DNA of 64,000 nt, from NCBI RefSeq assembly GCF_044704955.1, contig NC_091991.1, forward strand, positions 175,708,001-175,772,000, given 5' to 3'. How positions within the stretch are numbered: position 1 is the first letter of the stretch; every line of letters starts with the position of its first letter. Below are positions 1-64,000 of the stretch, one piece after another. The notes under the pieces are model-generated. The model had not been told where the DNA came from. It saw only the letters and a program-made list of their open reading frames with translations, and did not search any database. The translations under genes and the position numbers were made by a program. Source of the DNA: Pristiophorus japonicus. Taxonomy: Eukaryota.

Positions 1-255
1 AAAAGATCCCATGGCACTATTCCGAAGAGCAGGGGAGTTATCCCCGGTGTCCTGGGCCAATCCCTCGACCAACATCACCAAAACAGATTACCTGATCACT
101 ATCCCATTGCTGTGTGTGGGAGCTTGCTGTGCGCAAATTGGCTGCCGCGTTTCCCACATTACAACAGTGACTACACTTCAACAAGTACTTCATTGGCTGT
201 GAAGCACTTTGGGACGCCCCGAGGTAGTGAAAGGCGCTATATAAATGCAATTTGC
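1..255 (+). mobile_element. DeuSINE 3' half
   Basis: aaaagatcccatggcactatt...gaaaggcgctatataaatgca. Confidence 0.8.
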
Positions 256-391
256 ACATGGGACACGCTGGCCCGGATTGTGACCAATCCCGTCCACCGC
301 CCCAGCATAAACTTAACGGTAACCCCTCCCCCTAGTCTATAGTGGTACTGTGTGCACGCAAGTTTGTCAGAGACCCAGTGACGCGTAGTGA

Positions 392-505
392 GGACACAGG
401 CACACAGAGACACAGAGACACACACACACACACAGACACACAGATAGACACACACAGACACAGAGATAGACACACACACATAGACACAGAGACACAGACA
501 CACAG
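392..505. repeat. (CA)/(CAGA) compound microsatellite
   Basis: Directly visible. Confidence 0.85.
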
Positions 506-1954
506 ACCCTACTTTCCAAGACTCATGGGTCAGATTGACACTTTGGCCAAAGTGTGCAGACTTGTGCCGATTTTAGCCAGTTTTTGCTTATTTAACTTCC
601 CCCTCCCCAAAATTCACCCAAATAAGATTAATTTTTCCACAGCCATCCCGATTTCACGGGTCGTTTGCAACTTATGCAGGCCGCGGGAATCAGAAGGACT
701 TCCATTGGAATTATCTCCCGTTGTAAAAACTTGTTCAAAACAGTGAGATGCCATCGTCAACTAAAATGGCCACAGCTTTGGACGCTAAATAATTTGGTTG
801 ATAATTGCAAATTTCCCTGTGTTGCCCTTCCCTTCCCCAGCCACCATACCTCCAAAACCATTGGATCTAATCGAATCCCGTTCTGATCAATCAAAACAAA
901 ACCCTTTTCAGGAAGCACCTCCCATGGCCTGCGACTCCCTCAACAGCCTGGGGCTCAATTTTGGGGGTGGGACGCATTCTTAGGCCGCACTCATTCAAAA
1001 TGGCTGCCCCCACCTACAAAGTCAACCTGCACGCACGTTGCGAAGGATTGTACACAGCGAGTGCTGAAGGAGAACTCCGAGGCGAAATAAAAATATATTA
1101 TTTTTTTTTGTACAGCTCACGAAGGGGGACACAGTATTTGACAATTGTACGTAGGCCTCTAACGGGACAGGTTTTGCTCGAGAAAGTCACAGGACAGAGA
1201 CAGCAGGCGCTCGAAGGGCGTGGGCTTCCGGGTCCTCAAAAAAAAGTCTTAAAAAGACCGCCCTCATCGTCCTTGTTGGGCGCGGATGACTTTCCAGAAC
1301 ATTCCGACCGGCCTTCGGACGGCAACTTGAACGGTTGGCCGCGAGAGTCAGCCGCGGCGAGTGGCGGCCGTACGAGGGAGGGAGGGGGAGGGGAGCTTGT
1401 CCGCTGCGTGTCCCGGCTCCGAGCAGTGCGCAGGTCTGAGAGACGGACATCGTGGGTCTTCGGTCAAAGCCCACTCCAGTTCAGTGCTCCTCACCCGCTT
1501 GGTGCAAGATGGTTCAATCGGGCTCCTGGCTTTTTGCCTCTGGGTATTTGGCCGGCCACCGCACGAGAGGGCTTGCTGCTTCTTGTTGCTGCAGACTGCA
1601 GCTCCTCGCAAGCTTGGTGGCTTCAACTTGCAGCCGCGATGTTCAAGGGGAGGCCCCTGTTGGGCGGAGAGCATCAAAGCACCCAGATGCGATTCTCAAG
1701 AAGGTTTCCGCCCATGAAGAGGGGTTTCCCCCCCCCCTTGCGTAGGAGCAACCAGGAGTCGGCCATTCGGCCACCTCGAGCCTGTTCCGCCATTCAGTTA
1801 GCTCACGGCTGATCGTAGCTCCATCTAACCCGCCTTGGCTCTGCACCCTTGCCCTCGCCCCCTCCCCGGACCTCCTGCCGACAGGAGTCCCCCTCCCCTG
1901 AGCAACGGCAGGAAGAGGGAGCGGAGGAAGGGCTGGGGGGGGGCGGGGGAGCCC

Positions 1955-2344
1955 CTAGGGGTCGGTGGACCGGACGATGGTGATGACGCTGGTGGCGGGC
2001 GGGGCAGGGCCCTTGGCCACGGTGCGGGCGTATCTCTGGAGGGCCTCGTACCTGGAGCGCAGGCCCTCCAGCTCGGCCCGCATGTGGGCGTTCTCCCTGG
2101 CCAGCATGGCCACCTCCTGCTGGAGGTCAGTCCGCTGCCGCTGCAGCTCCTCCTTCTGCGAGACCCGCTTGACCCGGCAGCTGGCCGCGTAGCCCCGGTT
2201 CTTCAGTGTCCGCCGCCGTTGCTTCAGCTGGACGATCTCCTCCTTGGTCAGGCCCCGCAGGTGCTGGTTCAGCTCTCGCACTGCCATGGACACCAGCTGC
2301 TGGTCGCTGAGCGGGGGGGCAGTATCGCTGGCCTCCTTCTTAAC
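1955..2344 (-). CDS. MAFK: Small Maf bZIP transcription factor (MAFK-like), last coding exon
   Basis: Minus-strand acceptor ...ttgtggtgacag|GTT AAG AAG GAG. Translation [68 protein letters not shown]...[13 protein letters not shown] contains the Maf extended homology region, the basic region NRGYAASCR and the small-Maf SVITIV tail. Family is near-certain; paralog (K, G or F) is not. Confidence 0.9.
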
Positions 2345-2717
2345 CTGTCACCACAAAATACTTCCAGGTTACTGTCTTTCTGTCCCTCCGCCTCACTGCC
2401 TGCTCTCCCCCCACCTCCTCCCTCCCCAGCTCCCCCTGCCCTGCGCCCCCTCCACCCCCAGTTTTCCATTTAACTCTCAGCACCATACCCTTTAAGAAGC
2501 ACGACAAAGCCGTCCTCTCAATCAGCAGCCCATCCACCTCCCTAAACATCCCCCATCTCCACCACCGGCGCCCCCTGGCGGCAGTGTGCACCATCCACAA
2601 GATGCACCGCAGCAACTGGCCCAAGGCCTCTTCGCCAGCACCTCCCAAACCCGTGATCTCCACCGCCGAGAAGGACAAGGGCAGCAGGCGCCTGGGAACG
2701 CCGTCATAAGAACATAA

Positions 2718-3090
2718 GCCAAAGGTGGGCAGAGGAAACGTCACAGGGACCACCCTCGAAGCCTCCCTGATAAAGTGCAACATCCCCCACCGACACCTGG
2801 GAGTCCCTGGCCAAAGACCAGTCCGCCCTAAGTGGAGGAAGTGCATCCGGGAGGGCGCTGAGCACCTCGAGTCTCGTCGCCGAGAGCGTGCAGAAACCAA
2901 GCGCAGGCAGCGGAAGGAGCGTGCGGCAAACCAGACTCCCCGCCCGCTCTTTCCCTCAACGACTATCTGTCCCACCTGCGACAGGGACTGTGGCTCTCGT
3001 ATTGGGCTGTTCAGCCACCTAAGGTCTCATTTTTAGAGTGGAAGCAAGTCTTCCTCGATTCCGAGGGACTGCCGATGATGATGATGATGA
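2718..3090 (+). mobile_element. RTE-clade LINE 3' end
   Basis: LIKCNIP...CPTCDRDCGSRIGLFSHLRSH zinc-finger-like C-terminus and (GAT)n tail. Confidence 0.8.
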
Positions 3091-3420
3091 AGAACATAAG
3101 AAATAGGAGCAGGAGTCGGCCATTCGGCCCCTCGAGCCTGCTCCGCCATTCAATAAGATCGCGGCTGATCATTGACCTCAACTCCACTTTCCCGCCCGAT
3201 CCCCATATCCCTTGATTCCCCTAGACTCCAAAAATCTATCGATCTCAGCCTTGAATATACTCAGAGACTCATCATCCACAGTCCTCTGGGGCGGAGAATT
3301 ACATAGATTCACAACCCTCTGAGAGAAGAAATTCCTCCTCACCTCAGTCTTAAATGGCCGACCCCTTATCCTGAGACTGTGCCCCCTGGTTCTAGACTCC
3401 CCAGCCAGGGAGAAACAGCC
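3090..3420 (-). mobile_element. CR1 LINE 3' fragment in the Maf intron
   Basis: aagaacataagaaataggagcaggagtcggccattcggcccctcgagcc tail. Confidence 0.85.
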
Positions 3421-3857
3421 TCCACGTTCCCCTCCAAGTCACACACCATCCTGATTTGGGACACGCATAGTCATTGGATGAAAAGCCTGGAACTCCTTCC
3501 CTAACAGCATCTTCAGTTCAAGGTGGCCCAGCACCATTTACTCAAGGGCAACTGGGGATGGACAATAAATGTTGGCCGTGGTGGTGAAAAGGGGCAGTGG
3601 GCCTTCTCCTTGAACCGCTGCAGTCCGTGTGGTGAAGGTGCTCCCACAGTGCTGTTAGGGAGGGAGTTCCAGGATTGTGACCCAGCGACGATGAAGGAAC
3701 GGCCGATATATTTCCAAGTCAGGATGGTGTGTGACTTGGAGGGGAACGTGGAGGTGGTGGTGTTCCCAGGCGCCTGCTGCCCTTGTCCTTCGAGGCGGTG
3801 GAGATCACGGGTTTGGGAGGTGCTGGCGAAGAAGCCTTGGGCGAGTTGCTGCAGTGC

Positions 3858-4290
3858 AACAACAACTTGTATTTATATAGCGCCTTTAACTTAGTAAAAC
3901 GTCCCAAGGTGCTTCACTGAGTGTTAGCAGATAAAAATGTGACACCGAGCCACACAAGGAGAAATTAGGCCAGATGACCAAAAGCTTGGTCAAAGAGGTC
4001 GGTTTTAAGGAGCGTCTTGAAGGAGGAAAGAGAGGTAGAGAGGTGGAGAGGTTTAGGCAGGGAGTTCCAGAGCTTGGGGCCTCGGCAACAGAAGGCACGG
4101 CCACCAATAGTGGAGTGATTATAATCAGGGATGCTAAGGAGGGCAGAATTAGAGGAGCGCAGACATCTCGGGGGGGTTGTGGGGCTGGAGGAGATTACAG
4201 AGATAGGGAGGGGCGAGGTCATGGAGGGATTTGTAAACAAGGATGAGAAGTTTGAAATCGAGGCGTTGTTGGACTGGGAACCTCAGTGGA
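3858..4290 (-). mobile_element. L2-clade LINE 3' fragment
   Basis: GGRAFCCRGPKLWNSLP...SFKTLLKTDLF; tail ggcgctatataaatacaagttgttgttg. Confidence 0.85.
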
Positions 4291-4607
4291 TGGTACACAC
4301 TGCAGCCACGGTGTGCCGGTGATGGTGGGACTGAATGTTATCCTCCCCTCAACAATGAAACAATGCTGGAGGGGGATTGCAGAGATAGGGAGGGGCGAGG
4401 CCACGGAGGGACTTGACGATGAGGTATACACATTGCTGCTTAGCGGAATATTTTAAAAAGGGGAATAAACACGGTGAGAAGTCTAAACGGAAAGGTCAAA
4501 CTTCCCATTTTGCTGCTCCCCTGCGCAGGGTCAGGAGACGGGATAGAACTGCTGAGGTAAACAGTTAAACAGCAGCAAAATGACACAAATAGAAAAGGGA
4601 TCCTCAC

Positions 4608-4643
4608 CTTTATTGCTTTGCTTCCTTTAAGATTGGCCGACAT
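4608..4643 (-). CDS. MAFK: Small Maf gene, first coding exon (MSANLKGSKAIK); exon probably 4608-4683 including 5'UTR
   Basis: GGGTAATG start context, 12 codons resembling the small-Maf N-terminus (...KALK), donor AAG|gtgagg in phase 0 that joins the exon starting at 2344, and upstream acceptor tttcttgtgattgcag at 4684. Confidence 0.88.
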
Positions 4644-4769
4644 TACCCTGCCAACACCCGAGAGCACAGACGCAGAAATTACACTGCAATCACAAGAAAG
4701 CACAAATCATAAAGTGTTATTTCAATGGGTCACCGTTAAAAATTACATCAGAGAAGTGTAACAATAGAT

Positions 4770-5265
4770 TAGCTGCTGAGATCCTCATCCAATCCTTTGT
4801 TACCTCGAGACTTGACTATTCCAACACACTCCTGGCTGGCCTCCCACATTCTACCCTACGTAAACTAGAGGTAATCCAAAACTCGGCTGCCCCTGTCCTA
4901 ACTCGCACCAAGTCCCACTCACCCATCACCCCCTGTGCTCGCTGACCTACATTGGCTCCTAGTTAAGCAACGCCTTGATTTCAAAATTCTCATCCTTGTT
5001 TACAATTCCCTCCATAGCCTCGCCCCTCCCTATCTCTGTAATCTCCTCCAGCCCCAAAACCCCCACCCCCCGAGATGTCTGCGCTCCTCTAATTCTGCCC
5101 TCTTGAGCATCCCTGATTATAATCGCTCGATCATTGGTGGCCGTGCCTTCAGCTGCCTGGGCCCCAAGCTCTGGAACTCCCTCCCGAAACCTCTCTGCCT
5201 CACTTTCCTCCTTTAAGACGCTACTTAAAACGTACATCTTTGACCAAGCTTTTGGTCACCTGCCC
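4770..5265 (+). mobile_element. L2-clade LINE 3' fragment
   Basis: LHWLLVKQRLDFKILILVY...GGRAFSCLGPKLWNSLP, typical L2 ORF2 end. Confidence 0.85.
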
Positions 5266-5377
5266 TGGAGTGGGACTTGTCTAAAGGCCACCCTCCCCCG
5301 CCATTGTTTATTTCCCCCCCCCTCTTCATTTGGTGAAGTGTGTGACCCTCACCGTGCAGGAGGCACAGACCCAACCA

Positions 5378-5922
5378 AATCCCCTCACCTCCCCCAGCCG
5401 AGCCCCCTCACCTCCCCCAGCCGAGCCCCCTCACCTCCCCCAGCAGGGCCCCCACACCTCCCCCAGCAGGGCCCCCTCACCTCCGCCAGCAGGGCCCCCT
5501 CACCTCACCCAGCCGAGCCCCCTCACCTCCCCCAGCCGAGCCCCCTCACCTCCCCCAGCCGGGCCCCCTCACCTCCCCCAGCCGAGCCCCCTCACCTCCC
5601 CCAGCCGAGCCCCCTCACCTCCCCCAGCCGAGCCCCCTCACCTCCCCCAACCGAGCCCCCTCACCTCCCCCAACCGAATCCCCTCACCTCCCCCAACCGA
5701 ATCCCCTCACCTCCCCCAGCCGAATCCCCTCACCTCCCCCAGCCGAGCCCCCTCACCTCCCCCAGCCGAATCCCCTCACCTCCCCCAGCCGAGCCCCCTC
5801 ACCTCCCCCGCCTCCCCCAGCCGAATCCCCTCGCCTCCCCCAGCCGAGCCCCCTCGCCTCCCCCAGCCGAGCCCCCTCGCCTCCCCCAGCCGAGCCCCCT
5901 CGCCTCCCCCAGCCGAGCCCCG
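5378..5922. repeat. 23-bp C-rich minisatellite (gccgagccccctcacctccccca)n
   Basis: Tandem copies visible directly. The Pro/Ser-rich ORFs here repeat every 23 aa, equal to three 23-nt units. Confidence 0.92.
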
Positions 5923-6429
5923 CCAGTCCGATGCTGCCTTTCGATTGGCCCTCCAGTTAGGCGTTAGCTGGGTTCGTCGCCCTTTGCGAGAGGAGAGTGC
6001 TGAACGAGCCCACACCACCGTACCCCCCCTCCCCCCCCGACCTGCAAATGCTCGACTACCCAAAATGGGGAAACGGTTTACATTCCCCAACACCGAACCC
6101 GAGGAGCACAAAAATTCACACCCCCTCCCCCAGAAACGTTTGCACAGAACTAGCACCTACCTGCTGGGATGTGGGAAGGGCATCGGGCAAGGGGGGGGGG
6201 GGGGGGGGGGGGGGGAGAAAGATGGGTTGGGGGGGGGCAGGGAGATTCTGCTCTCTGGTTCTGTTGCAAATGGACTCATAAAAAGCAAAGTATGAACATT
6301 TTGCCCAGGAGACGGGTAGGTTAAAGATTCAGTAAAGGCGGGAGAGGAAGAGAGAGATTTGAAAACAGCCCCCTCAAGAAAGAGTGGAAAGAATAAGACA
6401 GCAAATAAATGAGGAAACCATTTAGAATG

Positions 6430-6910
6430 AAAGCGACGGATGAGTGGGAGTGAATGCAGGGTGACGTTTGAAGCGAGACAGGTCGGAGCTAAGCCCCCCA
6501 GCTCACTTACGTACGTACGAACCACGCAGTGAGCGACCACATCCTGGACATCTATGGTCGAGCACCTCCCACCCGACCCGACCCTGTCAAAGGTTTCCGC
6601 GCAGGCTGCAACCTGCCTTTGATCCCACAACCGCTTTGATCTCCGCTGTGCAGACATCACCCGGGCTCCCCCCTCTCCCCTCCCTCCCCCCACTCAGAGT
6701 GTACCGTCACGCACTGAGGATTTCGCAAACCCCCCCGGGTACGGGCGCACGCGCGCGGGCGGGAACAGCGGTCTTGTGCGCAGAGGCCTGGGGCCCAGTA
6801 TCCCGAGGCCTCGGGTCGATTCAGACCCAACGCGCGGCCAAAACCAAATGCTTCCTCTACTGCTTGATCCCCCCCGATGGGTCAGGTGGTTAAGCTCACG
6901 ACCCCGTGGT
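6430..6910 (-). promoter_or_regulatory. CpG-rich patch, possible proximal alternative first exon of the small Maf gene
   Basis: CpG-dense non-repeat DNA 1.8-2.2 kb upstream of coding exon 1, with a minus-strand donor |gtaagtgag at 6510. Confidence 0.35.
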
Positions 6911-7337
6911 ACGGACAAACTGATCAGGAAGATCCCAGCTTCGATGCTCAGTGTTGGCCAAAACCACTACCAACTTGCATTTATATAGCGCCTTTAACGT
7001 TGTAAAATTAACAGAATTTGGTACCAAGCCACATGCAATGTTATTAGGGCAGATGACCAAAAGATTGGTCAAAAAACCTCGACTTTTTTGTTTTCATACT
7101 CTGCCCATACCCAAGTCTGAATCACCTTGTCTATAAATCGAGAACATAAGTTGACCCAACACTGACCCCTGGAGTACACCAGGGTCAGCTGTGGCTCAGT
7201 AGGTAGCACCCTCACCACTGAGTCAGAAGGTTGTGGGTTCAAGTCCCATTCCAGGGACTTCAGCCCAAAATCCAGGCTGACACTCCAGTGCAGTGCTGAG
7301 GGAGCGCCGCACTGTCGGAGGTGCCGTCTTTCGATTG

Positions 7338-7701
7338 CAATGGGTTTAGACAGGTTAGACGCAGGAAGAATGTTCCCAATGTTGGGGAAGTCCAGAACCA
7401 GGGGTCACAGTCTAAGGATAAGGGGGAAGCCATTTAGGACCGAGATGAGGAGAAACTTCTTCACCCAGAGAGTGGTGAACCTGTGGAATTCTCTACCACA
7501 GGAAGTTGTTGAGGCCAATTCACTAAATATATTCAAAAAGGAGTTAGATGTAGTCCTTACTACTAGGGGGATCAAGGGGTATGGCGAGAAAGCAGGAATG
7601 GGGTACTAAAGTTGCATGTTCAGCCATGAACTCATTGAATGGCGGTGCAGGCTAGAAGGGCCGAATGGCCTACTCCTGCACCTATTTTCTATGTTTCTAT
7701 G
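7338..7701 (+). mobile_element. CR1 LINE 3' fragment nested inside a SINE (SINE halves 7184-7335 and 7702-7997)
   Basis: The SINE breaks after gtgccgtctttcga and resumes at taaaccgaggccc after the CR1 tail ttctatgtttctatg. Confidence 0.88.
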
Positions 7702-8119
7702 TAAACCGAGGCCCTGTCTGCTTTCTCAGGTGGGCGTAATGATCCCACGGCATTATTCCGAACAAGAGCAGGGGAGTTCTCCTCGGTGTCCTGGGGCCAA
7801 TATTTATCACTGAAACAGATTGTCTGGTCAGTATCACATTGCTGTTTGTGGGAGCTTGCTGTGCGCAAATTGACTGCCGCATTTCCCACATTACAACAGT
7901 GACTACACGCCACAAGTGCTTTACTTCATTGGCTGTAAAGCGCTTTGCGACGTCCCCAGGTTGTGTAAAGGTGCTATATAAATGCAAGTGTCTTTCAATT
8001 CCAACCCTGAAACTCCAAACCCATTTTACCGGAACCAATAACTTTCCTGTCTGTCTGTGCTGGTACATTTCCTGCTCCAAACGCCTGAACTTTATTTAAC
8101 AGGCCTTCTGAAGATCCAT

Positions 8120-9510
8120 TTACATAGAATCATAGAACCATTCGGCCCATCATGTCCGCGCCGACCTAAATAGAGCCACCCAGCCTAATCCCACCTTCCA
8201 GCCCTCGGTCCATAGCCCTGCAGGTTACGGCACTTCAGGTGCACATCCAAGTACTTTTTAAATGTGGTGACAGTTTCTGCCTCTACCACCCTTTGAGGCA
8301 GTGAGTTCCAGATCCCCACCACCCTCTGGGTGAAAAAAGTTCTCCTTAAATCCCCTCTAAACCTTCGACCAATTACTTTAAGTCTATGCCCCCTGGTTAT
8401 TGACCCCTCTGCTAAGGGAAATAGGTCCTTCCTCAGCCTTGTCTGTTCGAAAGAAAACAACCCCAGCCTATCCAATCTTTCCTCATAGCTAAAATTCTCC
8501 AGTCCCGGCAACATCCTCGCAAACCTCCTCTGTACCCTCACCAGTGCAATTACATCTTTCCTGTAATGTGGTGACCAGAACTGCACGCAGTACTCCAGCT
8601 GTGGCCTAATTAGTGTTTTATACAGTTCCAGCATAACCCCCCTGCTCTTGTATTCTATGCCTCGGCTAAGGCAGGCAAGCATTCCATATGCCTTCGCAAC
8701 CTTACCCAACTGTTGATACTTTCAGGGATCTGTGGACATGCACTCCAAGGTCCCTCTGTACCTCTATGTTTCTCAGTGTCCTACCATTTAATGTGTATTC
8801 CCTTGCCTTGTCAGCCCTCCTCAAATGCATTAACTCACACTTCTCCGGATTGAATTCCATTTGCCAATTTTCTGCCCAACTGACCAGTCTGTTGATATCT
8901 TGCTGCAGTCTAAAGCTTTCTTCTTCACTCTCAACCACACGGACAATGTTTGTATCATCTGCCCTCTACAATGAAGTCTAACTCATTGATATAAACCACA
9001 AAAAGCAAAGGATCGAGTACTGAGCCCTGTGGAACCCCACTAGAAACAGTTTTCCAGTCACAGAAACACCGGTCGACCATTACCTTTTGCTTCCTGCCAC
9101 TGAGCCAATTTTGGATCCAATTTGCCGCTCTCCCTGGGCTTTTACTTTTCCGAGCAGTCTGCCATGTGGGACCTTGTCAAAGGCCTTGCTAAAATCCATG
9201 TAGACTACATCAAACACACTGGCCTCATCTGTAAATGTCGACCTTCCTTGTTACCCCCTCAAAACATTCAATCAAGTTAGTCAGACACGACCTTCCCTTA
9301 GCCAATCCATGCTGACGGTCCTCGAACAATCTGTGCCTTTACAAATGACAATTAATACCCTCCCTCAGAAGTTTTTCTGCTAACTTACCCACCTCCGAGG
9401 TTAGGCTGACTGGCCTGTAATTATTCAGTCTATCCCTTTCTAAACAACAGTACAACATTAGCAGTTCTCCAATCCTCCGGCAGCACACCTGTAGCCAGAG
9501 AGGATTGCCT
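8120..9510 (-). mobile_element. Degenerate CR1 LINE ORF2 fragment
   Basis: ORFs 8185-8709 and 8702-8938 (WQMEFNPEKCE, LEYCVQFWSPHY, FFTQRVVGIWNSLP). Confidence 0.9.
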
Positions 9511-12173
9511 CGGGTGTCATCTCGTTACCTGTACAACCAGTCACTTCTTCAAAAAAACTTTATCAAACACAACTTGCCTTCAACAAACCTGAGCTAACTG
9601 CCTGAGTACCCCCTGTGCCTCAAAGTGCCAACTAGTTTAATCTTGAATTATGTATTTAAGAGTTTGCCCACGGCAGAGATTAGACTAACTAGTCTACGGT
9701 AAGCCGGATTAAGCCCCTCTCCCTTCCTTGACAAGAGCGAGAAACAATTTCTTGATAGAGAGAAACTATTTTTTCTGGTGGGGGGCTGGGGTCCAGAACA
9801 AGGGGCATAACCTTAAAATTAGAGCCAGGCCGTTCAGCGGGGGTGATGTCAGGAAGTGCTGCTTCACACACAGGGCAGTGGGAATCTGGGACTCTCTCCC
9901 TCAAAAAGTTGTTGAGGCTGGAGGTCAATTAAAAATGTCAAAACTGAGATTGATAATTTTTGTTAAGCAAGGGTATTAAGGGTTACAGAACCAAATGGGT
10001 AGATAGAGTTAAGGTGCAGATCTGCCATGATCTAACTGAATGGCAGAATGGCCTCCTCCTGTTCCTATCTTCCCCGAGCAACGACGTTACACGAACTACC
10101 CTCCAGTTTCCCCTGCCTTTGATTTGCATATCTGACCAGGATTGAGAAAGCTATGGTCCCAGCTAGTAAGAGTGAAAAATTGAAGGGGATTTTTTTTTTT
10201 TAAGTTTCTCTTAAAAGGCAGTAATCTGATTCAAAAACGAAACCTCATTTGTCACCGTGGAAACAAAGGCTCTCTTATCACAGATCTCTGTGGTTATGCT
10301 CCGTTATAAAAGGTACAATTGAATTCCGACACAGCCAGGTATTTGGGGTGAATTTCCCACATGTGTAAACAAGAACCATTTCAGGGGTTGGTCACATGCC
10401 AGCACCATGCGCCCCCTCAAATCCTTCCCCCAGTTACTTCCTTTCTCTCCGTTGCCTGATGCACCCCCCCCCTCCCCCCAATTGTTCCAAACTCGCATTT
10501 CTACAGCGCCGTTCACCACTTTAGGGCGTCCCAAAACGCTTTACAGCCAATGAAGTACTTTTTGGAGAGTAGTCACTGTTGTAATGTAGGAAATACCGCA
10601 AGCAATTAGCGCACAGCAAGCTCCCACAAAGAGCAATGTGATAATGACCAGATGATCTGTTTTTAGGTGTTGGTTGAGGGATAAATATTGGCCACAGGAC
10701 ACCGGGGATAACTCCCCTGCTCTGCTTCGAAATAGTGCCGTGAGATCTTTTAAGTCCACCTGAGAGGGCAGATGGGGCCTCGGTTTAACGTTTCATCTGA
10801 AAGACGGCACCTCTGACAGCGTGGCACTCCCTCAGCACTGCTCTGGGAGTGTCAGCCTATACTGCTGGTGCTCAAGTCCCTGAAGTGCCTGATGCCACCC
10901 CCAATTGTTCCAAACTCGCATTTCTACAGCGCCGTTCACCACTTTAGGGCGTCCCAAAACGCTTTACAGCCAACGATAAGTACTTTTTCGAGAGTAGTCA
11001 CTGTTGTAATGTAAGAAATACCGCAAGCAATTTGATAGATAGATAGATTTTTAACCAATAAGGGAATTACGGGTTACGGGGAGCGGGCGGGTAAGTGGAG
11101 CCGAGTCCACGGCCAGATCAGCCATGATCTTATTGAATGGCAGAGCAGGCTCGAGGGGCTAGATGTTCTACTCCTGTTCCTAATTCTTATGTTCTTATGT
11201 AAGTGGGGTTTGAACCCACAACCTTCTGAGAGGCAAGTGTGCTGTTCACTGAGCCACGGCTGACACAAAGCTGGGCAAGCGGGTAAAGGGAACATTGTTC
11301 ACCGACCGAGCCAAGCAGATACAGTGTTGCTGACTGATTGATGGGGTCCATCGGACTGTAGACCACCATCTCTTCACACCCCCCTCCCCCCCACAACCCC
11401 TCAGCTCCCACTTACCTGCCAGTGTACATGTATTCAGTCAAAGAAAGTTGTGTGCCTGTGCTACACTCAGTACATTGTTAATCGCAAGCCATGAGCTGCA
11501 GATACCCCAGGCACCTTCAATTCTATCTCACAAGAAGCACTGACACAGATTTCTGTGGAAGAGTCGGATAGCCAGGTGGTGAAGGATAGAATACTCAAGC
11601 CTAGTCTTCAGTCACTTACAACCCTAGATATATAAATATATATATATGTATATACACACACACACACACACAGAGATGCACCTTACATACCATGTACTCC
11701 CAAGATAACTTCCTTCCAGCCTGCTCCCATATATACGAACACAAGAGAGTCCGCAATTAATGCCCACCACTTGAACACAATTGACAATCTGCACTTGGTG
11801 CTCAAACTAAATGGGCTTCGAACAGAGATTTATATAGAATGTACAGCACAGGAACTGGCCATTCAGCCCAATTGGTCCGTGCCAGTGTTTATGTTCCACA
11901 CGGGCCGCCTCCCACCCCTCCTCACCTCACCCCATCACCAGATCCTTCTATCCCTTCCTCCCCCATGTGTTTATCTAGCTTCCCCTTAGATGCATCATAT
12001 GCAAATCAATTTCCAGGTAAATGATGTTTGACATGCTTGCCAGACAAGGGGAAATGTTTTGCAAAGAGTTGCATGGAAGGATGGAGGAAACCCATTGAAA
12101 CCACACACATATATCTATCGACACATTCACCCACCACATGCACAGATCCAGACTGTGCAAGCAGCTTACTCAC

Positions 12174-12390
12174 CTGCAGTTTTTAAAGCAATGCATTTAA
12201 AGCAAAAGACCATTGCAATTGAGTGCAAAATGCTGCTTGCACTGTGCGGGGGTCTGGCCTGTGTGGCAGGGGTCCCCTCTCCCTCCCTTCCAAACATCCC
12301 AAGCACGCGCGACATCCGCGCCCCGGGAGACAGCTGCCATGGCAACCGGAGAGTATTCAATCAAACCCTGGCCGGGGTCGCCATGGAAAC
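12174..12390 (-). promoter_or_regulatory. Tandem RFX X-box promoter with a candidate non-coding exon
   Basis: GCTGCCATGGCAAC (12333-12346) and GTCGCCATGGAAAC (12377-12390) in a CpG-rich patch; strong minus-strand donor CAG|gtgagtaag at 12173. Confidence 0.5.
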
Positions 12391-12424
12391 CGCCATTGTT
12401 GCGGCGTACCCCAGGCATGATTGA

Positions 12425-15400
12425 TAGGGCACTGCACACACACACACAGGGCACTGGGACAGAGTACTGCACACACACACACAGGGCACTGGCACAGCAC
12501 TGCACACACACACTGGGACAGAACACTGCACACACACACTGGGCACTGGGACAGAGCACTGCACACACACACTGGGCACTGGGACAGACCACTGCACACA
12601 CAGGGCACTGGCACAGTGCACTGCGCACACACTCGCACAACACTGGCACAGCGCACTGCTCACAGAGGGCACTGGGATAGAGCACTGCACACACATAGGG
12701 CACTGGGACAGGGCACTGGGACAGAGCACTGCACACACACACACGGGGCACTGGGACAGAGCACTGCACACACACACACAGGGCACTGGGACAGAGCACT
12801 GCACACACACTGGGCACTGAGACATAGCACTGCACACACACACTGGGCACTGGGACATAGCACTGCACACACGGCACTGGGACAGAGCACTGCGCACACA
12901 CACACAGGGCACTGGGACATTGCACTGCGCACACACACACTGGGCACTGGGACATTGCACTGCGCGCACTGGGACAGAGCACGGCGCGCACTGGGACAGA
13001 GCACGGCGCGCACTGGGACAGAGCACGGCGCGCACTGGGACAGAGCACGGCGCGCACTGGGACAGAGCACGGCGCGCACACAGGGCACTGGGACAGAGCA
13101 CGGCGCGCACACAGGGCACTGGGACAGAGCACGGCGCGCACACAGGGCACTGGGACAGAGCACGGCGCGCACACAGGGCACTGGGACAGAGCACGGCGCG
13201 CACACAGGGCACTGGGACAGAGCACGGCGCGCACACAGGGCACTGGGACAGAGCACGGCGCGCACACAGGGCACTGGGACAGAGCACGGCGCGCACACAG
13301 GGCACTGGGACAGAGCACGGCGCGCACACAGGGCACTGGGACAGAGCACGGCGCGCACACAGGGCACTGGGACAGAGCACTGCACACACACACAGGGCAC
13401 TGGGCCAGAGCACTGCACACACATACAGGGGCACTGGGACAGAACACTGCGCACACACACACACACAGGGCACTGGGACAGAGCACTGCACACACACGCA
13501 CAGGGCACTGGGACAGAGTTCTGCACACACACACACACGGGGCACTGGGACAGAGCACTGCACACACACAGGGCACTGGGACAGAGCACTGCACACACAC
13601 ACAGGGCACTGGGACAGAGCACTGCACATAGACACACGGCACTGGGGGAGCACTGCACACACGCACACAGGGCACTGCACGCGCACACAGGGCACTGGGA
13701 CAGAGCACTGCGTGCACACACGGGGCACTGGGACAGAGACTGCACACACACACACGCAGGTCACTGGGAGAGAGCAGTGAACACACACACACACACAGGG
13801 CAGTGGGACAGAGCACTGCACACACCTGGGGCACTGGGACAGAGAACTGCACACACCCGGGGCACTGGGGCAGAGCACTTGCGCGCACACACACACGGGG
13901 CACTGGGAGAGAGCACTGCACACACAGGCCACTGGGAGAAAGCACTGCACATACACACAGGGCACTGGGGGAGCACTGCAGACACACACAGGACACTGGG
14001 GCGGAGCACTGCACACACACAGGGCACTGGGACAGAGCACTGCGCACACACACACACAGGGCACTGGCACAGTGCACTGCACACACACGCACACAGGGCA
14101 CTGGCACAGCGCACTGCTCACGAACACAGGGCACTAGGACAGAGCACTGCACATACACAGGGCAGTGGGACAGAGCACTGCACACGTACACAGGGCACTG
14201 GGGCAGAGCACTTCATATATACACAACGCACTGGGACAGAGCTCTGTACACACATAGGGCACTGGGAGAGAGCACTGAACACACAGGGCACTGGGAGAGA
14301 GCACTTCATACATACACAACGCACTGGGACAGAGCTCTGCACACACCCAGGGCACTGGGACAGAGCACTGCACACACCCAGGGCACTGGGGGAGCACTGC
14401 AGACACACACACAGGGCACTGGGACACAACACTGCGTACAGACAGGGCAATGGGGGAGCACTGCACACACACGGGGCACTGGAACAGAGCACTACACACA
14501 CACGGCACGGGGGGAAACTGTACACAAACAGGGCACTGGGGGAGCACTGCACACGCAGGGCACTGGGACAGAGCACTGCACACACACAGGGCACTGGGAC
14601 AGAGCACTGCACACACACAGGGCACTGGGACAGAGCACTGCACACACACAGGGCACTGGGACAGAGCACTGCACACACACAGGGCACTGGGACAGAGCAC
14701 TGCACACACACAGGGCACTGGGACAGAGCACTGCACACACACATAGGGCACTGGGACAGAGCACTGCACACACACACACAGGGCACTGGCACAGTGCACT
14801 TAACACACAGGGCACTGGCACAGTGCACTGCACACACACACACACAGGGCACTGGCACAGCGCACTGCCCACGAACACAGGGCACTAGGACAGAGCACTG
14901 CACATACACACAGGGCAGTGGGACAGAGCACTGCACACGTACACAGGGCACTGGGGCAGAGCACTTCATATATACACAACGCACTGGGACAGAGCTCTGT
15001 ACACACATAGGGCACTGGGAGAGAGCACTGAACACACAGGGCACTGGGAGAGAGCACTTCATACATACACAACGCACTGGGACAGAGCTCTGCACACACC
15101 CAGGGCACTGGGACAGAGCACTGCACACACCCAGGGCACTGGGGGAGCACTGCAGACACAAACGCAGGGCACTGGGACACAACACTGCGTACAGACAGGG
15201 CAATGGGGGAGCACTGCACACACACGGGGCACTGGAACAGAGCACTACACACACACACACACACACAGGACACTGGGACAGAGCACTGCACACACATGGC
15301 ACGGGGGGAAACTGTACACAAACAGGGCACTGGGGGAGCACAGCACACACAGGGCACTGGGACAGAGCACTGCACACACACATAGGGCACTGGGACAGAG

Positions 15401-15435
15401 CACTGCGCACACACACACAGGGCACTGAGGGAGCA
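12425..15435. repeat. About 3 kb minisatellite, ~30-bp unit cagggcactgggacagagcactgca(ca)n
   Basis: Visible tandem array with a variable CA spacer; accounts for the long Cys/Val- and His/Thr-rich ORFs. Confidence 0.95.
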
Positions 15436-16309
15436 CTATTGGTTAATACAAGAGGTTAATGCTGATTTCAAGTTAAGCGGGACTGAGAGGCCAAAGGGAC
15501 ATCTGCACAAACTGGTACAAAGACACGTTCAGGGCTGACCTGAGGATGCACGCCTTCACACGGAGAGGATTATCCTGCGAAGGGGTAATGGGGGCAGTAC
15601 ATCCACAATGTCTCAATGGGGGGGGGGGTTCTGTGGGGGGGGGGGTTCTGTGGAAGCTACTTTTGTGAGTTGACAATAGGTGACTAAATGCTTGGTCAAG
15701 GAGGCGGGTTTTCAGGAGCGCCTTAGCAGCAGAGTGATTGAGCGGGAATTCCAGAGCTTGGGGCCAGTGGTGGGGTGAAGTAAGTCAGGGATGCACAAGA
15801 GGCCCTGGTTGGAAGAGAGCAGAGATCTCGGAGGCTGGTGGGGCTGGAGGAGGTCGCAGAGACAGTGATGGGAGTGCGAGGCCATGGAGGGGTTTGAATA
15901 GGAGGATGAGAATTTTTAAATCCAAGGTGTTGCTGGACCGGGAAGTTGAAGTCGGTCAGCGAGCACAGGGGGTGATGCAATCGAGCTGGAAATCGAACAG
16001 AAGTTACCCCAATCCACAGCAATGTAATCATTCCACATGCACATACAGACACAGGCACATCTACACCCCGTCATAGCAGAGCCAGCGCCCCGAGCAGCGG
16101 GCTCCAGGGCAACGGACCATGCGGGCACTGCCTCGCCAAAGTTGGACGTCAAAGGCAGACATGTGCTGCGTGTCTTTGGTACCCAGCTTCTCGTGACGTA
16201 CTGACAGGACACGATCTCACAGACCCGTGCCTCGACTCCCAGTTTTTGCCTTGCTATGTTCTGATCGAAGTCCGCCGATACAACTAGATTCTCAGCACCG
16301 CTGGATACC

Positions 16310-16962
16310 TCTGTTCCCTAGACACCGACTCCATCCCCCTCCCCAATTCCTGTCGGAGGCTGTCCGCAACCTTGGTGTCATATCAGACCCTGAAACGAGC
16401 CTTTGACCACATATCTGCAGCATAACTAAGACCGTCTATTTCCACCTCTGTAACATCGCCTGTCTCCGCCCTTGCCTCAGCTCATCCGCTGCTGAAGCCC
16501 TCATCCATGCTTTTGTTACCTCTAGACCTGACTATTCCAATGCACTCCTGGCTGGCCTCCCACATTCTATCCTACGTAAACTTGAGGTCATCCAAAACTC
16601 GGCTGCCCGTGTTCTAACTCGAATCAAGTCCCGCTCACCCATCACCCCCTGTGCTCACTGACCTACATTGGCTCCCGGTTAAGCTACGCCTCAATTTCAA
16701 AATTCTCATCCTTGTTTTCAAATCCCTCCATGGCCCCTCGTCCCTCCCTATCTCTGTAATCTCCTCCAGCCCCACAACCCCCCCCCCCCCCCCCCCCCGA
16801 GATGTCTTCGCTCCTCTAATTCTGCCCGCTTGAGCATCCCTGATTATAATCGTTCAAACCATTGGTGGCCGTGCCTTCTGTTGCCTGGGCCCCAAGCTCT
16901 GGAACTCCAGCCCTAAACCTCTCCGCCTCTCTACCCTCCTTCAAGACGCTCCTTAAAACCCT
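16310..16962 (+). mobile_element. L2-clade LINE 3' fragment
   Basis: ctcatccatgcttttgttacctctagacctgactattccaat...LHWLPVKLRLNFKIL. Confidence 0.85.
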
Positions 16963-17234
16963 ACAGCCAGTGTCAGCTGCAGCTCAATGGATACCTCCGA
17001 CGGTGCAGCGCTCCCGCAGCACTGCACTGGAGTGTCAGCCTAGATTTTATGCTCAAGTCCCTGGAGTGGGACTTGAACCCACGACTTTCTGACTCAGAGC
17101 ATGAGAGTGCTGCCCACTGAGCCACAGGCTGACACTAGCAATTGGAGGTGTTAAATTAAGAGTCGCACACAATATTGAACTGCATTGACACAGGAGAAAT
17201 ATTTCTTAAATCATCTTGCTATTAATACACAAAT

Positions 17235-17812
17235 CATTATCATAGGCAGTCCCTCGAAATCGAGGAAGACTTACTTCCACTCTAAAAGTGAGTTCTCAGG
17301 TGACTGAACAGTCCAATACGGGAATTACAGTCTCTGTCACAGATGGGACAGACAGTGGTTGAGGGAAAGGGTGGGTGGGACAGGTTTGCCGCACGCTCCT
17401 TCCGCTGCCTGCACTTGTTTTCTGCATGCTCTCAGCGACGAGACTCGAGGTGCTCAGTGCCCTCCCGGATGCTCTTCCTGCACTTAGGGCGGTCTTGGGT
17501 CTGGGATTCCCAGGTGCCGGTGGGGATGTTGCACTTTATCAAGGAGGCTTTGAGGGTGTCCTTGAAACGTTTCCTCTGCCCACCTGGAGCTCGCTTGCCG
17601 TGTAGGAGTTCCGAGTAGAGCGCTTGCTTTGGGAGTCTCGTGTCAGGCATGCGGACAATGTGGCCCGCCCAACGGAGCTGGTCGAGTGTGGTCAGTGCTT
17701 CGATGCTGGCTTGAGCGAGAACACTGACGTTGGTGCGTCTGTCCTCCCAAGGGATTTGCAGGATCTTGCAGAGGCGATGCTGGTGGTATTTCTCCAGCGA
17801 TTTGAGGTGTCT
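17235..17812 (-). mobile_element. RTE-clade LINE 3' fragment
   Basis: LRWAGHIVRMPDTRLPKQALYSEL...GGQRKRFKDTLKASL; same 3' end as 2718-3090. Confidence 0.85.
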
Positions 17813-18617
17813 ACTAAATAACACTCATTTTTTTTTAATATACATGTAAATAAAGTAACGCTATAGCATTCTCCATTCAGCTGTATGTCAGCCGTGGCTC
17901 AGTTGTTAGCTCTCTTGACTATCAGTCAGAAGGTTGTGGGTTCCTACTTGAGCACAAAAATCCTGGCTGACACTCCCAGTGCCGTTCTCCCCGATGTCCT
18001 GGGCCACGATTTATCCCTCTATCAACATCACTAAAACAGATTATCTGGTCATTATCACATTGCTGTTTGTGGGAGTTTGCTGTGCGCAAGTTGGCTGCCG
18101 CGTTTCCCACATTACAACAGTGACTACACTCCAAAAGGTACTTCATTGGCTGTAACGCGCTTTGGGACGTCCGGTGGTCGTTAAAGTGCGTTACAGAAAT
18201 GCACGTCTTTGTTTTCTTTCATAGAATGACACAGACTGTACAGATACAGGCCATTCGGACCAACAGGTCCGTACCGTGTTTATGCTCCACACGAGCCTCC
18301 TCCCACTCCTCCTCATCAACCCAATCACCATATCCTTCTATTCCTTTCTCCCTCACGTGTTTATCCAGCTTCCCTTTAAATGTTTCTCTGCTATTCATGC
18401 GGTAGCAGGTTCCACATTCTCTTAGGTTCCCTCCCCCTTCATCTTGCACGGGGTTTCAGAGGAACAACCACAGGCATTAACAAGCAAACAAATAAAAACA
18501 AACACCAGGGCTGAATTATGACCCTGAACCATCCTGCAAGGTCCGTACACGAGAGACATGGACACACAAGTAACCACTAACTTCTTACCGGTAATAAGAT
18601 GCAGCCACATGTCAACA

Positions 18618-18800
18618 GGTGTGTGTGTGTGTGTGTGCTCGTGTGTGAGAGAGAGAGAGAGAGAGTGTGTGTGAGTGTGTATGAGTGAGTGTGTGAGTGA
18701 GTGTGCGAGTGAGTATGTGTGCGAGTGAGTGAATATGAGTGTTTGAGTGAGTATGAGTGTATGAATGAGTGTAAGTGTGTGAATCTGAGTGTGTGTGAGT

Positions 18801-18840
<40 letters not shown>
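18618..18840. repeat. (GT)n/(GAGT)n compound microsatellite
   Basis: Directly visible. Confidence 0.9.
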
Positions 18841-18844
<4 letters not shown>

Positions 18845-20424
18845 AGCCACACTTTTAGAGGCCAATCTGTCTTATTAAACAGCTCGCCCGCTTAATAACA
18901 TTTTGAAAAGAGATACACTGAAATCCTGCAGACAGATTCGCGGTACTGTTGCAAACAAGGCACCAAACCACATAATTCATCAACCCACACACCCACCACA
19001 TTCTCCTAAAGTGGCATAGCAGAGCAGTGAGTCACTGTGTTTACAGACTAGCAACTGTATAAAGGCAGCACAGGTCTAACCGAAGACACGGAACATAGAT
19101 ATATATATATACAGCGTGTACGTTACACACATGCACACAGCAGGCTGTGCATTTGCAGTGGACGCGTACATAATACAACACACATGCTTCAACATTTTAC
19201 CGGCTACATGGACAGGACTGAGACCCCTGGTAGAAAGTCCCAGAGCAGAGTGATGAGTCACCATGTTTACTGAGGATTCAGCTCACTCAGATACTGCAAG
19301 TGTGCTGGGCTGGACCACAACTATCCAGCAGCAACAGCAGGGAACAAGGGAATGAAAGTTTACCATACTTTACACACACATAAAGCATGACACACTGCAT
19401 TTTATTAAATCTTTCACCGTTTGGGGCTGTTTCGCTGTGTACTATGGACGCAAACATGGGTCCGACAGATAAAGTATGAATCCGTTAATCTACATATATC
19501 TCAGGTTATTCAATTATCAGCCCTGGGTGAGCTGGGCCCCAGAACTTAGAATCATAGAATGGTTACAGCATGGAAGGCCATTCGGCCCATTGAGTCCGTG
19601 CCAGCTCTCCGCAAGTCCCACTCCCCTTTTTCCCGCAGCCCGGCAAACGTTGTTCCTTCATACACTTATCCCACTCCCTGCTTACAGTGGCTCCCTTACA
19701 GTTCTGGGACGTGATTGGCTCCTGCCAAGTAAGTGACACGCGGACTGCACAGACCAGTCAGAAAGCCAGGACTTACTCTGCATTCAATGGTTCATGAAAA
19801 TAGGTCGGTAACCAGAGGGCACAGATGTAAAATAATTGGCTAAAGAACCAGTGGGGAGATGTGATCTGGAATGCGCTGCCTGAAAGGGAAGTGGAGCTGA
19901 GTCCATGATCGGATCAGCTATGATCGTATTGAATGGCGGAGCAGGCTCGAGGGGCCATATGGCCGACTCCTGCTCCTAATTCTTATGTCCTAATGAAAGG
20001 GCGGTGGGAGCAGATTCAATAGTAACTTTCAAAACGGAATTGGATAAATACTTGAAAAGGAAAAATTTGCAGGGCTGTGGGGAAAGAGCAGGGAGTGGAT
20101 TGCTCCTTCACAGAGCCAGCACAGACACCATGGGCCGAACGGCCTCCTCCTGTGATGAACAACTCAGCCCTGAATCCCCTTCCATTCTAACACTGATGCT
20201 TACATTTATATTTCTCCAATAATTTTCCATCGTAGCGTTCAAAATGAGACTTAGCAAGATTTCAGAATTGTAACGGGAAGGTTAAAACTTAAACGTTCAC
20301 CAAATAATTCCCACTTTGGCCGACTTCAGGAACATCGGAGCAAGAGGAGGCCATTCGGCACCTCGAGCCTGTTCCGCCATTCAATGAGATCGTGGCTGAT
20401 CTGTATCTTAACTCCATCTACCCG

Positions 20425-20762
20425 CCTTGGTTCCACTGATGGGAGAGACTAGAACTAGAAGGCATGATCTTAGAATAGGGGGCCACCCATTTAAAACTGA
20501 GATGAGGAGGAATTTCTCCTCTCAGAGTATTGTAAATCTGTGGAATTCGCTGCCACAGAGAGCTGTGGAAGCTGGGACACTGAATAAATTTAACACAGAA
20601 ATAGACAATTTCTTAAACGATAAGGGGATAAGGGGTTATGTCGAGCGGACGGGGAAGTGGAGCTGAGTCCATGATCAGATCAGCCGCGATCTTATTGAAT
20701 GGCGGAGCAGGCTCGAGGGACCGTATGGCCTACTCCTGCTCCTATTTCTATGTTCTTATGAT
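20425..20762 (+). mobile_element. CR1 LINE 3' fragment
   Basis: ETRTRRHDLRIGGHPFKTEMRRNF...WNSLP; ttctatgttcttatg tail. Confidence 0.85.
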
Positions 20763-21342
20763 CCTCAATACGCTTGCTGAACAAAATATCTATCGATCGC
20801 AGTTTTTACATTTTCAATTGAGCCCCGGCCTCAGCAGCTTTTTGGGGGCGTTCCAGATTCCCCTGCCCTTCATGTGAAGAGGTGCTCCCCAATATCCCCT
20901 CTAGCCCTCTTGTTCGCGACTCTCCCAGCTGAAGAAATAGTTTCTTTCTCTCGTTACCCGATCAACTGCTTTGAGGAAGGAATTGCGAATATAATCCTCC
21001 CCTTAACAAACTGGCACGGCAGATTTATTTAACGCTCAACTTGGTCGCAAACTGGCACAAGTGTTGCCTCCGAGACTCTCTCTCTGTGAATCGGTGCTTT
21101 TGGAGCAGTGAGGGTAGAGGTTTATCGGAGTCAGGCTGAGCAAGACACTTGTCCTAAAACAGAAGAATGCTGCAAATGCTCAGAAGGCCAGTCAGCACAT
21201 GGAACAGAACGGGACAGGTTAACATTTCAGCATCAGCTTCTGATGGGGATTTCCCTCCCTCTGATGCTCATGGGCCTTATCCACATTCCCAGCATTTACT
21301 GCTCAATCCTGATTTCAGGCATCGACGATCCCCAGCGCCCCA

Positions 21343-21531
21343 GCTCTCTACCCCCCCCCCCTCCCCTCCCCTCTCCTCTCCTCTCCTCTCCCCTCCCCTC
21401 CCTCGCTCTCCCTGTCCCCCTCTCTTCCCCCCCCCCCCCAGTCTCTCTCTCTCTCTCTCCCTGTCCCCCTCTCTCTACCTCTCTCCCTGTCCCCCTCTCT
21501 CTCCCTGTCCCCTCTCTCTCCCTGTCCCCCT

Positions 21532-21562
<31 letters not shown>

Positions 21563-22604
21563 CCCTAGTCTCTCTCTCTCTCTCGTCCCCCCATCCCTCT
21601 CCCCCAGTCCCCCCCTCTCTCCCCCAGTCACCCCCTCTCTCTCCCTGCCCCTCTCCCAGTACCCCCCTCTCTCCCCCAGTTCCCTCTCTCTCCCCCCCCC
21701 AGTCCCCCCTCTCCTGTTCCCCCCCAGTCACCCCCTCTCTCTCCCTGCCCCTCTCCCAGTACCCCCTCTCTCCCCCAATCACCCCCTCTCTCTCCCTGCC
21801 CCTCTCCCAGTACCCCCCTCTCTCCCCCAGTCCCTCTCCCAGTACCCCCCTCTCTACCCCTCTCCCCCCCCAAGTCACCCCCTCTCTCTCCCTGCCCCTC
21901 TCCCAGTACCCCTCTCCCCCCAGTCCCCTCTCTCTCTCCCCCCCACCCCGCCCCCTCTCTCCCCCTGCCCCACCCCGCCCCCAGTTCCCCCTCTCTCCCC
22001 CCCTGCCCTTCTCCCAGTTCCCCTCTCTCCCAGTTCCCCTCTCTCTCTCTCTCTCTCCCAGTCCCCCCTCTCTCTCCCAGTTCCCCTCTCTCTCTCTCTC
22101 CCAGTACCCCCTCTCTCTCTCTTCTCTCTCCCAGTCCCCCCCTCTCTCTCTTCTCTCCCCCCCTCTCTCTCTTCTCTCCCCCCTCTCTCTCTTCTCTCCC
22201 CCCTCTCTCTCTCCCCCCTCTCCCTGTTCCCCTAGTCCTCCCCCCCCCTCTCTCTCCCCCTCTCCTTCTCTCCCAGGCCCCCCCCCTCTCCCTCTCCCCT
22301 CTCCCCTCTCTCTCTCATTCCCCCCCTCTCTCTCTCTCTCTGCCCCTGCCCCTCTCCCAGTTCCCCTCTCTGCCCCTCTCCTAGTCCCCCCCTGCCCCTC
22401 TCCCAGTCCCCCCTCTCTCTCCCTGNNNNNNNNNNNNNNNNNNNNNNNNNNNNNNNNNNNNNNNNNNNNNNNNNNNNNNNNNNNNNNNNNNNNNNNNNNN
22501 NNNNNNNNNNNNNNNNNNNNNNNNNNNNNNNNNNNNNNNNNNNNNNNNNNNNNNNNNNNNTTCCCCCCCCCCCGTCTCCCAGTGCCCCCTCTCTCACCCT
22601 GCCC
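21343..22604. repeat. Polypyrimidine (CT-rich) low-complexity tract containing an assembly gap
   Basis: Almost pure C/T on the plus strand with recurring ctctcccagt motifs; N-run at 22426-22560. Confidence 0.95.
22426..22560. other. Assembly gap (135 N)
   Basis: Run of n characters. Confidence 1.
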
Positions 22605-22860
22605 ATGACCGATGGGGCGGCTCCTGTGCCGCGCACTCTGCAACAACTCGGGCAACAATTAAAGAAACAAGCATCACCCCCCCGGAGGCGCGCACCTACC
22701 TGGCGGGCCGAGGGCCGGGGGCGCGCGGTGCGCGCTCACTCACCGAGCCCGGTTCCGGGAGCGCGGAGCTCACCTGCTGTTTGCCCACGTGACTTCATTC
22801 ATGAAAATTCCGCCGACGTCACTGGGACCTTGAAGATGGCGGGAAAAGCAGAATAATCCC
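22600..22860 (-). promoter_or_regulatory. CpG-rich promoter / non-coding first exon, probably of the small Maf gene
   Basis: High CpG density; minus-strand donors CAG|gtaggt (22699), CG|gtgagt (22743) and CAG|gtgagc (~22773); CACGTGAC E-box (~22786), GACGTCA CRE-like (~22815) and AAGATGGCG YY1 motif (~22833). Confidence 0.55.
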
Positions 22861-22939
22861 CAAAACATGAATGGGACAAAATCCTCGGGCTACACTGCAC
22901 AGGATCCACCGTGTGTAATGTCCCGCATATACACTGTAT

Positions 22940-23245
22940 AAAACACTGCATATCAATTATATATAAAATACTGAATATAAATTATATATAAAATACTGCA
23001 TATAAATTATATAAAATAAATTATATAAACTTCAGATAAATTATATATAACAAACTTAATATAAATTATATATACAATATGTACTTTAAATTATATATAA
23101 ATTACTGAATATAAATTATATATATGTATAATACTCTAAATTATATATAAAATACTCTAAATTATATAAAATACTGAATATAAATTATATATAAAATACT
23201 TGCTCTAAATTATATATAAATTGCTGAGTGAGTATAAATTGTGTT
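22940..23245. repeat. AT-rich degenerate minisatellite (tataaattatatataaaatactgaa-like)
   Basis: Repeated ataaattatatataaaatact units, almost entirely A/T. Confidence 0.85.
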
Positions 23246-23521
23246 TTATGTAAAATTTAAAATCATTGTAAAAGAGAATTAAAAAAGATGTTAGAATGGA
23301 CTGCAGAGGATGGTTAGAATGTAGAATTCTCTGTCACAAAGCTTGAAGCAAATTCCATAAATTATTTTAAAAGACAATTACTTCAAAAAAGAGAACTAGT
23401 AAAGGATACAAGGAATGAGCAGGAGAGTGGGATTGGACTCGATAGTCCATGTATAGATAAGCACCAGTGCAGACCTAATGCACCAATCTGCCTCCTTCTG
23501 TGCTGTAACCTTCTATGATTC

Positions 23522-23720
23522 TATCATCATCATAGGCAGTCCCTCGGAATCGAGGAAGACTTGCTTCCACTCCTAAAGTGAGTTCTTTGGTGACTGAACA
23601 GTCCAATACGAGAGCCACAGACTCTGTCACAGGTGGGACAGATAGTCGTTGAGGGAAGGGGTGGGAGGGGCAGGTTTGCCACACGCTCTTTCCGCTGCCT
23701 GCGCTTGATTTCTGCATAAG
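23522..23720 (-). mobile_element. RTE-clade LINE 3' tip
   Basis: CPTCDRVCGSRIGLFSHQRTH and (ATC)n tail. Confidence 0.8.
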
Positions 23721-24149
23721 GCATTTATCATGGTGACTCTGCATGGTTAAATGAATGGAAGTCTAAGACAGCTTTCCTGGCTGCCAGGCTGGACACTGGA
23801 TTCAGCTGGACCTGAAATCGGAATTCAGCATGAGTTTAATCATCCCCCCGAAAGGTGTGATTACACCCATAGGGACATAGGTACAAGAAGATAGGTTGTA
23901 CAGAGAGACATGTATAAACGGAGACATGATGCAGAAAGACATGATTGTCATACAGACTCATCTGCTTCACTAATGTCCTTTGAAAGAAAACCTGCCGTCC
24001 TTACCCGGTCTGGCCTATATGTGTCTCCAGTGCCACACCAACGTGCTTGACTCTTAAACGCCCTTGAACCCACAACCTTCTGCCTCAGAGGCGGTAGTGC
24101 TACCACGGGGGTGAGGGGGTGGAGATTTATTTCCAGACTGAATGACTAC

Positions 24150-25430
24150 CTACACTCCCAGCGCAGTGCTGAGACAGCTCGGCACTGTCGGAGGTGCCGT
24201 CTTTCGATGAAGCGTTAAACCGAGGCCCCGTCTGCTCTCTCAGGTGGACGTAAAAGATCCCACGGCACTATTTCGAGGAAGAGCAGGGGAGGGTTATCCC
24301 CAGTGTCCTGGCCAAAATTCATCCCTCAACTAACATCACAAAAAAAGAAAGAAAAAAGAAACACTTACATTTATAAAGTGCCTTTCACAACCACCGGACG
24401 TCGCAAAGCGCGTTTACAGCCAATGAGTGCAGTCACTGTTGTAATGTGGGAAACACGGCAGCCAATTTGCGCACAGCAAGCTCCCACCAACAGCAACGTG
24501 ATAATGACCAGATAATCTGTTTTTGTTATGCTGATTGAGGGATAAATATTTAAACTGAAAATCAGGAGGAAAAGAGTTCCTTCAGGGAAATTAGAGAAAG
24601 CTGTGTTTTCCCTCAGTGATTTTTCCAGACCGGAATAATTGGTGCCAGCTATTTTTGAGCATTGGTATGACATCACATAGCAACAGTAACTAAGTGCATA
24701 GCTCTAGTTTTGAGTGTCAGCTCAGACAGTCACACTGACCCAGCCTGTGATTTACCCTTTCCGCCATTGGGAATTTCTATTGTGCTGACCCCATGAATCA
24801 TTCTGCTGATCGGCAAAAGAACAAGAGTCCAGTTGAACCGATGAGAGTTTAATGCAAAAAGAAAACAAAGACTTGCATTTCTGTAGCGCCTATCACAACC
24901 TCAGGACGTCCCAAAGCGCTTTACAGCCAGTTAAGTCGTTTCGGAAGTATAGTCACTGTTGTAATGTTGGAAACAAGACAGCCAAATTAAGCACAGCAAG
25001 CTCCCACAAACAGCAATCTGATAAAGACAAGATCATCAGGGACTTGAGCACATAAATCTAGGCCGACACTCCAGTGCAATACTGAGGGAGTGCTGCACTG
25101 TCGGAGGTGCCGTCTTTTAGATGAGACGTTAAACCGAGGCCCTGTCTGTTCTCTCAGGTGGATGTTAAAGATCCCATGGCATTATTTCGACGAGGAGCCA
25201 GGGAGTTATCCCCGGTCTCCTGCCCAGTATTTATCCCTCAATCAACATAACAAAAACAGATGATCTGATCATTATCACATTGCTGTTTGTGGGAGCTTGC
25301 TGTGCGCAAATTGGCTGCTGCGTTTCCCACATTACAACAGTGACTTCACGTCAAAAAGTACTTCACTGGCTGTAAAGTGTTTTGGGACGTCCTGAAGTTG
25401 TGACAGTTGCTATAGAAATGCAAGTCTTAC
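24150..25430. mobile_element. Cluster of four partial DeuSINE copies in both orientations
   Basis: Plus strand 24150-24345 and 25038-25430; minus strand 24360-24552 and 24865-25030. Confidence 0.75.
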
Positions 25431-27564
25431 CTTTTTGTTGAAACATTGTGGAGAGATGTTGGAGGTATTGGGTCTCCTTTCGCCTCTGGAACCCATTTTT
25501 GACCAAGCCCAGATGATTGGAGAGTTTATTCCCTCCGTCTGCCGCAAGAGGACCTATTCAAAAAGGCTTTGCTTCGACCCAGTTTGTGCCGGCAGCTCAA
25601 TTCGGCACAATGCCGTAATTTGCCAATCTGGCTGTCGCCAGAAATAAGGATTGTTGGGGTGGGAGAGTGCAGGAGTATTCTTCATTATCTCACTGCTGTT
25701 TGTGGGAGCTTGCAATCATCACAGATCACGACGACAACAACAACTTACATTTTAATAGCACCTTTAATGTGGTAGAACATCCCAAGGTGCTTCGCAGAGC
25801 ATTATCGAAACAAAGTTTGACACATAAAGAGCTGTTCGGGCAGATGCTTGGTCAACGTGGTAGATTTTAAGGAGCGTCTTAAAGTAGGAGACAGAGGCAA
25901 GGAGGTTTAGGGAGGAAATTCCAGATCTTAGGGCCCAGGCAGCTGAAGGCACGGTCGCCAATGGCGGAACGATTAAAATTGTGGATGCGCAAGAGGCCAG
26001 AATTGAAGGAGCGCAGAGATCTCGGAGGGCTGCGGGGCTGGAGGAGGTTACAGAGATAGGGAGGGGGCGAGGGCCATGGAGTGATTTGAAAATCGAGGCG
26101 TTACTGGACTGTGAGCCAATGCCTTGTCCTCAAACAGAGGGAATTCGGAACTCATCAACACCATATTTAAAAGGTGCTCGGATGGGCACTTAAAGTGCAG
26201 TAACCTGCAGGGTTACGGACCTAGAGCTGGTAATTGGGATTAGACTGGATAACCTCTTGTTGGCTGGCGCAGATATACTGGTAAGTACTGCAGGGAATCG
26301 AATACGGCCAGGGTGATCTCCTGGACTAGTTTTGATCGCCTGGATGGGTCGGAGAGGAATTTTCCCAGATTTTGTCGCCCTCAAATTGGCCTGGGTTTTT
26401 ATCTGGTTTTTGCCTCTCTCAGGAGATCACATGGTTCCGGTTGGGGTGGAGTGTAGAATGTTTCAGTGTAAGGGGTGTCACAGTTGTGTGGGGCAGACTG
26501 GTTGGGCTGGGTGCTCTTTACCTTTCCCACATTGTTCATTGTTCATTGGTTTATATGTAACCTTCAGGGCTGCTGACCGAGGGCCGTGCGGCTCTTTGTC
26601 GGCCGGCGCGGACACAATGGGCCGAAATGGCTGTAAATTTCTATGTTTCTTCTCTATTCTATTGTTCTGACCATGTGGTTGAGCTTTAACCCTCCACTAT
26701 TTCAATCGAATACCAGCAGCATTGTAAACGTCACAGGGCACAGTGAAAGAATACAGCCGTGGGCTATACTGGAGATAGTTTACAAATAAACAAGCAGGTG
26801 GGGTAAGGTTGTGCAATAATTTAACAGGGTGAGGCGAGAGAATTAAAAGAAAAAGAGAGAACTTGCATCTTTCACAACCTCAGGCCGTCCCAAAGTGTTT
26901 CGCAGCCAATGAAGTACTTTTGTAGTGTAGTCACTGTTGTAATGTAGGACTTGAACCCACAACCTTCTGATGCAGAGGCGAGAGTGCTGCCCACTTAGCC
27001 ACGGCTGACACAGCAGAGGAGGGGATAGGAGAAACTTCAGCAGAGGATGAAAACAGCAGCAATAACTCTATATTATAAGTGGACATGTGCACGTGCACTA
27101 CTTGAGTGTAGCAATTCCTCACTGTTACCCAATGGGAGAGCTCAGAGAGCTCTCAATGGCTCAGTAGCACCACAAGCAGGAATATGGTGGTACTACATCT
27201 GTGTGCCAATTAATCGTACTGTAATAAATCCTTTGAATGCCAATCTTTCCCCCTTTTTGTCGACTCCTCCTCGGGGTACAATTACACACCCCAGATGAGT
27301 GGCCGCAACTGGTGCCCGAGTCTCACTAGCGAGCGTCAGTGGGCTATTTTACCGCGGGAGGCAACATAAGCAGGTTTGAACCCATCGAGTGCATTTTATT
27401 ATCCGACGCTTAACCGGGCGACAGAAATGAAACAGAATGAATTTGGAGGTTTGCTCAGGATGTGGAAGGCCCCACACATTGACAGTGATTACAGTAAACA
27501 TGTTTTTTTAGATGTTCTCCCTCCCTTTCTCCTGAAGGTGCTGACTCTTGCTAAATAAAATAAA

Positions 27565-28012
27565 GACTTGCATTTATATAGCGCCTTTCACGATCCCAGA
27601 ACATCCCAAAGCGCTTTACAGCCAATGAAGTACTTTTGAAGTGCAGTCACTGTTGTGTTGTAGGAAATGCAGCAGCCAATTTGCGCACAGCAAGCTCCCA
27701 CAAATAGCGGTTTGACCATATAATCTATTTTAGTGATATTGATTGAGGGATAAATATTGGCCCCAGGACACTGAGGAGAGCTCCCTGCTCTTCTTCGAAA
27801 CAGTGCCATGGGATCTTTTACATCCACCTGAGAGAGCAGACGGGGCCTCGGTTTAATGTCTCATCCAGAACACGGCACCTCCGACAGTGCAGCGCTCCCT
27901 CAGCACTGCACTGGGAGTGTCATTCCTGGATTTTGTGCTCAGGTCCCTGGAGGGGGACTTGAACCCACAACCCACCGACTCAAGAAATGAGGGTGATACC
28001 CACTGAGCTGCA
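27565..28012 (-). mobile_element. Near full-length DeuSINE copy
   Basis: Same family. Confidence 0.8.
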
Positions 28013-28759
28013 GTAACACTTTTACAAGCACTCTGGTAGCTCTCCCCAAGTGGCCAGGCTGGCTATTTGACCAGGGGGTGCAGTCACACCCAACGTTTCC
28101 CTCACCCGACACCCGTGTACAACCAGCAGGGGGGCCTTTGTACTGAGATCAGGGCAGGCTGACTATTCCTCTCCCTAGCCCAGAGGATGGGGGGCTGATA
28201 GCGGTGCCTATGCCACCGCTCCCCACTCCCCCCACCCCAGCAAAGGACAAGTAACTCAATACTAGACTGGGTGTTGAATCTGGGATCCCCCGGGGCATTT
28301 TTTTCGATGTTAAAAGGTGCCAAATTGATGCAAGTTGGCAGACGGGTCGGTAACCAGAGGACACAGATTGAAGATAATTGTCAAGAATTTATATTTTACG
28401 TTATGATCTGGACCGCATTGCCTGAAAGGGCAAATGGAAACAGATTCAATAGTAACTTTCAATTGGATAAATACTTGAAGGGGAGAAAGTTGCAGGGCTA
28501 AGGGGAAAAAGCAGGGGGTGTGGGACTAATTGGATCGCTCTCTCACAGAGCCGGCACGGGCTCGATGGGCCGAATGGCCCCCTCCTGCGCTGTAAGATTC
28601 TATGATGTCGACCTCACTGTCCCCAATCTGTAAGGGCTCAATATTCACTGGACAATGTTTTGAACCAACTATCATCACAAGACACCTTTACAGTGCAAAA
28701 TTCATGTCCTTGACAGTCTGGGTATTAATTAGTCTTTTGCCCCGAGCTGGTTGAACATT

Positions 28760-28875
28760 CTTATTGGAGATGCCTTCTGGATTGGCTCATGATGCAACTT
28801 CCTCCTGCTGATGTAACTTCCTGCCGTGAGCTGCCCTGTTTGCAGCATTTCAGAGCAGGATGAGGAACCAATGAC
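28760..28875. promoter_or_regulatory. Candidate stress-response enhancer (two CARE/AARE-ETS units plus CCAAT boxes)
   Basis: TGATGCAACTTCCT (28790) and TGATGTAACTTCCT (28809); ATTGG at 28763 and 28781; CCAAT at 28868; non-repeat DNA. Confidence 0.35.
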
Positions 28876-29368
28876 CGTGAGGCAGAGTGTTCATTCATGA
28901 GATTTGTGACCATTTAGTCTCCCAAGTCTCTCAGCGGAGTGCTAAAGGGAGGAGCTCTGGAAGATTCTGCCCCAGAATCCTTTCATGGAGATGACTGTTG
29001 TGGAGCGAGTCTCTCTTTCCTTTTCACACCACACTCTAGGAAAGGATAGACAGCTACATTTCGGCTTCGGTCCTCGAGAGGGACTATCCAACAGTGACCA
29101 CACCCCAAAAGTACTTCATTGGCTGTAAAGCACTTTGAGAGTCCACTGGTCGTGAAAGGCGCTATGTGAATGTAAGTCTTTCTTTCTAGTTTCCCATCCT
29201 ATGGATGAGGCATTAAACCGTGCCTACCTATGTTGGCGGATGTTAAAACCTGTCGGGAGGAACATAGGGGGCAGGATTGGGCCTTTCAGCCCCTTCCGCC
29301 ATTCAGTTAGATTGTGGCTGATCTGTATCGTAACTCTGTCTACCTGCCCTGGTTCCAGAACTCCAATA

Positions 29369-29739
29369 CAGGTGCAGCGTTGAGAATCCGGAATCCTCGG
29401 GACCGAGGCCGATCCGGATTCCGGGCTTTTCCGGACTTTCGATCGTCTTTCTGACACCACGAATGCGGAAACACCCAAGCCCAGTTTTGGGTATTTCCGG
29501 ATTTCGGAACGTCAGAAAGGGGGTGGGGGTGGGAGGGGGAAGGAGGGGAGACACCCCGCCGAGGTGCTGTTTGGGCCGTCCAGGGCCCGATGAGGTCGTC
29601 GGGCGGGGTCCCGTCGCGGAGGAGGTGTTCGGTCGGGCCGGCGAGGAGGCTCCGAGGTTGGGCAGCGGTGGGGCCCCGAGGATTCCGGATGACCCTGCCA
29701 CCGATCGGTCCGCATTCCGGATTTTCCACGCTGCACCTG
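29369..29739. mobile_element. Tc1/mariner-type (Tigger/pogo-like) MITE, 371 bp
   Basis: TA|CAGGTGCAGCGTtgagAATCCGGAAT ... ATTCCGGATTttccACGCTGCACCTG|TA: terminal inverted repeats with TA target duplication. Removing it rejoins a CR1-like fragment (ctccaaTA-cccttgcctaacaaa). Confidence 0.88.
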
Positions 29740-29809
29740 TACCCTTGCCTAACAAAGAGGTCTGACGTATGCCAGTCCTCCTTTAGCAGATTTACCAAAT
29801 TCCACACAC

Positions 29810-30680
29810 TGTGGCTCGGTGGGTAGCACTCTCGCCTCCGAGTCCGAAAGTTGCAGGTTCAAGTCCCACTCCAGGGACTTAAACCCAAAATCCAGGCTGA
29901 CTCTCCCAGTGCAGTGCTGAGGGAGTGCTGCACTGTTGGAGGTGCTGTCTTTCGGATGAGACATTAAACTCGGATGAGCAGGCTGCGTCTGCTCTCTCGG
30001 GTGGATGTAAAAGGTCCCATGGCACTATTTCGAAGAAGCGCAGGGGAATTGTTCCCGATGTCCTGGCCAAAATTTATCCCTCAATCAACATCACTACAAC
30101 AGATTATCTGGTCATTATCACATTGCTGTTTGTGGGAGCTTGCTGTGTGCAAATTGGCTGCCGCGTTTGCCACATTACAACAGCAGCGACTACACTCCAA
30201 AAGTACATCAATAAATAACTGCAAGCAGATCCAATGTTTAAAAAAAATTTAAATTCCAATTAAGATTCAGTTTCATGGCAATACTTAAAAAAATTAGGAA
30301 GCAAGGTTTTACACATGTTCCAATGTATTTCCATTTATAAAATGACTTGCATTTCTATAGCGCCTTTCATCACCACCACCTACGCTTCAAAGCACTTTAC
30401 AGCCAGTGAAGTACTTTTTGCAGTGTAGTCACTGTTGTAACGTGGGAATGGAGCAAACAATATTGCGCACAGCAAGCTCCCACTAACAGCAATGTGACAA
30501 TGAGCAGATAATTTTTTTTTATGATGTTGGTTGAGGGATAAATATTGGCCGGGACAGCAAGGAGAACTCCACTAGTCTTCTTCAAATGATGGGATCTTTT
30601 ACGTCCAATTGAGGGCAGATGGGACCTTGATTTAGCGTCTTATCCAAAAGACGGCACCTCTGACAGTGCAGCACTCCTTC
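29810..30680. mobile_element. Tail-to-tail pair of DeuSINE copies (+ 29810-30210, - 30345-30680)
   Basis: Same family motifs in opposite orientations. Confidence 0.75.
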
Positions 30681-31500
30681 AGTACTGCACCTCCGACAGT
30701 GTAGCACTCCCTCAGGACTGTGCGCTCCTCCCTCAGTACTGCCCCTCCGACAGTGTAGCACTCCGTCAGTACTGCCCCTCCGACAGTGTAGCACTCCCTC
30801 AGGACTGCCCCTCCGACAGTGCGGTGCTCCCTCAGTACTGCCCCTCCGACAGTGGCGGCACCTCAGTACCGCGCCTCTGACTGTGCGGTCCTCCCTCAGT
30901 ACTGCTCCTCCGACAGTGCAGCACTCCCTCAGTGCAGTCCTCCCTCAGTACTGCCCCTCCGACAGTGCGGTCCTCCCTCAGTACTGCTCCTCCGACAGTG
31001 CGGTCCTCCCTCAGCACTGCCCCTCCGACAGTGTGGCAATCCTCAGTACTGCTCCTCCGACAGTGCAGTACTCCCTCAGTGCAGTCCTCCCTCAGCATTG
31101 CCCCTCCGACAGTCGGCAATCCTCAGTACTGCCCCTCCAACAGTGCAGTCCTCCCTCAGTACTGCCCCTCCGACAGTGTGGCAATCCTCAGTACTGCCCC
31201 TCCGACAGTGCAGTCCTCCCTCAGCATTGCCCCTCCGACAGTCGGCAATCCTCAGCACTGCCCCTCCGACAGTGCGGCAATCCTCAGTACTGCCCCTCCG
31301 ACAGTGCAGTCCTCCCTCAGTACTGCCCCTCCGACAGTGCAGTCCTCCCTCAGTACTGCCCCTCCGACAGTGCAGTCCTCCCTCAGTACTGCCCCTCCGA
31401 CAGTGCAGTCCTCCCTCAGTACTGCCCCTCCGACAGTGCAGTCCTCCCTCAGTACTGCCCCTCCGACAGTGCAGTGCGGCGTGCCCTCAGTACTGCACTT
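30655..31500. repeat. ~33-bp minisatellite (cagtactgcccctccgacagtgcagtcctccct)n derived from a SINE segment
   Basis: Tandem copies continue directly out of the minus-strand SINE at ~30345-30680; the unit matches the SINE segment cacctccgacagtgcagcactccctcagcactgc. Confidence 0.9.
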
Positions 31501-32589
31501 CGGGAGATCCTGAGGCCGTGAAAGGATCTGCACAAATGCAAGTGCGTTGTTTGTATCCAGTTGTTGGATCGAGGCTCTGTGCGATAGGCTGCCGGGCTTG
31601 TGTCACAACACCATTGAGATTTTCCAACTCGCAAGTCAACCCTCCAGTCCCACCATGTTGTCTTCTTGCAGCCACCGCAAAGCGCAGGCAGTTCCACTCC
31701 ATGACACATTGGTGGGAGTGGCCTGCTAAGCATGGAAAGATCCCATGTGAACTGTGAACTGTGCAGGGAAACCACCCCCCCCCCGGGAGACGTGAACGTT
31801 TAACCGCTGCCACCCATTGGTCTAATGTAACAGTGTCTCTGCCGGCTGGCTGTTGCTCGGCTGGTTAGTGAGCATTCACACAATGACAAGCAGGGCAGAC
31901 ACACACAATGGAGAATGGTCAGAGAATGTGCCTCCCAGTGACAATGACTTACATCCATGGTGCTGACCACCTGTGGGCCTTGAATATTTAAGACTCTCTT
32001 TCTTTATAAATTATACATCCATTCCTCAGTAAGGAAGTTCCATTCACTCAGTAAAGGTGAGGTTCCCTGTTGAAAAGGTAATTGTTAAAAAAATACCAAC
32101 AATTTCACCCCCCCCCCCGCCCCAATAGCTTAATGGGGCAATGGTAGAGAGCAGGACAGCCCCAGGGTTGACCCTCTGTCTGTGCTGTGCTCGGGGCACA
32201 AGAGCTGCCATGGTAGACCTCAGTGCCTCGGGGAGCAGTCTGGGTTCCCAGTCCTGGTGGGGCGGGGGGTGAAGGGGAGGGGGTACAGGGGAGGGTGGGT
32301 GAAGGCAGGGGGAGGGTGAGGGCGAAGACTGGGTAGGGCGGGGAGGGTGAGGGGGTACGGGGAGGATGGGTGAAGACGGGGGGAGAGCGAGGCGAGGAGG
32401 GGGGGCGAGGTAGGGAGGGGCAGGTGAAGCAGGGAGTGGGGGAGGGTGCTGAGCGCTGGGAGAACCGTACCCCGACAAGGTGCTGAAGCATGAACAGCAA
32501 GTCGTGCTATTAAGGAGAAAAGACATTCTGGGGCCCGAAATTGCCCTCCGCCCCAAACGGGGGGCACTTGCCGTTTTTTTTGTTTTTTC

Positions 32590-32638
32590 TCTCTGCCCCA
32601 ATCCATGGGGCGGGGAGTAGAGCGATGTTCAGCTGTGT

Positions 32639-32685
<47 letters not shown>

Positions 32686-33531
32686 GGTGTGGTGTTCAGG
32701 GCGGGCGAGCCATTGGGTCGGGTCGGCCGTCACTCCGCGTCATCAGCCCCACACTGACACATCACAACATGTCCCCTCTCCCCCCGCCCAACAGCAGGGG
32801 GTGCCGTGCGGCCGGTCGGTAAGGGGTCGGCGCGCGCCCCACGGGCCGGGAAGACGGCGGGGGTTGGTGGGGGGGTGGGGGGGGGGGGGGGCGGTCCCGT
32901 GTACCATCCAAAAATAAAGGAGGGCCATTTCGGAAATGTCGGCCCCTTCGCACCGACCGAGCGGTTGCGACTCTTTAAAAAAACGGTCAATTTTGGCCCC
33001 ATTGAGTGGAGGGTGGGTGCTGGGTCTGAGCGAATCACGGTCAATGGTTCAAGGTTCAATGGTTCACAGGTCAGGTGTCGCAGACTCAACACAGAGCACT
33101 GACGCCACCAGCCCCGCGTGGACCAGGGAACATTTACGGCTTTTGTTTTTAAATCGGTTGTATGTGCATCAATCAGCAGCGAAGCTCATATTCACACAGC
33201 ACAGTCTTGATGCAAGAGCACTTAAACATTTCTTTTATTTGGTTTAAATCCATAGATTTCCCTCCTGATTTCCTGACGATTCGGGCTCCGTTACCACAAC
33301 TGTGCCAGCAGCTGGGAAGGAGCCGAGGAAGATTTGTGTGTGTGTGTGGGGGCACCTTTCAAACAAGAGAGGGGCGAGTGAGGAGGAGAGGGGCGAGCGG
33401 GGGAGGGGGGCGGAGGGCGAGCGACGAGGGGGCGGAGGGCGAGGGAGGAGGGGGCGGAGGGCGAGGGAGGGGGCGAGCGAGGAGAGGGCGGAGGGAGACG
33501 CTCGGTACTCTTGCTTGGCGTACTGCCTGCG
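32590..33531 (+). promoter_or_regulatory. GC/CpG-rich promoter and 5' region of METTL4
   Basis: CCAAT and GGGGCGGGG boxes (~32598-32615), GGGCGG and ATTGG (~32700-32717), possible 5'UTR donor CG|gtaagg at 32819, and a G-rich purine tract 33367-33500 just before the ATG. Confidence 0.45.
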
Positions 33532-35247
33532 ATGGCGGTGGTCAGGAGTGACTCTGTGGGGTGGTGGTTGGATCACCTGTCCTACATTAACCAGGCGTAC
33601 AGGTGCTGCCACCACGGCCCCCGCCCCCGCCGTTACGTGTTCAGGGCCGAATATTTCGACATCGAGCGGCCCCATATTGCCGACTCCGGGACGGCGGGAG
33701 GGGTGGAGCCGGCCGGCGAGGACCCCCAGCCGAAAGGCAGGAAACGCAAGAGGAAGATTCAGGAACCGAACCGGGGAGAGGTGGAGGCACGGGAGTACCA
33801 CGGCCAGGTCAGCCTGGCCATCCGGGACGGCACCAGGAAGCTGGTAGAGCAATGTACCGAGGGGGAGGGGCGCACGGGGGAGGGGCACAATGAGTTGGGG
33901 GAGGGGCACATTGAATCGAGGGAGGGTGAAGGGGAGGGGCGCACGGGGGAGGAGGGACGCACGGAGGCGGGGGAGGGGGAGGGGGAGGGACGCGCGGCGG
34001 AGGGGGAGGGGGAGGGTGAGGGACGCATGGGGGAGGGACGCTCGGAGGCGGGGGAGGGGGAGGGACGAGAGGGGGAGGGACGGGAGGGGGAGGGGCGCAC
34101 GGGGGAGGGGCACAATGAGTTGGGGGAGGGGCACATTGAATCGAGGGAGGGTGAAGGGGAGCGGCGCACGGGGGAGGAAGGACGCACGGAGGCGGGGGAG
34201 GGGGAGGGGGAGGGACGCGCGGCGGAGGGACGCTCGGACACGGGGGAGAGCCGCACGGAGGCGGGGGAGGGACGCACTGACACGGGAGCGCCGGGTGTAG
34301 GACACGGCACTAAGACAAGGCCGGCCTCGGCGATCGGCAGCTCCATGTTGGCGGAGCTGTGCTCCATGGCGAAGCGGATGGCGGAGGAGCAGCACCGGCC
34401 CGTGCAGGTGATCAGCCTCGAGGCAGGCACGGCGACCGGACTTGACCTGCTGGCCCGCCTGACCCAGAACGCCACGGACTGCGCCCGCATCGTGACGCTG
34501 ATGGGGCACCGCTACCTGCTGCCGCCCCGCTGCACCTTCCTCCTGTCCGACATCTCCGGCCTGGGGGCCCTGGTGGGCCGCGGGAAGTATGACGTGATCA
34601 CCTTGGACCCGCCCTGGGAGAACAAGTCGGTGAAGAGGAGCGGCGGCTACAGCCACCTCTTCCCCTGGCAGATCCGGCAGATCCCGGTGCCGAGCCTCGC
34701 CGCCCCGGGCTGCCTGGTGGCGAGCTGGGTCACCAACCGGCAAAGGCACCGGCGCTTCGTGCGGGAGGAGCTGTACCCGGGCTGGTCGGTGCAGGTGGTG
34801 GCCGAGTGGCACTGGGTGAAGGTCACCCGGCACGGAGAGTTCGTGGTGCCCCTGGACTCCGCTCACAAGAAGCCCTACGAGATCCTGGTGCTGGGCCGGT
34901 ACAAAGGGAGCCCGGAATGGGCAGAGGGGGAACCAGTCACCGCAACGCTCCCGGTGCCCGACCGCAAGCTGATGGTCAGCGTGCCCTGCGCCCTGCACTC
35001 TCACAAACCACCACTGGGCGAGGTGCTGAAGGGGCTGACCGGGCCTCACCCACAGTGCCTGGAGCTGTTTGCCCGCAACCTGCAGCCTGGGTGGACCAGC
35101 TGGGGCAACGAGGTGCTCAAATTCCAGCACCTGGACTATTTCCAGGAGCTCGACCCAGAGGAAGGAGACGGCAACTGCTCACAGACACAAGAAACAGGAG
35201 CAGGAGGCGACCATTCGGCCCCTCGAGCCTGCTCCGCCATTCGATAG
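33532..35247 (+). CDS. METTL4: METTL4, MT-A70 family N6-adenine methyltransferase; single coding exon, 571 aa
   Basis: Uninterrupted ORF. N-terminus MAVVRSDSVGWWLDHLSYIN, basic RKRKRK stretch, YLLPPRCTFLLSD, catalytic ITLDPPWENKSVKRS (DPPW at 34606-34617), WHWVKVT, HKKPYE, HSHKPP and CLELFARNLQPGWTSWGNEVLKFQH are all METTL4 hallmarks. ATG is in gcgATGg context. Confidence 0.95.
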   Translation: MAVVRSDSVGWWLDHLSYINQAYRCCHHGPRPRRYVFRAEYFDIERPHIADSGTAGGVEPAGEDPQPKGRKRKRKIQEPNRGEVEAREYHGQVSLAIRDGTRKLVEQCTEGEGRTGEGHNELGEGHIESREGEGEGRTGEEGRTEAGEGEGEGRAAEGEGEGEGRMGEGRSEAGEGEGREGEGREGEGRTGEGHNELGEGHIESREGEGERRTGEEGRTEAGEGEGEGRAAEGRSDTGESRTEAGEGRTDTGAPGVGHGTKTRPASAIGSSMLAELCSMAKRMAEEQHRPVQVISLEAGTATGLDLLARLTQNATDCARIVTLMGHRYLLPPRCTFLLSDISGLGALVGRGKYDVITLDPPWENKSVKRSGGYSHLFPWQIRQIPVPSLAAPGCLVASWVTNRQRHRRFVREELYPGWSVQVVAEWHWVKVTRHGEFVVPLDSAHKKPYEILVLGRYKGSPEWAEGEPVTATLPVPDRKLMVSVPCALHSHKPPLGEVLKGLTGPHPQCLELFARNLQPGWTSWGNEVLKFQHLDYFQELDPEEGDGNCSQTQETGAGGDHSAPRACSAIR

Positions 35248-35372
35248 GATCACGGCTGATCTTCTACCTCAACTCCACTATCCTGCACTGTCCCCCATAT
35301 CTCTTCATATCCAAAAATCTATCGGTCTCCGCCTTGAATATACTCAAAGACCAAGCCTCCACAGCTCTCTGG
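35185..35372 (-). mobile_element. CR1 3'UTR fragment overlapping the METTL4 C-terminus and stop codon
   Basis: acacaagaaacaggagcaggaggcgaccattcggcccctcgagcctgctccgccattcgataggatcacggctgatc aligns by eye with the CR1 tails at 3093, 51790 and 57870. Confidence 0.9.
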
Positions 35373-35539
35373 ACATGATCCAATCGTTCCGTTAGTCAAC
35401 TGGACCCGTGCGGCCATCGTGGGTGTTCCAAAAGGACTTTTCCAAATATGGCAGTTCACACTTTGAGGGGAAAAAAAAGTAATTTTTCCCATTTACAGCT
35501 GGAAGGCCAATTGATTATTGTGCATTGAGAAAAGAAATT

Positions 35540-35550
35540 AATAAAATAAA
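35540..35550 (+). terminator. Overlapping AATAAA polyadenylation signals of METTL4
   Basis: aataaaataaa about 295 nt after the stop codon, followed by a T/GT-rich downstream element (ctgtgtgtttcttcc). Confidence 0.65.
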
Positions 35551-35639
35551 CTTTTTTAACCTGTGTGTTTCTTCCTCTCTTCCAGAGCATTGCAGGGAGG
35601 GAGATTCGTTAGAATTTTAACTTGCGCCAAAAGGATAGA

Positions 35640-36112
35640 AAGACTTATTTATATAGCGCCTTTCACAACTTCAGAACGTCCCAAAGCGCTTCACAGCCAA
35701 TGAAGCACTTCTTGGAGTGTAGTCACTGTTGTAATGTGGGAAACGCAGCAGCCAATTTGCGCCCAGCAAGCTCCCACAAACAGCCATGTGATAATGACCC
35801 AGATAATCTGTGTTTTTTTTTTAAGTGATGTTGGTTAAGGGATAAATATTGGCCGAGGACACTGGGGATAATTCCTCTGTTCTTCGAAATAGTGCCAAGG
35901 GATCTTTTACATCCACTTGAGAGGGCAAACGGGGCCTCGGTTTAACGTCTCATCTGAAATACGGCACCTCTGACAGTGCAGCGATCCCTCAGCACTGCAC
36001 TGGGAGTGCCAGCCTAGATTTATGTGCTCAAGTCTCTGGAGTGGGATTTGAACCCACAACCTTCTGACCCCGAGATGAGAGAGAGTGCTACCCACTGAGC
36101 TACAGCGGACAC
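35640..36112 (-). mobile_element. Near full-length DeuSINE copy
   Basis: Same family, just past the METTL4 polyA signal. Confidence 0.8.
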
Positions 36113-37592
36113 CGATATTACTTGCCAGCTGGTTGGAACAAGGGGATATTCCTGCGAGGAAGCGGGGCACAAGGGATGATTCCCAGTCCCAAGATGCAGC
36201 ACATTTCTTGCGCTCAGCAATCCCCGACCAGGGACTTGGGGAAATATAATCTGAAGCCCTACTCCCTCCCTCCCTCCAGACACAAACCAGTAATTTAGTG
36301 ATCAGGAGGGCAGCACAAAATTGCTTAACATTTTTGTAACTGGATTCTATTGTGTATGTTAATTAACAAGCAACATTTTTTGCAAATAGCTACCCCGATA
36401 AACAATCACAGGATAAACTCAGTGCAGAGTAGTGTTCGTATCTATTATTGAACCGTCAAACTTCAGTACGGTAGCGCAGTGGTTCTGTTACTGGACGAGT
36501 AATCCAGGGGCCTGAACTCATGATTCAGAGACGCAAGTCCAACTCCCAACATGGAACTTAAATGCAATTAATTAATTAAATCTGGAATAAAAAGCTATAT
36601 CAGTAGCGGTGAGCATATAACACAGATCGTCATAAAAACCCATCTGGTTCACGCACGTCGTTTAGGGAAGGAAATCACCCAGTCTGGGCCTATATGTGAC
36701 TCCAGACCCAATGTGATTGACTCTTAACTGCCCTATGAATTGGGCCTAGCGAGCCACTCAATTGTACAAGGCAACCCCTCCCAAACCCTCTACCACCTAG
36801 AAGGACAAGGGCAGCAGGCGCATGGGAACACCATCACCTGCAAGTTCCCCTCCAAGTTACACCACCATCCCGACTTGGAAGTATATCAGCTGTTCTTTCA
36901 TCGTCGCTGGGTCAAAATCCTGGAACTCTCTCCCTAACAGCACTGTGGGAGCACCTTCACCACATGGACTGCAGCGGTTCAAGGCGGTGGCTCACCACAC
37001 CACCTTCTCAAGGGCAATTAGGGATGGGCAATAAATGCCAGCCTTGCCAGCGATGCCCACATCCCAGGATTTTTATTTTTTTTTTAAATGTACCGTGCTG
37101 TCCCATTAGAATGATGCAACTCTCCAACAGGAACAAAGGTCCCAGAAGAGGGCAAGAAACGCAGGCGAAACACATTAAGATCCAAAGACCAGTGGCTTCG
37201 TAAGAAAGACTGTCCCACAACTCGTAGCCTTCCAGCAGGTAGTGTTCAGGGTACGTGTTCATCCCCTCCTCCACAAACATTTAATGCATTTGTGGTCGTC
37301 TAAACTAGAACGGCTCCCATCCCTTGACCAACTTCAGCTACGAAGCTCGACCTCTTCGTTCCAATGGGCAACATCAAGGCAATTTAAACTGCTCCGGGAT
37401 CCTGAATCTGGCTCGAGAGTCAGCCCGCCGTGAATCTGGTTCTGAACCTGGTTATCTATCGGTGATTCCCTATAAACAGATAGTCACCGCTTCTTGAAAT
37501 GAAAGTAATTGTTGGCACGGTCAAACTCGGTGCTACACGAGAGCGGAGAGTGTAATTTGTGACCAGGAGACATCTTGTTCTCAGCATTTGCC

Positions 37593-37598
37593 TTTATT
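37593..37598 (-). terminator. Candidate polyA signal of TMEM184 (3'UTR about 1.3 kb)
   Basis: tttatt on plus (AATAAA on minus) at the end of a largely TE-free, UTR-like stretch downstream of the TMEM184 stop. Confidence 0.45.
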
Positions 37599-38419
37599 TA
37601 AAGTTTTTGAATTTTGAGCGTAGTATAAACATCTTCCATTCTGGAACCCCCTCCCTCCCCTACCCCGCCCCCCCCACTTCAGCATCAAACGGCAACAGTG
37701 TCAGCTGTGCATCACAGCACGACCCCATGACCTCTGGAGAGCATTCTTCGACTGCAGACATCGTTCCACACACCGGCCGATCCACGAGACTAACAGATGA
37801 GGGTGGGTGTATCCTGGGGTCATTGTCCATTATTGTGACTGTACAGAGCGTGGAGAGTTGCATCCCATCAGACCGGCCTGGATTTGAAGGTGTCTAACCC
37901 ACTTGCATCATCCATTACCACACACCCTCCTCCCCATATCATTTGTTTAAAAAATGTTTTTTTTTTAAAAAGACAATCCATTTCCTTGCCCTTCCTTACC
38001 CCCATTATGCAGCGGGAGGGAGGGGGGAGTGACAGGGGCATTGCGCCCATAATGCCACCAGTCCGGGGGGGGGCACGGAGAGGTGGGAACGCCGTTACTG
38101 TGAGTGGCATCTCTCTCTCAGCCGCAACAGCTTGGTGGGAGGAGGTTGGGAGACGAGAGCCAATTCTGACAGAAGTTCCTAACAGCCGGCACCTTGTGAT
38201 AGCAATGTTGCCTGGCATTGCGCAGCTCCTGCATTAAAAAACACTCCAGCTATTTAGAAGTTTTAGTCGTGGGAAGTATGTTTATCCCCCGAGGTGCCTT
38301 TACGCAGAGTCTGGAGATAATCTCGGAAATTGAAACTCTGGGCGATACATTTTCACCCGGTGCGGGAAATTCTTTGGATGGATGATAAAATCAATGGGCA
38401 ATCTGCAAGACCGACCTAA

Positions 38420-38420
38420 C

Positions 38421-38454
<34 letters not shown>

Positions 38455-38600
38455 CATGTATGCAGGCGTATGTATGTGCATATGAATGCATATGTATGAG
38501 TGTGTGAGTTTGTGGATGCATATATGTATGTATAAGTGCGTGTATGTATGTGTAAGCGTGTGAGTGTGTGTGTCTATTTAAGTGTGCATGTGTGTGTGTG
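38420..38600. repeat. (TG)/(TATG) microsatellite in the TMEM184 3'UTR
   Basis: Directly visible. Confidence 0.8.
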
Positions 38601-38879
38601 TTTCAGATTTACGCACACTGACATTCCCAGGCATTGCCCCGTTCTGTCTCCACATTCAGGTCTGCTTTCAGAATTAGGAACCGTTTCGAGTCAAAGCTGC
38701 TCGTCAAAATAAAACCGAAGGTCACGGCATGTTTCCCAAGAACGGGTGACGGATGCGATTCCTGACTGGATGCAGGAGAAAGATTGGCCACTAACCTCTC
38801 AGTATCTCACTCCCTTTTTTTAAAAAAAAAGAAGAATAAAACCCCCCCCCCACCCAAAAAAACCCAAATACACAAAAGT

Positions 38880-39167
<288 letters not shown>

Positions 39168-39264
39168 TCACAGTTCTACCGGTTACCGAGAGACTCTCGG
39201 GCTTTCGTCTCCTCGGAAGTAGATACCAACACATGGTGCCACACCAAACCCAAATGGCCCTGGG

Positions 39265-40912
39265 CCCTTGAGACAATCACTATCACTAGGGAGGTAGTGC
39301 TGGACAGGCTAATGGGACTCAAGGTAGACAAGTCCCCTGGTCCTGATTAAATGCATCCCAGGGTATTAAAAGAGATGGCGGAAGTTATAGCAGATGCATT
39401 CGTTATAATCTACCAAAATTCTCTGGACTCTGGGGAGGTACCAGCGGATTGGAAAGCAGCTAATGTAACGCCTCTGTTTAAAAAAGGGGGCAGACAAAAG
39501 GCAGGTAACTATAGGCCAGTTAGTTTAACATCTGTAGTGGGAAAATGCTTGAAGCTATCATTAAGGAAGAAATAGCGGGACATCTAGATAGGAATAGTGC
39601 AATCAAGCAGACGCAGCATGGATTCATGAAGGGGAAATCATGTTTAACTAATTTACTAGAATTCTTTGAGAGTATAACGAGCATGGTGGATAGAGGTGTA
39701 CCGATGGATGTGGTGTATTTAGATTTCCAAAAGGCATTCGATAAGGTGCCACACAAAAGGTTACTGCAGAAGATAGAGGTACGCGGAGTCAGAGGAAATG
39801 TATTAGCATGGATAGAGAATTGGCTGGTGACCAGAAAGCAGAGAGTCGGGATAAATGGGTCCTTTTCGGGTTGGAAATCGGTAGTTAGTGGTGTGCCACA
39901 GGGATCGGTGCTGGGACCACAACTGTTTACAATATACATCGATGACCTGGAAGAGGGGACAGAGTGTAGTGTAACAAAATTTGCAGATGACACAAAGATT
40001 AGTGGGAAAGCAGGTTGTGTAGAGGACACAGAGAGGCTGCAAAGAGATTTAGATAGGTTAAGCGAATGGGCTAAGGTTTGGCAGATGGAATACAATGTCA
40101 GAAAGTGTGAGGTCATCCACCTTGGGAAACAAAACAGTAAAAGGGAATATTATTTGAATGGGGAGAAATTACAACATGCTGAGGTGCAGAGGGACCTGGG
40201 GGTCCTAGTGCATGAATCCCAAAAAGTTAGTTTGCAGGTGCAGCAAGTAGTCAGGAAGGCGAATGGAATGTTGGCCTTCATTGCGAGAGGGATGGAGTAC
40301 AAAAGCAGGGAGGTCCTGCTGCAACTGTATAGGGTATTGGTGAGGCTGCACCTGGAGTACTGCGTGCAGTTTTGGTCACCTTACTTAAGGAAGGATATAC
40401 TGGCTTTGGAGGGGGTACAGAGACGATTCACTAGGCTGATTCCGGAGATGAGGGGGTTACCTTATGATGATAGATTGAGTAGACTGGGTCTTTACTCGTT
40501 GGAGTTCAGAAGGATGAGGGGTGATCTTATAAAAACATTTATAATAATGAAAGGGATAGACAAGATCGAGGTGGAGAGGTTGTTTCCACTGGCCGAGGAG
40601 ACTAGAACTAGGGGGCACAGCCTCAAAATACGGGGGAGCCAATTTAAAACAGAGTTGAGAAGGAATTTCTTCTCCCAGAGGGTTGTGAATCTGTGGAATT
40701 CTCTGCCCAAGGAAGCAGTTGAGGCTAGCTCATTGAATGTATTCAAGTCACAGATAGATAGATTTTTAACCAATAAGGAAATTAAGGGTTACGGGGAGCT
40801 GGCGGGTAAGTGGAGCTGAGTCCACGGCCAGATCAGCCATGACCTTGTTGACTGGCGGAGCAGGCTCGAGGGGCTAGATGGCCTACTCCTGTTCCTAATT
40901 CTTATGTTCTTA
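39265..40912 (+). mobile_element. Young 5'-truncated CR1 LINE; RT domain and C-terminal ORF 39545-40819 open
   Basis: QHGFMKGKSCLTNL, YLDFQKAFDKVPH, GVPQGSVLGP, KFADDTK, LEYCVQFWSP and RNFFSQRVVNLWNSLP motifs; 3' tail ttcttatgttctt; stop at ~39348 and a frameshift near 39540 upstream. Confidence 0.95.
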
Positions 40913-42861
40913 TTATGTTCTTACACACTCACGAGCTGTGCCCAAGTCCATGGAATTTACAGCACAGAAACAGGCCCTACTGGCCGGTGTTTGTGCTCCA
41001 CACGACCCTCCTCCCACCCTACGTCATCTCACCCCATCAGCATCCCCTCTTATTCCTTTATCACTCATGTGCTCATCAAGGTTGAATGTATCTATACTAT
41101 TCACCTCAACCACTCCCTGTGGCAGCGAGTTCCACATTCTCACCACTCTCTGGGTAAAGAAGTTTCTCCTGAATTCCCTGTTGGATTTATTAGTGACTGT
41201 CTTAGATTTATGAGCCCCCTAGTTTTGGATCCCCTCCACGTGTGGAAACATCTTCTCGAATTTGCCAGTCCCAGTGGGGGGTGGGAGGGGAGAGAAGAAA
41301 GCAGGCAGTTGCATATCTGTGCTCATAATGGTGTGTGGGGTTATAGGAGTCAGGGGCGCAGGGGTGTGAAAGGGAACAGTCAGACTCTCAACTTCCCAAT
41401 TCTTGTACACCAATCTCGGAGAAGTGCCAGTACACTAGCTGGGGGGGGGGGGGCGCTAGGGTCAGCCGCAGAATCAGCTGAGGGTGCACTGCACTAGTGA
41501 GCAGCTTGCCTGCACTAATAAATCCAATCGGGAATTCAGGAGAAATGTCTTCACCCAGAGAGTGGTGAGAATGTGGAACTCCCTACCACAGGGAGTGGTT
41601 GAGGCGAATAGAATGGATGCATTTAAGGGGAAGCTGGATAAACACACGAGGGAGAGAGGAATAGAAGATTATGCTGATGGGGTGAGATGAAGTGTGGGGC
41701 ATGAACCAGTTGAGCAGAATGTTTCGATGCTGTACATTCTATGTATCACTCACTGTTGGAGCTCATGCTTAAAGAATGGTCGATCAGCAGAGGTAACAGA
41801 GGCTCCTGTCTCGCAGGGAGTTGTTGCCTTCAGGTTAGGAGGACGACAATTGGAGAATACAAAAGTGTATTCTTCAGCACAGTGATGCCCGTGCTTTGTT
41901 TGTTTATGACCAGAATTTGCTCAGTAGTTGCATGCTCACAAGCTCTCTAAACCTTGTAGTTATCACACATCGACAGTGTGAAGATCATCGGCCTGAATCA
42001 TTACACCCACGGCCAGCAAACTCGTGCCATGGAGGGAATCAGAGGGAGGAGAGTTCGATCGGCCGGGAACTTGATTCTCAAGTCGTTCATGTTCTCGGAA
42101 GTGAAACAGTTCAAGACTCCCACTTCCAAAAATAGAGAGAACAAACGCGGAACGTCAACACAGGCTCGGCAGGCCAGGCTTTCTCCGGCGGGGCCACCGC
42201 GGGGCGCTACGGGTGGCGAGCAAACCGAAGTTTGCCTCCGTGTCGCTAACGGAGACGTTGCACACCGGCACTATGCTCCCGGGCTATACTCCTCAGTGCC
42301 GCCGGTAACTGCACACTGTCGACACTCGCTGGCACTAACCCTTTAGCGCCCCTGTAGCCCTCCTTGCGAGGTGGGGGAGGGAACGAAACGCTATCCAACT
42401 GAATGTTCCGCCCACAGACGTGCTAGAGAGCATGCTTCCTCGGGCACCTCTAGTATTTTGGCTACTTGCTCCAATTCTCCGAGAGCGAGACTGGGCCGTG
42501 AAAGTTGGCGGCATGTGGACAAACATCAGCTGATCAGGGAGGAACCATGGTGGACATCAAAGCCAAGCTCAATACCGTTCTCGCCTGCCATTCATTCTTT
42601 TTTTCCCTCTCTTTCTCAAAAAGAAAGACGCACAAATCAGACGTGGCTGATTTTCCCCCCGCACCGGCTCGGAGGAACAATCAGGCCAATGATAGCAGGC
42701 AAGTGCTGCCCCAAATTGGAATCAGTTAACTAAATCTTGTGCCTTGAACTGAACCAGGTAACCCTCTGCTCTGATTTCCTCATTTAGTCACCAAGGAGCC
42801 AAACGGGTATCGTTGGCACTGTGCGTTCCTTCAGCCAGCTGCTGGAGCTGGGAGCAGTGGG

Positions 42862-43565
<704 letters not shown>

Positions 43566-43784
43566 TCAATCCACCGTCAGCAGGTACAACAACCCATGTG
43601 CCACATCAACAAGATGAAAACATTCCTTGAACTCCCCAAGTTTATTTAGAAACGGAACTTAAATATAGCGCCTCATCACATCTCTCAAACATCTCAAAGT
43701 GCTTCAGAACAGGTTATTTTGAACATTATACCGGCCAATAGCAGCCATTTTGTGCACAGCAATATCCCACAAACAGCAGCCATT

Positions 43785-44325
43785 TACCCAAGGAAGGATA
43801 TATTTGCCGAGAGGGAGTGCAACAAAGGTTCACCAGACTGATTCCTGGGATGGAGGGTGGCGGGGGTGGTGTGGGAGGGGGAGGGGGCGGTTGCCCTATG
43901 AGTAGACTAGGCCTATATTCTCTGGAGTTTAGAAGAATGAGGTGTGATCTCATTGAAACATATAAAATTCTTACAGGGTTTGACAGGTAGATGCAGGGAG
44001 GATGTTTCCCCTGGCTGGGGAGTCTAGAACCAGCGGTCACAGTCTCAGAATAAGGGGTTGGCCATTTAGGACTGAGCTGAGGAGAAACTTCTTCACTCAG
44101 AAGGTGGTGAATCTCATGAATTCTCTACCCCAAAGGGCTGTGGAGACTCAGTTCTTAAGTATATTCAAGACAGAGATCGATAGATTTTTGGGTATTAAGG
44201 GATTCGAGGGATATGGGGACAGTGCAGGAAAGTGGAGTTGAGGTAGAAGATCAGCCATGATCTCATTGAATGGCGGAGCAGGCTCGAGGGGCCGAATGGC
44301 CTATTCCTGCTCCTAGCTCTTATGT
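43785..44325 (+). mobile_element. CR1 LINE 3' fragment
   Basis: MFPLAGESRTSGHSLRIRG...RNFFTQKVVNL; CR1 tail. Confidence 0.88.
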
Positions 44326-45018
44326 TTTTATTTTGTGCACAGCAATCCCTCACAAACAGCAGAAATGAATGACCAATTAATCTGCATTTGGCTGAGGGAA
44401 CGCTGACCAGGACACAGAGAAATGCCCTGTTCTTCGAATAATGCCAATGGGATCTTTAATAGCCCTCTTGATAAGATTATCTTCTGTGGAACCTTATCAA
44501 ATGCCTTCCAGAAATCCACATAGACAACATAGCCTATCCACCATATTTGTAACCTCCTCAAATAATCATCTAGATTAGTCAGACATGATCACCGTTCCAT
44601 GGTGACTCTCTGATCAGCTGACATTTGTCCACGAGCACGGTCATTATGCCTCCAATTATAGATTTCAGTAACTTCCCAACAATTGATGTTAAACTGAGAG
44701 GTCTATAGTTACCTGGTTTCTGCCTTCTTTTCTCCCTTCTTAAATAATAGAGTGGTATTTGCAATTTTCCAATCCTGAATTTAGAGAACTTTAGAACATT
44801 ATGACATCTGCAATTTTCTGACTTAATTCTTTTTTTTTTTTAAAATACCCTGGGTTGAAAACCACCAGGTCCTGGAGATTTGTCCATCTTAAGTCCTATT
44901 ATTCTCTCCATTACTATTATTCTTTTTAATAAATCCACCAAGTTCCTCCCCTTCACTCACATTTAGGTTCCCTTGTTGCCCTTCTTTGCTCAACAGAGTC
45001 ATTGAGTTAATACAGTTA

Positions 45019-45228
<210 letters not shown>

Positions 45229-45338
45229 TTAGCTCGCAACAAAAGGATTCAATGCATCGCCAAGCATTTCCATACAAGATGAATTTTCAATCCAGCCTAC
45301 TTTTTACTTTCTATACCGTTTTATAAAAGCTCTCTCTG

Positions 45339-45456
45339 GGGAGAGCTGTATTCCCCAGAGTTCACCTTTCAGGCCCTTGCTAATGTCACTTGTAAGACAG
45401 AAATTTTGCAATATGCAAGGGCCTGAAAGGTGAACTCTGGGGAATACAGCTCTCCC
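45339..45456. repeat. Perfect 42-bp inverted repeat with a 34-nt loop
   Basis: 45339-45380 is the exact reverse complement of 45415-45456, checked base by base. Confidence 0.95.
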
Positions 45457-45584
45457 TGGACAGATTTTTTCTCACCCCTGGTCTCTGCTCCACAACAGGA
45501 TGGCACCGATCGGTAAACTCTGCTTGAAGGATTTTGCTTTTGCTAAGATTTTTGTTAGGTAAGTGTATTAAGGGTTACAGAAAG

Positions 45585-46027
45585 AAAGACCTGGATTTCT
45601 ATTGCGCCTTTCACGACCACCCAACATCTCAAAGGGCTTTACAGCCAATGATGTACTTTTGGAGTGTAGTCACTGTTGTAATGCAGGAAATGCAGCAGGC
45701 AATTTGCACACAGCAAGCTCCCACAAACAGCAATGTGAAAATGACCAGATAATCCGTTTTTTGTTATGTTGATTGATTGATAAATATTGGTCAGGACACC
45801 GGGGATAACTCCCCTGCTGTTCTTCGAAAAAGTGCCAGGAGATCTTTTACATCGACTCGAGGGGGCAGACAGGGCCTCGGTTTAACATCTCATTCAAAGA
45901 TGGCACCTCAGACAGTGTAGCGCTCCCTCAGCACTGCACTGGGAGTGCCAGCCTAGATTCACGTGCTCAAGTCTCTGGAATGGGACTTGAACCCACAACT
46001 TTCTGACTAGGAGGTGAGTGTGCTACC
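45585..46027 (-). mobile_element. Near full-length DeuSINE copy
   Basis: Same family. Confidence 0.8.
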
Positions 46028-47486
46028 CACTGAGCCACAGGTGACACAGAACCAAGGTGGGTAGATGCAGTTAAGATACAGACCAGCCACGATCTAATTG
46101 AACAGTGGAACAAGCTCGAGGGGCTGAATGGCCTCCTACTGTTCCTATCTGTTTTAGAGGTTTGTAGAAATATCCCAGACAACTCAGCTGTAAAGCCTAT
46201 TAGCACAATGTTCTTATTCAACAGGCTGATTTGTTGAACATTGTCCAACGGTAGTCCTTACTTGGCTGACTAAAGACACCTGGAGTTAATACATTATACC
46301 TGGATTCAGATTGCTTTCAAGCCCTAATGCCAAGAACAAGTGACTGAAGTTGTACTAATATTAAACATTAAATATATATAAACACACACACAAATATTAT
46401 ATCTATCAACACACAATATTATATATTTATTTATTTATACGTTAGTTTTGCCTTCTGCCTTTTTTTTTCCTTCTCCCATCTCTCTCGGTCATGCACTAGC
46501 TGTGGCCAAGAGGTTTGGGAGGTCTTCTTCCCCCAGCTTTCTTCACCATCATCACTCTTAACCAGATACCAATAGATGCGGGCGGTCCTGGGTCACGACT
46601 TCTAGTGTTAATGGATCAGTTGGCTTTGCTGCAACAACCCACCCAAGTGGCCCAGAAAAGTACTTGTCCTTTCACTTATGTGGGTGTACGAGTCACCTAG
46701 TTTACAATGTACACAAACCAAGACACAGAAGTTTGTATAGCCCCAAATAAGAGTAGATGCTGCCTTTTACCCAGTCTGTACTATAGGAAAGGTTTCAATA
46801 GTTACGATCTCCCAAGGTGTGAGCTGTGGCTCAGTGGGTAGCACTCTCGTCTCTGAGTCAGAAGGTTGTGGGTTTAAGTCCCACTTCAGGGTCTCGAGCA
46901 CAAAAATCCACACCGACACTCCCAGTGCAGTACTGAGGGAGCGCTGTACTGTCAGAGGTTATCTGGGTCATTATCACATTGCTGTTTGTGGGAGCTTGCT
47001 GTCCCCAAATTAGCTGCCGCATTTCCCACATTACAACAGTGACTACACTCCAGAAGTACTTCATTGGCTGTAAAGCGCTTCGAGACGTCCGGTGGTCGTG
47101 AAAGACGCTATATAAATGCAAGTCTTTCTTTCTTTTGAGGGTATCGCTTAAATGAGCAGAGGACATCTTCTCTACGGCTCTGCAGTACCAGCCAAACTTT
47201 CTGTACAATAGGGAACTAAGCTGCTTGGTACATGTGCAGCGGAATTCAGCAAAGACAGTCGTTAACCCAAGAATTCTTCGACGACCTCAGCACAGTACCT
47301 GAGCCTCACATTGCACCCGAGGAAGGCCCTGAATCAACGAGCCGGACATGCGAGTACAAGGTGCACACTCATCCGTGGGGGTCCCGCAAGTTCCGGGTTA
47401 TGCCAAGCCCAGGCACCTAAACCCGGACCTTGCGATCGGACGGGCCCCCGCAGGCGGAGAATTGGGCTCCGACTGCGGAGGCCCAA

Positions 47487-48008
47487 TGAAAGGACATACT
47501 TGCTTTGGAGGCAGTTCAGAGAAGGTTCACTAGGTTGATTCCGGAGATGAGGGGTTGACTTATGAAGAAAGGTTGAGTAGGTTGGGCCTCTACTCATTAC
47601 AGTTCAGAAGAATGAGAGGTGATCTTATCGAAATGTATAAGATTATGAGGGGGCTTGACAAGGTGGATGCAGAGAGGATGTTTCTACTGATGGGGAAGAC
47701 TAGAATTAGAGGGCATGATCTTAGAATAAGGGGCCACCCATTTAAAACTGAGATGAGGAGGAATTTCTTCTCGGAGGGTTGTAAATCTGTGGAATTCTCT
47801 GCCCCAGAGAACTGTGAAGGCTGGGTCATTGAATATATTTAAGGCGGAGATAGACAGATTTTTGAACGATAAGGGAATAAGGGGTTATGGGGAGAAGGCA
47901 GGAAAGTGGAGCTGAGTCCATGATTGGATCAGCCATGATCGTATTAAATGGCGGAGCAGGCTCGAGGGGCCGTATGGCCTACTCCTGCTCCTATTTCTTA
48001 TGTTCTTG
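47487..48008 (+). mobile_element. CR1 LINE 3' fragment
   Basis: YEERLSRLGLYSLQFRRMRGDLIE; tail ctatttcttatgttctt. Confidence 0.88.
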
Positions 48009-48287
48009 TGAATGCCCATTAAATTCTTCCGACTGATAAAAAAGCAGGCGTAAGTCACACTTTCATCAGCTCAAGACTTTTAAAAGACAGAAAAATCTTT
48101 TTTTTTCAATTATTTAAACATTTAAAATCCTGTTCAATAATGTAAGTTTATTTTAAGATCCTTTAAAATTGTAAATTCATTTTTTTTTAAATAAAATTTT
48201 TGTTTTAAATTAATCAAATTCCATTTTGATTAATTTTAAATATATGATGTTTAAAAAAAAATATTTAAAGTGTGTGTGTGTGTTTTT

Positions 48288-48360
48288 GGGGTATTCCCAT
48301 TCATACTTATGGTGGTTCCGTACATACAGAACTCACCGCAAGTATGAATGGGAATACCCC
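48288..48360. repeat. 73-nt hairpin with perfect 21-bp outer arms
   Basis: ggggtattcccattcatactt / aagtatgaatgggaatacccc, with further inner pairing ggtg-gttc / gaac-t-cacc. Confidence 0.9.
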
Positions 48361-48643
48361 TACTTTGATTGGTTGGGCCGGCCCATGTGATTCCAGAGAC
48401 GCTTGCAAAGCGCCTACATCCCTGGGCCTCTATGCCGGCCTTCGCGTAGAGCCCCAGGACCACCAGGTAAATTCGTTGAAATCTTTCAGGTCAGAGGCAT
48501 CCGCCCGTGGGAAGCCTCCGACCGCAATTTCTGGGTCAAAGTTTTAACAGAACAGCACAAAGATTTTAAAGTTCCCAATAATAAAAGCCACAGCTTACAC
48601 TTGGAGAGTGAGATTTTTTTTTTAAAAATGTAGTGCCAACTTA

Positions 48644-48808
<165 letters not shown>

Positions 48809-48868
48809 TTAAAGTCACTGCCAACACAAACCGATCGCCAATCCCCCCGTGCAAAAATCATCTTTAAA

Positions 48869-49330
48869 TGTCAGCTGTGGCTCAGTGGGCAGCACACTCG
48901 CCTCTGAATCAGAAGGTTGTGAGTTCAAGTCTCACTCCAGGGACTTGAGCACATAGATCTAGGCTGACTCTGCCAGTGCAGTGCTGAGGGAGCGCTGCAC
49001 TGTCGGAGGTGCCATCTTTTCAGATGAGACGTTAAACCGAGGCCCCGTCTGCCCTCTCATGTGGGACATAAAAGATCCCATGGCATTATTTTGAAGAAGA
49101 GCAGGGGAGTGATCCTTGGTGTCCTGGGCCAATATTTATCCCCCAATCAACATAAAAACAGATTATCTGGTCATTATCGCATTGCTGTTGTGTGAGCTTG
49201 CCGTGCACAAATTGGCTGCCGTGTTTCCCACATTATAACAGTGACTGCACTCCAAAAAGTACTTCATTGACTGTAAAGCGCTTTGAAATGTCCGGTGGTC
49301 GTGAACGGCGCTATATAAATCCAAGTCTTT
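48869..49330 (+). mobile_element. Near full-length tRNA-head DeuSINE (SacSINE1/AmnSINE1-like)
   Basis: A-box gtggctcagtggg, B-box gagttcaagtc, central gatgagacgttaaaccgaggccccgtctgc domain and L2-like tail ggcgctatataaat. Many copies in the window. Family name from recall. Confidence 0.8.
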
Positions 49331-50772
49331 TAGTTTGGCAAAGGTATCGAGGGATATGGAACAATGGAGTTGGTGCACAGATCAGCCATGATCTAACTGA
49401 ATGGCAGAACAGGCTCGAGGGGCTGAATGGCCTGCTCCTGTTCCTATGTTCCAAAGGATGTGGATGAAAGAGGTGGTCGGTAAATTCTGCTGTTCAAAAA
49501 CAATTGAAGTTCAGCCGATTAACCTCTTCAAGAATGAACTGGACAAGCCTTTTCTTGGGAATGGGGTTGGTGGTTCCGAAAGGTCCTTGACCTGGAACAT
49601 TAACTCGGTTTCTCACTCCACAGATGAGGTGGAGATGGAAATGACCAAAGAGTCCACAGAATGCTACGGCTCCTGAGGCACAATGCAATTGTTGTCCGTG
49701 CGGGACAGCGGAGCGAGGCTGAGGAGTGGAGATGTGACAATAGATTAATATTCTGCAGTCTTGTTCGATAATCAAAATTGCGCTCAATATTGAACGGACA
49801 GGAACGAGTTAATGATAAGGTTGTCACAGTACAGTACAATTAGCCACATGTAGCTAATCGAGAAATGTAAATAAATAGTAAATAAATTAATAGACAGTTG
49901 TTGAACACGAGATCTCGGTATACATTTGCAGGGCGCGCATGTGTGAACTTTAACCATTTTATGCATTTATCGATAAAACTGTATGACAAAAAGTTGAGTA
50001 TGTGGGTGTTTTTTTTGATCAGTGCATGCTCGAGTTCCTTCACTACTGATAGATGTTTGTTAAGTAAATATACACGTGAAGTATATTTACATGTTTTGTG
50101 TGCAAGGCGTTTTCTACTAAAATTAGAGCTCATTAATTTGGCTAAAATGGATGCCGCCATAGCCACAAGCAATTTCAACTGGACAATATTAAGTTGGCTC
50201 CCTTCCGACATCATCTCAATTAAAATATTCTCATCCTTGTGTTGAAATCCCTCACTGACCTCACCCCTCCCTATCTGTGTAACCTCCTCTAGTCCTACAA
50301 CCCTCCGAGGTCCCAGCGCTCCTCCAATTCTGGGCTCTTGAGCATCCCCGATTTTCATCACTCTACTATTGGCAGCACGTGCCTTCAGCTACCTGGGCCC
50401 CAAGCTTTAGAATTACCTCCCTAAACCTCTCTGCATCGCCACCTCTCTCTGTTCCTTCAAGGTACTCCTTAAAACCCACCTCTTTAACCAAGCTTTTGGT
50501 CATCTGTCCTAATATCTCATGTGGTTTGGTGTCAAATTTTGACTGCTTTGTGAAGCGCCCTGGGACTTTTTAAAAACGACATCAATTGTGCTATATAAAT
50601 GCAAGTTGTTGTTGTAGACTATGTGTGGTCTGTGGTAGGGTTGGGATCGATGAAGCGAACGGCCTTTTAGCGTTTCACGGTTTGGGAGTACAGTTTTGGT
50701 GCTATTTCACACGCTCTTCAATGGGTCAAATCTGCCTGAAACAAGCGACGCAGGCGAAAACAGGACGTGCTA

Positions 50773-51042
<270 letters not shown>

Positions 51043-51532
51043 CTATATGGGAAAGAGGATATAAAACACAATGAAATAGTTACAGTGGAATCCCCTTTCT
51101 AGTGATGACCCAGTGTACTTGACCAAAACCCATTTGCATTAACTCAATGCATTTCCCTTAGTTGTCCTGCAATCCCCACCTTCAGGTGTGGTTTCCAACC
51201 CATTGCTCAGTACACTTGTGTGGCGTTCACTGGCAATTTAAACAGCGGAGCACCAAGCTGTGCAAAGATGGCCCCAGTAAGCTGGTCCTTCTCCTCTGAT
51301 GTGTTGGTTCAGCCATTTCAGTAGAATGGTGGTGGTTTTATTTAAAAAAATAAATGCATTTTTGTTTTGATCTTTGGCTTTCACATTGTTCTGTGCACAG
51401 CACCTCGAGAAGTCCCGTGAATAACCATTTCAGATCCGTGCCGTTTGGGTAATGGTTGCAATATAAACCTAGGTCTGTGACGTTTGTGCACAATGTGTCG
51501 GTGTATGCACGTCAAAAGACAGAAACAACTCA

Positions 51533-51772
<240 letters not shown>

Positions 51773-51784
51773 TCAGGGCAGTAA

Positions 51785-52330
51785 CACAAGAACATAAGAA
51801 TTAGGAGCAGGAGTAGGCCATTCGGCCCCTCGAGCCTGCTCCGCCATTCAGTAAGATCATGGCTGATCTTTGACCTCAACTCCACTTTCCCGCCCGATCC
51901 CCATATCCCTTGATTCCCTTAATATCCAAAAATCTATCGATCTCTGTATTGAATATACTCTCAAGAGTGAGCCTCCACCAGCCCTCTGGGGTAGAGAATT
52001 CCAAAGATTCACCACCCTTTGAGTGAAGAAATTTCTTCTCATCTCAGTCCTAAATGGCCAACCCCTTATTCTGAGACTGTGACCCCTGGTTCTAGGCTCC
52101 TCAGCCAGGGGAAACATCCTCCCTACATCTACCCTGTCAAGCCCTGTAAGAATGTTGTATGTTTCAATGAGATCCCCTCTCATTCTTCTAAACCCTAGAG
52201 AATATAGGCCTAGTCTACTCAAACTCTCCTCATAGGACAATCCCCCCCATCCCAGGAATCAGTCTGGTAAACCTTTGTTGCACTCCCTCTATGGCAAGTG
52301 TATCCTTCCTTAGGTAAGGAGAGCAAAACT
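51785..52330 (-). mobile_element. CR1 LINE 3' fragment
   Basis: ORF 51857-52240 SYEESLSRLGLYSLGFRRMRGDLIE; aagaacataagaa tail. Confidence 0.88.
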
Positions 52331-52909
52331 CTCATCAGTAGGTGTACGAGAGCGCAGTGGGTTTACGCACTCCCGACGCTCTCCCCAGTAGCCTCCATTC
52401 AGCAATATCGATCAGCCATCAGCAGAAGGGAATGTAATACTAAAAAATAAAATCAAGCTCCCATGTCAGCATTCAGCACAACTACCTGTTATTTAACGTC
52501 CTTACGCATCCCCGAATTCAATCGCTCCACCATCAGTGGCCGTGCCTTCAGCTGCCTGGGCCCCAAGCCTCTCCCTCCCTAAACCTCTCCGCCTCTCTCA
52601 CTCTCTCTCCTTTAAAACGCTCCTTAAAATCTACCTCTTTGACCAAGCTTTTGGTCACCTGTCTTAACATCTCATGTGGCTCGGTGTCAAATTTTGATTG
52701 ATAATTGCTCCTGTGAAGCACCTTGGGACGTTTCACTGTGTTAAAGGCGCTATATAAATGCAAGTTCTTGCTTGCTTCTCCTTTAAGATGCTCCTTAATA
52801 GCTACTTCTTTGACCAACCTGTCCTCATGTAGCTTGTTGTCAAATTTTGACTGTCCTGCGAAGCGCCCTGGGACGTTTTATTACGTTAAAGGTGCTATAT
52901 AAATGCACT

Positions 52910-53160
52910 AGGTGCGTGCAGCAGAGCAGGTCTCCAGTCGTCCTGGTTAACCCTTGCCACTGGATAAAGGCCGAGCTCCGTCAAGCCCGTGTGGTGGCTG
53001 ATATGCAACGGTCACCACATGTTAAAAAAAATCCACGCACAGGCATCTTCCACCCACTCAACTGGAGTTCAGGACTGGAACATCAGGTCCTTTATCGAAA
53101 CATCTGGGAACTCATGTGGAAGCAAGTCATCCTCGTTCGAGGGACTGCCTATGATGATGA
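52910..53160 (+). mobile_element. Non-autonomous element carrying the RTE 3' tail
   Basis: Ends gtggaagcaagtcatcctcgttcgagggactgcctatgatgatg like the RTE copies, but has a different non-coding body. Confidence 0.55.
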
Positions 53161-54576
53161 ATAAACACTCTGGAGCTCGATCGTTAGCAGGGACATCTCA
53201 ATAGTCGGAGCTGGGTTTGAACGCAGATGAAATAAGGACAGTGCGCTCACCCATACCCAACGCTCCCCCCGTGAGCTGCACTTTGTTCTGGGCGCCCTAT
53301 TTCTTTTAGTGCGCGGTCCCTTTAAATTTCTGTGCACGCGCGGTGTTTACAGCGAGCGCCCCACATGGGTCCTTGCAGATGGCTGCGCTTCCCCGCGTGT
53401 GCGGGAACATTGCCCACACCCCCTAGCAAACCTCGAATAGCTGGCTCACTTCTACAACAATGGTCACATCTCAAACACAAGAAATTAAACTGCAATCTTA
53501 AGTAAGTAATGTTCCCGGTAAGGCTTCCGGGACTGCGGCTGGCAATTATGTACCCAAAGTAAAAAGTCACGTAACATTTCTCAATTTCATTCAGAATGCT
53601 TCAAATAAAGAAAAGTTGGGCGCCTTCCAAAACCTCAAAGTAGTGAAAGGGATTAACTACACTGAGCATTCAAACCAGGGTATCTCGAGGGACATTTGCA
53701 CTCGGCAGGTATAAGCTCATCCCTCCCCAAGCCTGCATCCATGTATATTTTCTCCATCTTCCTGTGCAAAGCACCTGTGGCACTAACAGGTAAAGCTCAA
53801 CTTGATGAAGTTCCCACAACCACCATCCAGATTGCAATCAAGTTGAGGGTTAGCAATGTAGAGTTGGCCAAAGACATCCTGCGTTGCTTGATCAATCTCC
53901 ATTTCTAGAGTGGAAGGCAACTAGGAGTATTCGAACATTTCAGACAATTCTTTATATTACTCTTAGCACATTAATTCCAGGAACTCTTACAGCTTCTGGA
54001 GCCCTGATCATTAGGATTGAGTTCTGGTATTCTGCAGTGTCAGTCAGAGGGGTTGTGAATTCCTACAGGGCGAGACAAGGCGGTACACTTGCTTCGAGAA
54101 GACAATCTGACAGATTCACACTTGCTATCGCTGGTCACAGAATGGTTCTACATTGCCATGGAAAGTCCCAAGTCATCTCATCTTTTTGCTGTTGATGCCA
54201 GTTCGTTGGATATATTCAAGAGGGAGTTAGATGTGGCCCTTATGGCTAAAGGGATCAGAGGGTATGGAGAGAAGGCGGGAGTAGGGTACTGAGGTGAATG
54301 ATCAGCCATGATCATATTGAATGGCGGTGCAGGCTCGAAGGGTCGAATGGCCTACTCTTGCACCTCTTTTCTATGTTTCTATCTCATTCTTGGAGGGAAG
54401 GGAGGGAGGGAGATAAGGAAAGGGAGGATAATATGCTTTGATTTTTTAATTGTGCAGAAGCTGTAATATTTCTCTGCATCACTCAATACAATAATCACTG
54501 GCTGTCACAGCATGTGCATTTGGTCCGAGCAGCCAGCCAGCATTGTCCACACACCCAAAAACTGTAAAATCTGTAC

Positions 54577-55168
54577 AGGGCTGGATTTTCGAGTCCTCTG
54601 CGCTCCATTTTTCGCCCTGGAGCGACGGCAATGAGGTGTTCTGTCCGGCCGCTCAGCCTCCAGCGCCCCGCAGCGATCCTCGAGTCCGGTTTTACGGCGG
54701 CGCGGAGCAGCGCAGCACCACCCGGAAGAGCAGTGGCTATTGCCCGACCAGTTCGCCGGAAAGCGGGGCTCGCACTGACCGCCTGGGAAATCAGGGCGGT
54801 CCAACCATCCCGGTGGCGAAGAAGTGAGTAATGAACTCCTGAGGAAAGTGTGATTGTTTTTTCTTTTAATTTTTTTTTGCGTTTGTGTTGTGGTGGCGTG
54901 GGCTATATTTTGGGAATGTTTTTGTGGTACCTGTATTAAGTCCCCCACAGGCGTCTCTCGGAGCGCTCTCGGCCCGGCTCTTTAGCTCGGGGGTTTCCCA
55001 CGCTAGCGCCCCGATAGAGGTGTACCGTGTCTCCCTTAGCACTGCACCCCCTGACTCAGGGCCCAGCTGCCCAAACTTGCCCACTAAGGCGCAAACTGTT
55101 CCTGGGCGCTAACTTTCCCGCCCCACCATCATTATTGTCCCAAAAACATCAAAGCTGAAAATCCACCA
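54577..55168. mobile_element. Probable CpG-rich non-autonomous DNA transposon (MITE-like)
   Basis: Starts gggctggattttc and ends gaaaatccacc (short imperfect inverted termini); GC-rich arms around a T-rich core. Confidence 0.45.
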
Positions 55169-57164
55169 AGTTTGCACACAGTATAGAGACCTCATGAGCT
55201 AACTAGCATTACGAGGCAGTAACATATTTTAGGCTAAATACAATAAACCCACTTGAGGTTTGCTCTTTCTATTTATGACTTTATCTCCATCTCGCAACGT
55301 AACACTGCCCCAACTCTATGTTGCTGATTATTTGTTGTGCGGCAGACCGAGAAAAAGCATAATGGATACACACCCATACATAATACAAGGACAAACCCAG
55401 TGTTCGAAACCCAATCGGACAGGTGTCAGAGAGCAGGCTTCCAGCTCACTGAGGTTTCCAATTACGTTTGGTGGTTAATGAAAAATCAAGTAATAACGAC
55501 ACAGCGGACATCACCACTTTTCCCGAGAAGTGTTCCCACAGACAGCCCCACCATCAGATGTGGCGTTGAGCCCCAGCACGCAACTTGGGCAGATAATAGC
55601 GCAGCGGGAAGGGGTACATGGGTGGCACTGGTGTGCAAGAGAACTCATCGCATATCGGCGTAATTTTTAGTTCATCCAAAACTCTGCTGCCCGTGTCAGC
55701 TGACCGATGCTCGTTGACCTATGTTGGCTCCTGGTCCGGCAACGCCTTGAATTTAAAATTCACATCCTCGTGCTCAAATCCATCCACGGCTTCACCCCTC
55801 CCAATCTCTGTAACCCTCCTCCAGACCTACAGCCAATCCTCTTTGTTTGGTGCATGGTCCCTTTAACTTTGCCTGCGCGGGTGCATGAGCGGTATGATCT
55901 CTGACGGCAACAGCGGCCTGCGTGGGCCCTCTCGATCGATACGCGGTCGTGCTCCGAGGGGGAGCATTTCCCATAACCCCCTCCGCCATCTCTGCGCTCC
56001 TCCAACGCTGGCCTCTTGCACATTCCCACTTTCCATCGCCCCACCATTGAAAGACTTGCATTTCTATAGCATTTTTCGTGACCACTGGACATCTCAAAGC
56101 GCTTTACAGCCAAGAAAGTACTTTCTGGAGTGCGATCACTGTTGGAATTCACTCCCTAAACCACTCCGCCTCGTCACATCTCTCTTTCCTCCTTTAAGAC
56201 GCTCCTTAAAACCTAGCTCTTTGACCAAGCTTTTGGACACCTGTCCCAATACCTCCTTATGTGGCTCAGTGTCAAATTTTGTTTGATAATGCTCCTGTGA
56301 AGCGCCTTGGGACATTTTACCACATTAAAGGCGCTATAGAAATGCATGTTGTTGTTAGGCATTCACCAATCCCAACTCAGAGCTTGGGGCGGTGTGGGGG
56401 CAGGGGTTTGAGTAATAAAATCACTCTCCACCTTTTGTGCCACATCACATGGTGAATGATGAACAGTTAGTTGGGTGGGAGGGTAAGTGAACCATCGCTC
56501 CCTTAACAATACTAATACTTCACTGCACAACTTCAAGAAAAATCAAATAGAACATTCAGCTTCCCTCCCTCCCTCCCTCCACTCCCCCTCCCCGCCCCCC
56601 AGTAAACTAACAGATCACTGCTTCAGTAATCTATAATCTGCTCCAGCTGCTACTCAGTCATTTTATTTTAGTCTCCCATTGTCGATAAGCATCTAGGCAA
56701 CTAAGCCCTGACTAAAGTGACCTTATAAAGGAACACTGGTGCAGTAAACAGCAGCGACGTGTGTGATCTCCATGGGAGTGACAAACAGCATCTGTCCTCC
56801 CTCCCAGGATCTCGTTGCACCAAACACGTTATCTGGCTGCTTTTGGATTCATTCATCAAATCAAGAGAAATCTTAATCTAGACTGTGGTTCAAACTCAAC
56901 TGCCCTCCATGGGCATTTTGGGGGGTGCCGAGTCAGACTACACTATATAAAGCGCTTCATAGCGCAAAGAAATGCGGCCTTACAGGAGCCAGGCATTCTG
57001 TTGCTAATCACAATCTCTAGAAACGCAATCTTCCAATACATCTCTACTCTGGGGAGGGATGGAGGGAGGGAGAGAAGGAAGTACATTGCCCCATGGGATA
57101 ATCTTGTTTTCTTTATCATGCAGAGACTGTACTGTTCCCCAGTATCGGTCAGACAGAAGACAGA

Positions 57165-57610
57165 CAGACTTGCATTTAGATAGCGCCTTTCACGACCACC
57201 GGATGTCTCAAAGCACTTTACAGCCAATGAAGTACTTTTTGGAGTGTAGTCACTGTTGTAATGTAGGAAACGCGGCAGCCAATTTGCGCACAAGCAAGCT
57301 CCCACACACAGCAATGTGATAATGACCAGATAACCTGAGGGATAAACATTGACCAGGACACCGGGGATAACTCCCCTGCTCTTCTTCAAAATAGTGCCCT
57401 TGGATCTTTTACGCCCACCCGATGGAGCAGACGGGGCCTCGGTTTAACGTCTCATTTGAAAGACGGTACCTCCAACAGTGCAGCACTCCCTCAGCACTGC
57501 ACTGGGAGTGTCAGCCTAGATTTATGCGCTCAAGTCCCTGGAGTGGGACTTGAACCCACAACCTTCTGATTCAGAGGCGAGAGTGCTGCCCACTGAGCCA
57601 CGGCTGACAC
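57165..57610 (-). mobile_element. Near full-length DeuSINE copy
   Basis: Reverse complement of the same SINE, head to tail. Confidence 0.8.
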
Positions 57611-57867
57611 TGATGCTGTTCCCCAGTATCGGTCAGATAGAATAAATCCGATAACCCATTGGTCGGCAAGTCATTTGGTAAAATGTTGTTGCCTCACAAA
57701 TCACTCTCTTTATTCTGGGAGACTGCAATTCACCGGCTCTAAACAAAGCTATCAATGGTATGAAATCGCTAAACCTGCAGATATAATATGGAGCCCCCCC
57801 CCCTACTCCCCACACGCTGGAGCACGTTACAGGGCAGTAACGCACCTTGGGGTCGAGATGACGCATT

Positions 57868-58312
57868 CAACATAAGAATTAGGAGCAGGAGTAGGCCATT
57901 CAGCCCCTCGAGCCTGCTCCGTCATTCAATAAGATCATGGCTGATCTTCTACCTCAACTTGACATGGCACTTTCCTGCACTGTCCCCGTCTCCCTTGATT
58001 CCTTAATATCCAAAAATCTATCGATCTCTGTCTTGAATATACTCTCAGACTGAGCCTCCACAGCCCTCTGTGGCAGAGAATTCCAGAGATTCACCACCCT
58101 CCGAGTGAAGACGTTTCTCCTCATCGCAGTTCTAAATGGCCGACCCCTTATTCTGAGACTGTGACCCCTGGTTCTAGATTCCCCAGCCCGGGGGGAAACA
58201 TCCTCCCCGCATCTACCCTGTTAAGCCCTGTGAGAATTTTGTATGTTTCAATGAAATCACCTCTCGTTCTTCTAAACTCCAGAGAATATAGGCCGAGTCT
58301 CCTCAATGTCTC
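57868..58312 (-). mobile_element. CR1 LINE 3' fragment
   Basis: Reverse-complement CR1 3'UTR and ORF2 end. Confidence 0.85.
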
Positions 58313-58724
58313 CTCAGTAGGTGTACGAGAGCTCAGTGGGTTTACCTATTCCCGCCACTCTCCCCTACAGCAAGGCAGGAATCTCGCCTGCATTCACTTT
58401 GCTCTTGCAGAGTCTGGCTGTACCTCAGCCTCTCGATCTGCTACCGCAGGCAACAGGCTACACAGTCTGCGCCTTGTCCCACAGGTTGGAAAGCATAACA
58501 GATACATAGTCATACATAATTCACAGGCAAACCTCGCAGAAGAAATCCAATCTCGCGGGTCAGAAAACAAATCCTAGATTATGCAGGTTCCAACTGATTC
58601 AGCGATTAAAATTTATAAAGCATTTGTGCACCCAATTATACCGAACAGTCAGATGACACACACTAGTAGAGATACCCCTCTCTCTGTTTGGAGGAAAGGC
58701 TGGGCTTTTAGTGATACACATTGG

Positions 58725-59655
58725 ACTCGGGTGTACAGGGTGTATTTTCAAAATTTGCAGATGACAGGAAACTTGGAAGTATAGTGAACAGTGAGGAGGC
58801 TAGGGATAGAATACAAGAGGACATAGACAGGCTGGTGGAATGGGCGGACACGTGGCAGATGAAGTTTAACACAGAAAAAAGCAAAGTGATAAATTTCGGT
58901 GTGAAGAATGGGGAGAGGCAATATAAATTAAAGGGTACAATTCTAAAGGGGGTGCATGAAGAGAGAGACCTGGGGGTATATGTGCACAAATCGCTGACGG
59001 TGGCAGGGCAGGTTGAGAAAGCTGTTAAAAAAAGCTTACGGGATCCTGGGCTTCATTATAGAGGTATATTGGACAAAAGCAAGGAAGTTATGATAAACCT
59101 TTATAAAACACTGGTTCGGCCTCAACTGGAGTATTGTGTCCAATCCTGGGCACCGCACTTTAGGAAAGGTGCAGAAAAAATTTACGAGAATGATTCCGGA
59201 GATGAGGGACTTGAGTTACGTGGACAGACTGGAGAAGCTGGGGTTGTTCTCCTTTGAGCAGAAAAGGTTGAGAGGAGATTTGATCGAGGTGTTCAAAATA
59301 ATGAGGGGTCTAGACAGAGTAGATCGAGAGACACTGTTCCCATTGGCAGAAGGGTCAAGAACCAGCGGACACAGATTTAAGGTGATTGGCAGAAGTTACA
59401 AAGACGACCGTGAGAAAAAACTTTTTTTTACGCAGCGAGTGTTTAGGATCTGGAATGCACGGCCTGGAAGGGGTGGTGGAGGCAGACTCAATCGTGGCTT
59501 TCAAAAGGGAATCGGATAAGTACCTGAAGGAAAGCAATTGCAGGGCTACGGGGAAAGGGCGGGGGAGTGGGACTGGCTGAGGTGCTCTTGCAGAGAGCTG
59601 GCACGGGCTCGACGGGCCGAATGGCCTCCTTCTGTGCTGTCACCATTCTACGATT
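58725..59655 (+). mobile_element. Degenerate CR1 LINE ORF2 3' fragment
   Basis: KFADDRKLG, WQMKFN and LVRPQLEYCVQ motifs with frameshifts; CR1 3'UTR. Confidence 0.9.
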
Positions 59656-60194
59656 AGAAATGGTGCTTACTCCTCCATACCCAAGGCCATTTCTAAGCTT
59701 AGAGTGCCATTCTGCCGTTTGTACACTGGTGTGGCCCGAGCTCATGTACAGAGACCCACGCCGTCTGTTTTCCTTCCACGTTAGCGGAACTCTGATCAAC
59801 CTTGGAGGAACAGTAGATGGACTGAATTTTCTTGGGATTCCAGACTTAATCTTCCAACTGCGAGCATGAGAGTTAGCCACCTGGCCTTTCACCCAAGCAT
59901 TCATTCACCTAAATGGCCTTACACTATCGAAGAATCGTCAGTTAGATCATTTGATGACCCAAGCCTCTTGCAAATCTCCGATCTTCATCACTCCGCCATT
60001 GGAGGCCGTGCATCCAGCTGCCTGGGCCCCAAGCTCTGGAACTCCCTGCCTAAACCTCTCCGCCTCTCTCTCCTCCTTTAAGACTCTTTGACCAAGCTTC
60101 TGGTCACCTGTCCTAATATCTCCTTATGTGGCTCAGTGTCAGATTTTGTTTCATAATCGCTCCTGTGAAGCACCTTAGGATATTTTACTATATT

Positions 60195-60562
60195 TAAGAC
60201 ACTATATGGAAGCATATAAAATTCTTAAGGGGCTTGACAGGATAGATGCAGGGAGGATGTTTCCCCTGGCTGGTGAATCTAGAACCAGGAGCCACAGTCT
60301 CAGAATAAGGGGTCGGCCATTTAGGACTGAGATGAGGAGAAAATTCTTCACTCAAAGGGTGGTGAATCTTTGGCATTCTCTACCCCAGAGGGCTGTGGAG
60401 GCTCAGTCATTGAGTATATTCAAGACAGAAGTTGATAAATTTGGGGGAATTAAGGGATATGGGGATAGTGCGGGAAAGTGGAGTTGAGGTTAATGATCAG
60501 CTGAATGGTGGATCAGGCTCGAGGGGCCGAATGGCCGACTCCTGCACCTATTTCTTATGTTC
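60195..60562 (+). mobile_element. CR1 LINE 3' fragment
   Basis: YKILKGLDRIDAGRMFPLAGESRTR...FFTQRVVNLW. Confidence 0.85.
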
Positions 60563-62816
60563 ATATATAAATGCAACCTCTTGTTATTGCAGTGAGTAAC
60601 GTTACTGCAATGAGGCCTCAGGTTTGATTCCTGGCCTGCGCTGAGTTAGCTGATCTCAGGTGGGAGAGCAATTGGGCCGTCACAATTCGCTTCAATGCCC
60701 TTGGACCAGGTGATGGCGATGAGCAGTGGCGAGGACAGAATTAGGAGCACAGGAACTTTAGGAAAGAAAGCTAACAAAAAAATGCACCTTAGCACCCTCT
60801 CCATAGCTTTGCTGCCTGGAGACTAATTTCTCTCCCTTGGAGACCCATAAAAAGACAGATTTGGATTTATATTTATTTCACAACCACCAGACGTCTCAAA
60901 GCACTTTACAGCCAACTAAGTAATTTTGCAGTATGGGCACTGTTGTAATGTTGGAAATACAGCAGCCAATTTGCGCACAGCAAGCTCCCACAAACCGCAA
61001 TGTGATAACGACCAGATAATCTGTTTTTTATTTGTTATGTTGATTGAGGGATTAAATATTGGCCAGGATACCAGGGATAATTCCCCTGCTCTTCTTTGAA
61101 ATAGTGTCCTGGGATCTTTTACATCCACCTGAGAGAGCAGGTCTCATCCGACAGTGCAGCACTCCCTCAGCACTGGAGTGTCAGCCTAGATTTATGTGCT
61201 CAAGTCCCTGGAGTGTGACTCAAACCCACAACCTTCTGACTCAGAGGCGAGCGTGCTGCCCTCTGAGCCACGGCTGACACACAGCAAGTCAGTCAGCAGC
61301 TGTGGAGCAAACCGGTTTGGGTGTAACCTTCCATTGGAACACTGGTGAAGGGTTATGCCTGAAACATCAAGGCGTAGGTCGATCGACCCGCCGTAGGTTT
61401 CCAGCATTTTCGAGGAGGCTTTTTTGTTCCCAATTTACAGCATGTGGGAATTTTTATTTTGCTTTGTATTTGTGGCGTCGATCGCACCTACTGTTCTGGT
61501 ATAGGTTAGCTAATGCAGCTTCAGACCAGTAAAGCTTTTCAAAGGAAGATAGAAAGAAAGAAGTTGCATTTAGACAGCCCTTTTCACGACGTCAGGATGT
61601 CCCAAAACACTTGACAGCCAATGAAGTACTTTAAAAAAAAAAAAAAAATGTGTAGTCAAACTTTTTGATGTTCTAGGAAAGTAATATCCAAGGGACATAC
61701 TTTGCAGGCAAGCCGGATAGAAAGATGTAGAGCGTAATCTGAAATTACTAGCAATTCTGTGATCATTGGAATATAGAATCATTCAACCTTACAGCACCAA
61801 AGGTGGTCACTTGGTCCGCGTGCTCTTCACAAGTGCTATTCAATTAGTCCCGCTCGTTCCCCATAGACCTGCAAATGTTTCCTTGGGAGAAAGAAAAACT
61901 GGCATTTATGGAGTGCCTTCAGGGCGCCCTAAAGAGCTTTACAGCCAATTAAGTACTTCTGAAGTGTAGTTGCCGTCATACTGTAGAGAACCTTAGGCAC
62001 ACAACAATTTATTGATAGAGAGAGCTTGTCCTGGTCAATATTAATCCCTCACAAACAAAATGTAAAAGACAGATTTATCTGGTCATGATCAAATTGCTAC
62101 TTGTGGGAGCTTGCTGTGCGCAAAAGATGGCTGCCCCGCTAACTACATTACAACAGTGACTTGATTGGGCGTGAAGCACTTCGGGACGTCCCGAGATTGT
62201 GAAAGGCGCTATATAAATGCAAGGCTTTCTTTGTTAATAAATAAACCGAAGCTGGAGCTCGGGAGGCTGATCAGAAACACACACCTACGCTCGGGGCACA
62301 CCCAATAAACAAACCTGCTCTTCCAGGTTATCAACCTTGTGACAGAAAGGAATCAACGAAGGAATCGGAGCCTGCGTTCTCAGAGTGTGTTGCACAAAAT
62401 TCACTCTTTGTTTACCGTTGAACGAATGTCAGGAGCAAGGAGGCGAGCTGGCCATGACACAGACTCAGCGTAAAAACCACCTAATCTTCTTAAGGCATTA
62501 GCTTTGCTCTGGAGTGTTGGCCAAGATTGAATCCGGAGGCAATATGGATTTTAAAATTCATTCAAATTTCAGCGAGATATAAATGTAAACTTAGTGGAAA
62601 AGAAAATTTTTTAAAAAAGAGCAGGAAGAATTTCTTCGCTTGGATTCATCCATCAGCAACATATCGGAGAGGCTCAAAATATAGCTGAATGCCAAGATTC
62701 AGGACTAGACAGACGAGCTTCAATGAGCTAAATGACCACTTTTTGGTCCTTCACTTTCCTTGGGTTTCATTTGGTAAGGTGCGGTTCATTCAACCCATAT
62801 TAAATACATTTAGGAG

Positions 62817-63258
62817 TGTCTGGCGTGGCTCTGTTGGTAGTACCCTCACCTCTGAGTCAGAAAGTCGTGGGTTCAACTCCCACTCCAGGGCCTTGAGCAT
62901 AAAAATATCGGCTGATACTTCAGTGCAGTGTCGGAGGTGCCGTCTTTCGGATGAGACGTTAAACCGAGGCCCCCCTCGACTGCTCTCGGTTGGACGTAAA
63001 AGATTCCGCGGCACTATTTTGAAGAACAGGGGAGTTATCCCCGGTGTCCTGGCCAATATCTATCCCTCAATCAACATCACTAAAAACAGATTATCTGGCC
63101 ATTATCACATTGCTGTTTGTGGGAGCTTGCTATGCATAAATTGACTGCTGAGTTTTCTACATTGCAATAGTGACTGCACTCCCAAAAAATTACTTCATTG
63201 GCTGTAAAGAGCTTTGGAACATCCAATGGTCATGAAAGGCACTATATAAATGAAAGTA
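62817..63258 (+). mobile_element. Near full-length DeuSINE copy
   Basis: Same family. Confidence 0.78.
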
Positions 63259-63299
63259 TTTTTTTATTTAAGGGGAAGCAAGATAAATGCCCACTTATA

Positions 63300-64000
63300 C
63301 ATAACATAAGAACATAAGAATTAGGAACAGGAGTAGGCCATCTAGCCCCTCGAGCCTGCTCCGCCATTCAATAAGATCATGGCTGATCTGGTCGTGGACT
63401 CAGCTCCACTTACCCGCCCGCTCCCCGTAACCCTTAATTCCCTTATTGGTTAAAAATCTATCTATCTTTGACTTGAAAACATTCAATGAGCCAGCATCAA
63501 CTGCTTCCTTGGGCAGAGAATTCCACAGATTCACAACCCTCTGGGAGAAGAAATTCTTTCTCAACTCGGTTTTAAATTGGCTCCTCCGTATTTTGAGGCT
63601 GTGCCCCCTAGTTCTAGTCTCTCCCGACCAGTGGAAACAACCTCTCTGCCTCTATCTTGTCTATCCCTTTCATGATTTTAAATGTTTCTATAAGATCACC
63701 CCTCATCCTTCTGAACTCCAACGAGTAAAGACACAGTCTACTCAATCTATCATCATAAGGTAACCCCTTCATCTCCGGAATCAGCTTAGTGAATCGTCTC
63801 TGTACCCCCTCCAAGGCTAGTATATCCTTCCTTAAGTAAGGTGACCAAAACTGCACGCAGTACTCCAGATGCGGTCTTACCAATACCTTATACAGTTGCA
63901 GCAAGACCTCCCTGCTTTTGTACTCCATCCCTCTCGCAATGAAGGCCAACATTCCATTCGCCTTCCTGATTACCTGCTGCACTTGCAAACTAACCTTTTG
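63300..64000 (-). mobile_element. CR1 LINE 3' part, same young subfamily as 39265-40912, runs off the window
   Basis: ORF QVQQVIRKANGMLAFIARGMEYKSREVLLQLY is near-identical to the 39545 ORF; aacataagaacataagaa tail. Confidence 0.93.

What the first reader, a model, noticed from the sequence alone, without database searches (positions are those of the whole stretch)
33532..35247. Intact METTL4 with no coding introns at a non-canonical locus: a candidate functional retrogene
Seen: the whole METTL4 coding sequence, from the N-terminal GWWLDHLSYIN to the DPPW catalytic domain, is one 1716-nt ORF with no stop or frameshift. It has a GC-rich promoter-like region upstream and AATAAA signals downstream, while neighbouring TMEM184 has multi-kb TE-filled introns. 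Known: mammalian METTL4 (U2 snRNA m6Am methyltransferase, also reported to act on DNA) is multi-exon and lies next to NDC80, not next to Maf or TMEM184. Inference: a retroposed copy that stayed functional, either replacing the parent gene or acting as a second N6-adenine methyltransferase in this lineage.
Basis: partly seen in the sequence, partly recalled or inferred. Interest (0 to 1): 0.8.

Follow-up and report, generated by a model that had tools for sequence, protein, structure and literature searches.

The report
Old parentless METTL4 retrogene in sharks
This shark's only detectable gene for the snRNA methyltransferase METTL4 has lost the introns of its coding region and sits at a new chromosomal site, so it looks like an old processed copy that replaced its parent, a known kind of event that changes the gene's address rather than its job.

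Summary
The 1716-nt ORF is real and encodes METTL4 with its catalytic residues intact. Five junction positions inferred from bony-vertebrate isoforms are read straight through; hagfish and mouse genes have about nine exons, so the intronless state is derived. It is the only METTL4 found in the genome; the same search found multi-exon METTL3 and METTL14. It is therefore a replacement, not a second enzyme. The site differs from both the hagfish and the bony-vertebrate site. The skate gene lies on the matching chromosome, so the move probably predates the shark-skate split (about 286 Ma). Best reading: orphan retrogene methylating U2 snRNA A30 (0.78). Exon structure in other sharks is only indirectly shown. 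The scan had not noted this gene on other DNA.

The parts
33532..35247 (+). METTL4 ORF, 571 aa, one uninterrupted frame
33849..34250 (+). Recent 402-nt purine-rich tandem expansion (134 aa: 42 Glu, 42 Gly, 17 Arg) in the linker after the long N-terminal helix; absent from the named record P0002, which fits a GC-AG intron call
   Evidence: disordered in model
34588..35112 (+). MT-A70 methyltransferase domain (aa 353-527)
34606..34617 (+). DPPW catalytic motif (aa 359-362)
35185..35372 (-). 3' end of a high-copy LINE, inserted antisense; supplies aa 552-571 and the stop codon
35374..35391 (+). Codons resembling the C-terminal tail of other sharks, stranded behind the LINE
   Evidence: compared with P0004, P0007, P0129, P0010
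35540..35550 (+). Two overlapping AATAAA signals followed by T/GT-rich sequence
33256..33531 (+). 5'UTR part of the coding exon, starting at a pyrimidine-rich AG acceptor
28877..33255 (+). 5'UTR intron, 4379 nt, GT-AG
   Evidence: removed exactly in the processed copy at G000:C3:33.611 Mb
28756..28876 (+). Upstream non-coding exon (its 5' end is not known)
32696..33000 (+).
   Evidence: GC 0.67, CpG o/e 0.88; function inferred only
22600..22930 (.). Candidate bidirectional CpG promoter between Maf and METTL4: minus-strand splice donors facing Maf; E-box, CRE and YY1-like words (motif names recalled)
   Evidence: link to METTL4 inferred, not shown
1955..4643 (-). Small Maf gene, coding span (two exons); MAFK by synteny, name recalled
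38880..45210 (-). 3' coding exons of TMEM184 (184A-like, name recalled), convergent with METTL4

Best explanation
An orphan retrogene. A spliced METTL4 mRNA was reverse-transcribed and inserted beside the small Maf / TMEM184 block before sharks and skates diverged. It is transcribed through non-coding 5' exons, possibly from the CpG promoter it shares head-to-head with Maf. The multi-exon parent was then lost, and the copy does the parent's job: SAM-dependent N6-methylation of the 2'-O-methylated A30 of U2 snRNA, through D359, Y373 and K492. Later, in this lineage only, a hexamer-phase repeat lengthened a flexible linker by 134 residues (probably translated) and a LINE replaced the last codons. 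Shown: no coding introns, single copy, multi-exon outgroups, new site, a spliced germline transcript, constraint, intact active site. Inferred: insertion by retroposition rather than conversion in place, the age, the promoter, and the enzyme activity.
For: Introns are ancestral: hagfish METTL4 spans 28 kb with value 9 in the exon/intron column (PMC10972751 supplement); mouse has nine exons (PMC12799839); 14 of 16 bony-vertebrate isoform pairs break at five positions (window aa ~70, ~350, ~408, ~466, ~496), three shared by ray-finned fish and tetrapods, all read through here. Single copy; one search also found 3 METTL3 and 3 METTL14 exons (identified). New site: METTL4 neighbours PACAP/YES1 in pufferfish, frog, chicken and human (PMC2880984); here ADCYAP1 and SMCHD1 are on C1 and METTL4 on C15; hagfish has it elsewhere again. 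Age: skate METTL4 is on a 39,284,920-bp contig, which is Leri_20C, carrying Gaa-1, Ints1, Uncx and Elfn1; skate Smchd1/Emilin2 are on Leri_4C (PMC10115646 supplement); a GAA-like exon lies 25 kb left of the window. 0 of 20 chondrichthyan species carry a protein-isoform label, and 10 of 20 have two or more transcripts coding one identical protein. Function: end branch 0.12 inside a 99/100 chondrichthyan clade; 7 of 129 conserved versus 22 of 151 other columns changed, p 0.017; 4 of 4 coding differences in other samples synonymous, P about 0.014; spliced retrocopy of its 5'UTR on C3; U2 has CAAGUG at A30.
Against: No poly(A) remnant marks the insertion (only an A8 run), and target-site duplications were not looked for. 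No relic of the parent was found, so its site is unknown; only 160 kb of the 3.8-Mb ADCYAP1-SMCHD1 interval was scanned locally. METTL4 also sits at different sites in hagfish and bony vertebrates, so relocation alone does not need an RNA step. A surviving 5'UTR intron is also what conversion in place would leave. No other shark's DNA could be read: exon structure elsewhere rests on annotation labels, and the skate position is known to chromosome only. The protein shows more changes at conserved columns (7 of 129) than four of five other elasmobranchs tested (0-5), and a GC-driven composition shift.
Confidence: 0.78

Rival explanations
1. Intron loss in place. The multi-exon gene first moved as DNA to the Maf/TMEM184 block (or was already there in the jawed-vertebrate ancestor), and recombination with its own cDNA then erased all coding introns while sparing the 5' intron and promoter. 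No parent was ever lost.
For: A 5'UTR intron survives. No parent relic. The gene has moved at DNA level before: hagfish and bony-vertebrate sites differ, both multi-exon. Maf is inverted relative to TMEM184 compared with the paralogous C19 pair, so the site has been rearranged. 5' bias of retained introns is recalled knowledge.
Against: Needs two events (move, then conversion of at least five introns) where retroposition needs one plus loss. New 5' exons are common in retrogenes (PMC4772013 passages), and PMC3548309 calls retroposition the most parsimonious route when all introns vanish (passage).
Confidence: 0.14
2. A second, additional METTL4: a retrocopy that coexists with a multi-exon parent missing from the assembly or from the searches.
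For: The genome search scores only the best candidates and one search used a stricter first look. The assembly has 4318 contigs and may be incomplete.
Against: Four further queries gave one locus, while multi-exon METTL3 and METTL14 were found, the latter on a 98-kb contig. No second, more bony-vertebrate-like METTL4 appears for any listed chondrichthyan species among the best 120 hits of either protein search.
Confidence: 0.04
3. A young processed pseudogene whose frame has not yet decayed.
For: The repeat expansion and the LINE in the tail show tolerance of insertions.
Against: Only copy in the genome; orthologues intact in 20 chondrichthyan species; constraint test p 0.017 and 4 of 4 synonymous differences; spliced transcript retroposed in the germline.
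Confidence: 0.02
4. About the insertion only: the 402-nt repeat is spliced out as a newly gained GC-AG intron, giving the 437-aa protein of the public record. The alternative, which I favour at about 0.7, is that it is translated as a disordered acidic linker; about 0.1 remains for an allele or assembly difference in its length.
For: P0002 equals this ORF minus aa 108-241, with a junction that fits GC...AG ends at 33849 and 34250. Removal restores the usual linker length (34 aa; others 24-47).
Against: The acceptor has 30% pyrimidines against 65% at the real UTR acceptor, and no AG inside the repeat scores better than 35%. The donor is far from the recalled GC-AG consensus. All 13 of 13 listed repeat spacings are multiples of three and the frame stays open, although a hexamer base unit gives that on its own.
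Confidence: 0.2

Closest known systems
Vertebrate METTL4 (MT-A70 family; U2 snRNA m6Am writer; PMC7498333, PMC9512776)
   Same: Domain order, DPPW motif, substrate-binding residues, single copy, U2 target site present.
   Different: No coding introns, another chromosome, 134-aa acidic linker insertion, LINE-derived C-terminus.
Orphan retrogenes (25 in human, PMC3548309; 10 mammalian families such as RNF113, PMC4772013)
   Same: Intronless coding region, parent absent, outgroups multi-exon, purifying selection, gained 5' exons, CpG-rich promoter nearby.
   Different: Described from mammalian and other bony-vertebrate genomes; METTL words do not occur in the main text of PMC3548309. Here the case is chondrichthyan and the parent's last site is unknown.
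Retrogenes that borrow a neighbour's bidirectional promoter (HTR7P1/HEBP1 type, PMC4772013)
   Same: Head-to-head with a neighbouring gene across a CpG-rich segment.
   Different: The coding exon is about 10 kb from the candidate promoter and would reach it through 5' exons; the link is inferred.

Membership tests
METTL4 (MT-A70 family) | MT-A70 domain above the curated cut-off | tested here: met
   123.1 bits against 23.9
METTL4 (MT-A70 family) | Orthology to METTL4 rather than METTL3/METTL14 | tested here: met
   Named best hits are METTL4; 151.7 bits to 7cv6 against at most 26 to METTL3 chains; tree
METTL4 (MT-A70 family) | Catalytic and Am-binding residues of Arabidopsis METTL4 (D233, P234, Y247, R278, H321, K322, F361, S362, K364) | tested here: met
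   Counted by hand on the alignment with residues: D359, P360, Y373, R403, K447, H489 (Phe or His allowed), S490, K492. H321 is K446, invariant in all 18 vertebrate rows.
METTL4 (MT-A70 family) | Methylates U2 snRNA Am30 (or DNA adenine) | not testable with these tools
   Substrate site present; activity inferred from orthology
Orphan retrogene | Ancestral coding introns absent | tested here: met
Orphan retrogene | Parent absent from the same genome | tested here: met
   searches score best candidates only
Orphan retrogene | Site differs from the multi-exon orthologue's site in outgroups | tested here: met
   the two outgroups also differ from each other
Orphan retrogene | Poly(A) remnant and target-site duplication | tested here: inconclusive
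   Only an A8 run 3' of the stop; duplications not searched; such marks are not expected to last this long
Orphan retrogene | Transcribed | tested here: met
   Spliced processed copy on C3 shows past germline transcription; contigs of X5 and X7 align only from the acceptor onward, run type not on record
Orphan retrogene | Purifying selection (dN/dS) | tested here: inconclusive
   No orthologous DNA for dN/dS; two proxies favour constraint
Orphan retrogene | New rather than inherited promoter and 5' exons | not testable with these tools
   Needs alignment to other genomes and start-site data

The most novel reading that the evidence does not exclude
All cartilaginous fishes run on a parentless METTL4 retrogene older than 286 million years, wired to the small Maf promoter, and in this sawshark lineage the gene is now re-gaining an intron by turning a fresh coding repeat expansion into a GC-AG intron, while a LINE has rewritten its C-terminus. 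That would be intron loss and intron birth caught in one gene, and the gene encodes a modifier of the spliceosome's own U2 RNA.
Probability: 0.15. Interest if true: 0.65.

Novelty: new member of a known kind. Interest (0 to 1): 0.42.

Why it matters
Orphan retrogenes are well described in mammals but little catalogued in cartilaginous fishes, which have few retrocopies (non-mammalian lineages have lower counts; VGP preprint passage). A shared, parentless METTL4 would be a rare genomic change usable as a marker for the shark-ray or shark-chimaera split. It would also be a natural test of whether METTL4 needs its protein isoforms or its ancestral promoter. The 134-residue insertion tests how much the linker tolerates, and it flags a probable annotation error or a nascent intron. 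It does not point to new enzyme chemistry.

Tried and rejected
No RNA holder listed for the stretch; this is no evidence on expression. In one search no contig joined across the repeat and X5-X7 left the repeat and 32700-33194 without cover; gaps in cover prove nothing, so splicing of the repeat stays open. Two listed differences at 35243 and 35247 were dropped before the synonymous count because they come from repeat contigs. The weak hit at C1:268.15 Mb (E 0.2, 4 stops) is noise: 1.5 bits with a METTL4 profile. The C209 and C23 MT-A70 hits are METTL14 and METTL3 (names recalled from the translations). No relic near NDC80 (C18:53.76-53.90 Mb), upstream of SMCHD1 or between the paralogous C19 TMEM184 and Maf. 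A CpG-rich stretch 82 kb upstream of SMCHD1 looks like a repeat element, not a promoter. No further protein-coding gene between Maf and METTL4: of 128 frames, only the Maf control passed a curated cut-off. No Rfam match in the window. The metagenome scan gave no relative. The SMC hinge search did not reveal SMCHD1. The structure model is low-confidence (mean pLDDT 42.7) and was used only to place the insertion. Searches with DNA at 22600-22930 and 31880-32110 found no processed copies, so those segments could not be tied to the transcript. Supplements of PMC8302630 and PMC10927551 gave no hit; PMC9965800 gave no exon count.

Full report
Observation. The ORF at 33532-35247 (+) is open for 571 codons. 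It carries an MT-A70 domain at aa 353-527 (E 1.5e-35), and its best solved relative is 7cv6 (E 2e-43). The named best hits among 831 proteins at E <= 1e-30 are METTL4 (best 120 listed). The top hit, P0002, named Pristiophorus japonicus METTL4, is identical except that it lacks aa 108-241. The window lies at G000:C15:175.71-175.77 Mb of a 5.92-Gb genome. A small Maf gene (minus strand, 1955-4643) and the 3' exons of TMEM184 (minus strand, last coding exon 38880-39124) flank it, and a reverse-transcriptase ORF sits in a TMEM184 intron. AATAAA is at 35540.

The introns were there first. Hagfish METTL4 spans chr11:38.766-38.795 Mb with the value 9 in a column headed n_introns; single-block genes read 1 there, so it behaves as an exon count (PMC10972751, supplement rows). 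Mouse Mettl4 has nine exons (PMC12799839, passage). To place junctions I compared 16 pairs of bony-vertebrate isoforms: 14 of 16 break at five positions, equal to window aa ~70, ~350, ~408, ~466 and ~496; the other two differ only at the N-terminus. Positions 70, 466 and 496 occur in both ray-finned fishes and tetrapods. The window reads through all five.

One copy only. Searches of the genome with the gene's own C-terminal half (1 match among 14 candidates), its N-terminal part (1 real match and 2 at E about 0.9 among 19), sturgeon METTL4 (stricter first look; this locus plus one E 0.2 hit) and gar METTL4 (1 of 17) gave this locus alone. The MT-A70 family search gave 7 matches among 12 candidates: this locus, three METTL3 exons and three METTL14 exons (names recalled from the translations), so multi-exon relatives are detectable. 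A profile of 20 vertebrate METTL4 proteins found no relic in 160 kb at SMCHD1, 140 kb at NDC80, or 80 kb at the paralogous C19 TMEM184-Maf pair. These searches score best candidates only, and most of the 3.8-Mb ADCYAP1-SMCHD1 interval was not scanned locally.

The site is new, but NDC80 is the wrong landmark. METTL4 neighbours PACAP and YES1 in pufferfish, frog, chicken and human (PMC2880984, passages). Here ADCYAP1 is at C1:442.29 Mb and SMCHD1 at C1:446.1 Mb, NDC80 at C18:53.77 Mb, METTL4 on C15. NDC80 and SMCHD1 come from different ancestral linkage groups and are on different chromosomes in gar, bamboo shark, lamprey and hagfish, but adjacent in chicken, so that pairing is late. Hagfish METTL4 lies among LRP8, ELOF1 and PARS2, on another chromosome than hagfish MAFK, SMCHD1 or NDC80. 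The shark site thus differs from both outgroups, but the outgroups also differ from each other, which weakens relocation as proof of an RNA step.

Age. Little skate METTL4 is recorded on a contig of 39,284,920 bases. That is the length of Leri_20C, which carries Uncx, Ints1, Gaa-1 and Elfn1; skate Smchd1 and Emilin2 are on Leri_4C near 50 Mb (PMC10115646, supplement rows). A GAA-like exon lies 25 kb left of this window (name recalled). The same paper dates the shark-skate split at about 286 Ma (passage). In the protein collection, 0 of 20 chondrichthyan species carry an isoform label and 10 of 20 have two or more RefSeq transcripts coding one identical protein, the pattern of a single coding exon with variable UTRs (one skate cluster listed 15 of 42 members). 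Among eight non-primate bony vertebrates with RefSeq names, five had protein isoforms; I chose those clusters partly for that reason. A tree of 28 proteins puts the window protein in a chondrichthyan clade (99/100) with an ordinary end branch of 0.12. The chimaera protein is long-branched and GC-biased, and its exon structure is unknown. All of this is indirect: no other shark's DNA could be read.

It is transcribed and spliced upstream. A search with the DNA before the ATG found one other place, G000:C3:33.611 Mb. There, window 28756-28876 (91% identical) is joined directly to 33256-33471 (81%), which removes a 4379-nt GT-AG intron exactly; a LINE 3' part follows. This is a processed fragment of the gene's own mRNA and shows germline transcription. 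In one search, one contig each of runs X5 and X7 (one study, run type not on record) aligns from 33254 onward with 0-1 differences and has 64 and 150 further letters that do not lie on 32700-35640, which fits splicing from another upstream exon. A unique CpG-rich segment at 22600-22930 has minus-strand splice donors facing Maf and E-box, CRE and YY1-like words (motif names recalled). I infer, without proof, a promoter shared head-to-head with Maf. New 5' exons and borrowed bidirectional promoters are documented for retrogenes (PMC4772013, passages).

Function. The residues that bind SAM and Am in Arabidopsis METTL4 (PMC9512776, passages) map to D359, P360, Y373, R403, K447, H489, S490 and K492; H321 is a lysine in all 18 vertebrate rows. 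Human METTL4 needs DPPW to methylate A30 in CAAGUG of U2 (PMC7498333, passages), and this genome's U2 has that site. At columns conserved in 22 bony vertebrates the window protein changed 7 of 129, against 22 of 151 elsewhere (p 0.017). That is constraint, though four of five other elasmobranchs tested changed fewer (0-5) and one more (10). All 4 of 4 coding differences outside the LINE part in X5 and X7 are synonymous, where 34% of transitions would be (P about 0.014; single contigs, one study). Activity is inferred, not shown; nothing here bears on DNA 6mA.

Two recent lineage-specific edits. First, 33849-34250 is a purine-rich expansion holding a 146-nt duplication at 99% identity, 225 nt apart. 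It adds 134 residues to a linker of 24-47 residues in the other 17 rows, disordered in a low-confidence model. The public record omits it in a way that fits a GC-AG intron call, but the acceptor lacks a pyrimidine tract (30% against 65% at the UTR acceptor) and all 13 listed repeat spacings keep frame. I favour translation (about 0.7). Second, an antisense LINE end at 35185-35372 supplies aa 552-571 and the stop; codons resembling other sharks' tails are stranded behind it.

Comparison and novelty. This works like, and is, METTL4. As a gene it meets the testable features of an orphan retrogene (PMC3548309 and PMC4772013, passages), with insertion marks and promoter origin unresolved. I found no description in the held library: METTL4 + retrogene 0 papers; METTL4 + shark 5 (one read in passages, the rest seen as listings and unrelated); METTL4 + intronless 7 (listings); a shark retrocopy search 22 (20 listed); an elasmobranch retroposition search 1; a cartilaginous-fish gene-structure search whose 15 listed papers do not mention METTL4. 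Subscription journals are mostly missing. Supplements I could not see may bear on this: the VGP preprint's retrocopy tables were not opened (bioRxiv supplements are closed), and the skate and hagfish tables were cut when stored.

Verdict. Real, probably an ancient orphan retrogene (0.78), a new member of a known kind, with ordinary predicted chemistry. Interest 0.42.

Noticed in passing
L020 1380-2095 (G000:C3:33.611 Mb): Processed fragment of the METTL4 5'UTR fused to a LINE 3' part; may be a template-switch chimera, a possible route to retrocopies in this genome. The flanks look like LTR-retrotransposon sequence (recalled, not tested).
   Followed up: partly
window 1955-4643 versus 38880-45210: Maf and TMEM184 point the same way here, while the paralogous pair on C19 is convergent: a local inversion with a breakpoint near METTL4.
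   Followed up: partly
window 12330-12395: Two palindromic words resembling RFX X-boxes (motif recalled) just upstream of a minus-strand splice donor at about 12170; possibly an alternative Maf promoter or a non-coding transcript.
   Followed up: no
L062 4758-5453 (minus strand): Trefoil-domain exon of a GAA-like gene 25 kb left of the window.
   Followed up: partly
G000:C18:53.77 Mb (L002, L003): NDC80 is not in the ADCYAP1-SMCHD1 block; published tables show the same in gar and bamboo shark, so the block's NDC80 is a later arrival.
   Followed up: yes
G000:C1003 and C9:111-114 Mb (L073): U2 snRNA genes in a tandem array with about 770-bp spacing on C1003, and about 14-43-kb spacing on C9.
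   Followed up: no
P0020 (chimaera METTL4): Strongly GC-biased composition and a low-complexity insertion at window aa ~348, at a bony-vertebrate junction position; either a repeat in a loop or a trace of a retained intron.
   Followed up: no
P0128 (Rhinoraja): The same METTL4 protein is recorded on two contigs and named METTL4-like: a recent duplication or a haplotype duplicate.
   Followed up: no
G000:C15:162.58 Mb and C34:2.63 Mb: Further TMEM184-family exons beyond the three expected genes.
   Followed up: no
L042 3074-4567 (G000:C1:446.063 Mb): Two long open frames in low-copy sequence about 5 kb upstream of SMCHD1 exon 1, kind unknown.
   Followed up: no
window 12437-15427: A 3-kb minisatellite of about 31-33-nt units giving several long spurious Cys/Val-rich ORFs.
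   Followed up: no
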